Position numbers and translations under genes: made by a program
Virus record (IMG/VR): IMGVR_UViG_3300027909_000015
Length of the DNA: 35,106 nt
Direction: 5' to 3' (one strand)
Source of the DNA: a virus
Shown here: positions 1 through 35,106 of the stretch, piece after piece
How positions within the stretch are numbered: the stretch's first letter is position 1
Layout: the number at the start of each line of letters is the position of its first letter
Notes under the pieces: model-generated
Database searches by the model: none
What the model was told of the DNA's origin: nothing
Seen by the model: only the letters and a program-made list of their open reading frames with translations

Positions 1-127
1 CAGGGCTCGTAGCAGGCATGAGCGCCAACTGTCCAGTCTGACCTAAGGCGACAGCCAAGGGGACAGAGGCTTCGATCATGCGGTGACGCAGGCTTTCCAA
101 GTGCAGGCTATCCACGTTGACTTGGAC
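1..127. repeat. Terminal direct repeat copy A, identical to 34980-35106 (circular-closure overlap)
   Basis: Base-by-base reading shows 1-127 (cagggctcgtagcagg...cacgttgacttggac) is repeated exactly at 34980-35106. Confidence 0.95.
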
Positions 128-508
128 GTTGACCTGCTGGCCCTTGTCTCCCCATGACTCACGATCAATGAAGCCCGCCACCTTCACCCGCATCTCGGCG
201 CGGACTTTGGCTTTATTGATGGAGTCGCGGTCAGGCGGGGCTTGATCGACAATGTGGAGGGCATCATCCACCATGGCGGAGGCGCCTTCCTTGCGGGCTT
301 CGAACACCCGTTTGGAGCGTTCGTCGTCGTGGTGCAAGAGGCGGGAGAAGAAGGCACGGGAGATACAGGGGCCAGTGGGAGCGCGGAGGATGAGGCGCGA
401 GATATCGGCGACGGTTTCGCCGGAGGCAATGCGCTCGACAATGGCATCCCATCCACCCATGTCCTGAATCTGGCGCTTGACGAAGCGTTCGATGGGTTTA
501 GCGGCCAT
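1..508 (-). CDS. terS: Terminase small subunit, N-terminal part (gene wraps the circular junction)
   Basis: Minus-strand ATG at 508 opens a frame that runs off the left edge. After collapsing the 127-bp overlap it continues in frame to the TGA at 34873 (615 nt, 204 aa). It has an HTH-like N-terminus (GETVADISRLI) and the motif INKAKVRAEMRVKVAGFIDRESWGDK, which resembles the conserved small-terminase helix (..L..D.RKW...K..P.KYGDK). It lies upstream of terL. Confidence 0.7.
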   Translation of the reverse strand, partial: MAAKPIERFVKRQIQDMGGWDAIVERIASGETVADISRLILRAPTGPCISRAFFSRLLHHDDERSKRVFEARKEGASAMVDDALHIVDQAPPDRDSINKAKVRAEMRVKVAGFIDRESWGDKGQQVNVQVNVDSLHLESLRHRMIEASVPLAVALGQTGQLALMPATSP

Positions 509-710
509 CAGCCCGCCACAGCGCAGCGCCGTCCATCACGAGGGTATGCGGTTCTTCCGGGGCGATTTCGAGGAGCCAATCCGCCGCCCGATAAATCGCA
601 TTGAGCGAGGCGGGCACCGACCGCAAGGTACTAGGAATCAGTCGCTCGGGAGCGCTGGACCCCGCATAGGCATCCACCCCGCTAATGCGAGGGAGCGGCC
701 CGTAGGTCAA
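498..710 (-). CDS. Hypothetical protein (about 70 aa; may start further upstream, since the frame is open to 782 and has a CTG at 779)
   Basis: Track ORF with a TTG start. Its 3' end overlaps the terS ATG by 11 nt. The in-frame upstream codons (PLATKAQALQDLAQLRDLHDWRIA) look coding but contain only CTG candidate starts. Confidence 0.45.
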   Translation of the reverse strand: MTYGPLPRISGVDAYAGSSAPERLIPSTLRSVPASLNAIYRAADWLLEIAPEEPHTLVMDGAALWRADGR

Positions 711-810
711 GGCAATACGCCAATCGTGGAGGTCGCGGAGCTGGGCCAGGTCCTGGAGCGCCTGCGCTTTGGTGGCCAGCGGTCACACTCGGGGCGAGGG
801 TCTCCCGAAC

Positions 811-1056
811 CTACAAGATTCCTTTGGACTTCGCAAGCGTCCGCGAGATCTTCACCCCACGCGGGGCGCTTTTCCGCAATGCCTCCTTGGCCGCTTTCAA
901 GAGCTCGGCTTTCTCCTGCTGGCGCACATAGCCCTCTAAATCATGCGGGAGCGCGTCCACTCGATACACGGCCCAGCGGCGATTTTCCAGCACCGTAATC
1001 GCCTCCCCGGTTTCTAAGAGGACCGCTTCGGCGGGGGTCGGAGCCCACGGGGTCAC
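811..1056 (-). CDS. Hypothetical protein, 81 aa
   Basis: In the frame of track ORF 811-1104. GTG 1056 forms a GTGA overlap with the stop of the upstream gene (1053). Confidence 0.5.
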   Translation of the reverse strand: MTPWAPTPAEAVLLETGEAITVLENRRWAVYRVDALPHDLEGYVRQQEKAELLKAAKEALRKSAPRGVKISRTLAKSKGIL

Positions 1057-1274
1057 GTGCGTTTCGCTCGCTTCTTGAGGTTCCGTAACTTCTGGCGCTG
1101 CCACCGCGTGAGTCCGGCTTGGCGTTTCCGAACAACAGCGGGCGCTCCGTGCACCAAGCGCTCAATCGCCGCGTCGCGAATGGTCAGGGGCCACCGGCGC
1201 GACGGCTCAGCCAGTTGGCGCAGGGCGAACACGTTCATCATGGCGCTTGCCAATTCGGGCGTCAACTCGATCAA
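1053..1274 (-). CDS. Hypothetical protein, 73 aa, basic C-terminus
   Basis: C-terminal part of track ORF 1053-1580. The TTG at 1274 forms a TTGA overlap with the upstream stop. The N-terminal extension in the track is Arg/Pro-rich junk. Confidence 0.5.
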   Translation of the reverse strand: MIELTPELASAMMNVFALRQLAEPSRRWPLTIRDAAIERLVHGAPAVVRKRQAGLTRWQRQKLRNLKKRAKRT

Positions 1275-1438
1275 AACGGCCCCCGCTCCACCCGCGCCGC
1301 CATGATGATATCGCTCTCTAACCGCTTGAACACGAGGCCGTCCAGCGCGGGGCCGGGGGTCCCGAGTTGGGCGCGAATCACACACTCCGCCGCATAGGCT
1401 TCGAGACGTTGACAGGCAGCCTTCAGGGCGTCTGTCAT
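1271..1438 (-). CDS. Hypothetical protein, 55 aa
   Basis: In the frame of track ORF 1271-1492. ATG 1438 forms an ATGA overlap with the stop of 1435-1677. Confidence 0.5.
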   Translation of the reverse strand: MTDALKAACQRLEAYAAECVIRAQLGTPGPALDGLVFKRLESDIIMAARVERGPF

Positions 1439-1677
1439 TTGAGTAACTCTTCCACTTCGCGGGCCGCCTCCTCTTGGGGCGTGGGGGGCCACCCAGGGAA
1501 CGCGCCATAGTTTGCGTCAAGCAACTTCCAGTAACCGCCGTTTTGATATTGGCACGGATGTGCGTGGTGAGGTTCCTCACAGATGCGGCGACTCATTTCC
1601 TGGTACTTCCAGACGCGACCCTGATCGTCAAGCGCGTAGGGTAGGTATTTGTCCGCAGCGATTTGCACGAACTTCAT
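1435..1677 (-). CDS. Hypothetical protein, 80 aa
   Basis: Track ORF with balanced composition, chained to both neighbours by 4-nt overlaps. Confidence 0.65.
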   Translation of the reverse strand: MKFVQIAADKYLPYALDDQGRVWKYQEMSRRICEEPHHAHPCQYQNGGYWKLLDANYGAFPGWPPTPQEEAAREVEELLK

Positions 1678-1859
1678 TTGACTAGCCCCCTCGCCCCGTA
1701 CTCAGGACTCGTGAATGTCGTAGCTTTCGGGGTGACCCACTTGCCGCAGGTGCAGCGGCGCTCCTTGGGGGGATTGTCGGCCCACTCGTAGCGCTCCCCA
1801 CAGTCGCACGTCGCAATCCACAGGGTGCGCTCGACCATCTGATACGTCCGGTGCGTCAT
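1674..1859 (-). CDS. Small Cys-pair (zinc-ribbon-like) protein, 61 aa
   Basis: Track ORF with CDCG...CTCG cysteine pairs and 4-nt overlaps on both sides. Confidence 0.6.
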   Translation of the reverse strand: MTHRTYQMVERTLWIATCDCGERYEWADNPPKERRCTCGKWVTPKATTFTSPEYGARGLVK

Positions 1860-2149
1860 ATCAACCCTTTCGCTTTGAAGATGTCTCCGAGACTATTCAA
1901 CGTCTTGGCTGGGGCGCGCTTCTCTTGATTCCAGTAGGCCGACTGCGCCCACCGCCGTCCGATGCCCTCTTTCGAATACAAGCCCCGCAAATCCTTCCAC
2001 CCCAATTGCGCGGCCCCTTTGACCATCACTTCCACCTCACTCGGGCCATAGCGTTTCCACAACTGGCGCAAGATCGAGCCGTTCCGTTTGGGATCGCTCG
2101 GGAAGCGTTCCCGCACAAAGGCCATCAGTTGCCCAAAGTTCATAGGCAC
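1856..2149 (-). CDS. Hypothetical protein, 97 aa (alternative ATG start at 2143)
   Basis: Track ORF with protein-like composition (..LWKRYGPSEVEVMVKGAAQLGWKDLRGLY..). Confidence 0.65.
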   Translation of the reverse strand: MPMNFGQLMAFVRERFPSDPKRNGSILRQLWKRYGPSEVEVMVKGAAQLGWKDLRGLYSKEGIGRRWAQSAYWNQEKRAPAKTLNSLGDIFKAKGLI

Positions 2150-2430
2150 ACCAAAGCCTTTATCCCGGCAGTCCCAAGCGAAACCGGGTGTTGTACGTCA
2201 GTCGTGTTGTGCTCTCCCGAATGGCCTGCGTGGAGTTGGTGGCTCGACACGCACCCGTGGCCGACAGAATCGCGAGTTCTCGCTTGCACTAGAGCGCCAA
2301 CGATCACAGACGGGCGAGACTGCCGGGCCAGGTCGCTGGCAAGCGTTGCCTGGAATTGGAGCGCCCAGATCGTCCTCTTCTCCCGTTGGTTGGGGCGCCC
2401 GACTGCGTTACGCCCCCCGCGGACGGTCAC
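2140..2430 (-). CDS. Possible hypothetical protein, 96 aa (weak call)
   Basis: 3' part of track ORF 2140-2778. Its TGA forms an ATGA overlap with ATG 2143 of the next gene. There is no SD sequence, the GTG start is uncertain, and the region could be non-coding. Confidence 0.25.
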   Translation of the reverse strand: MTVRGGRNAVGRPNQREKRTIWALQFQATLASDLARQSRPSVIVGALVQARTRDSVGHGCVSSHQLHAGHSGEHNTTDVQHPVSLGTAGIKALVCL

Positions 2431-2444
2431 AGAACGCGGTCGGA

Positions 2445-2651
2445 CTACAGCCCTTCGAGTATGTCGGCCAATTCGCCACACGCCTCGGTCGAGAGCGCAA
2501 AAAATGGCCGCTCGGACGCGGTTTGTTGGCGAAGCCACTTGATCCAGATCATTCGGCGAACTTGGGGAGGCACATCGGGGGCGAAATGCGGGCGCCGCTT
2601 GCGTCCGGGGACGCGCAGCTTGTCCATCGTCATCGGAGCGCCACCACTCAT
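2445..2651 (-). CDS. Hypothetical protein, 68 aa
   Basis: Track ORF (..MTMDKLRVPGRKRRPHFAPDVPPQVRRMIWIKWLRQQ..). Confidence 0.5.
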   Translation of the reverse strand: MSGGAPMTMDKLRVPGRKRRPHFAPDVPPQVRRMIWIKWLRQQTASERPFFALSTEACGELADILEGL

Positions 2652-2755
2652 GAGAAAGCCCCGCTACTTGGGGTCGAATCCCGAATCGGTCGGCGCTCCC
2701 GAACCGAGACAGGAACTCCCAAAATAGACGGGGCTGCCTCTTCGTGGAACGCCAT
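2648..2755 (-). CDS. Possible 35-aa leader micro-ORF
   Basis: Hand translation from ATG 2755 gives MAFHEEAAPSILGVPVSVRERRPIRDSTPSSGAFS. Its TGA forms an ATGA overlap with the start at 2651. It lies about 30 nt downstream of the putative promoter. Confidence 0.25.
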   Translation of the reverse strand: MAFHEEAAPSILGVPVSVRERRPIRDSTPSSGAFS

Positions 2756-2791
2756 CTCGTGCTCGCTGTTCGACGCAACGCGCACCCTCGT

Positions 2792-2820
2792 ATCTTGGGT
2801 TACCGTCTTGGCTTTGTCAA
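2792..2820 (-). promoter_or_regulatory. Putative sigma70-like promoter (TTGACA-N17-CAAGAT) inside the leftward operon
   Basis: On the minus strand, TTGACA lies at 2820-2815, followed by a 17-nt spacer and CAAGAT at 2797-2792. The architecture matches the putative promoter at 4927-4899. Confidence 0.3.
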
Positions 2821-2893
2821 GTCAGGAGTGATCGGCCAGGAGCCCTTGACACACGCCTCGACGCAACGACGCATATCCTGACCGACCACCCCC

Positions 2894-3235
2894 CTAGATC
2901 ACCACGTACACGCGCATATGAGCGCGGCGCTCGTCGGTCATCCGAATCAGCGCCCGGCGCGGCGGCCTTCCCGCCGGGGCGTGGCCGCAAAGTTCCCAAC
3001 ACCTGGGACGCCCCGTATTTTCGCTAATGCCGAGCGCCTGACAGATTTCCCTGAGCGTCGCGCCCCGTGGCCCGCAGGTCACCAAATAGGCGTAGACCGC
3101 GCTCCGCAGTCGCATCGTATGCGGTGCGATATGCTGCGCCGCTGCCTCGGAGGTGTCGATAGGAACAGACGGAGCCTCTTGCTCGAACAATGTCGGGTCA
3201 CCCGGAGGCGGGGGCGCGTAATGGGTATGCCTCAT
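2894..3235 (-). CDS. Winged-helix/HTH-type DNA-binding protein (putative), 113 aa
   Basis: In the frame of track ORF 2894-3307, starting at ATG 3235. The segment LRSAVYAYLVTCGPRGATLREICQALGISENTGRPRCWEL reads like a MarR/wHTH recognition unit. Confidence 0.5.
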   Translation of the reverse strand: MRHTHYAPPPPGDPTLFEQEAPSVPIDTSEAAAQHIAPHTMRLRSAVYAYLVTCGPRGATLREICQALGISENTGRPRCWELCGHAPAGRPPRRALIRMTDERRAHMRVYVVI

Positions 3236-3369
3236 GGCTTCCCCCGCTTCAAGTACGCCACCCACGAGCCGCTGCGAATCGGGCACACCTCCGTATGCAC
3301 GATGCACCGGCCATACGTCCCGGTCTCCCCGCAGTACCGACAGGCTACCTCAGAAGGGGAGATCGTCAT
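3232..3369 (-). CDS. Zn-ribbon micro-protein, 45 aa
   Basis: Hand translation gives MTISPSEVACRYCGETGTYGRCIVHTEVCPIRSGSWVAYLKRGKP (CxxC...C..H...C). Its TGA forms an ATGA overlap with the start at 3235, and the ORF begins inside the acidic tail codons of the upstream gene. Confidence 0.45.
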   Translation of the reverse strand: MTISPSEVACRYCGETGTYGRCIVHTEVCPIRSGSWVAYLKRGKP

Positions 3370-3946
3370 CCTCGTCCTCGACGGGTTCCTCCGGCGTTGG
3401 CACGTCGCTCCCCGTCTTGGCTCGATGCGCCGTCAGCGCCGCCGCGTACTGCGTCTTGCGATCCGTCAGGAACTTGGGGCGCTCGTACTCGTTGAGTAGC
3501 GCCTCGGGCGGGTGCGGCATCTCCGTGGGTAGGGGACTAATGCTCACGATGTTCGCGAACTTCCGCCCCTTCCGCGTCAGGACGTGCTCAATGGACACGA
3601 GCGCGAACTTGCCGTGCAGCTTATCCACCGGCAACCCCGCTTCCGCCTGCTCCGGCGTGTACTTCTTGCCGCGCCAGCTCTCCAAGAACTTGCGCAAGTT
3701 CGCCTTCTCGTTGGCGGAAAGGGTCATCTCGGTCGTCACGAACGTCAGGCTCTTGTCCTCCTGCCGTTCGCCTGACGCAAAGACGAGCGCGACCTTCGCG
3801 ACTTCGCGTGGCTCCTGGCCGGGGAACTGCTCGACGTTCACCCCCAGGTTCACCACGTCCACGCACAACATGGGAAACTGTCCCTCGGCGTGGGGATTGA
3901 AATTGCCGCCTGAGTCCTTGGCGGTTACGGCGTCAGGTTTCTGCAT
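3350..3946 (-). CDS. SSB-like protein with an acidic C-terminal tip (possibly DUF669-type), 198 aa
   Basis: Track ORF whose C-terminus EDEDDDLPF mimics the canonical SSB tip (DDDIPF). The body does not read as a classical OB-fold SSB. Confidence 0.55.
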   Translation of the reverse strand: MQKPDAVTAKDSGGNFNPHAEGQFPMLCVDVVNLGVNVEQFPGQEPREVAKVALVFASGERQEDKSLTFVTTEMTLSANEKANLRKFLESWRGKKYTPEQAEAGLPVDKLHGKFALVSIEHVLTRKGRKFANIVSISPLPTEMPHPPEALLNEYERPKFLTDRKTQYAAALTAHRAKTGSDVPTPEEPVEDEDDDLPF

Positions 3947-4134
3947 TAGCGGTCCAACCTTTCATCGAGAATCATCGGGTCGCCCCAGGTCTCGCTGTGA
4001 ATGGTATCAAACGGCATCCCATCATCCTCCATTGGGCCTTGCATCTGCGCTTCGTGGCCTTCCATTTCCTTGACGTACTCGGGATCGCAGTCACACGACC
4101 AGCCCACCGAGCCCCCGCAGGTTTTGCAGATCAT
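3946..4134 (-). CDS. Acidic Cys-rich small protein, 62 aa
   Basis: MICKTCGGSVGWSCDCDPEYVKEMEGH... Its ATG forms an ATGA overlap with the upstream stop, and a TAATG junction links it to the downstream SSB-like gene. Confidence 0.55.
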   Translation of the reverse strand: MICKTCGGSVGWSCDCDPEYVKEMEGHEAQMQGPMEDDGMPFDTIHSETWGDPMILDERLDR

Positions 4135-4310
4135 CGGACCACCCCAAGTTTCGGGTTCACGACGTGCGAGCGCACTACCTGCCCCCCGTGCGGATTCTTC
4201 GCGTGCAGGTGACAGAGCACCCCGGCCCGTCTGGGGAGCTTGCAGATTTTGCCCCGGCGCGTCACCGCGAGACACCGAGCGAACCGATCGAGCGGGCGCT
4301 TGCGCTTCAC
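4131..4310 (-). CDS. Small basic Cys/His protein, 59 aa
   Basis: GTG 4310 forms a GTGA overlap with the upstream stop. The sequence RCLAVTRRGKICKLPRRAGVLCHLH resembles the short C..C..C.H fingers seen in many phage proteins. Confidence 0.5.
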   Translation of the reverse strand: MKRKRPLDRFARCLAVTRRGKICKLPRRAGVLCHLHAKNPHGGQVVRSHVVNPKLGVVR

Positions 4311-4546
4311 ACGCCCCACGGCTCGCTGTCGTTGCAGTCGTCGGGATCGCTGTCCCACGCATCGGCCTCCCAATACCTGACGGCTTCGGGGATCACGCCT
4401 TGGACGTGCAGCCGCTCCCCACAATGCCCGCACCGCTCGATGACGAGCGATTCCCAGAGCCGGAACGGGGACACCACGACTTCGAGCACCTGGGGCGCGT
4501 TGCAGCCGTGTCGGGAAGTCGTGTGCCGGGCGAGTACGGGAGTCAT
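4307..4546 (-). CDS. Hypothetical CxxC protein, 79 aa
   Basis: C-terminal part of track ORF 4307-4816, starting at ATG 4546 (MTPVLARHTTSRHGCN...ERCGHCGERLH..). Confidence 0.55.
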   Translation of the reverse strand: MTPVLARHTTSRHGCNAPQVLEVVVSPFRLWESLVIERCGHCGERLHVQGVIPEAVRYWEADAWDSDPDDCNDSEPWGV

Positions 4547-4695
4547 CGCGCCACCCGCCGCCGCTCGGGAAACTTCAAGACCCCGTGCGTCCGGGCTTCC
4601 CGTCCGATGAGCCAGAAGTAGCCCACCACCGCCCCGCCGAGACTCACGCAGGTGACGAGAATGCCGACCACGAAAGACCACCAGGACCAGTTCAT
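4543..4695 (-). CDS. Single-pass membrane micro-protein, 50 aa
   Basis: Hand translation gives MNWSWWSFVVGILVTCVSLGGAVVGYFWLIGREARTHGVLKFPERRRVAR. It has ATGA overlaps at both ends. Confidence 0.5.
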   Translation of the reverse strand: MNWSWWSFVVGILVTCVSLGGAVVGYFWLIGREARTHGVLKFPERRRVAR

Positions 4696-4892
4696 AGGCC
4701 GAGTCCCGCTTCCTTCGCGTCTTGGATTTGGAGGTCGATGGCTTCATGCTGTTGAATGGACTGCTCGGCGGCGGCCACGGCGATGCGCCGCACCCACGTC
4801 GCGAGTTTTTCGGCATCCAACCGCGCCGCCCGCTTCAAAAGCCTCGCCTGTGCCAGCGGGACGCGCAGGTGAATGGCTACGCTTGAGTTCAT
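4692..4892 (-). CDS. Ribbon-helix-helix (CopG/Arc-like) regulator, 66 aa
   Basis: MNSSVAIHLRVPLAQARLLKRAARLDAEKLATWVRRIAVAAAE shows the beta-strand plus two-helix RHH pattern. It is the first gene of the leftward operon, next to a palindrome. Confidence 0.6.
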   Translation of the reverse strand: MNSSVAIHLRVPLAQARLLKRAARLDAEKLATWVRRIAVAAAEQSIQQHEAIDLQIQDAKEAGLGL

Positions 4893-4944
4893 GGCTCCAA
4901 TTTGGGGGGTTGACAAGCGGTTGTCAATAGGCGATTCTATGCCC
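4893..4944. promoter_or_regulatory. Divergent control region with perfect palindrome TTGACAA-GCGG-TTGTCAA (4910-4927)
   Basis: This short gap separates the leftward ATG (4892) from the rightward ATGs (4939/4945). The two palindrome arms read as back-to-back TTGACA -35 boxes. Each has a weak -10 after 17 nt (CAAATT at 4904-4899 on the minus strand, GATTCT at 4933-4938 on the plus strand). Confidence 0.5.
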
Positions 4945-5235
4945 ATGACGCCCATCACTCCGCTCACCCAGCCCCCGATTGAGTCCCTACGGAACGCATT
5001 GATGATCGCGGAGACCCAGGCCGACTACTTGGCCGAGCCCGTCAGCGAAGAAATCGCCACGATGGGTCGCGCCTTCGGTGATGTGGCCCGCCTCATCCGG
5101 GATGCGCTCGGCAAATTAGGGGATGTGCATCCGGCGACAATCGCGGCGGCGCAAAAGTGGATTCGTGAAGAACGCGCGGCGCGAGATTTAGCTTCCGTGG
5201 TGACCCGTACCGCCTTGGATTGGGAGACCCGATAA
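4939..5235 (+). CDS. Hypothetical protein, 98 aa (or start at 4945)
   Basis: In the frame of track ORF 4873-5235. The upstream 22 codons overlap the control region. Confidence 0.6.
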   Translation: MPMTPITPLTQPPIESLRNALMIAETQADYLAEPVSEEIATMGRAFGDVARLIRDALGKLGDVHPATIAAAQKWIREERAARDLASVVTRTALDWETR

Positions 5236-5236
5236 C

Positions 5237-5473
5237 ATGAACGTCTTCACGCGCTTCCTCGCTTTCTTCGGGGCGATTTTCAACTGGACGCAGGGCCGCA
5301 CGATTCCCGCCCCACCGCTGCGCCACCAGTTCGGCGACGCGCCGCTGCCCAATCCTCCGGGTGGCGGACGGTCCACCAAAACGCCCCGGTCGCTCGTGAA
5401 GTTACGGCGGGAGCGGAAAGTACGGATGCGGATGCAACGCGAATCGCGCCGCCGCAATCGGGCTGCTCGATGA
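5237..5473 (+). CDS. Hypothetical protein, 78 aa, hydrophobic N-terminus and very basic C-terminus
   Basis: Track ORF. Confidence 0.55.
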   Translation: MNVFTRFLAFFGAIFNWTQGRTIPAPPLRHQFGDAPLPNPPGGGRSTKTPRSLVKLRRERKVRMRMQRESRRRNRAAR

Positions 5474-5697
5474 ACACGCCCCGCGAGCATCCGGTGGGCT
5501 GCGACTGCGCGACCTGTCTCGGAGATGGGGCCCCGCTGACGTTCGCGCCGCCCGCCGATTCGCGGAACGACGACCCGTTTTTGGTCGAGGACGAGCTGGA
5601 CGGGCTCCACTGCCCTAAATGTGGGGCGGAAAATCCGTGGAAAGGGCGTACCGAATCACAACGTCTGTGCGGCGAGTGCCGCTACGTGGAGGAGTGA
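5470..5697 (+). CDS. Zn-ribbon protein, 75 aa
   Basis: Track ORF with CDCATC ... CPKCG ... CGEC cysteine pairs. It forms an ATGA overlap with the upstream gene. Confidence 0.6.
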   Translation: MNTPREHPVGCDCATCLGDGAPLTFAPPADSRNDDPFLVEDELDGLHCPKCGAENPWKGRTESQRLCGECRYVEE

Positions 5698-5701
5698 CCC
5701 G

Positions 5702-5956
5702 ATGAGCGACGATCGGAGTTTCGAAGAACAAGTAGCCGGTGTCTTGGCGGTCATCATCTCGGAGATTTGGCGCGACAACGACGGCGGGACAGTCGGGACG
5801 CTGATGTTGGTCGAACGTCTTGCGCCCCAAGTCACCGCAGCGATTACAGCGGCGGGGCGCGTAGGGATTCGCAGCGCCGAGGAAGGCAATCGGGCGCGGG
5901 CGGCGGCATTGGATGCGCTCGGGCGTTCGTCCCCCCAAGAAGGAGCGGAAACGTGA
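5702..5956 (+). CDS. Hypothetical protein, 84 aa
   Basis: In the frame of track ORF 5621-5956, starting at ATG 5702. Confidence 0.55.
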   Translation: MSDDRSFEEQVAGVLAVIISEIWRDNDGGTVGTLMLVERLAPQVTAAITAAGRVGIRSAEEGNRARAAALDALGRSSPQEGAET

Positions 5957-6309
5957 TTGGGCACTACTTGCTGACGCTCACCGAGGAACAGGAAGATCGG
6001 GTGCTGACCCGCTCAATGCGCCCCGGGGCATATACCGACCTCGCTCCCCTTGGGCCCTGTTTGGTGGGGACGGTGGAGCGTTCCGTGACGGGGTTTGATG
6101 TCTGCACGCCGTCGCTGCGCGACTGGCCCCCCGACGAATTGGGCGATTCCGTCGAGTGCCGATACGACGGTCTGTGCAAGCGCTTCGGGGCGCCCCGTGT
6201 GAATGCTGCGATCCGCAATCGTATCCTGTCGAACCGTGCGCGCCGTGAACTCGCCCCCGCCTCCCGGAATACGCCGTTGGTCTCTCTGGGGGAGCGCCTG
6301 ACCCCGTGA
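5953..6309 (+). CDS. Hypothetical protein, 118 aa
   Basis: In the frame of track ORF 5767-6309. GTG 5953 forms a GTGA overlap. Confidence 0.55.
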   Translation: MIGHYLLTLTEEQEDRVLTRSMRPGAYTDLAPLGPCLVGTVERSVTGFDVCTPSLRDWPPDELGDSVECRYDGLCKRFGAPRVNAAIRNRILSNRARRELAPASRNTPLVSLGERLTP

Positions 6310-6566
6310 CGCCCCAGGACGTATTGCAAGCGGCTCGGCGCGAATTGGCCCAGCTCTGGGAGCGCCCCGTCGCGAAGCAGGATTGCGACTACTGCGGGCG
6401 CCCCGAGTGGCACGCGGTGGATGACAATGAGGAGCCCGTCTGCCTCCAATGCGCCAAGAACCGCGTCGAGTCGATGGCCGAGGCGGTGCGCGGGATCGGA
6501 GGCGTCGAGTACCTGGCGTGGAAAGAAAAGCGCCAAGCCGAGGGAGCGCGGTTCGCGGATGATTAG
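6306..6566 (+). CDS. Hypothetical CxxC...CxxC protein, 86 aa
   Basis: Track ORF with a GTGA overlap to the upstream gene. Confidence 0.6.
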   Translation: MTPQDVLQAARRELAQLWERPVAKQDCDYCGRPEWHAVDDNEEPVCLQCAKNRVESMAEAVRGIGGVEYLAWKEKRQAEGARFADD

Positions 6567-7023
6567 CCCGGTGAAAGTGCCGAAACCCAAACGGGCGAAG
6601 CGGAAGCCCTCCGGCCCCCACCCCCTGAAACGGAGCCGGATGAAATCCGTGAACCGGAAGCGGGGCGGCTCGGCGTTCCCGAAACAGCGCGACAAGGCGT
6701 TTTGCCGCTGGGTCGCGACGGAAAATCCGTGCATCGGAACGGGGCTCGTATTCCCGCGCCGCATCTCGCTGCACGATGCGGGCGACTATCTGCTGGGGCG
6801 CTTCGTGCATTACTGCTGGGGCGAAAACACCCCCGCACACGTCGGGAAGCATCGGGCGACCGGCGCGCCAGACCGGGGCCGTGTCGTCTGTATGTGCAAG
6901 GCGCTCCACACGTACTACGACCGCCGCCGCTCGGAATGCAATCAGGTGCTGTCCGAAGAAATCTTGCAGCGCGGGGCGTTGCGGCTCCAGGCCCTCTATG
7001 AAAGCGAGCACCCCACCCCATGA
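6559..7023 (+). CDS. NinG/DUF968-like Cys/His protein (tentative), 154 aa
   Basis: In the frame of track ORF 6421-7023, starting at ATG 6559. It has a basic N-terminus followed by FCRWV..NPCIGTG...TPAHVGKHRATGAPDRGRVVCMCKALHTYYD. This resembles the C..C...aH...G.g.K..D...PLC..CH pattern of that family. Confidence 0.4.
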   Translation: MISPVKVPKPKRAKRKPSGPHPLKRSRMKSVNRKRGGSAFPKQRDKAFCRWVATENPCIGTGLVFPRRISLHDAGDYLLGRFVHYCWGENTPAHVGKHRATGAPDRGRVVCMCKALHTYYDRRRSECNQVLSEEILQRGALRLQALYESEHPTP

Positions 7024-7133
7024 GCGTCCGTCTTGGTTTTTGGTGGCGTCTGACTCGTCCCTTCGTTTGGCGGTGGCGGCTTGGATACTGGGACTGGGAT
7101 GCGATTCGCTACGTCTGGCTGGGGCGCAAATGA
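7020..7133 (+). CDS. Trp/Arg-rich micro-protein, 37 aa
   Basis: Hand translation gives MSVRLGFWWRLTRPFVWRWRLGYWDWDAIRYVWLGRK (7 Trp and 7 Arg). ATGA overlaps at both ends fill the gap between the two flanking genes exactly. Confidence 0.4.
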   Translation: MSVRLGFWWRLTRPFVWRWRLGYWDWDAIRYVWLGRK

Positions 7134-7666
7134 GCCGTCGGCCCAACGATGCGTATTACACGCCCGATGCGGACTTGGCGCTCGCCGCGCTGTTCAATCG
7201 GGTGCGGATCGGCGGGGCGGTGATGGAGCCCTGCGCTGGTGATGGGGCGCTGGCGACTCCGCTCCGCGCCCGCCTACGGGGGAAAGGGATATTCGAGAAC
7301 GACATCGCGCGGGGCGGTGAAGATGCGCGCACCATGCGGCTAGAAAACGTGGCGTGGGTGATTACCAATCCGCCGTTCTCGCAAGCGTTCGCCATCGCAC
7401 AGAACCTCTTGCCACAAGTCGATTATGGGATGGCGCTACTGCTACGCCTCTCGTTCTTGGAGCCGACATTCGACCGCGCCGCGTGGCTCGCGGAGAATCC
7501 CCCGAAAGCCCTGATCGTCTTGCCACGGATGTCATTCACGGGAAACGGAAAGGGCGATAGCGTGACTTGTGCGTGGATGATCTGGAGTCGCTACATCGAA
7601 CGCCAATTGATCGCCATCGCGAGCGAGAACAAGCGACCACGGAAACGTCAGGGGGTGACCCCGTGA
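7130..7666 (+). CDS. Orphan DNA N6-adenine methyltransferase, 178 aa
   Basis: In the frame of track ORF 6776-7666, starting at ATG 7130. It has the AdoMet motif EPCAGDG and the catalytic motif NPPF, with AYYTP near the N-terminus. There is no adjacent restriction gene. Confidence 0.75.
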   Translation: MSRRPNDAYYTPDADLALAALFNRVRIGGAVMEPCAGDGALATPLRARLRGKGIFENDIARGGEDARTMRLENVAWVITNPPFSQAFAIAQNLLPQVDYGMALLLRLSFLEPTFDRAAWLAENPPKALIVLPRMSFTGNGKGDSVTCAWMIWSRYIERQLIAIASENKRPRKRQGVTP

Positions 7667-7685
7667 CGGCTCCCGGCGAACCCCG

Positions 7686-8005
7686 ATGAGCAAGCGCCCG
7701 AAGTGGCTGGATACCGTGCGTGTGGGCGACGTTCTCGAAAGCCCCATGGCGTGCTCCGCGTGGTGCGCGACGTGCATCGGTACGAGTCGAAGGTCTATCT
7801 CAAGTTCGCGATTCGGCATTGCTCGTGGACGACGCGCCCGTACACCGTGTACTACAGCGGCGACCAGTATTTGCATCGGCTGCGCCCCACGGGGAAGCGC
7901 AAGCAACTTGGGAATCGAATCGACAAGATGCTCGCCGCGTCCTTCGTGGCGCGCACCGCCGCTGACTGTCCGTTGCGGTGTCACCAAGTCAGGGGGATTG
8001 CGTGA
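7686..8005 (+). CDS. Hypothetical protein interrupted by an apparent -1 frameshift at the C4 run 7742-7745
   Basis: Frame 0 reads MSKRPKWLDTVRVGDVLESP and then turns to junk. Frame -1 continues sensibly as HGVLRVVRDVHRYESKVYLKFAIRHCSWTTRPYTVYYSG... to the TGA at 8005 (track ORF 7703-8005). Confidence 0.4.
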
Positions 8006-8400
8006 CTCCCGGCGAACGGCTCACCCCCCAACAGATGGGCGAGGAGTGGAAGCTGCGGGCGCGGATTCTAGAGCAACTTGTCGCGTCGGACGCACATGCT
8101 GTGGAGGCCACAGTCGATCGGGTGCTGGCCGCGTGGCAAGCCGACCGAGAAGCGCTGGAACGGGAACTGACGGCGGGCGATGCGGTGGCGATAAAAACCG
8201 CCGAGCAAGTCTGGGAGCAAGCGCACGCACAGTACGGGCCGCTGCTGCTCCGTGCGACCGTCGCCTTGCGAGAATCCACGCGCCAGATGATTGCCGCCGC
8301 GAAATCCGACTACACGGGCGCCGACGATTATCACGAAGCGCTGCGCGACGCCGAAATTGTATTGGCCGAGCTAGACGCGGCCCAAGGAGAGACCAAGTGA
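8002..8400 (+). CDS. Hypothetical helical protein, 132 aa
   Basis: In the frame of track ORF 7978-8400. GTG 8002 forms a GTGA overlap and is preceded by GGGGGA. The protein ends ..AAQGETK. Confidence 0.6.
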   Translation: MTPGERLTPQQMGEEWKLRARILEQLVASDAHAVEATVDRVLAAWQADREALERELTAGDAVAIKTAEQVWEQAHAQYGPLLLRATVALRESTRQMIAAAKSDYTGADDYHEALRDAEIVLAELDAAQGETK

Positions 8401-8648
8401 ACCACGACTACACGCGCCTGAACGCGCACAGCGTCCAAGACCCGAACCAGCATACGAACTACGACATCGGCGCGACCAATGCGTCGCCGTTCTCATATGC
8501 GGGATGCCCGTACTGCTCAAGCCCCGGCCAGCAGATTTACCACGGCGGAACGTGCCCCCGTATCAAGGCCATCGAGTACCACCCGTGGGGCGGCATCAAG
8601 CGCATCGAGTTTCACGACGTGGGGGCGGCCCAAGGAGAGACCAAGTGA
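8397..8648 (+). CDS. Small Cys-containing protein, 83 aa
   Basis: GTG 8397 follows AAGGAGAG within the junction repeat. The sequence is MNHDYTRLNAHSVQDP...GCPYCSSPGQQIYHGGTCPRIK...AAQGETK. Confidence 0.6.
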   Translation: MNHDYTRLNAHSVQDPNQHTNYDIGATNASPFSYAGCPYCSSPGQQIYHGGTCPRIKAIEYHPWGGIKRIEFHDVGAAQGETK

Positions 8649-8947
8649 AACTGACGCTAGGCGGAGATTCACGGGCGCTCCCCAACGACGGCTCGTGGGG
8701 GCTCGGCATCTGGTACTTCGGCTGGGACGAGTCGGCTATCGACCTGAATCTCGGCTACCGCTGCGTGAGCCTGTCGTGGCGGCGTAATCGCCCCGCGCCC
8801 CGTTCCTGGGTCGCCCGCCTTCATCGGTGGCTCAATGACCCGACGTGGGGATTCGGAATCTTCCGCGACCCTGACCGCGTGTGGGCCGTGAGTTTCGGGC
8901 CGTGGATGCACGAGTTTGGGGCGGCCCAAGGAGAGGGGAACCAATGA
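8645..8947 (+). CDS. Trp-rich hypothetical protein, 100 aa
   Basis: GTG 8645 follows the second junction repeat. The sequence is MKLTLGGDSRALPNDGSWGLGIWYFGWDES...AAQGEGNQ. Confidence 0.6.
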   Translation: MKLTLGGDSRALPNDGSWGLGIWYFGWDESAIDLNLGYRCVSLSWRRNRPAPRSWVARLHRWLNDPTWGFGIFRDPDRVWAVSFGPWMHEFGAAQGEGNQ

Positions 8948-9216
8948 AGCCCAAGAAAAAGCGCACGTTCGTTCGGCGGTCGCTTGGGAAGCATATCAGC
9001 CTAGCCAAGCGCGACGCGGTGATTGCCGAGCTAGTGGCTACCGTCGTGGCGGGCGCTCCGTGGGCATCGCAGCGCTGCGGCGACTACGACATTCACGTGA
9101 GCCGCGACGAGATGGGCAGCATCGAAGTCCACGATTCTAAGCCGTACCGCTTCGGATACTTCCACCCGTCCTTCGAGCGCGTGGACGGCAACGCTGTGTT
9201 CGAGGTATCCCGGTGA
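8944..9216 (+). CDS. Hypothetical protein, 90 aa
   Basis: ATG 8944 follows the third junction repeat. It is in the frame of track ORF 8881-9216. Confidence 0.6.
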   Translation: MKPKKKRTFVRRSLGKHISLAKRDAVIAELVATVVAGAPWASQRCGDYDIHVSRDEMGSIEVHDSKPYRFGYFHPSFERVDGNAVFEVSR

Positions 9217-9587
9217 GCGCCCCCGACGTGAGCCCCCCGGAGCAGTTGGCGCAACTCGTCGGCGTGCGGAGCGAACTGGCGACGGCGCTCGCAACGGCGC
9301 TGCACGAGGCCCGTTCCAATCCCACGGGCTACCCGCTTCGACAAGCCATCGAGGGGGCGCTGACCGAACTTGCGGCGCTGCAAAAACTGGCGAAATCGTG
9401 GCGGGTGGAGAGCGCCCCACCAGCAGGGCCGAGCGCCGAAACACTTGCGAACTGGATTCTCAACGTGCCCGACGTACAAGTCTGGTACGGCGAGACATCC
9501 CACGGGCCGCACCCCGCGCGCTGGCTAGCCGATTATCTGGCAACGAAGTTAGGGGTGTCCTCCCCAGAACCGGAAGGGAACCGATGA
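9213..9587 (+). CDS. Hypothetical protein, 124 aa
   Basis: Track ORF with a GTGA overlap. Confidence 0.6.
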   Translation: MSAPDVSPPEQLAQLVGVRSELATALATALHEARSNPTGYPLRQAIEGALTELAALQKLAKSWRVESAPPAGPSAETLANWILNVPDVQVWYGETSHGPHPARWLADYLATKLGVSSPEPEGNR

Positions 9588-10168
9588 TCGGGGTTTTCAT
9601 TTCCGTGGACGACCGCCCCCACAAGCTCCCGATGGGCTGGGTGATCCAAGAGAATGGCTGTTGGGATTGGGTGGGCACCAAGAATAGTCGCGGATACGGC
9701 ACCATGTGGGATTCTGGTATGCCGGGGCGCAGAATCGGGGCGCATCGTGTCGGCTACGAGCGGGTCAAGGGACCGATCCCGGCTGGCCTGACGATCGACC
9801 ATCTGTGCAGGAATCCGTCCTGCGGCAATCCTGACCACCTAGAAGCCGTGACGCTGATGGAGAACATCCGACGCGGCAATTGGCCTCGCGCTGGGCCCGG
9901 GCAGCGAACGCACTGCAACTATGGGCATCCGTTGTCGGGGGACAACCTGTACGTGGAGACTAGTCGGGCGCATCCCTATAAGTCGCGCCGGTGCAGAATC
10001 TGCCAACGGGCCAACGGAAAAAAGAAACGCTCTAAGAGGCGACCGTATTTCGTTGCGCGCTGTGACTGCGGGTGGCGCGGTCGCCGGTGGGTAGGATTAG
10101 GTAGTCCCTGTCCGAAATGCGGCAAGAAACCGCACGCCTATTCCCCGACACCAAGGAGCGCTCGATGA
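9584..10168 (+). CDS. HNH endonuclease (HNH_3-type), paralogue 1, 194 aa
   Basis: In the frame of track ORF 9398-10168, starting at ATG 9584. It carries GCWDWVG...GYG...AHRVGYE...IDHLCRNPSCGNPDHLEAVT..EN plus C-terminal Cys pairs. Confidence 0.8.
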   Translation: MIGVFISVDDRPHKLPMGWVIQENGCWDWVGTKNSRGYGTMWDSGMPGRRIGAHRVGYERVKGPIPAGLTIDHLCRNPSCGNPDHLEAVTLMENIRRGNWPRAGPGQRTHCNYGHPLSGDNLYVETSRAHPYKSRRCRICQRANGKKKRSKRRPYFVARCDCGWRGRRWVGLGSPCPKCGKKPHAYSPTPRSAR

Positions 10169-10359
10169 GTGACGAGACAGAAGGCCCATCTCTCGGGGCT
10201 CCCCGAGCACCAGAAGAACGCCGCAAGAAGTCGCGCCGGAAGTCCTCGGGGCGGCGAGTTGCTGATGTGCCGGGGCGTCGTGTGGAGCGCCGCCGTGAAG
10301 CGGACGACCGTTTACCCGAGTGGCCGAAGCCGAAAGGACATCACAAAGATGGACGCTGA
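10165..10359 (+). CDS. Highly basic small protein, 64 aa
   Basis: In the frame of track ORF 10117-10359. ATG 10165 forms an ATGA overlap with the HNH stop. Confidence 0.45.
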   Translation: MSDETEGPSLGAPRAPEERRKKSRRKSSGRRVADVPGRRVERRREADDRLPEWPKPKGHHKDGR

Positions 10360-10774
10360 CGGAATGGATTCTGTGACGCAGCCGTCTAGTGGGGAGCCCG
10401 AAGGCCGGGACGCGCCGCCCCCGGATGACTTTCGGACGTGGGCAGAAGCACTCGTGCGCCACCTTCGCGTGAGCGCCGACAACGCCACCAGCAGGCAGCA
10501 CGAAGGCGATTGCCGCGCCGCGATCGAAGTGATCGAGCGACTACTGGCGCGGGGCTCGTCTCAGGCGGGCAGCGCCCCAATGCGAGTAACGGATGAAATG
10601 GTGGAGGCGTATGAGCGGGCATTGTGGGGCGCCACCTGGGACAAAATCCCCGACGACGATACCGACGAATGGGCAGGACGGAAACGTCGCCGCGCGGATG
10701 GCCGCGAATTGCTGGAGAAAATGTTCGGCGTGTTGGGGGCGGACAGCGCCGGAAGCCCAGGAGACAAAAAGTGA
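10349..10774 (+). CDS. Hypothetical protein, 141 aa
   Basis: In the frame of track ORF 10169-10774, starting at ATG 10349. Confidence 0.55.
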   Translation: MDADGMDSVTQPSSGEPEGRDAPPPDDFRTWAEALVRHLRVSADNATSRQHEGDCRAAIEVIERLLARGSSQAGSAPMRVTDEMVEAYERALWGATWDKIPDDDTDEWAGRKRRRADGRELLEKMFGVLGADSAGSPGDKK

Positions 10775-11202
10775 TCGGCGTATTTATCCCCGTTGACGAT
10801 AAGCCGCACCGGCTCCCGCAAGGCTGGGTGATCCAGGAGAACGGCTGCTGGGATTGGGTGGGCGCACTCAGCCCTGAGGGCTACGCCACTGGTCGCGCTC
10901 ATCGCGTCAGCTACGAGCGATTCGTCGGCCCCATTCCAGATGGCTTGACGATAGACCACCTGTGTCGGAACCGCCGCTGTGGGAATCCCGACCATATGGA
11001 GGCCGTAACGAATCGGGTGAACGTCCTGCGCGGGATCGGGCCTACCGCACGGCACGCGAGGCAAACCCATTGCAAGTACGGGCATCCATTCTCCCCGGAG
11101 AACACCTATTGGCGCACCAACGGTGCACGGCGGTGTCGCCATTGCCAGCGGGTCTACCTGAAAGAATACAAGTTGACTTGGCGGAAAGGGGTAACGACAT
11201 GA
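10771..11202 (+). CDS. HNH endonuclease (HNH_3-type), paralogue 2, 143 aa
   Basis: GTG 10771 forms a GTGA overlap. The sequence VIGVFIPVDDKPHRLPQGWVIQENGCWDWVG...IDHLCRNRRCGNPDHMEAVT aligns along its length with 9584-10168. Confidence 0.8.
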   Translation: MIGVFIPVDDKPHRLPQGWVIQENGCWDWVGALSPEGYATGRAHRVSYERFVGPIPDGLTIDHLCRNRRCGNPDHMEAVTNRVNVLRGIGPTARHARQTHCKYGHPFSPENTYWRTNGARRCRHCQRVYLKEYKLTWRKGVTT

Positions 11203-11387
11203 GTGCTGCGGAACTAGCTCCAGAGCCTCGTAGCGGCGACAATCTCAATACCCGTTGCCCGTGCTGCAACGCGCCCGCGAATATGTATCTCGATGGCGTG
11301 CCCCGCGAGTCGTTCGTGGGCCACTTCAATCACGCCGTCGTGACGTATCGGTGGGCCGCCTCCCCGTCGAGCGGGGAACCCCGATGA
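11199..11387 (+). CDS. Hypothetical CPCC protein, 62 aa
   Basis: ATG 11199 forms an ATGA overlap. It is in the frame of track ORF 10962-11387. Confidence 0.55.
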   Translation: MSAAELAPEPRSGDNLNTRCPCCNAPANMYLDGVPRESFVGHFNHAVVTYRWAASPSSGEPR

Positions 11388-11749
11388 GTGCAGACCAGAC
11401 GCCGCGCCAGAATCGTATCGAGAAGGTGGCCCGCTACCTCTGGGACGAAGCGCGGCGCGAGTTCGCCACGGGCGGCTCGATGCCTCCGTCCCTGAACTAC
11501 GCCGACGGCCAGCAAGAGCCGATGCCGTGGAAACATCAGGACGCGAAGCTGCACGCCTACTTCCTGCGCCGCGCCCGCCGCTTGATTCGAGTGGTGCGTG
11601 GGGGTTCGAGCGGGGAAGGACGAGCCCCGGAACCGTTCGATTTCCACGGCACGCTCAAGGCGATGGTCGCGCCCCAGAACGCCTTCGTGGATGCCTACGA
11701 AGCCATTTCGGATGTGCCGCTGAATCTGCGGGCGCTGGTCGCAACGTAA
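11384..11749 (+). CDS. Hypothetical protein, 121 aa
   Basis: ATG 11384 forms an ATGA overlap. It is in the frame of track ORF 11255-11749. Confidence 0.6.
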   Translation: MSADQTPRQNRIEKVARYLWDEARREFATGGSMPPSLNYADGQQEPMPWKHQDAKLHAYFLRRARRLIRVVRGGSSGEGRAPEPFDFHGTLKAMVAPQNAFVDAYEAISDVPLNLRALVAT

Positions 11750-11985
11750 CGGGTGACTGGGCGCGTACCTCGACCGGGGCGCGTCAGCAATGCGAGTGGT
11801 TCCCTGGATCGCACCTAGGACCATCTTCGGCCCGTGAACGCAGCCACACTGGCAAGAACCGGCCCTCGGAAGCCGGGCGGCAACTATCTCGCGGGCCGCT
11901 TCATGTGGTCCCGCAGACCCCACGGGTTGGACGTAGGAATGCTTGAGCGTGGGGTCTATTGTGCGGTGGGGGACTCTCGCTCCCC

Positions 11986-12164
11986 ATGAGCGCCCCAACA
12001 CGCAAAATTAAGCGTTCAACGCCTCAGGGACGTGTCCCGGGGCGCTGCGAAGAGTGCGCGGGGGGCGCTTCCCACCGGGGAAGGGCGGGAGCGCGAAGCG
12101 GTTTTGCGGCCCGAAATGCCGGTGGCTGGCGTGGGCCAAGCGGCGGTTTGGGCGGCCAGCCTAA
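11986..12164 (+). pseudogene. Small CxxC...FCxxxCR zinc-ribbon gene split by a 1-nt frame change at the G6 run 12060-12065
   Basis: Frame 1 reads MSAPTRKIKRSTPQGRVPGRCEECAGG. Frame 0 reads RFPPGKGGSAKRFCGPKCRWLAWAKRRFGRPA and stops at 12162-12164. Joined, they give the common phage/actinobacterial motif C..C...F.P......FC...CR..A...RR. Confidence 0.4.
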
Positions 12165-12354
12165 CCCCCGCACCCAGCGCAAGGCTGATTCCAAGGAATC
12201 CCGCGTCGGGGCGAGCGCCAAGACCTGCCCGAGCTGCGAGTTTTGCTCCGCGTGCCGCCCTGCTAAGAACCCCACCGCATAGAACACGCAGCACCCGAGC
12301 ACGGATAGAATCAACGCCAGCGCGGGGAGGGGATTCGGGACGGGGGCCGGGACA

Positions 12355-12372
12355 GGATGGGCAACCCCATCC
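12355..12372. terminator. GC-rich hairpin GGATGGG-CAAC-CCCATCC in the convergence zone of the two operons
   Basis: A 7-bp perfect stem with a 4-nt loop lies 30 nt downstream of the last minus-strand gene (stop at 12402). There is no U tract. Confidence 0.3.
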
Positions 12373-12401
12373 CGGCGAGGGAATTGCAGCGCGGGGCGCG
12401 T

Positions 12402-12719
12402 TCAGGTGCTCCGCTTGAGCATCGCCAGCAACTCGGCGGCGATTACGGTGCCCAAGGTCGCGGCTGGGGCCGCCCCGAGTCCCGAGATATCGACCCCGCT
12501 ACTCGCATGAGCCGCCACCCACGGCGCGGCTAACGCCCCCACCAACGTGATGGCGGGCTGAATCTTCCGAAAGAACGGGCTCTTGGCAATCGCAAAGTCC
12601 GTCTTCTTGACCTGCGCCAAGACGAAGGACGTGCCCAAGGCCCCGACTCCGGCGAACACCGCCCCCCACGCGGATGCGGTATCGTTGACGACCTGCAACA
12701 GTAGTGCGAGGTAATGCAT
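12402..12719 (-). CDS. Holin-like membrane protein, 105 aa
   Basis: Track ORF with three hydrophobic Ala/Gly-rich segments and a charged C-terminus (LKRST). It lies immediately downstream of the endolysin. Confidence 0.5.
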   Translation of the reverse strand: MHYLALLLQVVNDTASAWGAVFAGVGALGTSFVLAQVKKTDFAIAKSPFFRKIQPAITLVGALAAPWVAAHASSGVDISGLGAAPAATLGTVIAAELLAMLKRST

Positions 12720-12748
12720 ACACCCCCCTTTGGGTTGATCTACGGTAA

Positions 12749-13135
12749 CTAATCGGCGCGAATCAGCAAGCGGCTCCCCCCATTCACCGGGAGGAGTGCG
12801 AGGTGGATGTGAGAGTCCTGCTTGGAGTTAACCAGTTCGAGCTCCACCCCTCTGGCCCCCGCCACTTGGTACACGGCTTTGACAAACCGCCACAGGGCTG
12901 AGGGATTCGTGATCCACTTCAAGTCAAAGGCCCGGCCTTGCAAGTGCCACGAAGTCGGACTAGAACCGGACGCGGCGGCGTTCTCCTCTGCGGTTCTGGC
13001 GTCCGAAGTCACGACGAGGGGCTGGCCGTAGGCCGCCCGCACATCATCCAAGAAGTGCGCGGCCTCGGCCTCCAAGAGTTCGGGGTGGCGAAACTCGTCC
13101 AGCCGGAAGTACCGCAGATTAGCCGTGAGGGGCAT
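12749..13135 (-). CDS. Endolysin, peptidase M15 (VanY / L-alanyl-D-glutamate peptidase-like), 128 aa
   Basis: In the frame of track ORF 12749-13174, starting at ATG 13135. It has the zinc-ligand pattern SWHLQGRAFD ... DSHIHLAL and LDEFRHPE near the N-terminus. Confidence 0.8.
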   Translation of the reverse strand: MPLTANLRYFRLDEFRHPELLEAEAAHFLDDVRAAYGQPLVVTSDARTAEENAAASGSSPTSWHLQGRAFDLKWITNPSALWRFVKAVYQVAGARGVELELVNSKQDSHIHLALLPVNGGSRLLIRAD

Positions 13136-13448
13136 CCGGGGCTTTCTCTTTGATGACGGCTTCCAACTTCTCAACCAACTGCTCGGGATCGAAGGGCTTG
13201 TAGAGATCGGGCTGCTCGCTCGGGTCCCCGGAGATCACGATAAAGGGCACCCCCGGATAGAGTTCCCGCAAATGCCTGCCGTCCCCATTCGGGAGCCGGA
13301 TATCCGCCACCACCACATCAAACGGCCCCGGCTGCGCCTTCGCCTCTTGGAGCGAGTTCGCCGTCAAGACCTGCCAGCCCTTCTTTGACAACACCCGTTG
13401 GGCCAAGACCGTGATAATAGGCTCGTCATCCACGATCAGGATGTTCAC
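13119..13448 (-). CDS. Stand-alone response-regulator receiver (CheY-like REC) domain protein, 109 aa
   Basis: Track ORF MNILIVDDEP...FDVVVADIRLPNGDG...FIVISG...YKPF. It has the acidic pair D7/D8, phospho-acceptor D49, S73 and K84-P-F. There is no output domain. The GTG start forms a GTGA overlap. Confidence 0.8.
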   Translation of the reverse strand: MNILIVDDEPIITVLAQRVLSKKGWQVLTANSLQEAKAQPGPFDVVVADIRLPNGDGRHLRELYPGVPFIVISGDPSEQPDLYKPFDPEQLVEKLEAVIKEKAPDAPHG

Positions 13449-13822
13449 TTGGCGTCCTTCCGCTTGGGGCGATCGGATTGCTGGAAGAAATAGGCCGTCA
13501 AGCGGTTCTCCACCGTCTTCTCGATCTTCGTCTCCAAGTCTCGCGTCATCTGATAGAACCCTTCCGTCATCTTCAAATCAACATGATGACGCAGGTCCCG
13601 CGTTTGGGTGTCCGCATGTTCCTTGAGGTCCCGCTTCAAGGTATCGACATACTCCTTGAGGGCGACGGTCTGGGTCGCGTTCTCCGCCGCGAGGACTTTG
13701 CCGTTCTGGCCCCCGTTCCGTTTCTGGCGCACGAAGTAGTCGTAGAGCACCATCGCGAGAATCGCCCCCGCCGGGGAGGTGGCGAAGTATTCCAGAATCT
13801 TGAGGAAGGTTTCCGTGGTCAT
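13445..13822 (-). CDS. N-terminally anchored coiled-coil membrane protein, 125 aa
   Basis: In the frame of track ORF 13445-14290, starting at ATG 13822 (ATGA overlap). The TM segment is SPAGAILAMVLYDYFV, followed by a charged heptad-like region (LKEYVDTLKRDLKEHADTQTRDLRHHVDLK). Confidence 0.55.
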   Translation of the reverse strand: MTTETFLKILEYFATSPAGAILAMVLYDYFVRQKRNGGQNGKVLAAENATQTVALKEYVDTLKRDLKEHADTQTRDLRHHVDLKMTEGFYQMTRDLETKIEKTVENRLTAYFFQQSDRPKRKDAK

Positions 13823-14340
13823 GCCTTCCAGCTCGCCCAGCAAAAGAGGCCGAGACTCGTGGCGCGCACCGATTGGTAAGTGAGCCACGAGCCCAAGCCG
13901 GGGCGGAGACAGTACCCCATCCACGCCACCCACCCGAGGCCAAACGCGACGCCGATGGTCCAACGCAAGGGCACCGTGAGGCTGGGCCACGTCACGGCTA
14001 AGAGTCCGAGCCACGCCACGGTATGCACGAAGATGTCGGGCTTCGTGAGGTCGAGATTCAGGATGGCAAAAAGCGCCGTGAAGGCGAGGACGACGATGAA
14101 CCGCCACGGACGGGGCGCGAGCACCAACGCGAACAGGCTCGCTTGGGCGAACAGATACGGCGGCCCCACGGGGAAGGTACCCTCCCAATGTGACACCCAA
14201 TCGGCGACCCACGACACCCCGAACGCAGCAGCGAGCCCCCACCACATCGGGGACGGACGACGGCCCGCCGTCCAGAGTGCGGACAGCCACGCCACCGGCA
14301 CGAGGCCCATCTGGTGAGCGGCCTCGAAGACGGGCCGCAT
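13819..14340 (-). CDS. Polytopic membrane protein (about 6 TM), 173 aa
   Basis: In the frame of track ORF 13819-14391, starting at ATG 14340. It has repeated Trp-rich hydrophobic segments. Confidence 0.6.
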   Translation of the reverse strand: MRPVFEAAHQMGLVPVAWLSALWTAGRRPSPMWWGLAAAFGVSWVADWVSHWEGTFPVGPPYLFAQASLFALVLAPRPWRFIVVLAFTALFAILNLDLTKPDIFVHTVAWLGLLAVTWPSLTVPLRWTIGVAFGLGWVAWMGYCLRPGLGSWLTYQSVRATSLGLFCWASWKA

Positions 14341-14359
14341 CGTCCCTAGGGACACAACT

Positions 14360-14611
14360 CTAGCACTGTGGCGGGCAAGGGTGGGCCTCATTCAAGGGCT
14401 TGAGTCGCGCCGCGTCGGCGGTATCCGCGCCAAGCACTTCCAGCGTCGCCCGTTCATCGAAGGGGCCGTGCACGCGGAATATCCCGTCGGGGGGCGCGGC
14501 CATCATGCGGGCGCGGAGTTCGAGGAATGTGTCCCCGTAAAACGAGAGGTAGCGGATGGGGCCGTGCTTGTCGGACTCGGGCATACGATCCTCCTCAAAC
14601 GGGGGAAACAT
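14360..14611 (-). CDS. Hypothetical protein, 83 aa
   Basis: Track ORF. The ATG directly follows the TAG of the upstream gene. Confidence 0.55.
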   Translation of the reverse strand: MFPPFEEDRMPESDKHGPIRYLSFYGDTFLELRARMMAAPPDGIFRVHGPFDERATLEVLGADTADAARLKPLNEAHPCPPQC

Positions 14612-15724
14612 CTAAGAGCCTAAGAGGCTCAAGGGGCGTATCCCCAAGTCGGGGATCGTGATATGCCGACGCTGAAACTCCACGATCAAGAGGTCCCGCA
14701 ATTCTTTGGGGGCGTTCTTGAAGGACTCGACCAGTTGCGCCGTGGACATCGTGCGGAGCTTCGCCATCACCGGGCCAATCGTCGGATTCGCCTTCGGCAA
14801 GAGCGGCTCCCCACCCCGGACTTCAGGGGAGCGAGTCGGGGCCGCTTCCCCGTGGTAGATCGGATGACCCGGACGCGGTTCCGGCAGTCCCAGCGGGGGA
14901 CGCCGTTGATACGTCGGGATATCCAAGCCCGTGGGAGTACGCCGGGGCGCCGGGGTCGTCCGCAACGTCCCTTGCGGCGGGGCGATGTCAAACCGCTCGA
15001 CTTCCCGCAACGCGCGTTGCGCCGCTTTCGCCGCTGGCGCGGCTTCCCGGCGGATGGTCCCGGCGACCCGACCCGCGACCCGTCCGGGAAGCCCCGCGAG
15101 TTTCCGCCCCGCGAGCCACGCTAACGACGCCCCCACGGGTAACGCGGCGGCTCCGGCGCCAATCGCGGCCCCCACGCCTCCCGCCGTCGCCCGGTCTTCC
15201 AAGTCGCCTTCCGACCGTGCCGCGCCTTCGACGCCTCCCAAGAGGCCCCCCGTGGCAATGCTCCCGGCGAGTCGTCCAGCGGGGCCCAGTTTGGCAATCC
15301 GCGCCACCGGCACGGCTAGGGTGGGCAAGGTCCCCGCGACTTCTCCGGCGATGTACGAGAGGGGATTCGCTTCCCGGCCTGCTCGGGTGGCTTGGCGCGT
15401 TTCGTCCCGCTGGGACGCGTAGGCTTTCAAGGGGTTCGATTCGCCCCCCGGAATGAACGGCGCCCAGAGTCCTGCTAAGAGCCCAGCGGCTTCGTCCCCC
15501 AGTCCCAAGGTCGCGGCTTGCGACGCCCCAAGGCCGAAGGTGGCGAGTTTCCCCGGCGCGGCTCCGGCTACGTCAGCGGCGTTTGCGGCTTCCCGTTGCT
15601 GCGCGAGGTGGGGGCGCGCGGCGTTGAAGGCCCGTCGCGCCCGTGCGTTTGTCGGGTCTTTGACTAAGAGCGCTTGGGCGGTCTTCGCGATCCCGGCCCA
15701 CTGCTCCGGCGTGTAGTCTTTCAC
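14612..15724 (-). CDS. Internal virion/ejection-type protein (Ala/Gly-rich, glycine-zipper segments), 370 aa
   Basis: Track ORF with a GTGA overlap. The call rests on composition and on its position after the tailspike, as in podovirus core/ejection proteins. Confidence 0.45.
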   Translation of the reverse strand: MKDYTPEQWAGIAKTAQALLVKDPTNARARRAFNAARPHLAQQREAANAADVAGAAPGKLATFGLGASQAATLGLGDEAAGLLAGLWAPFIPGGESNPLKAYASQRDETRQATRAGREANPLSYIAGEVAGTLPTLAVPVARIAKLGPAGRLAGSIATGGLLGGVEGAARSEGDLEDRATAGGVGAAIGAGAAALPVGASLAWLAGRKLAGLPGRVAGRVAGTIRREAAPAAKAAQRALREVERFDIAPPQGTLRTTPAPRRTPTGLDIPTYQRRPPLGLPEPRPGHPIYHGEAAPTRSPEVRGGEPLLPKANPTIGPVMAKLRTMSTAQLVESFKNAPKELRDLLIVEFQRRHITIPDLGIRPLSLLGS

Positions 15725-16737
15725 GGCGGTACCGGGAGCATGTCATCAAAGTTGTCTTCCTCGTCCGGCACCGTGACCGGGGCCTGCTTGGGCAACGACC
15801 GCCCAGCGGCGAGCCGAATGGCCTGAATCGCCCGCTCCCGCGCCAAGGCCTTCTGCCGCAACGTCTCGGGCTTGTCCCCCACTTGCGGGAGGAAGGTTTG
15901 CGCGGTGCGCTGGGTTTCGGCTTCCGTCGAAGCCGCTCCCGACACGACGTAGTTGTAGGACTGCGCCAGTTGGAGCGCCGCTTGATTCTGCTGCTGCCGC
16001 GCTCCCGAGACGACGGTGTTCCCGAGGCCGAAGGGCAGTTGCGCGGCGGCGGCTTGTTCGAGGCTCGGCGCGGTCGCCTGCTGGAGCAGTTCGTAGGCTT
16101 GCTCCGCGACCATATGCAACGCCCCGGCCCGGCGTTCGGACTCCGTGGGAATCTGCCCCGCCGCCGTCTGCTGGAAGGCCCCGGCCCCCGTGGCTTCGAT
16201 GCGTCCGTCCGAGTAGAAGCGCAGCAACGCCGGAACGCCACCCGACAAGACGGGCTTCCCGGTCTTCGGATCGACCAACCCTGCCCGGAGGACGCCCCGG
16301 TCAGGGCGTTCGGGTTTCAGTTGCGCGAGCACGTTCGAGAGCTTTCCCACCAGGTCTTCGGTGCCCGGCTGCCCCGCGAGTTCGGACACCATCTGGGCGA
16401 CCCGCTGATAGGGGTCGGCGATGCCTTGCGCTTTCTGGGCCACTCCGGCAACCTGCGCTTGCGTCCGTTGCTGTTGCTGATACGCTTGGAGCCGCATGGC
16501 TTGCTGGGTGAGGTCGTTGATATCCACCCCCCCAATCGCGCGCCCGATGTTCGCCAGCGTCCCGCCTTGCTGGGCTGAAGCCCCTCCCGCTTGGAGCAGA
16601 TTCGTCCCGAGTTGCAGGAGCCCCTGACGGCCCACGGCCTGTCCGGCTTGGGGATCGAGCATCCCGAGCGACGGAAAGAGCCGCTGTTGCAAGCGGTCGA
16701 GAATCGACAACTTCGGAGGCGAGTACGGGGCGGTCAC
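15721..16737 (-). CDS. Internal virion/ejection-type protein (Gln/Ala-rich), about 338 aa
   Basis: Track ORF 15721-16746. GTG 16737 gives a GTGA overlap with the upstream stop. Confidence 0.45.
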   Translation of the reverse strand: MTAPYSPPKLSILDRLQQRLFPSLGMLDPQAGQAVGRQGLLQLGTNLLQAGGASAQQGGTLANIGRAIGGVDINDLTQQAMRLQAYQQQQRTQAQVAGVAQKAQGIADPYQRVAQMVSELAGQPGTEDLVGKLSNVLAQLKPERPDRGVLRAGLVDPKTGKPVLSGGVPALLRFYSDGRIEATGAGAFQQTAAGQIPTESERRAGALHMVAEQAYELLQQATAPSLEQAAAAQLPFGLGNTVVSGARQQQNQAALQLAQSYNYVVSGAASTEAETQRTAQTFLPQVGDKPETLRQKALARERAIQAIRLAAGRSLPKQAPVTVPDEEDNFDDMLPVPP

Positions 16738-17393
16738 CGATACCACTGGCTCGGGTCAAAGGGGAACCCGCTAAAGCCTCCGCCGCCGAGGATGCCCCCC
16801 GCTTGCGCGCCCGCCCCACCGGCTCCCGCCATGAAGCCGAGCGGCCCCCCACCAAACAGACTCGCCCCAGTGAGTCCGAGCCCGAGCAACTGGCTAAACG
16901 GGTCCGACTGGGTGTGCGTCGTCTGCGTCTGCCCGTAGGGCCCGATCCCCGCGTTCAGAATCCCGAGCATCTGGGGATCGACTCCGAAGCCGAGATTGGC
17001 GAGCTGCCCGGCGCGTCCGAGGGCGTTCTGGTATTCCCCATACCGCTGTCCCGCTTGCCCCTGCGCGATTTGTCCGAGCGCTGCGCCTTCGGCTACGCCT
17101 TGACGACTTCCCCCAAAGGCTCCGGCTTGCGTGGCTTGGTCCCCGATGGTGCCGAGCGTCGTCTGGCGGAGTTGATTCCAGTACGGGTCGAGCATCGCCC
17201 CGTAGCCCCCCATCAACCCTTGGAGCGCGTTCGCATCCCCGCCGAGCGCCGAGAGGCCGGTCTGGCCGAGGCCCCGCGCTTGCGCGTAGAGGGGATTGTT
17301 CTGTGCTCCGAGCGCCGCTTGGCGCATCTGTTCGACATACTGCTGGGTGCGCGGATCGACCGTTGTGCTTTGGGTTTGCTGGCCGCCTTTCAC
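16734..17393 (-). CDS. Internal virion/ejection-type protein (Gly/Gln-rich), 219 aa
   Basis: Track ORF with a GTGA overlap and a low-complexity GGxG C-terminus. Confidence 0.45.
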   Translation of the reverse strand: MKGGQQTQSTTVDPRTQQYVEQMRQAALGAQNNPLYAQARGLGQTGLSALGGDANALQGLMGGYGAMLDPYWNQLRQTTLGTIGDQATQAGAFGGSRQGVAEGAALGQIAQGQAGQRYGEYQNALGRAGQLANLGFGVDPQMLGILNAGIGPYGQTQTTHTQSDPFSQLLGLGLTGASLFGGGPLGFMAGAGGAGAQAGGILGGGGFSGFPFDPSQWYR

Positions 17394-17725
17394 AGGTCAC
17401 GCTCCATCACGATAGACTGAAAGTGCCAGCCGCTCGACAAGAGCCACGGCACGCGGCGCCACCCTTCGCGCCCCATCAGACTCGCCCGCGTACAGCCCAT
17501 CGCCCGCCCCCAATCGAGGATGGCGGGGACCATAGATTGCACCTCGGCCATCCGCCCTTCGGTCAAAAAGAAGTGCAGATACTTGGCGAGCGGCGTTTCG
17601 CGGATTTCGGTGACGATGATGGACTCCCCTTCGCCCCAACCCTGGAAGCGCCCACAGGCTACCCCTTCGGCAATGTCTTCAGGCCGATGCGTGTTCGCGA
17701 GGGCTAAGGCGTGGGGAGCGATCAA
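17390..17725 (-). CDS. Hypothetical protein, 111 aa (weak resemblance to the C-terminal half of a GNAT fold)
   Basis: Track ORF. The ..MGCTRASLMGREGWRRV..GW... pattern is only suggestive. Confidence 0.5.
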   Translation of the reverse strand: MIAPHALALANTHRPEDIAEGVACGRFQGWGEGESIIVTEIRETPLAKYLHFFLTEGRMAEVQSMVPAILDWGRAMGCTRASLMGREGWRRVPWLLSSGWHFQSIVMERDL

Positions 17726-19113
17726 ATATCCGCCCCTGACCGATAGGTCTCGATGAGGTTTGTCCCGTCATCGTAGAACTCATAGAGACGCCGCTTCGTG
17801 CTCGCGGGTGCCACGAACGCCCCGGCAAGCAAATAGGCGCCCCCGAACGTCACCGCACCGAGCGCCCCCCCGGACGAGTTCTTGATATCCAGCAACAGCC
17901 GTCGCCCCGTCCGCCGATTGTTGCCATTGTTGACCGTGAACGCCGTTCCATTAGTGGCGACAATCGTGTTGACTTGCGCCTCATGGTTCGGGTTCATGGA
18001 AGCAGAATAGGTGATGGCATTGATCTGCACTTCAGGAGCGGGCAGCATCGACAACGGCCCATTCGTCGTCATCTCCCCGACCCGCGTCGAACGCCGCACG
18101 CCAGCCTGCGTATCGTTGAACGTCAACCCCCCAGGCGCCGCATAGGAGTTGAGCCCGAACATGCTCGGACTCGTCCCCCCCACTGGAACGATGTCAATAG
18201 TCAGAGTACCGGAAGGGATCAACTCAAAGCGATTACCCAAGAACATGGCGGACACGCCTTCTTGGTGTAACGCCATGGTACTGTTGGTGCCAATGAAGTT
18301 TGATCCGATGACGCGGAGCGTATCAGCGCCCCGCGAAGCAGCCCCATCCACATAAATGAACGTGGCCGTCGTTCCAGAGACAAGGCAATCAAGCAAGGAC
18401 GTGCCGTCCGGTTGACTCCCCGCGCTGGAGGTCAAGAGGAAGTTCTTGGCGCTGGCCGCTGCGTTTTCGATTTTGCACTTCAAGAGCGAGTTATACATGA
18501 CATCTCCACCACTCGCTCCGCCCTTGAATTGCACGCCGTAGACATTGGGATTGCCGATGGCGACTCGCACCAGATTGCATTCTGAGGCCGCTTCCAGTCG
18601 AATCCCACCGGCATTATTCGCTTGGTTCACGAAAGCGGAAAACCCGATGTCCTCAATGTGAACTCGTTTAGAAGCGATGGAGGCGTCGTTGGGGATGACC
18701 ATTTCCAGCGCCGTCCCAGCCTTTTGGTAGAGCCAGGTTCCCCGTGATCCTCCGAAGGTGCCTCCTGTCCCCTCCCCAACAATGCGCGTACCAGGGTAAT
18801 ACTTGAGTTGGGTGAAGATATAGCCATTGTTGGCGTCCAAGGCCGGGACGTAAACACCTCGGTAGGCACGGGCATTGGCGGCATCAATCGCTGCCTGAAT
18901 GGCGGCGGTATCGTCGGTCACGCCATCCCCGACCGCCCCAAACGCCTTCACATTGAACAGCGGCCCCGTCAGAGCAGGGGGGACAGTTGAATCAGGGTCA
19001 TAACCCGACCCTGAGAGGAGTTCCCGAAGCGCTCGGTTATTTGTGTCAGAAAGTGTCGGATGTCCTCGTCCGACCATGCGCTCAGCATAGAGTTGCCAGG
19101 GAAGTGCAGCCAT
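17722..19113 (-). CDS. Tailspike with a right-handed beta-helix (pectate-lyase-3 type) depolymerase domain, 463 aa
   Basis: Track ORF. The motif FNVKAFGAVGDGVTDDTAAIQAAIDAA is the hallmark start of the Pectate_lyase_3 / tailspike beta-helix. Confidence 0.75.
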   Translation of the reverse strand: MAALPWQLYAERMVGRGHPTLSDTNNRALRELLSGSGYDPDSTVPPALTGPLFNVKAFGAVGDGVTDDTAAIQAAIDAANARAYRGVYVPALDANNGYIFTQLKYYPGTRIVGEGTGGTFGGSRGTWLYQKAGTALEMVIPNDASIASKRVHIEDIGFSAFVNQANNAGGIRLEAASECNLVRVAIGNPNVYGVQFKGGASGGDVMYNSLLKCKIENAAASAKNFLLTSSAGSQPDGTSLLDCLVSGTTATFIYVDGAASRGADTLRVIGSNFIGTNSTMALHQEGVSAMFLGNRFELIPSGTLTIDIVPVGGTSPSMFGLNSYAAPGGLTFNDTQAGVRRSTRVGEMTTNGPLSMLPAPEVQINAITYSASMNPNHEAQVNTIVATNGTAFTVNNGNNRRTGRRLLLDIKNSSGGALGAVTFGGAYLLAGAFVAPASTKRRLYEFYDDGTNLIETYRSGADI

Positions 19114-19144
19114 TAGCTGTTGACCCCCATCAAGTCATCAAGCA

Positions 19145-19522
19145 CTACAGCACCCCATAAGCGGTGAGCCGCCAGTTAGTCCCGTCGTGCGCCACGTCCA
19201 CAAAGGCCGCTGTTCCGGCGGGGATCGTTTTCAAACCGCCCACGTCGAGCGTGAAGGCCCCGAGGCCCGTGCGTGTGATGCGAAACTTGCTCCCCGCCCC
19301 GGTCGCCGAAAGCGTCACGGTGCGATTCGCCGTCAATGCCGTGGCGAAGCGTTGTATCTCCAAGTCGCCCGCCACCAAGGTCACGTTCGCATCGCCCCGG
19401 TCACCCGAGACGTAGGACGTGGGACTCTGCTGCTCGGCGGTTGTCAGCACCCGTTCGAGTTCCGCCCGAAGTCGGTCTTGGTCGGCGCGGTCATACTTGT
19501 CGGGGGCCGCTGGAAGCTTCAC
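19145..19522 (-). CDS. Hypothetical tail-module protein, 125 aa
   Basis: In the frame of track ORF 19145-19687. GTG 19522 forms a GTGA overlap. Confidence 0.55.
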   Translation of the reverse strand: MKLPAAPDKYDRADQDRLRAELERVLTTAEQQSPTSYVSGDRGDANVTLVAGDLEIQRFATALTANRTVTLSATGAGSKFRITRTGLGAFTLDVGGLKTIPAGTAAFVDVAHDGTNWRLTAYGVL

Positions 19523-21120
19523 CGGCGGCTCCCCGGAATGATGCCCAAGCGCATCGTGCCCAGCCGGAAGTCCACCGTCCCCACAGGGCCCGCCAAAAGC
19601 GAGCCATCGGCGAGAAAGCTCCCATCCGCGAACACATCCAAGTCCCCGACTTGCTCGAACCGCACCCGCACCTGACGGCCTGACCACCGGATATCCGTTT
19701 CGGCGGTCAGCGCGTAGGGCCCGTAGGTTTGCTCCGCTTGGTGGGGCTGGAAGCTCGCAAAGAACGTCGCTTCCACCTGCCCAATCGGGAGATCGTCAGG
19801 AATCAACTTCTGGAACGTCAGCGTGCGATCCCCGCTCCCGAGTTCGATCGGCCCGGATTCGATGTAGGCGTTCTCCCCGCCCCGGTCTTGCCCGACTTCA
19901 TGGGCGTACAACTTCCCGGCGGAGTCCCAGCACATCGGCTGCGCGAAGACCCCAGCTCCCACCCCTGCGGCCCGTCCGAGGGTGCCGGTCATCCAGAACC
20001 CGCCCCGGTAGTTGTAGGCGACGTAGCGGTCATTCTCGGTCCCGCTCTGGGATGCCGAGGGGTAGAACCACCACACTTCTCCGAACGCGGCATTGGCAAA
20101 GGCGGCGATCTTCGCTTTCTGGCTCTTGTTGAAATCCCCGAAGACGTAATCCGCCACCTCGCACGGCAACTGCCTTACGGCGCCGTCGTAGCGGAAAAAC
20201 TGCCCGTCGCTCATCCAATAGGCGGCGCCTTCCACAATAGCCATTGCGTTCGGCCCCAAGAGTCCACACCCGTCGCCGCGTTGGTCGAAGCGGTAGATAA
20301 ACGGCCCTCCGATGTACACGGCGGCCCAGAGGTCGGCATCCGTCCAGAGCAGGGTCTCTCTCGCGGTGCGTTTCCCTGCGATCAACCGCCCATTCGTTTG
20401 CAAGACAAAATCCCCCGCCGAATTGGTGACCGCTGGCGCCCACGTCGTTTCTGTCTCTTGGGAAGCCCACGCCACTTGTCGGGGATTCGAGCTAGACCCG
20501 AGGGCCATGATGAACCGCTCCCCCGTCACCACAACGGCCCGGCATCCCGTGGGGGCGTTGGTGAGTTGGGTAAAGTCGTTGGCGATGTTCTTGTCCCAGA
20601 TCCAAATCTTCCCATCGGACGTGAGACACCCGAGGAGTTTTTCCCCAAAGTTGTCGAGCGACCACGTATCGGCATCCACCAACACCCCTGCTGCGGCGCC
20701 GACACCGCCCCAGCCGCCTTCCCCCCAGCCCCCGGAGCCCCAGCCCGTGGCCCCACCAGCGGAGATTGCGCCATCCGCGACCCCATCCACCAAGCCGCCG
20801 GGGGTGATGTCGGTCAGCGTCGATGGCGTGTAGGCGTAGGCTTTCGTCGTTCCGCTTCCCGTGGTCGCGACGGCGAGCCACGCCGAGGCGTCATTGCCGC
20901 GCCACGCATGGGTCCCACGGGGAAAGCCCACAGCGTCGATTTCGGCTCCCGTACTGGACTGCTGGAGCGCCCACCCGCCAATCGGCAAGAGGGGCGGATA
21001 CTGGGACCCATCGGGGAGCCAACGGATCAGATTCGCCCGCGCCCAGCGTCCTTTCGCCTGATAGAGCGTCCCATTGGCGTAGAGGCCCGCTGGGAGGTTT
21101 AAGGGGAGGAATTGTTCCAC
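19519..21120 (-). CDS. Large tail structural protein (nozzle / tail-tubular-B-like, tentative), 533 aa
   Basis: Track ORF with a GTG start in a TAGTG junction. It is Trp/Gly-rich and beta-propeller-like (..AYWMSDGQFFRYDG..EVWWFYPS..RYVAYNY..), and it sits between the fibre and the tailspike. Confidence 0.5.
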   Translation of the reverse strand: MEQFLPLNLPAGLYANGTLYQAKGRWARANLIRWLPDGSQYPPLLPIGGWALQQSSTGAEIDAVGFPRGTHAWRGNDASAWLAVATTGSGTTKAYAYTPSTLTDITPGGLVDGVADGAISAGGATGWGSGGWGEGGWGGVGAAAGVLVDADTWSLDNFGEKLLGCLTSDGKIWIWDKNIANDFTQLTNAPTGCRAVVVTGERFIMALGSSSNPRQVAWASQETETTWAPAVTNSAGDFVLQTNGRLIAGKRTARETLLWTDADLWAAVYIGGPFIYRFDQRGDGCGLLGPNAMAIVEGAAYWMSDGQFFRYDGAVRQLPCEVADYVFGDFNKSQKAKIAAFANAAFGEVWWFYPSASQSGTENDRYVAYNYRGGFWMTGTLGRAAGVGAGVFAQPMCWDSAGKLYAHEVGQDRGGENAYIESGPIELGSGDRTLTFQKLIPDDLPIGQVEATFFASFQPHQAEQTYGPYALTAETDIRWSGRQVRVRFEQVGDLDVFADGSFLADGSLLAGPVGTVDFRLGTMRLGIIPGSRR

Positions 21121-22067
21121 TAGCTCACGCTCGTGGTGTCAGGATCGAGGTACACAATCGTGGCCGTTTGCAGGGTAAACGTCCCCGCGCCCGTCTGGTC
21201 ACAGCCGAACGTCACGCCTTGCGCGCTGGCTTCATTCTCCGTGGGATTGGCCGACACGGGTTGCGACACGGCGGCATTGTTCACGAGCAGCATATCCACC
21301 CGCTGCGAACTCGTCGCCCGCCGAATCACCCACGCCTGCAAGAAGAACCGATTCCCCGCGAGGACCGTGAAGCTGGCGAGCGTCGTCGCCCCCCAGACCA
21401 AGGTGACCAAGGTATCCGTCGCGCCCACGAGGCCCGAGTAGGTGATATAGAGCCCCGCGCCGTTGCGATCCAAGCTTGCGGCGGGGAGCGTGTAACTAGC
21501 GACCGCCGTCAGCGTCGTGGAAGTCGTGGTCCGATTGGCGGCGGTGAAGATGGTGTGGGCCACCCGGTTCGTGCCGGTGCTGCCCCCGATCCGGGAGACG
21601 ACCTTCCCGTTTTGCTGGAGGTCGCCGCCGATCACAAACGCTTTCTGGTGGAGCACTGAGCCGTACCACGTGGTGCCGCCGTCGTAGGTGATGAGCCCGA
21701 TGATATCCACCCCGGAGGCGGTGAGTACCGGGTCCACGTCGCCGTTTTCCCAGACGACGGAGGCGGGCCACGTAATCGCGAAGGCGGCCCCGTTGGTGAT
21801 CTTGAGCCAGAGCCGCGTGAAGAACGTCGAGGTCGGGACGTTCGAGAACGCAATCGTTGTGACCTGCGTGTTCGTCCCCGTGAAGGCGCGGGCGAGCGAG
21901 CAGTCGATGGTCGTCGTCGCGCTCCACGAGAGGGCGGACTGAATCAGACGCGGCTTCGCCAACTCCGCGTCGATGTCATCCATGTTCGTGTTTCGCATCC
22001 CGCCCCAGTTCAGGTCACTGATGGCGGGCTTGTCGAACCCGTAGTTCGTGGTGAAGGTCGTGGCGAT
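21120..22067 (-). CDS. Tail-fibre-like protein, 315 aa if initiated at ATC 22067 (first canonical start is ATG 21998)
   Basis: Track ORF 21120-21998 has 23 more open sense codons upstream (IATTFTTNYGFDKPAISDLNWGG). These complete the fibre N-terminal motif (N.G..KP......W....N.N...iD). AGGAGGG lies 7 nt upstream of the in-frame ATC. Confidence 0.6.
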   Translation of the reverse strand: MATTFTTNYGFDKPAISDLNWGGMRNTNMDDIDAELAKPRLIQSALSWSATTTIDCSLARAFTGTNTQVTTIAFSNVPTSTFFTRLWLKITNGAAFAITWPASVVWENGDVDPVLTASGVDIIGLITYDGGTTWYGSVLHQKAFVIGGDLQQNGKVVSRIGGSTGTNRVAHTIFTAANRTTTSTTLTAVASYTLPAASLDRNGAGLYITYSGLVGATDTLVTLVWGATTLASFTVLAGNRFFLQAWVIRRATSSQRVDMLLVNNAAVSQPVSANPTENEASAQGVTFGCDQTGAGTFTLQTATIVYLDPDTTSVS

Positions 22068-22079
22068 GCGCCTACCCTC

Positions 22080-22799
22080 CTACCGCTGTAAGGCGTAACT
22101 GGAAATCATGCCCCATTTTTCACACAACGCTTGTTCCAAGGCCCAGAGCTGCGACGGCCCCAAGTCCTGCGTGAAGACCATCACTTCACACAGATGCCCA
22201 ATCCACGACGCGCCACCTACCGTCACGTCCGAATTGGTGTTGGTGCCAGCGATCCCCGCCGAGAAGGCGTGTATCCCGTCCACGCATTGCCGCGAGGTCG
22301 AGTTGAGCGGGGCCGCGACGAAGCTTTCCATGTGGTACGTGGTGACATCCCCGGCGACCGTCCCTCCGGCTTGCGCGGCGGCATCGTCAAACGGCGTGAA
22401 GGCGTTCGCCGTGGCCCAATCCAAACCCACCCCAATCCGGGCGGCGTTGAAGGTCGCCGCTTTGTGATACGCCGCGTCATCCGCCAAGGTGTTCTTGAGC
22501 AAGGCCACCACGGTGATCGGCCTCGCAATCGCTCCAGCGGTGGCGATCGTCATCGTATCCGTGGCGTCCACGAAGTTCACCGACGGGAAGCCGTTCGGGC
22601 CCCCCGTGGCCCGGAACAAGGGCTGGTTCGCCCCGGTGCCTTGCGCCAGATGCCGCGCGTTGCCCGAGAGATCGTTCCATTGCGCCACCGCCGCATCGGC
22701 GGCGGGTTGGGCGTTGCCGAACCCGTTGATGTAGTTCGCATCATACCACGCGAACAACCCCGGCAGGCAACGGACATCGATCCGATTGAGGTTCGGCAT
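22080..22799 (-). CDS. LamG/concanavalin-A-like jelly-roll domain protein (tail accessory or receptor-binding), 239 aa
   Basis: In the frame of track ORF 22080-22961, starting at ATG 22799. The sequence WNDLSGNARHLAQGTGANQPLF....NGFPSVNFVDATDTM is typical of LamG-type lectin domains. Confidence 0.55.
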   Translation of the reverse strand: MPNLNRIDVRCLPGLFAWYDANYINGFGNAQPAADAAVAQWNDLSGNARHLAQGTGANQPLFRATGGPNGFPSVNFVDATDTMTIATAGAIARPITVVALLKNTLADDAAYHKAATFNAARIGVGLDWATANAFTPFDDAAAQAGGTVAGDVTTYHMESFVAAPLNSTSRQCVDGIHAFSAGIAGTNTNSDVTVGGASWIGHLCEVMVFTQDLGPSQLWALEQALCEKWGMISSYALQR

Positions 22800-22800
22800 C

Positions 22801-23505
22801 TTAGAACACCCTCGATAGGGGTTGGAATCGTGGCCGCGTTCCGAAGGCGAGACGCTCGTCCTGTATCCGAATGTCTCGGAGTATCTTGGTAAACCGCGCT
22901 TCCCAAAGCGGCGTCCGCTCGTCATGCTGGAGATACGGCGCGGCTTCACAGAGCGCCCCATAGAGATACAGGTCGGGATGCTCCTGCCACACGGGGTTGG
23001 TCGCGTAGTTCGCCGCGCTAATCGGGAGGCCGAAGCTCGCGTTGAGCCCGATCATCGAGACGACGAGCGTGTAGAAGCTGTCCACCCCGGCGGAATCCTT
23101 GGGCGTGTTGGGGAGCGGATAGACTTTGAAACTCGTCCCGACTGCGGCGTAGGCTTCCGGGGCGCCAGGTCCCGGACTCGTGGTGTGCCACTCCATGAGT
23201 TGGTCCAGCGACACCTGTGGGAGTGGGGTCACGAGGCCAGAGGTATCGGCGGCGTCGGCGACTTTCCACCCGCAGGACTGAATCTCGACGGGGGTGAGGC
23301 CGACCGAGGCGATGGCGCTCGTTAACCCCGTGCCTGCCGCGACGGGCAGCGAAAACGCCCCGGTGCGGGTCAGGAAGGCGCGGAGTTCGCGCTGGAGCCG
23401 CGCTTCGGCGAGCCGAATGAAGTCGGGAATCCGCGCATCCAAGTCTGACCTTGCCAGCCACGCGGCGATGTTCGTCACGAGATCGTCGTAGGTGACGAAG
23501 GCCAT
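22801..23505 (-). CDS. Head-to-tail adaptor-like protein (tentative), 234 aa
   Basis: Track ORF. The N-terminus Y.DL...IA.WL.RSDL...IPDFI.LAE.RL.REL matches the adaptor/connector N-terminal pattern seen in many podoviruses. Confidence 0.45.
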   Translation of the reverse strand: MAFVTYDDLVTNIAAWLARSDLDARIPDFIRLAEARLQRELRAFLTRTGAFSLPVAAGTGLTSAIASVGLTPVEIQSCGWKVADAADTSGLVTPLPQVSLDQLMEWHTTSPGPGAPEAYAAVGTSFKVYPLPNTPKDSAGVDSFYTLVVSMIGLNASFGLPISAANYATNPVWQEHPDLYLYGALCEAAPYLQHDERTPLWEARFTKILRDIRIQDERLAFGTRPRFQPLSRVF

Positions 23506-24158
23506 TAGACCGCCGCCCGCGTCTGGACGGACTGCCGGGACGCCACGGCGTGTTGCGCCTCAAACTCCACCATCCCGATATGGGTCACCTGCTTCGAGAG
23601 GTCGTGATCCACGAGGATCGTCGCCCCGGCCTTCCGTAGCTGCTGACAGAAGTAGAGGTCTTCACCCACGTGAGCCCGGTCATCGGGGACATACCCCATC
23701 ATGAAGCGGGGAGCTGGTACAGTGCGGAGGAGATCGGCTTGGACGAGCATGACGCCCATCCCCGTCGCCGCGACAGGCTCAAGCCCGGTCGAGTCTTCCT
23801 CGGTATAGACCCGCGTCATCGGGTCGCCCAAGGACTTGACGCTCACGGGATGAAACGGGGGCCGTCTGGTCGTGTAGTTCGCGGCCACGACGGGTTGCTC
23901 GTGCGCGAGGAGCCGAACCAATGCGTCGGTCGGAAATCGCATGTCCGAGTCCAGATAGAGCAGGAAGTCGCATTGGGCCCGGAGGGCGGCGTCGGTCGTC
24001 TTTTCCCGTAACTCGGGCAGCCAGCAGCCGGTTGCCAGAAACCGCCGGAGGTCCAGGTCGGGACGCGCCGCAACAGTGTAAGCGAGGAGCCCGGCGAGGT
24101 CGTACGAGTGCCAGGCGAAGACCAAATCTGTCGAGACCAAGCAGACACCGACTCTCAT
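23505..24158 (-). CDS. GT-A fold glycosyltransferase (family-2-like), 217 aa
   Basis: Track ORF with DxD motif LLYLDSDMRF and a later GEDLYFCQQLRKAG motif. Its ATG forms an ATGA overlap with the Endo VII stop. Confidence 0.65.
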   Translation of the reverse strand: MRVGVCLVSTDLVFAWHSYDLAGLLAYTVAARPDLDLRRFLATGCWLPELREKTTDAALRAQCDFLLYLDSDMRFPTDALVRLLAHEQPVVAANYTTRRPPFHPVSVKSLGDPMTRVYTEEDSTGLEPVAATGMGVMLVQADLLRTVPAPRFMMGYVPDDRAHVGEDLYFCQQLRKAGATILVDHDLSKQVTHIGMVEFEAQHAVASRQSVQTRAAV

Positions 24159-24598
24159 CCTTTCTCCACGTAATCGGCGGCGCGACGTAGGGCGCGCACA
24201 TTGTCCCTGAAACTCCCCAGCCCTTGATTACAACCAGAGCAGAGGAGCCCGCGCACCTTCCCAGTTTTGTGGTCGTGATCGAGATGCGTTCCAGCGCCAA
24301 GCGCCTGCAAGACGTTGCCGCAAAGGGCGCAACATTCGCCCTGCTTCTCAAATAGGGCGTGGTACTGATCGAGCGTCACCCCATAAACCCGCGCCAGCCA
24401 TCCGAACTTGCGATTGGCCGTCACGGCTTCGGGATTGTCTTTCTCCCACTTGCGGCAGGCCGCGATATGGCGTTCGGGATACTTTTCCCGCCACGTTTTC
24501 TTGCGGGCAGAGGAACACGTCCGGCAGGTACGCTGCCCGCTGGTGGGATAGGTGTACCAATTGCTATGTCCGTTCTGGCATATCACTTGTTTAGTCAT
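24155..24598 (-). CDS. Recombination endonuclease VII family nuclease (free-standing homing-type), 147 aa
   Basis: In the frame of track ORF 24155-24634, starting at ATG 24598. It carries the signature HLDHDHKTGKVRGLLCSGCNQGLG. Confidence 0.8.
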   Translation of the reverse strand: MTKQVICQNGHSNWYTYPTSGQRTCRTCSSARKKTWREKYPERHIAACRKWEKDNPEAVTANRKFGWLARVYGVTLDQYHALFEKQGECCALCGNVLQALGAGTHLDHDHKTGKVRGLLCSGCNQGLGSFRDNVRALRRAADYVEKG

Positions 24599-24648
24599 CG
24601 CCACGCCCAGACATGATCGGTCGAGACAAGACACACCCCCACTCTCAC
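24595..24648 (-). pseudogene. 17-codon remnant or leader copy of the glycosyltransferase N-terminus
   Basis: Its GTG forms a GTGA overlap with the upstream stop, and its TGA forms an ATGA overlap with the Endo VII ATG. By hand count it matches the GT start at 35/51 nt and 13/17 aa. Confidence 0.55.
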
Positions 24649-24974
24649 AGTTTGCCCGCCTTGATGCGGAACAGTTTGTTGTCTGGGTCGTTCAAGAACC
24701 GATGGAGCGCTTTCTGGCGGTCCAATGCCCCGAGCCCCTTCGCGCGCCATTCCTTCAAGAGCCCGAAGTAAATCGGCAGCGGGATACTCGCCACCAGATT
24801 GTCGTTGTCCTTCCACTTCCCGTCCTGCAACGGCGCGAGGTCCTTGTTCTGCTCGATGATCGGCTCCACGTCCACCGCGCTGTCCACGGCGAACCGCCCA
24901 TCGGGCAGCGTGTGAAAGGTCCGCACCCGCCCCGTCAGGGGGTCAGTATCGAGGATCATCGTGGTGTCGCTCAC
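24645..24974 (-). CDS. Hypothetical head-module protein, 109 aa (ATG alternative about 15 nt downstream)
   Basis: C-terminal part of track ORF 24645-25130. GTG 24974 forms a GTGA overlap. Confidence 0.6.
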   Translation of the reverse strand: MSDTTMILDTDPLTGRVRTFHTLPDGRFAVDSAVDVEPIIEQNKDLAPLQDGKWKDNDNLVASIPLPIYFGLLKEWRAKGLGALDRQKALHRFLNDPDNKLFRIKAGKL

Positions 24975-25084
24975 GAATAGCCCTCTTTCTTCCGCTGACG
25001 AAAGCCTTTCGCGGCGACCCGGAGCTGCTGCTTCGGCCTCGGCACTTGGACCTTCACCTTGGGGGCTGGGGGACGTTTCGGCAT
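24971..25084 (-). CDS. Very basic 37-aa micro-protein
   Basis: MPKRPPAPKVKVQVPRPKQQLRVAAKGFRQRKKEGYS, from track ORF 24971-25156. The ATG forms a TGATG junction with the upstream stop. Confidence 0.4.
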   Translation of the reverse strand: MPKRPPAPKVKVQVPRPKQQLRVAAKGFRQRKKEGYS

Positions 25085-25401
25085 CAGGGCCGTTGGACGT
25101 TGAAGACGTACGTCCCCGCCGGGGGCACATTCGCGACGGCGGTGAAGTTGCCCCACTGAATCGCGACGGTGGTCGCGTTCACCACTCTGGCCCCGACGAT
25201 GCCGACATTGGTCGCGAAGGCCGCTGGAGGATTCACGGTCACAAAATCCGTCACCGCCAAGACGAGCGGGGTCCCGGCGCCCGTGGCGTAGCGCTGGAGG
25301 CCCGCCGTCACGTCGTAGGATTCCTCCGACACCCCGACCGCTGCCGCTCGTGCCGATGGCGTGAGGGCGACCCCGAACACGATGGCACCCGCGAAGGCCA
25401 T
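25084..25401 (-). CDS. Hypothetical head-module protein, 105 aa, beta-rich (possible decoration protein)
   Basis: In the frame of track ORF 25084-25611. ATG 25401 lies in a TAATG junction. Confidence 0.55.
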   Translation of the reverse strand: MAFAGAIVFGVALTPSARAAAVGVSEESYDVTAGLQRYATGAGTPLVLAVTDFVTVNPPAAFATNVGIVGARVVNATTVAIQWGNFTAVANVPPAGTYVFNVQRP

Positions 25402-25667
25402 TAGCCCCCCGCTTTCTTGCCCTTCGCGGACACGTTCTTGGGACAGGAGTCCCGGTGCCCTTCGATCAACTCCCGCCCGATCTGGGTCCTGACATGCACT
25501 CCGGTGACCGGGTTGTAGCCCTTGTACGCCCCGCAATACGGGCAGGGGCCGTTGCCTTGCGCTTCTTGTTCTTTCTGCCACGCCGTGTCGGCTTCGACGT
25601 GTTCCTCCCACTCGATGCGCCGCGCTTCTTCCGGCGTGACGACGACATTCGCTTTGGTCTTCGGCAT
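25401..25667 (-). CDS. Small CPYCG protein, 88 aa
   Basis: Track ORF and the first gene after the capsid gene. Confidence 0.6.
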   Translation of the reverse strand: MPKTKANVVVTPEEARRIEWEEHVEADTAWQKEQEAQGNGPCPYCGAYKGYNPVTGVHVRTQIGRELIEGHRDSCPKNVSAKGKKAGG

Positions 25668-25686
25668 GAACTCCCCCAGGAGGGAG

Positions 25687-25703
25687 GGGGGCTTTGGGCC
25701 CCC
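25687..25703 (-). terminator. GC hairpin (GGGGGC-CCAAA-GCCCCC on the transcript) just downstream of the capsid gene
   Basis: A 6-bp G/C stem lies 32 nt after the MCP stop. There is no U tract. The following CCCTCC could pair with the GGGGGAG ribosome-binding site of the next gene. Confidence 0.3.
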
Positions 25704-25734
25704 GCTCCGCTCCGCTAGAAGGTGTCCCTACTCA

Positions 25735-26709
25735 TCAAGAGGTGAGCAGGTCCGCGAGCAGGCCTTGACTGAAGTCTGTCTTTACCTTCAACCCCCACTC
25801 CGCGAGCAGCATCCGCTTCTCGGCATCGCCGGTCTTGGCCAGCTCCTCCACCCGGAACGGACGGAGGTACACGATGTCGATGTACTCGAAGTCCAGCACC
25901 CACGCATCCCGGTCCCGCTGGAAGCGGTTCGGGACGATCGAATAGGTGCCGAACTCCCCGACGTACACGTCCGCCGAGCCGATGATGGCCGCCGGACGCG
26001 CCGCTTCCTGGAAATACGTCTTGGTCGCGATCCCGGCGAAGCCCGAGAACACCGACTTGTTGAACGGGCCCACCATGATCGTATCAGGCGACCCGCCGTT
26101 CACCCACACGCCCGAGAGCACCACCTTCAAGAGCGCTTCGGTCGCGGCCCGCTGCGTCCCATCGTTGCGGGGGTCGGTGAACAGCAGGGCGTCGGTCGGA
26201 TTCGTCCCCGTGGCGCCCATCGAGACGTTGGTGCCGTCGATGGAGCCGATGGTGGCCCCCATCGTGCCCGTCTTCGGGGCGGTCGTCGAGTTCCCGGCCA
26301 CGGCGCCCACGTTGTCGAGCGCGTTCTTTTCGATGTCGCGTTTGATTTCCGCCGACCGCTTGGTGATCTGGTAGGCGAGTTCCGTCTTCCGGCCTGCGGT
26401 CGAGACGGCGTTGGTCGTCCCGGCGACGATGATGGCTTTCCGGCTGATTTGCGTCCGGTTCCCCATGCGAACGGTCGCGGTGACTGCGTCGAAGGCCGCG
26501 ATGTCATCGCCTTGGAGCTGGGCGTTCGTGGAAACCGCCGCCGCCAACGCGTCGCGCTGCCATTCGTACAGCGTGTTGTCCACCGAATCCCGCCCCGCGT
26601 TCGAGATGAACGGGGTATCCTCAGGACTCAGGTTGTAGATGATGTTCGAGAGTTCTTCTCGGACACCTTTGATGTCGAACACGAGGGTCGTGTTCGCGAT
26701 AATCGTCAT
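25735..26709 (-). CDS. Major capsid protein (HK97-fold family common in podoviruses), 324 aa
   Basis: Track ORF. The N-terminal pattern G.REELSN.IYN.SPEDTPF ... YEWQRD.L and K.ELAYQ..K...E.KRD.E match this MCP family. It follows the scaffold gene and has an AGGAG ribosome-binding site. Confidence 0.85.
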   Translation of the reverse strand: MTIIANTTLVFDIKGVREELSNIIYNLSPEDTPFISNAGRDSVDNTLYEWQRDALAAAVSTNAQLQGDDIAAFDAVTATVRMGNRTQISRKAIIVAGTTNAVSTAGRKTELAYQITKRSAEIKRDIEKNALDNVGAVAGNSTTAPKTGTMGATIGSIDGTNVSMGATGTNPTDALLFTDPRNDGTQRAATEALLKVVLSGVWVNGGSPDTIMVGPFNKSVFSGFAGIATKTYFQEAARPAAIIGSADVYVGEFGTYSIVPNRFQRDRDAWVLDFEYIDIVYLRPFRVEELAKTGDAEKRMLLAEWGLKVKTDFSQGLLADLLTS

Positions 26710-26718
26710 GTTCTGCTC

Positions 26719-27681
26719 CTATTCCAGCAGCGCCTCGATGGCCTTGGAGGCATCCCGCAGCCGGTGCGTCTTGGCGGCCTGCTGAATCAGTTCCTGTTGG
26801 CGTGCATTGGCCGGAGGAGGCGGGGGAGTGGCCCCGGGCTTCGCCGTCCGAATGGCGGGGCTCTTGGCTTTGGCTTGGGCCGAGGGCTCCCGCTGCAATT
26901 GCTTGTACTTCAGGGCATCCCGCAGGAGGAGGATCGTCCGTGAATCCACGACTTGATCCAACTCCTTATCGGTAAACCCGTAGCTCTTGGCATGGGCCCG
27001 CAGTTGCGCGGATTCAGCTTTGGCTTTGTCGGGATCAGCCCAATCGGGCAGGGCGGTTTTGAGCTTGTCCTGTTCCGCGCGGACATAGGCATGGTAGCGT
27101 TTCATTTCGTCGGCCTGCGCTTCCTGCTCGACGCGGCGCTGCTCCGCTTTCAGCCTCTCGGTATGCGCCTTGGTCCGCTCCCACTCGGCCTTTTGCCGCA
27201 AGAACTCGGCGGGGTCCACCTTCGCGTGAAGGGCATCCCAGTCGGGTTCCCCCTGCAACTGCTCGATGGCTGAGACCAGTTGCTTCAAGCCATCCGCGTA
27301 TTGCGTGCGTTCCGCCTGCACGGCCTGGGACTCGGCCTCAAACGTCCGGCGTTCCTCTGCCAAGGCCATCGTCTTGCGCTTGTAGTCTTCGTGCTTCTGG
27401 TATCCTGCCCGGAGTTCATCGAGGTCTACCTGGTGGGTTTCCCCATCCACGGTGACTTCGTAGGTCTGGGCAGAGTCCTCAGACGGCGGGGGCTCGGTGG
27501 CAGCGGGCTCGGAGGGAGTGGGCGCTGGGGGAGTCTCAGCCGGGGCGCCGGGCGTCGGCGCGGGCTCGGTCGCGGGGGCATCTGGGCGAGACTCGTCCGT
27601 CTCGGTGATGAGCCCGGCGATCTTTCCAACAGCTTCCCCAGCGGTGAGGGAACTCGTCGCGCTGGGTTCTGGCTTCGGCAT
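26719..27681 (-). CDS. Scaffolding protein, 320 aa
   Basis: In the frame of track ORF 26719-27864, starting at ATG 27681. It has a Pro/Ala/Thr/Glu-rich N-terminus followed by long charged coiled-coil-like helices, and lies immediately upstream of the MCP. Confidence 0.65.
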   Translation of the reverse strand: MPKPEPSATSSLTAGEAVGKIAGLITETDESRPDAPATEPAPTPGAPAETPPAPTPSEPAATEPPPSEDSAQTYEVTVDGETHQVDLDELRAGYQKHEDYKRKTMALAEERRTFEAESQAVQAERTQYADGLKQLVSAIEQLQGEPDWDALHAKVDPAEFLRQKAEWERTKAHTERLKAEQRRVEQEAQADEMKRYHAYVRAEQDKLKTALPDWADPDKAKAESAQLRAHAKSYGFTDKELDQVVDSRTILLLRDALKYKQLQREPSAQAKAKSPAIRTAKPGATPPPPPANARQQELIQQAAKTHRLRDASKAIEALLE

Positions 27682-27685
27682 GATA

Positions 27686-27931
27686 CTACTCCTGTTCCGA
27701 AAGTGCAAGTTGACGATCCCGGATAGCCCGGAACTCGCGTTGAACGTCCTCGAACGATTGCCATTTTTGCCACAGCGCCTCGCGATCAGCGGAGGTACTG
27801 TTCCTCGCCTTGAACGCCTTGAGCGCCCGTTCCTCCATGCGCTCTTGGACTTCCGCCCACGCATCAGAGGCCAAGAACGCTTCGATGGCTTTGGCGCGGT
27901 GGAGAATCTGCTCGGGGCTCAGTTCAGCCAT
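27686..27931 (-). CDS. Hypothetical helical protein, 81 aa
   Basis: Track ORF. Confidence 0.6.
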   Translation of the reverse strand: MAELSPEQILHRAKAIEAFLASDAWAEVQERMEERALKAFKARNSTSADREALWQKWQSFEDVQREFRAIRDRQLALSEQE

Positions 27932-28473
27932 GTCTCCGCCATCGTGTAGGCGAGTACCAAGTCTTCATCCTCCAAGGCCATCCGCATGAACGTGCGGGTA
28001 TCTTCTTCGGGGTCCGTGGGCGCATCGACGTAGCCCCGGAAGGCGATCCGGGGGCCTCGGACAGTGATGCCGAACGCCCCCTCGTGCAGGTCGTTGACCG
28101 TGAGGTCCAAGGGGACGTGCTGGCGTCTCGGGGGATAGCGATGCACCACCGCCCGCTTGCGGACGCCATGCGGTCTTCCCCCGACTGCCGGAGGCGCGCT
28201 GCTGGGCACCGTGCCGGTAAAGGCGATACTCGGGGTCGGGACGGTAATCGCAAACGTGCTGGTAATCGGGGGCGCGGTGACGGTCCCCGTGAAGGCGATG
28301 GCCGGTTGCCCGACGGTAATCGCGAACGTGCCGGTGACCGGCGGGGCGGTATTGGTCCCCGTGAAGGCGATTTGCGGCTGCGCGACCGTGATCCCAAACG
28401 TCCCCGTGACGTTCGTGGTCGCGAGGACTTGCGCGGCGGACCCGTTATACCAGAACGCGCCGGGGCCCGTCAT
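27919..28473 (-). CDS. Tandem-repeat virion-module protein, 184 aa
   Basis: Track ORF with three 24-aa repeats (TGTFGITVAQPQIAFTGTNTAPPV and variants) plus a degenerate fourth (GAFGITVRGPRIAFRGYVDAP). Confidence 0.65.
   Translation of the reverse strand: MTGPGAFWYNGSAAQVLATTNVTGTFGITVAQPQIAFTGTNTAPPVTGTFAITVGQPAIAFTGTVTAPPITSTFAITVPTPSIAFTGTVPSSAPPAVGGRPHGVRKRAVVHRYPPRRQHVPLDLTVNDLHEGAFGITVRGPRIAFRGYVDAPTDPEEDTRTFMRMALEDEDLVLAYTMAETWLN
28189..28410. repeat. Three tandem 72-bp coding repeats (degenerate fourth copy at 28018-28083)
   Basis: The DNA shows recurring ccccgtgaaggcgat...gacggtaatcgcgaacgtgccggt units. The protein period is 24 aa. Confidence 0.8.
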
Positions 28474-28833
28474 TTAGCTAATCTGCCGAATGGAGGCATC
28501 GAAGGCCCGATCCGTCCCCGCGATCTTCTTGATGGTCATGTCCCACCCGTTCATTAAAATCAGCATCGGCGTGCAGAAAATCTCCGACTGCACCCCTTTC
28601 AGCGTGGCGAGAAAGACGAGCTTCGAGGTCCCGCCCGATTCCACCTTCTCGTAAATCCGAATCGCGTATTCCTCGGTCTTCGTCATGTTCGTCTGGTCAT
28701 CGATCCAGAGCTGGAACACGCCGTCCGTCGTCTGACTCTGCGCCACGTCGTAGGTCGCGTTCCGGGGGATCGAGAGTTCCGTCGTCCCCGAGGGCGTGAC
28801 GTTGTTCAGCGTGAAGGCTTCGGTAATCGCCAT
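28474..28833 (-). CDS. Hypothetical virion-module protein, 119 aa
   Basis: C-terminal part of track ORF 28474-29088. ATG 28833 lies in a TAATG junction. Confidence 0.6.
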   Translation of the reverse strand: MAITEAFTLNNVTPSGTTELSIPRNATYDVAQSQTTDGVFQLWIDDQTNMTKTEEYAIRIYEKVESGGTSKLVFLATLKGVQSEIFCTPMLILMNGWDMTIKKIAGTDRAFDASIRQIS

Positions 28834-29024
28834 TAGGGCTGGCGCTCCAAGAGAAACGACCCCGTCGCGATCCAACGGTGGCCGGTCACGCAAGCAATGG
28901 CCCCGCTCATTTCCATGTGGATGTGTCCCCCCACCGCGCCGTTGCGCGCTCCTTCTTTGGGCTCCACCGTCGCGACGGAGAGCCCGAGGCCACAGATCGG
29001 ACAGGTCAGGATGACGGTGCTCAC
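28833..29024 (-). CDS. Small CPICG protein, 63 aa
   Basis: Track ORF with an ATGA overlap to the upstream gene. Confidence 0.5.
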   Translation of the reverse strand: MSTVILTCPICGLGLSVATVEPKEGARNGAVGGHIHMEMSGAIACVTGHRWIATGSFLLERQP

Positions 29025-29272
29025 AAAATCGACAAGTCGATGTGCAGCACTTGATCGACCTCGATGTTTTCCGCCGCCGCCGCGTCAATCACGGCATCCC
29101 GCACCCGCGTGCGCCAATTCGGGAGCACCGGGATAAACGTGGGCGACGACGCCTCGAACGTCAGGAAGATGTGGCCCGAGGACCCGGTGGTCACCGCCGC
29201 CGTGCCGGTGATTTTGTAGAGATTGTCCTCAATGTCGAGCGCGTAGCACTCCGTCACCATCGCTTTGGCCAT
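29021..29272 (-). CDS. Hypothetical protein, 83 aa
   Basis: Track ORF. Confidence 0.6.
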   Translation of the reverse strand: MAKAMVTECYALDIEDNLYKITGTAAVTTGSSGHIFLTFEASSPTFIPVLPNWRTRVRDAVIDAAAAENIEVDQVLHIDLSIL

Positions 29273-29281
29273 ACGTCCTCC

Positions 29282-30115
29282 TTAGCTGACGGCGTGGATG
29301 ACGCCGTTATAGTTGCCGACATCGTTGACTCCACTGTTCGAGCACCGCATCACCAGGCGCGTCCCGGATGGCACATCCGCAAACGCGGGAAACGTGTTCC
29401 ACGGCCCGTCCATGCGTTCATCCGCCGTCATGTGGTACACGAACGACTGCCCAATTTCGAGTTCGGTCGCCGCGCCGGTCCCGATATCCACGAAATACGC
29501 GAGCGTATTGAGCGTCGTGTCGGTGCCCGCTTGGAAGCTCGGATAGAACGCGAAATGGTTTTCGCTCGTCGAGGCGGTGATTTGCGTCCATGCCCCCTCC
29601 GCCGCCGAGGCCCCCGGCACGATGGTCGTCCCAAACGGCACGGTGCCCATGCCGTAGGTCGTGACCTTCCGGCCGACGCGAAACGGGGGCAGCGCATCCC
29701 CGCCGTAGACGTAAATGACGACGTTGTACGCCGTCGAGAGGCGTTTGCCCGCACCGCGCGCCCAGATTTGCGTGCCGTTCGGGATGTAGAGCGGGAAATG
29801 CCATTGCTTCGGCCCGATGGCGGTGCTCGTGAACCAGCCCGCAAACCCCATCAAGAGATCGGGGATGATGATTTCTTGCGTGGCCGCCCCCGTCGCGATA
29901 TCCATCGCCCCTTGGGAATCGGCGGCGGCGCTCCCGTAGTTCAGGGCATAGATCGATATCCAGTAGACATCGAACGTCGTGGTGAGGAGCGAGACGTAAC
30001 TGCCTTTGGTCGCCTCGGCAGCCCCGGTCGTGACGGCGGTCCCCGGCGTCGCGGCGCCGACGGTCCCGGCATTGTGCTGGACCCGGAGTGGGCCTTTCTG
30101 GGGAACCCAAAGGAT
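29282..30115 (-). CDS. Two-domain (internally duplicated) beta-rich virion-module protein, 277 aa if initiated at ATC 30115 (first canonical start is ATG 29905)
   Basis: Track ORF 29282-29905 has 70 more open sense codons upstream. They are needed to complete repeat 1 (..GSYVSLLTTTFDVYWISIYALNYG....MDIATGAATQEIII..), which parallels repeat 2 (..GAWTQITASTSENHFAFYPSFQAG....VDIGTGAATELEIG..). AGGAGG lies 5 nt upstream of the in-frame ATC. Confidence 0.6.
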   Translation of the reverse strand: MLWVPQKGPLRVQHNAGTVGAATPGTAVTTGAAEATKGSYVSLLTTTFDVYWISIYALNYGSAAADSQGAMDIATGAATQEIIIPDLLMGFAGWFTSTAIGPKQWHFPLYIPNGTQIWARGAGKRLSTAYNVVIYVYGGDALPPFRVGRKVTTYGMGTVPFGTTIVPGASAAEGAWTQITASTSENHFAFYPSFQAGTDTTLNTLAYFVDIGTGAATELEIGQSFVYHMTADERMDGPWNTFPAFADVPSGTRLVMRCSNSGVNDVGNYNGVIHAVS

Positions 30116-30124
30116 GGAAGCCTC

Positions 30125-30529
30125 CTAGGCTGGGAAGGTGATGGTCCCCGCCGAGCACGCGACGTTGGCCCCGGCGGTGATGGACGTGGAGTTCAAAATC
30201 AAATCGGCGGCGGAGGTGCCCACAGACATATCGACCTTCCGCACGCCCGCCGAGGTCGTGAGCGTCGCCCACGTCGCGGTCCCCGTGGCGTCCGCCGAGG
30301 CATCCGCCGTGATGGCGTTCGCGGTCAGAACCCCGGCGGCGGCGGCCCCGAAGGCCGTGGCCGACAAGGGCAGTTCCGCGAGCTTCACCTGTGCCCCGAG
30401 GGCGGTGGCGACGTTCGTGGGCTGCGTCCCGTCGTAGATACGCAGGAAGCCCGAGGCGCCAATCGACGTGTCGATGGCGTCCAGAAAGGTGTTGCGGTCC
30501 GCTTCGAGGAAATGCGGGTTAGTCGCCAT
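30125..30529 (-). CDS. Hypothetical virion-module protein, 134 aa
   Basis: Track ORF. The FLRIYDG.QP ... TGTATWA ... pattern recalls a conserved small protein of unknown function found near portal genes in other phages (recalled from memory, not verified). Confidence 0.6.
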   Translation of the reverse strand: MATNPHFLEADRNTFLDAIDTSIGASGFLRIYDGTQPTNVATALGAQVKLAELPLSATAFGAAAAGVLTANAITADASADATGTATWATLTTSAGVRKVDMSVGTSAADLILNSTSITAGANVACSAGTITFPA

Positions 30530-30656
30530 AGTGATCTTTCAGCACCGCTTTCAGGGCTTCGAGTTTCCGGGGATTCGCGCCGCTCGCTTCGAGTTCCGCG
30601 ATCTCCCGCTCCAACTTCTCCTTGGAAGCCGGGGTCACCGTGCCTTGGAATCCCAT
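30519..30656 (-). CDS. Helical micro-protein, 45 aa
   Basis: Hand translation gives MGFQGTVTPASKEKLEREIAELEASGANPRKLEALKAVLKDHYGD. The ATG directly abuts the portal TAA (TAAATG), and the 3' end overlaps the next ATG by 11 nt. Confidence 0.45.
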   Translation of the reverse strand: MGFQGTVTPASKEKLEREIAELEASGANPRKLEALKAVLKDHYGD

Positions 30657-32855
30657 TTACTCCCCCTCCGTAATTTCGACATCCATTTTGCGGCCATCAC
30701 TCCGGGTCATCTTCATCCGCTTCTTTTTCGGCTTCGCATCCCCGTTGCCTTTGGCGGCAGCGATGCGTTCGCGGCTCGCCATTTCCTCGCGCTGGAGCTG
30801 CGCTTCGAGTTCGGCAATGGCCATGTCGGTCGGATACTTGGCCCGGAGTTCCGCCATCCGCAGGACGATGTCCGCTTCCGCCTTGTCGCGTTCGCGGTCA
30901 TCGGTCAAGTGAATCGACTCCCGCTCCAAGGCCAATTCGGCTTCCTTCGTGGCGAGCTGGGCTTGCAAGTCGGCCATCTTCTGGGCGGCTTGTACTTGGT
31001 CGATCTGGAAATCCGCCTTTTGCTTTTCGAGCGCCGCCATCGACTTCTGCATCTCCGCTTGGGCCAAGACCATGTTCGGGTCGGGTTGCGGGGGAGCGGG
31101 GGGCGGTTGCCAGTCGAGCGGCACCGCCGAAAAGAACTTCGTGGTATCCCGGAAGCCCTGCAATTCGAGCAGGGTGGCGTAGGTGTGGCGGAGTTGCCCG
31201 ATCCCACAGAGGGGATTCGTCGGCCCGAGGAGTTGCAGGATTTGTTCCTGTTTCGCGGCGGTGGCGACCAAGACGCCAAGTTTTTCTTGCGTCCCGAGGG
31301 CGACGTTCACCGACACGTCCATTTCGGCGTCCCACGCCTTGGGATCGACAGGGACGTATTGATTCCTGAGCCGCACAATCCGGGGCGTGGGGTTGTGCTC
31401 GACCAAGAGTTGCAAAAGCCCCTTGAACAACTGCTTCATGCCCGTCCCGGCGAAGACGCGGGCGATCAGTTCCAGTTGCTCGGAGGCGGCTTGCACCGTC
31501 GCCTTGACGCCGACTTCGGGCGTGGACTGCAAGGCATCGGGATCGAGGGTCGCGGGCATGGGGCCGACCCGTTGCTGCTTGACGCCATCCAAGACGCCGA
31601 GGAGGGGAATCAATTCCGCCCCAATGAACTCGTGCTTCAGTTCCATCAGCACGGTGCCAGGGGGTTGATAGGTGCGAATCCGCCGACTCGTCGCGGAGGA
31701 CGACAGATCAGCGGCGTTGACCTCGCCTTCCTGATAGACTTCATCCGGGTCCACCGCTTTGGAGGCGGAATCGTTGATGGCGCGGAGGATCATGCTCTTG
31801 ATCTTCTGCAAATCCCCCACGCGGTCCTTGATACTCTGCCCAATCAGGACGTGCGGTTCGGGATCGGGGCAGAAAAAGGCAAACGGACGGTCGGCGACGG
31901 GTTCCGGGTCGCCCACGAGATGGAGTCCGGGGCCCAAGCACCGGCATTTGACCAATTCCGCTTCCCCGTCGCCGTCGATATCGAGATACGGGTAGGCTTC
32001 GACCCACGAATGGCGTTCGGCGGCTGCATCGGTGGCGGGTTGGGTCGTGACGATGCCTCGCCGGGCCACTTCTTCGACGTTTTGCTGCACCTCGGAGGCC
32101 CCGCCGCCGTATTGGTCGATCTCGGCGGCGGGGACGCCCATCGCGATCAGTTCCCCACGCGTTTTTTCGGTGCGGTGGGCGATCAAACTCGCGTCTTCCC
32201 GGTTTCGCGCGTCCCGGGAGATCAAGATTTCCTCCGGCGGGGCGCACATGATCCGGGCGACGCCTTCGCGGCGCCACTGTTTGTAGGTCACATCCCGGAA
32301 GGTGACCCCGTCCTCGATGATTTCCTTGACCTCGGTGACCTCCACATCCGGGGAGGACACCAGCGCCTCGAATTGGAGCACGTCTAAGCGGGAGCCCGTG
32401 TAGGTTTTGTAGGTGGAGCGGTCTTCCCACCAGTATTTGATGGTGCCGAGCTTCCTGACCAAGGCATCTTTCCACGCCGAGAACAGTTCAAGGAAGCCGT
32501 TGTTGTCCTGATCCAAGACGACTTCGTTCACAAACTCGGTCGCTTGGTCCGCTAAGGCCACGGCGCGCCCGATTTCGGCCTCACTCTTGGGCCGGGGCTG
32601 GTATTCGACCACATGGCCGGAGGTGGGGAAGAACATCCGCACGAGACTCGGGAGCATGGCGAGGACGGTATCCCGCACATCGGTCAAGACGATCTGTGAG
32701 CGTCCGACGATTTCGTTGCCGAACGGGGCGCCTTGGTAGTATTTCGTCGCCTCCGCTCTGGCGGGGGACAGCGTGCCATCGACGTAGGTCGTGGCGTCAT
32801 CCACCAGGGCGGCGACGGCGGCTTGGATTTCGCCGTTCGACAATTTCTCAGCCAC
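30657..32855 (-). CDS. Portal protein with a C-terminal coiled-coil barrel, 732 aa
   Basis: Track ORF directly after terL. The N-terminal pattern A..YY.G.PFGNE..GRS..V..DVRD.V...LP.L.R.F matches podovirus (P22-like) portals. The last roughly 130 aa are heptad-like and charged. Confidence 0.85.
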   Translation of the reverse strand: MAEKLSNGEIQAAVAALVDDATTYVDGTLSPARAEATKYYQGAPFGNEIVGRSQIVLTDVRDTVLAMLPSLVRMFFPTSGHVVEYQPRPKSEAEIGRAVALADQATEFVNEVVLDQDNNGFLELFSAWKDALVRKLGTIKYWWEDRSTYKTYTGSRLDVLQFEALVSSPDVEVTEVKEIIEDGVTFRDVTYKQWRREGVARIMCAPPEEILISRDARNREDASLIAHRTEKTRGELIAMGVPAAEIDQYGGGASEVQQNVEEVARRGIVTTQPATDAAAERHSWVEAYPYLDIDGDGEAELVKCRCLGPGLHLVGDPEPVADRPFAFFCPDPEPHVLIGQSIKDRVGDLQKIKSMILRAINDSASKAVDPDEVYQEGEVNAADLSSSATSRRIRTYQPPGTVLMELKHEFIGAELIPLLGVLDGVKQQRVGPMPATLDPDALQSTPEVGVKATVQAASEQLELIARVFAGTGMKQLFKGLLQLLVEHNPTPRIVRLRNQYVPVDPKAWDAEMDVSVNVALGTQEKLGVLVATAAKQEQILQLLGPTNPLCGIGQLRHTYATLLELQGFRDTTKFFSAVPLDWQPPPAPPQPDPNMVLAQAEMQKSMAALEKQKADFQIDQVQAAQKMADLQAQLATKEAELALERESIHLTDDRERDKAEADIVLRMAELRAKYPTDMAIAELEAQLQREEMASRERIAAAKGNGDAKPKKKRMKMTRSDGRKMDVEITEGE

Positions 32856-32858
32856 GGC

Positions 32859-34340
32859 TCACCATGTAGAGACGAGTTTGCGTTCGACGGGTTTGCCGCC
32901 CGTCCTGTCGAGGCTCCGGGCCAGCATGGCGGCTTCGCTCGCGAACGTCAGGACAAACGCATCCGCTAAGTCCGGGCTATGGACTTGGGTCTTGGGGTTC
33001 ATCTTGATTTTCCCGGAGCGGGGCTGGAAGTCGTACTTCTCTTGGGTCAACTCGCGCACCAGGTCGTCGCCGTCCTTGGCGTTCTTGTAGGACTCGGGGA
33101 GCTTGACGTTGCGGTTGGCGAACCACTCTTTGGCCTTGTGCCAGAGCTCCGTCCGCAAGTCTTGGTACTTCTCCTGATTTTGCAGGGCCGGGAGTTCGGA
33201 GACGTTGATGTCCTTCGCCGGGAGCCCGAGTTGTCTGAGCCGATCCGCCACGCCGCCACCGACGCCGATGGCATCAACTAAAATACCCACCGGCCTAAGC
33301 CAATCTGGCGTTGTATCCCACTCACGCTGGACGCGGGCTGCGATTTCCATGGTATCCAGCTTCGCCCAGGAACGCACTGGCTCGAGGAGTTGAAGGCCCT
33401 GTCTTTTTGCAAGCGCGGAACGGTTGGACCCAAATCGAGCACAGTCCAAGCCCCAGACAACAGGGACCGTCCGATGTACCACCACGTCGCGAGTAAGAGC
33501 CGGTTCCACCAAGTCGAAGGGAATGAGCACATCGTCTTCGCTGACGGGAAACTCCCCGAGGACCCGGACTCGATAGCGATTCGTATGACGCCCACCGGAC
33601 GCATGTTCCTCTCCTAAGGCATAGGGGTCGGTCTCCAAGTCCACGAGTTCGCCGCGCGAGACATGCCGGGGCCACCAATCCGCTTTCAAGCGGTTGTGGC
33701 TATCATAGAAGAAGCCCGAGGCACGAATGGGATTCCCTGCGAGAATCGCCAACGGATGGGGGCCGGTGAGGGAGGATTGGGCGGCTTCCCAGACCGAATC
33801 CGCGACGCCCGAGGCTTCGTCGGCGATGACCATTTCCCACTCGGCATGAAGGCCGGAGAGGGCTTCCGGTTGTTCGGCGCGGGCGGTCTTGATACTAATG
33901 AAGGACTCGCTCCGGGCGGCGACGAGTTCCGCCACGTCGGACTTGATTTCGACGAGCCCCTTCAAGGCTTTGGGCAACCGCTTACTCCACGTCTCGAACT
34001 CCGCCCACAGCGCCCCGAAGAGCTGCTTCTCCGAGGGCGCCGTGACGGCGGTTTTCTGCGGGAAGCGAAAGAGAATCCGATGCCAGAGGATCCACGCGAG
34101 GAGGGTGGTCTTGCCGACCCCATGACCGGAGCGGATCGAAATCCGGGAGTTCGCCCGCGAGAGTCCGGCCCGGTCGTAAGCCGCTAAGGCTTCCCGTTGC
34201 CACGGGTAGATATCCTTGCCTTCCGCCGCTTCATCCGTGTTGGGGAAGTTCAAGACCTCCCTTACGAAAAGCTCGGCGTGCGACTGATACCGGCGCCGAA
34301 ACTCTAAAAAGGGGTTCTCCACGGGGGCTTGCGGGTTCAC
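32859..34340 (-). CDS. terL: Terminase large subunit, 493 aa
   Basis: In the frame of track ORF 32859-34649. GTG 34340 is preceded by GGGAG with a 6-nt spacer. It has Walker A SGHGVGKTT, Walker B MVIADEA, and a C-terminal RNaseH-like nuclease half. The upstream 103 codons in the track are Arg/Gly junk. Confidence 0.9.
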   Translation of the reverse strand: MNPQAPVENPFLEFRRRYQSHAELFVREVLNFPNTDEAAEGKDIYPWQREALAAYDRAGLSRANSRISIRSGHGVGKTTLLAWILWHRILFRFPQKTAVTAPSEKQLFGALWAEFETWSKRLPKALKGLVEIKSDVAELVAARSESFISIKTARAEQPEALSGLHAEWEMVIADEASGVADSVWEAAQSSLTGPHPLAILAGNPIRASGFFYDSHNRLKADWWPRHVSRGELVDLETDPYALGEEHASGGRHTNRYRVRVLGEFPVSEDDVLIPFDLVEPALTRDVVVHRTVPVVWGLDCARFGSNRSALAKRQGLQLLEPVRSWAKLDTMEIAARVQREWDTTPDWLRPVGILVDAIGVGGGVADRLRQLGLPAKDINVSELPALQNQEKYQDLRTELWHKAKEWFANRNVKLPESYKNAKDGDDLVRELTQEKYDFQPRSGKIKMNPKTQVHSPDLADAFVLTFASEAAMLARSLDRTGGKPVERKLVSTW

Positions 34341-34872
34341 CCGAGACTCCCATATTGGGGGCTGTGACCTCGTGGTGTATCGCCCCCGCTTGTGCCTCCC
34401 GGCCCGCCTGCGTCCGCTCTGGAAAGTGTGTCCTCCATTGCGGCTGCACCGACTGTGACCACTGCGGCACCGCCTACGCCTCCCGCGTCGCCGGAGGGCC
34501 GACTCTGACAACCCCGGCCACCCACGCCCCGTCCACGGTGAAATAGCCAGAAACGCCCCCGCTGGCCGCGCCGATCCCCGGAGTGCCCAACCTCCACCGA
34601 TCCTGCTGCGCGTCGTAGCACCGTGTCCCGGCAAATGGTCGTCATGCACAGGCTAGGCGCCGTGTGCGGAAAGAAACGACCCCCGGCTTGGCGATTCCCA
34701 AAAATCCCATCCGTACTACGGGGGTATCCCACGCCTTGCCGTCTCACCTTGCTACACCCCCTCCAGCACAGCCAAAAAAAATCCAGGACGGTACGTGCAG
34801 AGTCACCCGCGTGCGCCTGGTGGGGGGCCTTAAGAACTGAGGGGGGGTCATGTGAAGCTGGGAGGCTGTAAG
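34341..34872. other. Atypical 532-bp spacer between terS and terL (coding status unresolved)
   Basis: By eye it has lower and uneven GC and contains an A8 run (34774-34781) and G6/G7 runs. The only spanning ORF is 34337-34876 (minus strand, 179 aa, Gly/Arg-rich, weak third-position GC bias). A Cys-rich plus-strand ORF at 34355-34546 has genome-typical third-position GC. Confidence 0.5.
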
Positions 34873-35106
34873 TCATTGTGAGGCCACACCTTCACTAGCT
34901 GCAACATCCTGCATGGCATTCTGCACTGCAAGTTCTTGCGTTCCACACGTGAGAGGCGTAGTCACTGCCTCACTGCCCGCAGGGCTCGTAGCAGGCATGA
35001 GCGCCAACTGTCCAGTCTGACCTAAGGCGACAGCCAAGGGGACAGAGGCTTCGATCATGCGGTGACGCAGGCTTTCCAAGTGCAGGCTATCCACGTTGAC
35101 TTGGAC
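34873..35106 (-). CDS. terS: Terminase small subunit, C-terminal part (34980-35106 duplicates 1-127)
   Basis: Track ORF 34873-35094 (..DSLHLESLRHRMIEASVPLAV..) is the in-frame continuation of the ORF that leaves the window at position 1. Confidence 0.7.
   Translation of the reverse strand, partial: VQVNVDSLHLESLRHRMIEASVPLAVALGQTGQLALMPATSPAGSEAVTTPLTCGTQELAVQNAMQDVAASEGVASQ
34980..35106. repeat. Terminal direct repeat copy B, identical to 1-127
   Basis: Same 127-nt string as the window start. It lies inside the terS reading frame. Confidence 0.95.

Follow-up and report, generated by a model that had tools for sequence, protein, structure and literature searches.

What does an apparently functional receiver do beside the lysis genes of a phage that encodes no kinase? 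The question is raised by a soil phage genome of 35,106 nucleotides (hereafter the window, meaning the whole stretch of DNA that was analysed), which is complete, carries an exact terminal repeat of 127 bp, and matches deposited phages at the DNA level only over trivial lengths of 69 nt. An earlier note on this DNA, made from the sequence alone, had described a CheY-like protein of 109 aa embedded in the lysis cassette and had suggested that the host signalling state might thereby feed into lysis timing, or that the phage might titrate a host phosphorelay.

All of the genes concerned are on the minus strand. The receiver gene (13119 to 13448, 109 aa) is the last of a conserved four-gene unit that opens with a gene for a soluble protein of 83 aa (14360 to 14611; here called small), which is an addition to the layout given in the earlier note. 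It is followed by mem (13819 to 14340), encoding a 7-TM membrane protein of 173 aa, and cc (13445 to 13822), encoding a protein of 125 aa with an N-terminal hydrophobic helix and a coiled coil. The ATG start of cc overlaps the TGA of mem (ATGA) and the GTG start of the receiver gene overlaps the TGA of cc (GTGA), both couplings lying where the earlier note had placed them. At its other end, the receiver gene covers with its last 17 nt the ATG (13135) of the endolysin gene (12749 to 13135, 128 aa), the overlap that the note had also described; the product is a Peptidase M15_3 (PF08291, E=2.8e-12; phrog_894 endolysin, E=9.6e-11).

The gene after the endolysin (12402 to 12719, 105 aa), which the note had called holin-like, does encode two to three hydrophobic segments by hydropathy. 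Its product has no family match in Pfam, PHROG or NCBIfam and is a putative holin by position and architecture only. The gene is kept after the endolysin in the related loci L001, L004 and L020 (78-94% identity), and the endolysin itself is 92-94% identical in L004, L020 and L021. The operon closes with a gene (12024 to 12314) whose 96-aa product combines a TM helix at the N-terminus (Kyte-Doolittle 2.17) with a tail rich in Pro. It, too, is without a family match, has weak homologues at the same position in L001/L004, L012 and L033, and is a possible candidate for a spanin or another lysis accessory protein. Separate spanin-like genes are carried by L011 and L033. The putative end of the late/lysis operon is a terminator-like hairpin with a T-run (12010 to 12024), which is a consensus match only, from a scan that gave two such matches, below the shuffle expectation of 3.9. 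A scan for promoter-like and terminator-like sites found none inside the cassette, although its sigma-70 model may not suit this host.

That the 109-aa protein is a true receiver, standing alone without an output domain, is confirmed by profiles and by structure prediction. Pfam Response_reg (PF00072) scored 44 bits against a cut-off of 30.2 (E=2.7e-11) in an alignment covering residues 3-77 only, that is, profile positions 1-81 of 111, and a profile of the receiver family gave a full-length match to 233 solved receivers, with 1zit as the best (E=1.4e-15). The AlphaFold2 model (pLDDT 83.3) runs β1-α1-β2-α2-β3-α3-β4, a 3-residue turn, and β5-α5, and has all five strands of the (βα)5 fold together with α1, α2, α3 and α5. 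The top PDB matches listed by Foldseek, of 394 at E<=0.001, were receiver domains with minor exceptions (TMq 0.70-0.84). The catalytic quintet D7, D8, D49 (in VVADIRLP), S73 and K84-P85-F86 is at the positions that the earlier note had given, and its reading of the protein as an output-less receiver is borne out, as are the profile search, the fold and the conservation of D49 that it had named as checks.

Conservation across the family is strong. D49, K84, P85 and the segment LPNGDGRHL are invariant across 39 receiver sequences with identity down to 48%, D7, D8 and S73 each reach 90% conservation or more in the same set, and position 73 is S in 51 of 54 homologues and T in the other three. No gene of the unit evolves more slowly than that of the receiver, whose dN/dS of 0.06-0.13 is as low as that of the endolysin; its partners have values of 0.2-0.6. 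Judging from these conserved residues, the receiver is probably phosphorylatable on D49. Its PHROG match is phrog_731 (E=3e-13), and in NCBIfam the receivers of CckA, CpdR and DivK were not favoured over those of OmpR or TorS. The present family is absent from 50,697 deposited phage records, where the best generic matches are at most 34% identical; it is undescribed and known only from metagenomes. A relationship to the divergent cREC of NAD/ADP-ribose systems (PMC7824862) was considered and rejected, as the context does not fit and the protein matches canonical receivers instead.

The receiver belongs to a phage-restricted subfamily that lacks helix α4 and the aromatic switch residue of β5. 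The spacing from S73 to K84 is 11 residues, compared with approximately 22 in CheY, and when the family profile is aligned with solved receivers an 11-residue gap falls exactly on α4. The β4-β5 connector of the model is accordingly not folded as α4, which is reduced to the 3-residue turn; the shortening that the earlier note had suspected is therefore real. Asp81 occupies the β5 switch position, which precedes the Lys by three residues. Among the 54 sequences, 37 have an 11-residue Ser-to-Lys linker and 36 of these 37 have Asp at the switch position, whereas relatives with a longer linker (15-20 residues) retain Phe. The family thus offers a natural series of α4 deletions (the connectors have 20, 18, 15 and 11 residues), in which the aromatic switch is lost in step.

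The features of a canonical CheY/OmpR-type switch (Y-T coupling) are missing, there being neither helix α4 nor a β5 aromatic residue, and with them the classical α4-β5-α5 output surface is gone. Receivers of the FATGUY type, defined by the motif PFxFATGY or an FxSGY-like version in β4 and the next loop, are described as independent of allosteric control through the α4-β5-α5 face and as agents of phosphotransfer (PMC9981736). In the phage family, PFxxxSG followed by F, Y or W is found at β4 in 32 of 54 sequences; in the clade of the window the sequence is PFIVISGD, where Asp stands in place of the Tyr. Loss of the output surface favours a shuttle or sink and speaks against a CheY-style switch that binds its partner according to phosphorylation (PMC9981736), so that this FATGUY-like, α4-less and switch-less build fits the draining or shuttling of host phosphoryl groups at least as well as control of lysis timing.

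Where, then, would the phosphoryl group come from? HisKA, HATPase and Hpt domains were absent from the approximately 45 ORFs of the complete genome that were scanned, all ORFs of at least 200 aa among them; several structural ORFs were compared with PHROGs only and there received structural assignments. A two-component pairing with a phage-encoded cognate kinase is thus absent from the 35-kb genome, and no histidine kinase was found in the flanks of the related loci either. Because the genome is complete and has no kinase, any phosphoryl donor for the receiver must be of host origin, and both the absence of a kinase and this consequence had been drawn correctly in the earlier note. The host is likely diderm. 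By portal protein the nearest isolate is Sinorhizobium phage phiM5, at only 38%; the genome has no tRNA genes, and among 185,579 species genomes none gave a prophage copy of the receiver or of the 7-TM protein. A defence or anti-defence system was also considered and set aside, PADLOC giving no meaningful match.

The small protein has no relative in Pfam, PHROG, NCBIfam or PDB. It ends in an invariant CPPxC, usually as N-[ED]-[AS]-H-x-C-P-P-x-C, and F24, V59, N74, C79, P80, P81 and C83 are invariant in the alignment. Its gene lies directly upstream of the 7-TM gene in nearly every locus with enough flanking sequence, approximately 0.6 kb upstream of it in L002, L025 and L026; in L039 the gene was missed by tblastn and is evident from the locus sequence. 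The mem product, which the earlier note had put at roughly six TM segments, has seven helices in the AlphaFold2 model (pLDDT 94.5, pTM 0.88). Lys plus Arg per loop alternate (2.05, 0.05, 1.27, 0.56, 2.12, 0.29, and 1.85 at the C-terminus), which by the positive-inside rule would give an N-out/C-in topology. The conserved polar residues S43, D47, Y62, Q66, R126, Q156, R159 and C167 include a cluster in the outer half of the bundle that resembles a ligand pocket.

The mem family comprises 372 representative clusters, the best 150 of which are 115-233 aa long, lengths that give no sign of large extra domains; there is no Pfam, NCBIfam, PHROG or PDB-sequence match. Kinship with rhodopsins, GPCRs, PAQR or LrgB proteins was rejected, since the generic 7-TM structural matches are non-significant (Foldseek E>=0.46) and no sequence family matched. 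Among viral structures the best neighbour, likewise non-significant (E=0.46, TMq 0.59), comes from the 7TM part of a histidine kinase encoded by a phage. Fusion of the domain to kinases or other signalling domains was found in none of the best 150 of the 372 relatives, all of which stand alone.

In the cc protein, the N-terminal hydrophobic helix is followed by a basic stretch and then by a helical or coiled-coil region. The earlier note had called it TM-anchored, and this applies clearly to the relatives, in which the helix scores 2.02 on the Kyte-Doolittle scale, but is borderline in this phage (1.42). Because the residues after the TM helix are basic, the coiled coil is predicted to be cytoplasmic, and for the same reason an i-spanin is unlikely, the more so as L011 and L033 have spanin-like genes besides cc. 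As only two proteins were returned by a homologue search of a large database, the cc alignment, like that of small, was built from fetched loci. The motif T-x-HFDQLRRDLExKIEK is present in 19 of 20 distinct sequences. The cc protein of the window carries GFYQMTRDLETKIEK at the motif together with an 11-codon insertion, without a frameshift, and the most conserved residue of the motif, His, is changed to Gly. The sole structural match of the cc profile is the coiled coil of yeast kinetochore protein Ame1, which is probably compositional. The cc gene is directly upstream of the receiver gene in every locus with flanking sequence except L012, which gave no cc match by tblastn and has a 137-aa ORF in that position.

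Is the unit tied to lysis? The cc, mem and small genes lie upstream of the receiver gene in all related loci with enough flanking sequence, in podovirus-like, siphovirus-like and other backbones, and the invariant partners of the receiver are these three genes, not the endolysin. The receiver and endolysin genes are directly adjacent only in L020, in L021 and in the window itself. Elsewhere among the podovirus-like relatives they are separated by an fn3 gene or by one for a 2-TM holin-like protein, and in L011 the endolysin gene is upstream, the four-gene unit following at least 1.4 kb after it. The unit is within approximately 2.5 kb of an endolysin gene (M15_3 or CHAP) in 8 of the 14 informative receiver lineages. 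In the siphovirus-like clade (6 lineages), it is located between head/adaptor and head-closure/tail genes, with the head-closure gene next and any endolysin far away; in L007 and L009, precomputed Pfam matches of called genes include no endolysin domain within approximately 8 kb. Lysis genes are, therefore, not obligatory neighbours of the unit. The linkage to the endolysin that the earlier note had wished to see surveyed thus exists as a regional association in those 8 lineages but not as a general adjacency, and its description of a receiver embedded in a lysis cassette is right for this phage but does not extend to the siphovirus-like clade.

The small and 7-TM genes also occur as a pair without the receiver, and this core adjoins endolysins of five types (M15_4, M15_3, NlpC/P60, Rv2525c-like and DUF5675), again accompanied by 2-TM holin-like and spanin-like genes. 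These types are unrelated; on this basis the module as a whole can be regarded as lysis-associated, and the core as a recurrent lysis-cassette component in uncultivated, mostly podovirus-like phages. One receiver-less cassette (L014) contains a stand-alone protein with another signalling domain, PAS. The unit has moved as a block among at least three backbones and positions: after tail genes, downstream of lysis genes, and between head and tail genes. Within the podovirus clade, the receiver tracks the history of the endolysin/holin block (81-94% identity), and small, mem and cc have been swapped (41-48%).

The explanation that we favour, tentatively and at somewhat less than an even chance, is that the last gene of the co-translated small/7TM/cc/receiver unit encodes a working receiver that is phosphorylated by the host and tunes a late membrane function, most plausibly lysis timing. 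Gene order, the overlapping stop and start codons, and the lack of promoter-like or terminator-like sites inside the cassette suggest that the unit would be expressed late, from the structural/lysis operon. The 7-TM and cc proteins would then insert into the inner membrane so that, as the positive-inside rule predicts, the coiled coil faces the cytoplasm, and D49, given its conserved chemistry, would take a phosphoryl group from a host histidine kinase, an Hpt protein or acetyl-phosphate. The phosphorylation state might set the binding of the receiver to the cc/7TM complex or its release, and the timing or licensing of lysis might in this way be tuned to the signalling or energy state of the host. 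Accessory "moron" genes are known to insert preferentially into lysis cassettes, and position alone is, therefore, weak evidence for a role in lysis. The His-to-Gly change in the cc protein of the window, and the pairing of the receiver with cc proteins that are only approximately 40% identical, weaken the case for a specific receiver-cc interface. Lack of a signalling-domain fusion of the 7-TM protein among its 150 best relatives also speaks against the explanation. An extended version, which we consider unlikely, is a device built by the phage, in which a receptor-like 7-TM sensor with a periplasm-facing polar pocket, a cc adaptor, a CPPxC cofactor protein and an α4-less receiver charged by the host together gate the holin and endolysin. 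If this is true, lysis would be fired only under a particular host or environmental state, by a post-translational, phospho-gated clock unlike any described holin/antiholin scheme.

One could instead envision that the lysis genes are neighbours and not targets, and that the receiver takes phosphoryl groups from host histidine kinases or Hpt proteins, or passes them between these. The cc and 7-TM proteins would tether it near membrane kinases, and a late-infection host response (envelope-stress or cell-cycle) would be blunted or redirected. We regard this as a possibility to be taken seriously, if on balance an improbable one. The architecture matches that of the α4-less, FATGUY-type Rec-only/Rec_inter class, which is described as acting in phosphotransfer (PMC9981736), and the counts of β4 motif, 11-residue linker and Asp switch, like the presence of 6TNE and 3NHM among the Foldseek matches, agree with it. 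So do the missing phage kinase, the functioning of the unit away from lysis genes in the siphovirus-like clade, and the slow evolution of the receiver, which would be expected of a protein that interacts chiefly with a conserved partner in the host. Such a sink or shuttle nevertheless leaves the invariant coupling to three phage membrane-associated genes unexplained; the clade of the window has Asp and not an aromatic residue after SG, and NCBIfam did not single out CckA, CpdR or DivK.

Mobility of the unit among backbones, and internal mosaicism that indicates frequent recombination, would also be expected of an autonomous, receiver-regulated membrane device unrelated to lysis that inserts at late-operon junctions and serves in superinfection exclusion, envelope modification or the sensing of periplasmic ligands. 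The pocket-like polar cluster of the 7-TM protein and its non-significant resemblance to the 7TM part of a phage histidine kinase point the same way. We think such a moron quite improbable, because the small and 7-TM genes accompany endolysins of five unrelated types in lineages that are independent of one another, a recurrence that insertion at a hot-spot would not readily produce; moreover, the cassette of the window has no flanking promoter-like or terminator-like sites (by the same scan, whose sigma-70 model may not suit this host), and PADLOC found no meaningful matches. The least probable idea, and a very doubtful one, is that of a pseudo-receiver, a structural adaptor that is never phosphorylated, or else of a minimal relay in which the His of the cc motif HFDQLRRDL is the phosphodonor of the receiver. 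Atypical, phosphorylation-independent receivers exist, but all five catalytic positions are conserved here under strong purifying selection. For an internal relay speak the near-invariance of the His in the most conserved cc motif and the DHp or Hpt helical partners that α4-less receivers typically engage (PMC9981736). For this phage we rejected the cc protein as a His phosphodonor, or as DHp/Hpt-like, because the residue is Gly here and its profile matched no DHp or Hpt structure, only the kinetochore coiled coil; in addition, no ATP-binding domain is encoded anywhere in the genome. Most likely, we infer, the receiver is docked on a membrane complex that the phage builds in its late/lysis programme, and serves there as a host-phosphorylated switch or as a phosphate sink. 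Its place at the end of a conserved membrane module next to the lysis genes suggests, short of proof, that late infection or lysis responds to the signalling state of the host.

To our knowledge, lysis timing is understood almost entirely in terms of holin/antiholin membrane kinetics and transcriptional control. A conserved receiver without a kinase, in a membrane module that recurs with lysis genes, would give the signalling or energy state of the host a direct route to late infection; alternatively, the phage would drain host two-component signalling. The analysis also exposes a sizeable, unannotated family of 7-TM phage proteins (372 representative clusters) and its CPPxC partner, which travel with at least five endolysin types and point to an unrecognised lysis-cassette component of uncultivated soil phages. 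The α4-deletion series should be useful for studies of receiver allostery.

Among known systems, the closest in architecture is the FATGUY class (CckA-Rec 6TNE, Sma0114, SdrG, CpdR and MrrA; PMC9981736). Common to both are the single-domain build, the (βα)5 core with a β4-β5 connector that is not α4, an intact acidic pocket with Asp, Ser/Thr and Lys; in the consensus of the phage family, moreover, the β4 motif resembles P-F-x-x-x-[ST]-G-aromatic; Sma0114 also lacks the β5 aromatic switch, and 6TNE and 3NHM are among the structural matches of the phage receiver. Unlike these proteins, for which it has no specific sequence affinity, the phage receiver has α4 physically deleted (the 11-residue connector) and not merely disordered, carries Asp instead of Tyr or Phe after SG in the clade of the window, has no HWE/HisKA2 kinase, Hpt or ChpT partner nearby, and comes without exception with three membrane-associated genes of the phage. 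CheY-like proteins that stand alone and are listed as auxiliary are also known from phages, as PHROG phrog_731 and as gp30 of V22 and gp11 of A5, two Alteromonas phages (PMC10579305). The Alteromonas proteins resemble the present protein in being receiver-only, of unknown function and encoded in the late/structural region of a tailed phage, but they are 147-149 aa long with a receiver region of approximately 120 residues (IPR001789), follow tail-fibre genes, and have been described neither with 7TM, coiled-coil or CPPxC partners nor with a linkage to lysis.

We found no described precedent in the literature for a receiver in a lysis cassette, in agreement with the earlier note, whose author knew of none with this wiring. 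Lysis timing is set through protein-protein interactions at the membrane by antiholins and lysis-inhibition regulators such as T4 RI/RIII, λ S107 and P1 LydB. These are likewise accessory proteins encoded in or near lysis cassettes, but they are unrelated in sequence and fold, and none is known to use a phospho-accepting receiver or a 7-TM protein. In bacteria, LytSR controls the holin-like Cid/Lrg proteins. Host two-component control of phage and GTA lysis is known from the CtrA "lytic deferment" of Alphaproteobacteria phages (PMC9437464). The concept in these last two systems is the same, in that the phospho-signalling state of the host feeds into the timing of lysis genes. They depend, however, on a DNA-binding response regulator of the host that acts on promoters, whereas the phage receiver has no output domain and is encoded in the late operon, so that any control exerted by it would be post-translational.

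An exact direct terminal repeat of 127 bp (1-127 and 34980-35106) identifies the window as a complete phage genome, about 35 kb long (~34,979 bp), that was assembled as a circle or else carries terminal repeats; its G+C content is 63.6%. Between 12.0 and 14.6 kb, the minus strand carries a closely packed series of ORFs, which encode a small soluble protein (small, 14360-14611, 83 aa), a membrane protein (mem, 13819-14340, 173 aa), a coiled-coil protein (cc, 13445-13822, 125 aa), the CheY-like receiver (13119-13448, 109 aa), an M15 peptidase endolysin (12749-13135, 128 aa), a holin-like protein (12402-12719, 105 aa) and, last, a 96-aa product (12024-12314). The mem stop codon overlaps the cc start in an ATGA; the GTGA coupling of cc to the receiver and the overlap of the receiver and M15 genes (17 nt), both pointed out in the earlier note, were confirmed. 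Genes for the large terminase, T7-like portal, scaffold, major capsid and tail or fibre proteins lie elsewhere on this strand, with an Endonuclease VII gene (24155-24634, minus strand, E=3.4e-25) within the structural module. The early region encodes an HNH_3 endonuclease (10624-11202, plus strand); to judge from antisense ORFs at 9754-9918 and 10911-11105, there may be a second HNH paralogue.

The Pfam Response_reg profile (PF00072) places the 109-aa protein in the receiver family (44 bits, E=2.7e-11, cut-off 30.2), in an alignment that ends at residue 77, corresponding to profile position 81 of 111. The protein also matches phrog_731, a PHROG phage protein family without annotation (E=3e-13), while NCBIfam returned generic receiver similarity and no specific subfamily. 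A profile built from 39 family members aligned over its full length with 233 solved receivers; the best match was the NtrC-family receiver 1zit (E=1.4e-15), and an 11-residue gap fell exactly at α4. The AlphaFold2 model of the protein (pLDDT 83.3, pTM 0.72) has the order β1-α1-β2-α2-β3-α3-β4, a three-residue turn (76-78), β5 (82-83) and α5 (88-102), so that the α4 region, thought from the sequence to be shortened, is reduced to that turn. Foldseek returned 394 PDB matches at E<=0.001, of which the best 50 were, with minor exceptions, receiver domains (TMq 0.70-0.84); the CckA receiver 6TNE and 3NHM were among the matches listed. D7, D8, D49, S73 and K84-P-F all lie where the earlier note had placed them. 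Judged by sequence and model, the product is a live-looking receiver from which α4 has been deleted.

A search of 5.8 billion proteins found 42 relatives, all metagenomic, stand-alone and 100-116 aa long. Relatives down to 48% overall identity keep D49, K84, P85 and the β3-α3 loop LPNGDGRHL without exception, and conservation of D7, D8 and S73 is 90% or higher over the same range. The dN/dS ratio of the receiver against close relatives is 0.06-0.13, comparable to that of the endolysin (0.03-0.09). The connector between Ser and Lys, about 22 residues in CheY, has 11 residues in 37 of 54 distinct sequences and 15-20 in the other 17; at the β5 "switch" position (Lys minus three), 36 of the 37 short connectors go with Asp and all 17 long ones with Phe. 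β4 reads P-F-x-x-x-S-G, after which 32 of the 54 sequences have F, Y or W and the window's clade has Asp. At one locus (L031, 1575-2066), the receiver ORF runs on past residue ~88 into a 163-aa product; this copy is frameshifted or pseudogenised, or else reflects an assembly error.

We fetched 41 related loci (given L numbers below) from IMG/VR, JGI/ENA/Logan assemblies and metagenome contigs, and mapped the cassette genes by tblastn. In every receiver locus with upstream DNA, cc lies directly upstream of the receiver, followed by mem and then small; the invariant feature is this four-gene unit. Its neighbours vary. M15 follows the receiver directly in the window, L020 and L021; a 2-TM holin-like gene intervenes in L012 and L022; and in the L001/L004 clade a secreted fn3 protein precedes M15 and the holin-like gene. 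This fn3 protein of the window phage's close relatives (211 aa; L004, 8309-8944) has a hydrophobic N-terminus that by eye resembles a signal peptide; the insertion is also present in L001, L005, L006 and L024, with diverged copies in L002, L025 and L026, whose contigs stop inside or just past the gene. L033 has a CHAP endolysin 0.8 kb downstream of the receiver and then a spanin-like gene, and in L011 holin-like, M15 and spanin-like genes lie upstream of the unit. In a siphovirus-like clade (L003, L007, L009, L034, L035, L041), the unit is followed by a head-closure gene (phrog_161) and tail genes and preceded by capsid and adaptor genes in L007 and L009 and by large fibre-like genes in L003 and L041; precomputed Pfam matches of called genes revealed no endolysin domain within about 8 kb in L007 and L009. 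Counted together, 8 of 14 informative lineages are linked to lysis genes and this one clade of six is not; the constant partners are small, mem and cc. These results show that a lysis-cassette location is frequent but not obligatory.

The spanin-like proteins (177-205 aa) begin with a TM helix, continue as a long coiled coil and end in a hydrophobic stretch that contains Cys. Their genes (L011, 5572-6105; L014, 9592-10209; L033, 2474-3070; L039, 7638-8201; L040, 8772-9326) lie near the endolysin gene, directly after it in three loci. The L011 protein, the sole member tested, had no family match; the group looks like spanins, possibly unimolecular ones.

The mem protein had been taken to have about six TM helices; it is a membrane protein, but its AlphaFold model is a seven-helix bundle (pLDDT 94.5, pTM 0.88). 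Because basic residues alternate from loop to loop across the family, its topology should be N-out, C-in, and the invariant polar residues S43, D47, Y62, Q66, Q156 and R159 lie mostly in the periplasmic half. No relative was found in Pfam, PHROG, NCBIfam or by PDB sequence, and structural matches were all non-significant, generic 7-TM proteins (rhodopsins, E>=0.47). The nearest viral structural neighbour, also non-significant (E=0.46), is the N-terminal 7-TM part of BFVD A0A6J5LDC5, a 760-aa BaeS-like histidine kinase of an uncultured Caudovirales phage, which shows that phage-encoded kinases exist elsewhere. An exhaustive HMM search gave 372 representative clusters, the best 150 being stand-alone proteins of 115-233 aa. 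Remoter small and mem pairs without cc and receiver nevertheless lie within lysis cassettes, adjoining M15_4 (L014), M15_3 (L039), NlpC/P60 (L040), an Rv2525c-like glycoside hydrolase (L019) or DUF5675 with a 2-TM holin-like gene (L016), and short TM-plus-coiled-coil proteins and spanin-like genes are often nearby. At least five endolysin types adjoin the family in related phages, so mem may itself be a part of lysis cassettes that has gone unrecognised. Just upstream of the L014 region is a stand-alone PAS protein (6240-6656, 138 aa; PAS_9, E=5.7e-14), so that signalling domains of two kinds occur in this neighbourhood.

In cc, basic residues come after a hydrophobic N-terminal helix, which should put the helical part of the protein in the cytoplasm. 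Of 20 distinct sequences, 19 keep the motif T-x-HFDQLRRDLExKIEK; the window cc reads GFYQMTRDLETKIEK there, with an 11-codon insertion, apparently a local duplication, that causes no frameshift, and without the conserved His of the family (HFDQLRRDL has become GFYQMTRDL). This central patch (13530-13640, minus strand) has strongly diverged from the cc of L020, while the flanks are almost identical and the receivers 96% identical. No similarity to DHp or Hpt was found. With few exceptions, small lies immediately upstream of the 7-TM gene; its invariant C-terminal CPPxC, often HxCPPxC, could be metal-binding or redox-active.

Receivers of the window and the L004, L021 and L022 lineages are 81-87% identical, and M15 identity to the window is 92-94% (L004, L021) or 63% (L022); the receiver, M15 and holin-like genes of the window are each 78-94% identical to those of L004/L021. 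In contrast, small, mem and cc are merely 41-48% identical across these lineages, which places a recombination boundary between cc and the receiver. In this podovirus clade, the receiver shares its history with the endolysin/holin block and tolerates widely differing cc partners.

A scan of about 45 ORFs, among them all those of at least 200 aa (several structural ORFs against PHROGs only), detected no HisKA, HATPase_c or Hpt domain; as the earlier note stated, no histidine kinase is encoded, and the phage supplies no phosphodonor. Neither the receiver nor the 7-TM family was found in 185,579 species genomes or 50,697 deposited phage records. The portal's closest isolate is Sinorhizobium phage phiM5 (38%), and the host is likely a diderm.

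The observation that opened this analysis, a stand-alone receiver among lysis genes, is confirmed; its interpretation is supported in part, with the corrections described. We tentatively favour the hypothesis that the receiver is the phospho-switch subunit of a membrane complex serving the lysis programme: the genes of the unit would be co-expressed late, mem and cc would assemble in the membrane, and the receiver, presumably phosphorylated in a host-dependent way, would exert a regulatory effect. In another scenario, somewhat less probable, the receiver is tethered to the membrane and acts as a sink or shuttle for host phosphorelays; its slow evolution speaks for this, as does an architecture like that of the FATGUY class of α4-less Rec-only and Rec_inter receivers. 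That the receiver belongs to an accessory module unrelated to lysis seems improbable, and we give still less credence to a pseudo-receiver or a member of an internal His-Asp relay.

Phages are already known to carry stand-alone CheY-like genes, Alteromonas phages V22 and A5 being examples (PMC10579305), and a role for host CtrA in deferring lysis at the level of transcription has been proposed (PMC9437464). Nothing in our literature search described a receiver built into a lysis cassette, in agreement with the earlier note, or the small/mem/cc/receiver unit; the receiver subfamily is new, phage-restricted and in a new gene context. Brüderlin et al. described CckA-Rec, Sma0114, SdrG, CpdR and MrrA as domains without α4 or an aromatic switch and with a PFxFATGY-like motif, which shuttle or accept phosphoryl groups without making use of the α4-β5-α5 face (PMC9981736). 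The phage receiver family shares with them the loss of α4 and of the aromatic switch, and its β4 motif resembles theirs, with Asp at the Tyr position in the window's clade.

Follow-up and report, generated by a model that had tools for sequence, protein, structure and literature searches.

The Escherichia coli genes infC and pcnB have AUU start codons, and translation table 11 includes AUC, AUU and AUA among its starts. Programmed read-through of stop codons offers another departure from standard gene boundaries, as in the A1 protein of Q-beta, and phage genomes in which TAG is recoded also exist. In well-annotated bacterial genomes, ATG, GTG and TTG make up 99.95% of the starts, and all other codons about 0.05%. 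Reporter measurements in E. coli put initiation at AUC, AUU, AUA and CUG at about 1-2% of the AUG level, and mass spectrometry of AUC-started GFP identified an N-terminal Met (bioRxiv 10.1101/063800). Translational coupling through overlap or proximity of stop and start codons is exemplified by the re-initiation system of M13 genes V-VII (PMC2268962).

The genome analysed here, that of an uncultured 35-kb soil phage of an SU10-like clade (the window, that is, the whole stretch of 35,106 nucleotides), resembles the near-cognate bacterial starts in that two virion genes carry, exactly where their orthologues have ATG, an Ile-type codon that differs from AUG in the third base, is presumably decoded by fMet-tRNA and would initiate weakly. 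Unlike infC, however, these are phage virion genes rather than a host regulator, with no evident IF3 feedback logic, and unlike the known near-cognate cases, two such starts lie in one genome, recur across two gene families and are at every junction paired with a Shine-Dalgarno (SD) sequence that the canonical orthologues mostly lack. The likeness to stop-start coupling (M13 V-VII; ATGA and TGATG junctions) lies in a start placed 9-12 nt past the stop, where relatives have TGATG or TAA-ATG, and the difference in the combination of an AUC start with a full SD. Similarly, an in-frame TAG between two coding regions recalls Q-beta A1 and the TAG-recoded phages; here, in contrast, the arrangement is not conserved, the window has neither a suppressor tRNA nor an in-gene TAG, and TAG is a normal terminator. 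On the evidence presented here, we consider it probable, at roughly 85%, that both genes are translated from near-cognate AUC codons read by initiator fMet-tRNA.

The two ATC junctions

The features concerned are as follows.

30125..30529, minus strand: upstream gene of site 1, ORF for a 134-aa virion structural protein (phrog_3758 match, E = 5e-30), ending at TAG 30127-30125
30127-30125, minus strand: stop TAG of site 1
30126-30121, minus strand: AGGAGG SD of site 1, overlapping the TAG
30120-30116, minus strand: spacer CTTCC, 5 nt, from SD to ATC
30115-30113, minus strand: ATC, probable start codon of the 277-aa gene, aligned with orthologue starts
29282..30115, minus strand: full-length 277-aa tandem jelly-roll gene, stop TAA 29284-29282
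26709..26721, minus strand: scaffold-to-capsid junction TAG-GAG-CAG-AAC-ATG (TAG 26721, ATG 26709, in frame)
22080..22799, minus strand: upstream gene of site 2, 239-aa virion protein (phrog_10356 match), ending at TAG 22082-22080
22082-22080, minus strand: stop TAG of site 2
22081-22076, minus strand: AGGAGG SD of site 2, overlapping the TAG
22075-22068, minus strand: spacer GTAGGCGC, 8 nt, from SD to ATC
22067-22065, minus strand: ATC, probable start codon of the tail-fibre gene, aligned with orthologue ATG
21120..22067, minus strand: full-length tail-fibre gene, 315 aa (families phrog_9017 and phrog_7760), stop TAG 21122-21120

As reported in the preliminary description, the minus strand reads TAG-GAG-GCT-TCC-ATC at 30127-30113 (site 1) and TAG-GAG-GGT-AGG-CGC-ATC at 22082-22065 (site 2), with a perfect AGGAGG overlapping each TAG, followed after 5 and 8 nt by ATC. 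Both reading frames stay open from the TAG into the downstream gene, and the first ATG, GTG or TTG lies 73 codons past the TAG and 70 past the ATC in the 277-aa gene, and 27 and 23 codons past them, respectively, in the fibre gene. The expected truncation by standard gene callers is found in public gene calls, which begin the 277-aa gene at ATG 29905 (207 aa) and the fibre at ATG 21998 or 21983 (287 or 292 aa); the upstream gene of site 1 is annotated there as 134 aa as well. ENA, JGI and Logan assemblies of at least six samples show both junctions unchanged (99.99-100% identity), and their recurrence in at least six independent assemblies rules out sequencing error. Every other minus-strand gene examined, from 32855 down to 12402, has a canonical start, and no promoter or terminator was found at the junctions.

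The assertion that the codons ahead of the first canonical start are coding is borne out. Homologues of the 277-aa protein align from residue 1-4 on, with L2, W3, P5, K7 and G8 invariant, and MLWVPQKG or a near variant opens about 100 of the 120 listed database homologues. Between the window and L096, a relative with ATT at this position, dN/dS is 0.11 for codons 2-70 and 0.09 for the remainder of the gene; judged by these ratios, purifying selection acts on the 70 codons that precede the first ATG as it does on those that follow. In the AF2 model (pLDDT 91.2), strands 11-14, 26-30, 41-45 and 50-58 precede Met71, such that the first 70 residues are predicted to be integral to the first jelly-roll domain, of which they form four strands and half. 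They also belong to the internal duplication that they had been said to complete, which is real (residues 9-135 versus 144-275, 26% identity, E = 3e-4). The fibre N-terminus, described as conserved, indeed matches that of homologues beginning MATTFTTNYGFDKPAISDLNWGG. The LamG label proposed for the 239-aa gene upstream of the fibre found no match at E <= 0.01 in a Pfam search.

The third junction likewise has the in-frame arrangement described for it, but the scaffold-capsid fusion suggested on this basis finds no support: this is an ordinary SD-plus-ATG start of an SU10-type major capsid gene and lies outside the anomaly. When an SD overlaps the stop and the spacing is 5-9 nt, about 2 of 5 arrangements are in frame by chance.

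The start position in relatives

About 65 distinct relatives, with about 55 distinct junctions, have their start codon at the position of each ATC; in the 277-aa family the ATC aligns with the start of about 40 distinct orthologues. In both families this codon is mostly ATG and sometimes GTG or TTG, which settles the question, raised at the outset, of whether homologues start with ATG at the equivalent position. The 277-aa family has ATG in 28, GTG in 7 and TTG in 3 distinct junctions, with proteins starting M-LWVPQKG; the fibre family has ATG in 15 (L019, L020, L091, L092, L114 and others, with proteins starting MADTTTT.. and MATTFTTNYGFDKPA..) and GTG and TTG in 1 each. In most relatives, the upstream stop and the start overlap in another frame (TGATG) or the upstream gene is a different one (endonuclease VII); in the window and the relatives with its junction cassettes (L096, L104, L018, L090 and L124), the upstream TAG shares the frame of the downstream gene, and a read-through product could in principle form there.

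Twelve more junctions, on other contigs, have ATC, ATT or, once, ACG at the start position. ATT or ATC occupies the site 1 position in L096, L098, L099 and L100, and ATC recurs at the site 2 position in L106, L108, L124 and L130. Non-canonical codons thus account for 6 of about 44 distinct junctions in the 277-aa family and 7 of 24 in the fibre family; these 13 junctions are phylogenetically non-independent and represent roughly five or more separate contexts. The stop before the codon is an out-of-frame TAA in L098 (ATT) and L100 (ATC), where the open frame holds no canonical start between the in-frame stop and the codon; the ATC of L106 also follows an out-of-frame TAA and that of L108 an out-of-frame TAG, whereas L099 (ATT) and L130 (ATC) have an in-frame TAA. 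Read-through of TAG cannot explain these four junctions after an out-of-frame stop and two after TAA. In L104/L105, the start position behind a TAGGAGGCTGCC cassette, as at site 1, is occupied by ACG, which is not an AUN codon; ACG is a much weaker initiator, and these two fit a fusion with the upstream gene slightly better.

The non-canonical codons are tightly associated with ribosome-binding sites. A GGAG or GAGG motif precedes the codon by 4-10 nt at all 13 non-canonical junctions, compared with 8 of the 55 that have a canonical start (Fisher p = 6.5e-9); the canonical orthologues mainly have stop-start overlaps without an SD, for example TGATG or TAA-ATG. Moreover, the 12-nt cassette TAGGAGGCTTCC of site 1 is unchanged between the window and L096 despite a synonymous divergence (pS) of about 0.63, and differs by one change in L104; the 20-nt stretch TAGGAGGGTAGGCGCATCGC of site 2 recurs without change in other metagenomes, in L018/L088/L111 and in L090. 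The SD-to-ATC spacers are conserved more strictly than the SD alone would require, a point that speaks against the AUC reading. Synonymous sites are saturated, yet the codons that would form a linker keep their wobble positions, a sign of constraint at the nucleotide rather than the amino-acid level.

Probable AUC initiation and its alternatives

Under initiation at AUC, the predicted proteins would open Met-Leu-Trp-Val-Pro... (277-aa protein) and Met-Ala-Thr-Thr-Phe... (fibre), with fMet as the likely first residue, and the six-base AGGAGG, 5 and 8 nt before the AUC, would place the 30S subunit on this codon. The stop-start gaps of 9 nt (site 1) and 12 nt (site 2) fall within the proximity expected for termination-reinitiation. 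At so short a distance from the stop, a ribosome that has completed the upstream gene may bind again at the SD, so that translational coupling could contribute; re-initiation by the terminating ribosome is plausible. The ATC persists in relatives whose stops are out of frame or abut it, which indicates that the exact junction geometry is not critical. The combination of a weak start codon with a strong SD would be expected to yield a modest translation rate, possibly suited to low-copy virion proteins.

The preliminary description had offered two readings, initiation at ATC and amber read-through. The comparative evidence strongly supports the former, since ATC stands at the start codon of orthologues, recurs behind out-of-frame or TAA stops and has an SD at every such junction; the latter is unneeded and its arrangement is not conserved. 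If the in-frame TAG were read as sense, products of 134+4+277 aa and a fusion of the upstream protein with the fibre would be the sole route of expression of the N-terminal segments, a reading that would account for the frame shared across the TAG at both sites and in the cassette-sharing relatives, and for the ACG in L104. We nevertheless judge it very improbable: orthologues of both genes begin at the aligned codon as separate genes, most of them behind an out-of-frame TGATG overlap or endonuclease VII; the stops preceding ATC or ATT in L098, L100, L106 and L108 (out of frame) and in L099 and L130 (TAA) do not permit it; read-through has no need of the SD that accompanies all 13 non-canonical junctions; and the conserved linker wobble positions are not what selection on a linker peptide would leave. 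Furthermore, TAG terminates 8 of 32 minus-strand genes, including scaffold and fibre, and is therefore an ordinary stop in this genome; the window contains no tRNA gene and hence encodes no suppressor tRNA; and no RNA structure beyond that of shuffled controls was detected at the junctions (folding z-scores -1.05, 0.19 and -0.16). Genome-wide reassignment of TAG was also considered and rejected, given these 8 of 32 terminations and gene lengths equal to those of homologues.

Low-level read-through could instead accompany AUC initiation, the latter giving the main product and the former a minor fusion with a role of its own, as in some phage capsid and tail extensions. Retention of the in-frame arrangement in all cassette-bearing genomes and the excess conservation of the spacers are compatible with such a dual output, but a shared cassette automatically keeps the frame, other ATC/ATT lineages are out of frame, neither a suppressor tRNA in the window nor a stimulatory element was found, and two in-frame junctions would arise by chance with a probability of about 0.16, given an SD-start spacing of 5-9 nt; we regard this combination as quite unlikely. 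That ATC arose by mutation of the start codon or by misassembly, leaving the genes dead or shortened to the first ATG, is hardly credible. ATC is one base away from ATG and gene callers do yield products of 207 and 287/292 aa; however, the sequence is identical across at least 6 independent assemblies, the cassettes are kept across lineages at 68-79% protein identity, dN/dS is about 0.1 ahead of the first ATG, and shortening would cost four jelly-roll strands and the conserved fibre N-terminus. Compared with the nearest relative of the ATG type, moreover, the junction shows no simple point change; 10-12 nt have been replaced, and the SD arises from this replacement.

A more far-reaching proposal, which we hold to be unlikely, is that selection has made the ATC/ATT starts a regulatory device in this uncultured clade of SU10-like soil phages, where they would be more than tolerated weak starts. 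By analogy with infC, a maximal SD combined with ATC or ATT might make fibre and jelly-roll synthesis dependent on start-codon proofreading by IF3, and hence on the state of the infected cell; in another version, these starts would point to relaxed start-codon discrimination in the host lineage. A minor fusion protein from TAG read-through could exist in addition.

Annotation and evolution of virion gene starts

Initiation at AUC is already documented, and the present case is a fresh example of near-cognate starts that does not change the understanding of translation. Its practical consequence is that public gene calls shorten two virion proteins in this phage and its relatives, one losing half a domain and the other the conserved fibre N-terminus, presumably the tail anchor; gene callers that use homology to place starts and accept ATC and ATT would remedy this. 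Ile-codon starts are far more frequent in these families than the approximately 0.05% of all non-canonical codons in annotated bacterial genomes, and their recurrence together with compensating ribosome-binding sites is modestly interesting. The two families form a natural series, from SD-less ATG, GTG or TTG coupled to the upstream stop to ATC or ATT with a strong SD, and thereby offer a clean setting in which to compare how the strengths of start codon and ribosome-binding site co-evolve.

Two virion genes and their upstream junctions

Reading of the minus strand confirms both of the TAG...ATC junctions claimed in the preliminary description, one preceding the gene for a 277-aa protein and the other preceding the tail-fibre gene; further in-frame stop-start junctions lie in the same structural operon.

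29282-30115, minus strand: 277-aa gene, between the portal and scaffold genes
30127-30113, minus strand: site 1; TAG 30127-30125, AGGAGG 30126-30121, spacer CTTCC, ATC 30115-30113
21120-22067, minus strand: tail-fibre gene, 315 aa
22082-22065, minus strand: site 2; TAG 22082-22080, AGGAGG 22081-22076, spacer GTAGGCGC, ATC 22067-22065
29272-29284, minus strand: in-frame junction TAA-GGA-GGA-CGT-ATG
28471-28476, minus strand: in-frame junction, TAA directly followed by ATG

As described earlier, the frame is open from the TAG at both sites, the first ATG, GTG or TTG lies 73 (site 1) and 27 (site 2) codons past the TAG, i.e., 70 and 23 past the ATC, and gene callers truncate both products, the public calls beginning at internal ATGs to give 207 aa and 287 or 292 aa. 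No promoter or terminator signals were found at the junctions, which sit within operons.

Assemblies of no fewer than six samples (ENA, JGI and Logan) contain nearly the same genome (99.99-100% identity), as a contig of ~35.1 kb in three of them. Sites 1 and 2 are identical in every one of them and, therefore, sequencing or assembly error is excluded; the window is a circulating genotype. Its G+C content is 63.6%, and it encodes SU10-type capsid, portal and adaptor proteins. Among 50,697 deposited phage records, there is no close relative: megablast gave no match to the window and tblastn none for the 277-aa protein, and the fibre N-terminus has only distant matches. A search of 185,579 representative genomes gave a single match, a 69-kb contig binned into a Steroidobacteraceae MAG (L079, DATJIP010000119.1), possibly a lead to the host or else a mis-binned phage contig.

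The codons upstream of the first ATG are indeed coding. Alignments of the 277-aa protein with its relatives begin at residue 1-4, L2, W3, P5, K7 and G8 being invariant, and comparison of the window with contig L096, both of which lack a canonical start, yields dN 0.146 and dS 1.344 for codons 2-70 and dN 0.137 and dS 1.535 for the remainder of the gene. The proposed internal duplication is detectable as well (residues 9-135 vs 144-275, 26% identity, E = 3e-4), and the AlphaFold model (pLDDT 91.2, pTM 0.90) places four strands of the first of two domains before Met71. The 277-aa protein is predicted with high confidence to consist of two tandem jelly-roll-like beta domains derived by internal duplication. 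No Pfam or PHROG family matched it, and Foldseek searches of the model against PDB and BFVD retrieved only generic tandem beta-sandwich proteins at TM <= 0.4 (tandem CBM22, PNGase F and the STIV double-jelly-roll capsid protein). In one viral contig (L012, the same as L061), two tandem paralogous copies of this gene are arranged head-to-tail (2157-2999 and 3001-3846). Likewise, the conserved fibre N-terminus stands: fibre homologues begin MATTFTTNYGFDKPAISDLNWGG..., and their match to the window starts with the first residue past the ATC.

Two further features of the window were noted. Public gene calls leave an apparent gap of 124 nt at 25084-24959, which is filled by an uncalled, very basic 37-aa ORF (MPKRPPAPKVKVQVPRPKQQLRVAAKGFRQRKKEGYS, 24971-25084, minus strand), the ATG of which overlaps the upstream TGA (TGATG). 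On the plus strand, three copies of a 25-nt element, GCGGCCCAAGGAGAGACCAAGTGAA, lie at 8377-8401, 8625-8649 and 8921-8945 (two copies identical, the third with 72% identity; spacing 248 and 296 nt). A small ORF draws both its Shine-Dalgarno (SD) sequence and its start codon from each copy, suggesting either that small genes were duplicated or that a cassette for translation initiation is repeated.

Start codons in the two gene families

The check for ATG at the equivalent position in homologues was mostly positive in both families. The codon aligned with the ATC is ATG in 28, GTG in 7 and TTG in 3 distinct junctions of the 277-aa family, in which MLWVPQKG or a near variant begins ~100 of the 120 listed database homologues, and ATG in 15, GTG in 1 and TTG in 1 of the fibre junctions, where a frequent form is ...CAG-AAA-TAA-ATG-GCC-GAC, without an SD. 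In most relatives of the 277-aa gene the start is overlapped by an upstream stop that lies in another frame (GCC-TGA-TG); the ancestral state is therefore not a fusion of the two genes.

Candidate non-canonical starts were flagged by slightly shortened N-termini of database proteins, and the DNA of the flagged entries was then inspected.

Table. Junctions of relatives with a non-canonical codon at the start position (L-numbers, contigs)
L096, 277-aa family (79% identical): same TAGGAGGCTTCC cassette, then ATT
L098, 277-aa family: ATT after out-of-frame TAA; no ATG, GTG or TTG between it and the preceding in-frame stop
L100, 277-aa family: ATC after out-of-frame TAA; no ATG, GTG or TTG between it and the preceding in-frame stop
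L099, 277-aa family: ATT after in-frame TAA
L104/L105, 277-aa family: ACG behind TAGGAGGCTGCC
L018/L088/L111 and L090, fibre family: 20-nt stretch TAGGAGGGTAGGCGCATCGC identical to that of the window
L124, fibre family: TAG-GAG-GCG-GGT-ATC
L130, fibre family: GGAGGCC-TAA-ATC
L106, fibre family: GGAGAAC-TAA-A-ATC, out of frame; endonuclease VII gene upstream
L108, fibre family: GGAGGCT-TAG-CC-ATC, out of frame

Some shortened database calls proved to be ordinary: L102 and L107 start with TTG and ATG, respectively. At the aligned codon, L021/L022 have TTC and L037 has CTG, but these variants are extended at the N-terminus and the codon is internal. Such extensions, of 30-50 residues, are present in some 277-aa orthologues (L002 2929-3009; L021 ~135-260; proteins P0006, P0010, P0013, P0070 and P0091) and carry a repeated W-x-P...GPLW-x-P motif resembling the normal N-terminus LWVPQKGPL, the usual start position being an internal TTC, CTG or ATG. 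In L104 (1486-1500) and L105 (Logan SRR14194075 and SRR14194057), the ACG (Thr) lies behind a near-identical TAG-GAG-GCT-GCC, and the first canonical codon after it, a GTG, comes three codons on, use of which would remove the invariant Trp3; this could be an ACG start, a case of read-through or a shortened protein.

Junction type does not track overall similarity: a single metagenome holds one strain 90% identical to the window in protein sequence with a TGATG/ATG junction (L001, IMG/VR 3300017605_000259) and another 79% identical with TAGGAGGCTTCC/ATT (L096, JGI 3300017605 Ga0187303_1071501), which suggests that junction types may have been repeatedly switched or recombined. A recent point mutation of ATG was rejected, given that ATG-type relatives differ by replacement of 10-12 nt and the junction is conserved across diverged lineages.

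Initiation at ATC and read-through of TAG

The preliminary description offered two readings, initiation at ATC and read-through of the in-frame TAG. In-frame stop-start junctions are common in the structural operon and not peculiar to the ATC sites; given an SD overlapping the stop and a spacing of 5-9 nt, two out of the five possible spacings keep the frame, and the probability of two (~0.16) or three (~0.06) such junctions by chance is not significant. The scaffold-capsid read-through fusion, suggested from the third TAGGAG junction, was not borne out, that junction being an ordinary SD-ATG start. Genomes with an in-frame TAG might yield a minor read-through product. TAG is the stop codon of 8 of the 32 minus-strand genes, scaffold and fibre among them, the window has no tRNA genes, and every other minus-strand gene checked, from 32855 down to 12402, starts with ATG, GTG or TTG. 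Given this normal use of TAG and the absence of tRNA genes, both reassignment of TAG and a suppressor tRNA encoded by the phage were rejected. The junctions fold no better than shuffled sequences, so that no read-through-stimulating or other RNA structure was detected there. Because conservation, a suppressor tRNA and a stimulatory structure were each tested for and not found, sites 1 and 2 are not members of the read-through and TAG-recoding classes.

The ATC and ATT junctions of the table indicate that an Ile codon is kept at the start position whatever the identity or frame of the upstream stop, including stops out of frame; judging from these comparisons, such retention is what initiation, rather than read-through, would predict. 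Moreover, an SD (GGAG or GAGG 4-10 nt upstream of the start) is present in 13 of 13 non-canonical junctions and in 8 of the 55 with a canonical start (Fisher p = 6.5e-9, the junctions not being phylogenetically independent); the 13 represent roughly five or more contexts, but the contrast is complete. The cassettes are conserved in nucleotide sequence as well: twelve neutral bases would remain unchanged at a synonymous divergence of ~0.63 with a probability of ~8e-6. The conserved bases include the wobble bases of what would be linker codons, which points to an RNA-level constraint on these cassettes from the ribosome-binding site. Conservation of the spacers is stricter than an SD alone would require. 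Of the two original readings, initiation at AUC, directed by the SD and using initiator tRNA, is the better supported by the sequence comparisons.

ATG, GTG and TTG account for 99.95% of starts in well-annotated bacterial genomes. Known near-cognate start codons include the AUU of infC and pcnB, and translation table 11 includes alternative starts. Sites 1 and 2 belong with these, every testable defining feature of such starts having been found, and an N-terminal Met is predicted. We propose that the SD would direct the initiator tRNA to AUC, possibly with the help of ribosomes terminating 9-12 nt upstream, and that the combination of a maximal SD with a weak codon would result in modest output, fitting low-copy virion proteins. 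In E. coli, initiation at AUC, AUU, AUA and CUG reaches ~1-2% of that at AUG, and AUC-started GFP carries an N-terminal Met (bioRxiv 10.1101/063800); re-initiation there depends on initiator tRNA and IF2, and excess IF3 lowers it (PMC2268962). A study of re-initiation at non-canonical codons in eukaryotic oocytes (PMC4648390) was set aside. What appears to be new is the presence of two putative ATC starts within one small phage genome and, furthermore, the recurrence of apparent Ile-codon starts, strictly paired with strong SDs, across two virion gene families.

Follow-up and report, generated by a model that had tools for sequence, protein, structure and literature searches.

Much of the mosaicism of phage genomes is driven by free-standing nuclease genes, whose undamaged entry into tightly packed, translationally chained operons is rarely visible. 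Homing endonucleases of the T4 type drive co-conversion of flanking markers, and the genes for SegF, SegG and MobE lie wedged between conserved genes, vary in presence and often overlap the ORF upstream, as at the locus described here (PMC2988022). Nuclease genes also sit at the recombination breakpoints of related ICP1 phages (Barth et al., 2023; PMC10448857); these belong to the T5orf172 and IPA-HNH families, which differ from the family found here. A text search of the T4 review (PMC2988022) for gene-end duplication and a term search of the ICP1 paper (PMC10448857) for duplicated gene ends returned no description of either.

F-CphI (ORF177 of cyanophage S-PM2; Fang et al., 2018, PMC6083498) is likewise the product of a free-standing phage gene; it targets the psbA intron-insertion site, and its cleavage has been demonstrated. 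Such enzymes are defined by the DHHRN motif, CX2-4C ... D-H-(D)-H ... R ... CX2C-N, and fall under a two-clade rule: a C-terminal motif marks endonucleases and an N-terminal motif marks resolvases (PMC6083498). A different kind of precedent is given by the 'gene hybrids' that mobile ORFs (mORFs) make in fungal mitochondria, described for atp6 of Allomyces macrogynus and for atp6, atp9, cox2 and nad3 of Glomus (PMC3630166). There an endonuclease ORF arrives with a foreign gene end, which takes the place of the resident one, and the resident end remains beside the element in a native-like state.

Here we describe a locus at which a free-standing, homing-type nuclease with an Endo VII motif (F-CphI/DHHRN-like) has probably replaced the end of a glycosyltransferase (GT) gene in the mORF manner, in a SU10-like podovirus. 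The case would extend to phages a pattern known until now chiefly from the mitochondria of fungi, and it would tie the 'intronless homing' of phages to the gene-hybrid mechanism of mORFs.

A gene start present on both sides of a nuclease gene

All genes in the region are on the minus strand, and all positions (Table 1) refer to the window, by which we mean the whole 35,106-nt stretch of DNA that was analysed. The first 51 nt of the GT gene (copy B) recur upstream (copy A), and the Endo VII gene fills exactly the space between the two. The copies agree at 35/51 nucleotides and 13/17 amino acids; identity at codon positions 1, 2 and 3 is 14/17, 14/17 and 7/17 respectively, and third positions hold 10 of the 16 differences. 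This is far beyond background, because the next-best match to copy B at any position on either strand of the window is 29/51 nt and the best 17-mer in the six-frame translation is 7/17 amino acids, so that a chance similarity of the copies can be ruled out. A separate repeat search returned a 48-nt direct repeat (24110-24157 versus 24600-24647) with 73% identity and a spacing of 490 nt. The sequence-only reading had counted the same identities by hand, had placed most differences at third positions and had made its case depend on computational significance, and the computed comparison bears it out on each point.

Table 1. Features around the duplicated gene start, in window coordinates.
Feature	Position	Strand	Basis or remark
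'up', late gene, 109 aa, phrog_3982	24645..24974	-	PHROG, E 8e-15
Copy A (GT 5' remnant)	24648-24598; with stop 24595..24648	-	GTGAGAGTGGGGGTGTGTCTTGTCTCGACCGATCATGTCTGGGCGTGGCGA, encoding VRVGVCLVSTDHVWAWR, then TGA
Predicted RNA hairpin	24563..24616	-	pairs remnant 3' end with nuclease codons 6-13; encloses nuclease AUG
Endo VII-motif nuclease, free-standing, 147 aa, DHHRN-type, beta-beta-alpha-Me	24155..24598	-	PF02945, PHROG
Copy B (working GT 5' end)	24158-24108	-	ATGAGAGTCGGTGTCTGCTTGGTCTCGACAGATTTGGTCTTCGCCTGGCAC, encoding MRVGVCLVSTDLVFAWH; ATG start
Putative GT-A fold glycosyltransferase (GT), 217 aa	23505..24158	-	AlphaFold model, Foldseek
SU10-type head-tail adaptor	22801..23505	-	PF24175, E 2.9e-25

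Copy A is a mini-ORF of 17 codons (GTG...CGA TGA) that is joined to its neighbours on both sides. The stop of 'up' (TGA, 24647-24645) overlaps the GTG of the mini-ORF in a GTGA (context CTGTGA). The mini-ORF stop (24597-24595) and the Endo VII start (24598-24596) form an ATGA within CGATGAC, and the Endo VII stop (24157-24155) and the GT start (24158-24156) form another within GGATGAG. These three overlaps and the exact position of the nuclease gene are as the earlier reading had described them. Further downstream, the adaptor is joined to the GT stop by a TAATG overlap. A scan for promoters and terminators gave none beyond shuffle expectation. The nuclease protein is carried in identical form by 13 contigs, and the arrangement of 24100-24700 was identical in all six retrieved places, which come from six different samples.

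An insert of this kind might also be read as a self-splicing intron or an intein, with copy A joined to the GT body in RNA or protein, and other phages do have Endo VII-motif nucleases within group I introns (PMC6083498). The 444-nt ORF, however, fills the 490-nt insert and leaves no room for a ribozyme core, the nuclease lies in another frame than the mini-ORF with a stop codon between them, and splicing is unnecessary because copy B gives a complete N-terminus with its own ATG. No Rfam family matched 23400-25200 at E ≤ 1, which speaks against a group I intron or other structured RNA, and we give splicing practically no weight.

The nuclease and its neighbours

The nuclease matches Pfam PF02945 (Endonuclease_7) with E 2e-25 and 89 bits (cut-off 23.6), residues 67-145 of 147 corresponding to profile positions 4-82 of 82, and the PHROG 'endonuclease VII' with E 3.5e-35. 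In front of this catalytic domain (67-145) lie a CHCC zinc-ribbon-like region and a helical region. The zinc and catalytic pattern is complete (C90-x2-C93, D107, H108, H110, R116, C120-x2-C123, N124); in an alignment of 33 sequences all of these residues are invariant except C123, which is invariant among the six closest and present in at least 90% of the 33. Matches among PDB sequences include Hpy99I (5.5e-7) and the T4 Endo VII core (4.6e-6). Only residues 80-133 align with T4 Endo VII (residues 13-71), and the Foldseek comparison of the nuclease model with that protein gave a TM of 0.32 over 65-81 columns. A fold search with the model returned weak core matches only, and nothing for the N-terminal region. 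The likeness to full-length T4 gp49 is thus confined to a core of about 55 residues, in reversed domain order and without the dimerisation domain. With its motif at the C-terminus the protein resembles the endonuclease clade; resolvases carry it at the N-terminus. By its residues and by the position of the motif, the predicted protein fits the DHHRN (F-CphI-type) homing endonucleases.

The likeness to F-CphI extends to overall design: both are small proteins of about 130-150 aa, both carry a distinct N-terminal region followed by the Endo VII motif (CX2-4C, DHDH, R, CX2C-N) at the C-terminus, and both have Hpy99I and the T4 Endo VII core as their nearest solved relatives. This comparison is one of motif and architecture. 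The two differ in setting, psbA on one side and a GT neighbour in a late virion operon on the other, and cleavage by the window nuclease is a predicted activity.

The gene is placed among virion genes, outside any replication or recombination module, and its GC3 is 0.67 compared with 0.74-0.87 for its neighbours. Searches of the window by tblastn, with the Endo VII and with the HNH nuclease of the related contig L004, returned no paralogs. Beyond this phage group, the nearest homolog of the Endo VII (P0003) lies in an unrelated gene context. The N-terminal zinc ribbons of the Endo VII and of the L004 HNH match each other with a pairwise E of just 0.008, a weak lead. CxxC...CxxC N-termini are widespread in the whole family.

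The gene downstream is a putative GT-A glycosyltransferase, judged mainly from its predicted structure. The AlphaFold model (pLDDT 92.8) matches COLGALT1, the LH3 GT domain and STIV A197 in Foldseek (E about 1e-10, TM 0.55-0.62), and the DxD motif, D70-S-D72, is invariant in the alignment. Strand beta1 spans residues 2-9, and residue 15 is the first of helix 1. The match to Pfam Glyco_transf_21 is below threshold, and a profile of the GT found no match among PDB sequences. In GTDB representative genomes no relative of the GT was found. The search for a host link yielded a single 3.7-kb contig, binned in a Gemmataceae MAG, and nothing else.

The same junction in related phages

Twelve related contig groups have no nuclease at the up/GT junction (L001/L002, L003, L006, L011, L012, L023, L026, L027, L110, L111/112, L113/114 and L115). 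In all of them the two genes are joined by a 4-nt overlap, 10/12 as CTGTGA with a GTG start and 2/12 as ATGA. The direct junction that the sequence-only reading had expected in nuclease-free relatives is therefore found, with GTGA in ten groups and ATGA in the other two. Homologs of 'up' that are 72-79% identical lie directly upstream of the GT in L001-L006 (tblastn), and a metagenome scan added two new short loci, both with an empty site. The presence of a nuclease thus varies at one fixed position among collinear relatives, with 12 empty groups versus five occupied junctions (the window, L019, L022, L004 and L005).

The occupied junctions have found four solutions to the same problem. In L019 the Endo VII, 56% identical to that of the window, has left no remnant and fits cleanly between the genes. 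In L022 an unrelated short Endo VII, only 29% identical although the flanks are 76-77% identical, rebuilds the GT start. In L004 and L005 an HNH nuclease is accompanied by a replaced, duplicated 3' end of 'up', the mirror image of the window, where the 5' end of the GT is replaced. The duplicated ends agree at 31/48 and 27/48 nt, third positions being the most diverged, and the 'NASEN' end of 'up' in these two contigs is a natural allele in L022. Both the L004/L005 solution and that of the window leave a short, intact, overlap-linked remnant ORF; in L004/L005 it has 15 codons with ATGA and GTGA overlaps. The HNH enzyme has no Pfam nuclease domain and was identified by PHROGs; in IMG/VR it was found on those two contigs only. 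At its gene, L004/L005 use TAATGA in the overlap with the upstream ORF, just as T4 mobE overlaps its upstream ORF with UAAUGA (PMC2988022). In all, the up/GT junction holds four cassettes of at least three independent origins.

Between the window and L019, identity is 56% for the nuclease, 63% for 'up' and 61% for the GT. Because the nuclease has diverged from L019 like the flanking genes, the Endo VII family may be an old resident of the junction rather than a recent arrival; these values agree with long co-residence no less than with homing. The same equal divergence would also agree with an Endo VII that is a working phage function acquired or kept by this lineage, such as a Holliday-junction resolvase or packaging-associated nuclease, and not selfish, with the mini-ORF as an incidental scar. 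PF02945 includes the T4 gp49 resolvase, an Endo VII has been proposed as the resolvase of some podoviruses (PMC6083498), and partial Pfam scans of the window identified no other resolvase, only HNH_3 genes. Against a resolvase speak the C-terminal motif with its partial T4 core, which is endonuclease-clade architecture, the lack of the gene at this junction in most close relatives, the presence there, in other relatives, of an unrelated short Endo VII or an HNH nuclease, and the location among virion genes with atypical codon composition. We consider a resident phage function improbable.

Origin of the two copies

Copy A is native-like. Against close empty alleles it shows 4-8 mismatches over 49 nt, no more than the ordinary divergence between genomes, and over its first 29 nt it equals L001/L002. 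Its product is the family-wide consensus MR[VI]G[VIL]CLVSTDHVWAW, without any non-synonymous change except in the junction codon. Copy B has two parts. Its nt 1-21 are diverged, with 6-7 mismatches in 21 sites to each of the relatives, almost all of them silent, whereas nt 22-51 are identical to the empty allele of L001/L002. The working copy B carries H12L/W14F (LVF) together with silent changes, and the native sequence is broken at GT nt 49/50. This is the mORF-type pattern, in which the native-like copy is displaced and the diverged copy is contiguous with the GT body. The sequence-only reading had taken the flank as imported from a diverged relative; this is supported for nt 1-21, which look foreign, and not for nt 22-51, which equal L001/L002. 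The low GC3 of the nuclease gene likewise suggests a foreign origin. A donor whose GT begins ATGAGAGTCGGTGTCTGCTTG was not found, an exact search of IMG/VR with the 5' 21-mer of copy B giving 0 matches.

The copies form a direct repeat with a spacing of 490 nt, and this, together with the donor missing from the 21-mer search, is what one would also see after a tandem duplication of the GT 5' end in situ, followed by local divergence with nothing coming from another phage. However, the differences are concentrated at third positions, and both copies carry natural codon variants of the relatives, copy A resembling L001 and L006 and copy B matching L001 over nt 22-51. The third-position bias and the natural variants therefore point to functional alleles that diverged before they were joined. 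A displaced copy drifting in place would also gain non-synonymous changes, of which copy A has none outside the junction codon, and the mirror case in L004/L005 carries an allele of 'up' known from another phage. Duplication in situ is accordingly a very improbable account, even more so than a resident resolvase.

The sequence also contains a possible way out. When the cassette is deleted in silico by a crossover in the common GTCTCGAC, the product is exactly the empty allele of L001/L002. Specifically, nt 1-29 of copy A and nt 30-51 of copy B together give a 65-nt exact run against L001 across the junction, the longest in 980 nt with an overall identity of 81% between the window and L001; no such junction-spanning run occurred in the controls L003 and L006. 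The tract was taken from an ungapped comparison, which replaced an automatic sliding-identity alignment that was unreliable around the insert. As with the breakpoints marked by nuclease genes in ICP1, the longest identical tract against L001 is thus centred on the cassette. Recombination between diverged repeats would be a concrete route to precise loss of the nuclease. We also note that L113/114 and L115 have one GT protein in common, while their 'up' genes end differently, immediately at the junction.

A possible leader function of the remnant

The predicted hairpin (Table 1) has a minimum free energy of -20.4 kcal/mol, compared with -10.2 ± 2.3 for shuffled sequences (z = -4.4), and none of 200 shuffles was as stable. 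Note that this 54-nt window was picked after a longer fold that was not significant: the 141-nt context is no more stable than its shuffles (z = -0.6). We tentatively suggest that the remnant is a selected leader, whose translation opens the hairpin that hides the AUG, so that a toxic nuclease would be kept low and coupled. This would refine the preferred account of an end replacement by a homing nuclease and is compatible with it. The suggestion is strengthened by the intact mini-ORF, whose start and stop lie exactly on the two overlaps, by the comparable 15-codon mini-ORF kept in the L004/L005 cassette, and by T4 nuclease genes with documented control through hairpins and coupling (PMC2988022). 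It is weakened by the choice of window just described and by L019, which has no remnant and where the hairpin is not conserved. In addition, the carriers show zero sequence variation across the cassette, and the remnant may simply be young. On balance a selected leader is possible, though we would not expect it.

Mechanism and comparison with known systems

In the end replacement that we favour, the nuclease cassette would have been inserted 49 nt into the GT gene, as a nuclease ORF together with a replacement GT 5' end with its own ATG. The GT would stay intact because the cassette supplies this end, and a GGAG-type ribosome-binding site for the GT probably lies inside the last nuclease codons. 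The resident 5' end would have been pushed upstream, surviving as the mini-ORF, which keeps its start in the ancestral GTGA shared with 'up' and has its stop on the nuclease ATG. Ribosomes could then pass from 'up' through the mini-ORF and the nuclease to the GT across three 4-nt overlaps, by which the late operon would stay translationally chained; the mini-ORF itself would be translated and couple translation. The remnant was presumably made by one illegitimate joining at GT nt 49/50 (...GCGTGGC|GATGACT...). Such a joining is needed once in history, because legitimate homing or homologous repair leaves no remnant. From the sequence features we further infer that the nuclease cleaves, close to the junction, those alleles that lack a nuclease gene, that repair of the break then spreads it, and that the cassette-borne H12L/W14F (LVF) variant would shield the carrier from cutting. 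Alleles of the HVW, LVF and HVF types offer defined substrates for probing which sites an Endo VII-motif homing enzyme recognises.

The window differs from other arrangements in what happens to the host gene. In Aeh1, mobE lies inside nrdA and splits the gene, with no replacement of a gene end. The closer parallel is with the fungal mORFs, including a bias of the differences to silent sites (Glomus atp6, 63.5% nt and 91% aa; the window, 69% nt and 76% aa). The fungal elements, however, act on 3' ends, use LAGLIDADG or GIY-YIG enzymes and are often fused in frame, whereas in the window a 5' end is concerned, the enzyme has an Endo VII motif, and separate ORFs are linked by 4-nt overlaps. The L004/L005 HNH cassette is the direct 3'-end analogue of the mORFs.

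These observations can be joined in one reading, which we put forward as a tentative one. The up/GT junction of SU10-like soil phages would be a hotspot of homing for which several unrelated nuclease cassettes compete, the replacement gene end of each being a cleavage-resistant 'immunity' allele. The displaced native end would be translated as a bridge ORF and, via the hairpin, control translation of the nuclease, and the direct repeat would allow exact loss of the cassette, giving resistant empty alleles such as L001/L002, so that gain, immunity and loss form a cycle. If true, the mORF gene hybrids of fungal mitochondria would here find their first counterpart in phages, and in both orientations.

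There is also a warning for annotation: junctions of this kind may hide ORFs of 17 codons as well as nuclease genes that were left uncalled, as in L022.

A duplicated gene start around the nuclease

At about 35 kb (GC content 63.6%), the window represents the nearly complete genome of an SU10-like podovirus; it encodes an SU10 portal, an SU10 major capsid protein and an SU10 head-tail adaptor. All genes of the region considered here lie on the minus strand, and the first 51 nt of the putative glycosyltransferase (GT) gene are present there twice: as copy B, the working 5' end, and as copy A, a 17-codon mini-ORF on the far side of the nuclease gene. The copies share 35/51 nt and 13/17 aa, with identity at 14/17, 14/17 and 7/17 of first, second and third codon positions, just the duplicated start with mainly third-position differences that the sequence-only reading had claimed. 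Its significance is also borne out by computation, since the runner-up match to copy B is only 29/51 nt (scanning every position on both strands of the window) and the runner-up 17-aa peptide match only 7/17 (six-frame translation), a background maximum that rules out chance similarity. A separate repeat search returned a 48-nt direct repeat with 73% identity and a spacing of 490 nt.

The three overlaps first described (GTGA, ATGA and ATGA) can be read in the sequence: CTGTGA joins the stop of the upstream gene to the copy A GTG, CGATGAC the mini-ORF stop to the nuclease ATG, and GGATGAG the nuclease stop to the GT ATG. In order along the operon, the gene-to-gene junctions are TAATG, TGATG, GTGA, GTGA, ATGA, ATGA and TAATG. 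An intron or intein was rejected on the absence of an Rfam match in 23400-25200 (E ≤ 1) and on the directly read frames.

Calling the downstream gene a glycosyltransferase is reasonable because its confident predicted structure (pLDDT 92.8) has a GT-A fold by structure search and D70-x-D72 is invariant; its Pfam sequence match is below threshold. In the model the first beta strand spans residues 2-9 and helix 1 starts at residue 15, so the duplicated codons specify a segment that the fold needs structurally.

Features of the window and of related contigs
Feature	Position	Strand	Description
Copy A	24648-24598	minus	51 nt; encodes VRVGVCLVSTDHVWAWR, then TGA
Nuclease	24155-24598	minus	147 aa, between the copies; Pfam Endonuclease_7, E 2e-25, residues 67-145
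Copy B	24158-24108	minus	51 nt; encodes MRVGVCLVSTDLVFAWH, start of the 217-aa GT gene
HNH_3-type endonuclease ORF 1	9398-10168	plus	PF13392, E 2.4e-12; phrog_826, 4e-41
HNH_3-type endonuclease ORF 2	10624-11202	plus	paralog of the 9398-10168 ORF
M15 peptidase	12749-13174	minus	likely endolysin
Pectate-lyase-like (RHGA/epimerase) domain protein	17722-19113	minus	probably tail spike or depolymerase
Endo VII-type ORF of L022	L022:2172-2510		112 aa; JGI 3300051104 Ga0506533_0000017; absent from JGI annotation
Extra ORF of L027	L027:1783-2241		152 aa, between GT and adaptor; GCA_035312845.1, Gemmataceae MAG contig DATGBE010000821.1

Empty and occupied junctions in relatives

Relatives (L-numbered contigs) were drawn from IMG/VR, from JGI metagenomes and from contigs with homologs of the GT or the nuclease, and gave 17 informative contig groups with the common order capsid ... 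upstream gene, GT, adaptor. In 12 groups there is no nuclease at the junction and the upstream gene runs into the GT by a direct 4-nt overlap. Ten of these have CTGTGA and a GTG start (L001/L002, L003, L006, L011, L012, L023-25, L026, L110, L111/112 and L115) and two have ATGA and an ATG start (L027 and L113/114). This is the direct join that had been expected of relatives without the nuclease, and it supports, with refinements, the interpretation of the cassette as a nuclease insertion.

The junction is occupied in five cases: the window lineage, L019, L022, L004 and L005. Within the window lineage the nuclease protein is identical in 13 contigs, and 24100-24700 is identical in all six places fetched, from six samples. 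L019 has a full-length homolog (56% identical) that overlaps the upstream gene by ATGA and the GT by 10 nt, with no remnant at the junction. The L022 ORF occupies a 325-nt 'gap' between the upstream gene and the GT; its start uses the native GTGA and its end overlaps a reconstructed GT start (VGVTRVAICVPSNDHVWAWF). Its identity to the window nuclease is just 29%, despite flanks that are 76-77% identical, so it was acquired separately. The source of L022 labels the GT (P0124) a 'DNA-binding transcriptional LysR family regulator', apparently in error.

In L004 and L005 a 164-aa HNH nuclease (phrog_2255, E 6e-22) lies ∼45 nt before the end of the upstream gene. The working end of that gene (...NASENRLFRVKPGKL) is diverged, its TAA stop overlapping the nuclease ATG as TAATGA, and a native-like end (MNSDNRLFRVKAGKL or MNPDNKLFRVKAGKL) persists downstream of the nuclease in a 15-codon mini-ORF reaching from the nuclease stop (ATGA) to the native GT overlap (GTGA). 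The two ends match at 31/48 nt (L004) and 27/48 nt (L005), and divergence is greatest at third positions; the layout is the mirror image of that in the window. The N-termini of the window enzyme (MTKQVICQNGHSNWYTYPTSGQRTCRTC, 24515-24598, minus strand) and the unrelated L004 HNH nuclease (MTKTCRKCHSDDWYRWSGKNGRLGRSCRPC, L004:522-630) are identical at 16/40 residues (pairwise E 0.008); they may have a zinc-ribbon DNA-binding module in common, though such N-termini are frequent in the family.

Type of nuclease

The window enzyme also matches PHROG 'endonuclease VII' families, and alignments show conservation of C90/C93, D107, H108, H110, R116, C120/C123 and N124, the same residue set that defines the DHHRN family, which centres on F-CphI, a homing endonuclease of a cyanophage (PMC6083498). 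Alignment to T4 Endo VII and the restriction enzyme Hpy99I is limited to the nuclease core of ∼55 residues. The Endo VII motif is C-terminal in the endonuclease clade and N-terminal in T4 gp49-type resolvases (PMC6083498); in the window nuclease it is C-terminal, matching the former. By motif and architecture the enzyme would thus belong with the Endo VII-motif homing endonucleases. A housekeeping resolvase is unlikely given this domain order, the patchy distribution among relatives and the unrelated nucleases that occupy the same spot elsewhere, even though partial Pfam scans of the window identified no other resolvase and divergence of the L019 homolog keeps pace with that of its flanks. The GC3 of 0.67, compared with 0.74-0.87 for neighbouring genes, marks the gene as foreign.

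Resident and probably imported copies

Copy A differs from the close empty alleles at 4-8/49 nt, a divergence normal for these genomes (80-90% identity), and encodes the family-wide consensus N-terminus ...STDHVWAW; its changes, the junction codon excepted, are silent or are polymorphisms shared with relatives. Nucleotides 1-21 of copy B show 6-7/21 differences, nearly all silent, from every close relative; A1, T12, C15, T19 and G21 occur in none of these relatives. The resident copy is therefore the displaced, truncated one, and the nuclease would have brought at least nt 1-21 of the working copy with it. Local duplication of the GT 5' end followed by divergence in place is unlikely, since each copy resembles a functional allele and the two seem to have diverged before they came to lie in one genome. 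The codon choices of copy B are found singly and scattered in remoter natural alleles (L111, L113, L023 and L026), and import from an unsampled relative would fit them better than local drift. The proposal that the flank was imported from a diverged relative thus stands for nt 1-21, but not for nt 22-51, which are identical to the nuclease-free L001/L002 allele, including the derived H12L and W14F.

Copy A nt 1-29 followed by copy B nt 30-51, with a crossover anywhere in the shared GTCTCGAC, gives the L001/L002 allele with 0 mismatches. The resulting join gives a 65-nt exact run across the junction (ungapped comparison of upstream gene and GT, 980 nt, 81% identity) and, after one swapped Ser codon, a 48-nt run; no other exact run in the comparison reaches these lengths, and in the controls L003 and L006 the longest runs are 34 and 32 nt and lie elsewhere. 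Two explanations are compatible with this: recombination between the diverged repeats may have removed the cassette from a carrier that was ancestral to L001/L002, or the cassette may have homed into an allele resembling that of L001 and converted only very short tracts. Under both, the two lineages are connected by a recent exchange that has the cassette at its centre, in agreement with the report that nuclease genes mark recombination boundaries (PMC10448857).

The same agreement is seen in a nuclease-free comparison. L113, L114 and L115 encode an identical GT protein, P0131, while the last ∼40 nt of the upstream gene and the junction (L113:600-700, L114:665-765, L115:275-375) differ between L113/L114 (CTATGA, ATG start) and L115 (CTGTGA, GTG start), which places a recombination breakpoint exactly at the junction.

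Proposed mechanism

We consider a mobile nuclease cassette with gene-end replacement the probable explanation. The cassette would consist of the nuclease ORF and a replacement GT 5' end with an ATG start, GGAGAAAGG just upstream of this ATG being a putative ribosome-binding site. The inserted DNA would follow nt 49 of the resident GT gene, whose 5' end would stay coupled to the upstream gene through GTGA and stop on the nuclease ATG, a chain of overlaps through which ribosomes could travel. Free-standing nuclease genes of T4 are coupled by overlaps, e.g., UAAUGA at mobE (PMC2988022). A predicted 54-nt hairpin (24563-24616, minus strand; −20.4 kcal/mol, z −4.4, for a segment chosen post hoc, longer context not being significant) pairs the 3' end of the remnant with nuclease codons 6-13. 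Because it encloses the nuclease AUG, translation of the mini-ORF might conceivably be needed to expose this start; the hairpin is not conserved, being absent in L019. The protein would cleave empty alleles, and the LVF variant created by H12L and W14F would confer resistance. One illegitimate joining (...GCGTGGC to GATGACT...) must be assumed at the origin of the arrangement, since homologous repair alone leaves no remnant.

In gene hybrids of fungal mitochondrial mobile ORFs (mORFs) an endonuclease ORF brings a gene end of foreign origin, leaving the native one as a remnant that differs mostly silently (PMC3630166; see also PMC6279837). The window arrangement matches this architecture. However, the fungal elements replace the 3' end, often by in-frame fusion, whereas in the window the mirrored, 5' replacement leaves the ORFs separate and linked by overlaps; L004/L005 represent the 3' version, as in fungi. 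We rate the setting and orientation as new, and the enzyme family and selfish strategy as known, because literature searches for gene-end duplications beside phage homing endonucleases gave organelle papers only and the term 'duplicat' is absent from the T4 homing review PMC2988022. With several cassettes at one hotspot, the steps can be read unusually well.

Other nuclease genes and variable sites

The HNH_3 pair and the Endo VII gene bring the genome to at least three homing-type nuclease genes. The two HNH_3 paralogs lie 1187 nt apart, with a 201-aa ORF between, and their conserved N-terminal stretches (9585-9676 and 10772-10863) have 79% nt identity. Pfam matches are lacking for most ORFs in 1-12000.

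Neither Pfam nor PHROGs matched the extra L027 ORF, which may represent a further insertion one junction along in the operon. The L027 GT has a 14-residue C-terminal extension, and the contig's place in a Gemmataceae MAG is the sole, weak hint at a planctomycete host. The junction next to the adaptor may likewise vary: downstream of the adaptor the closely related L023 and L024 have, respectively, a 365-nt uncalled gap (L023:3813-4178) and a 122-aa ORF (L024:1640-2008).
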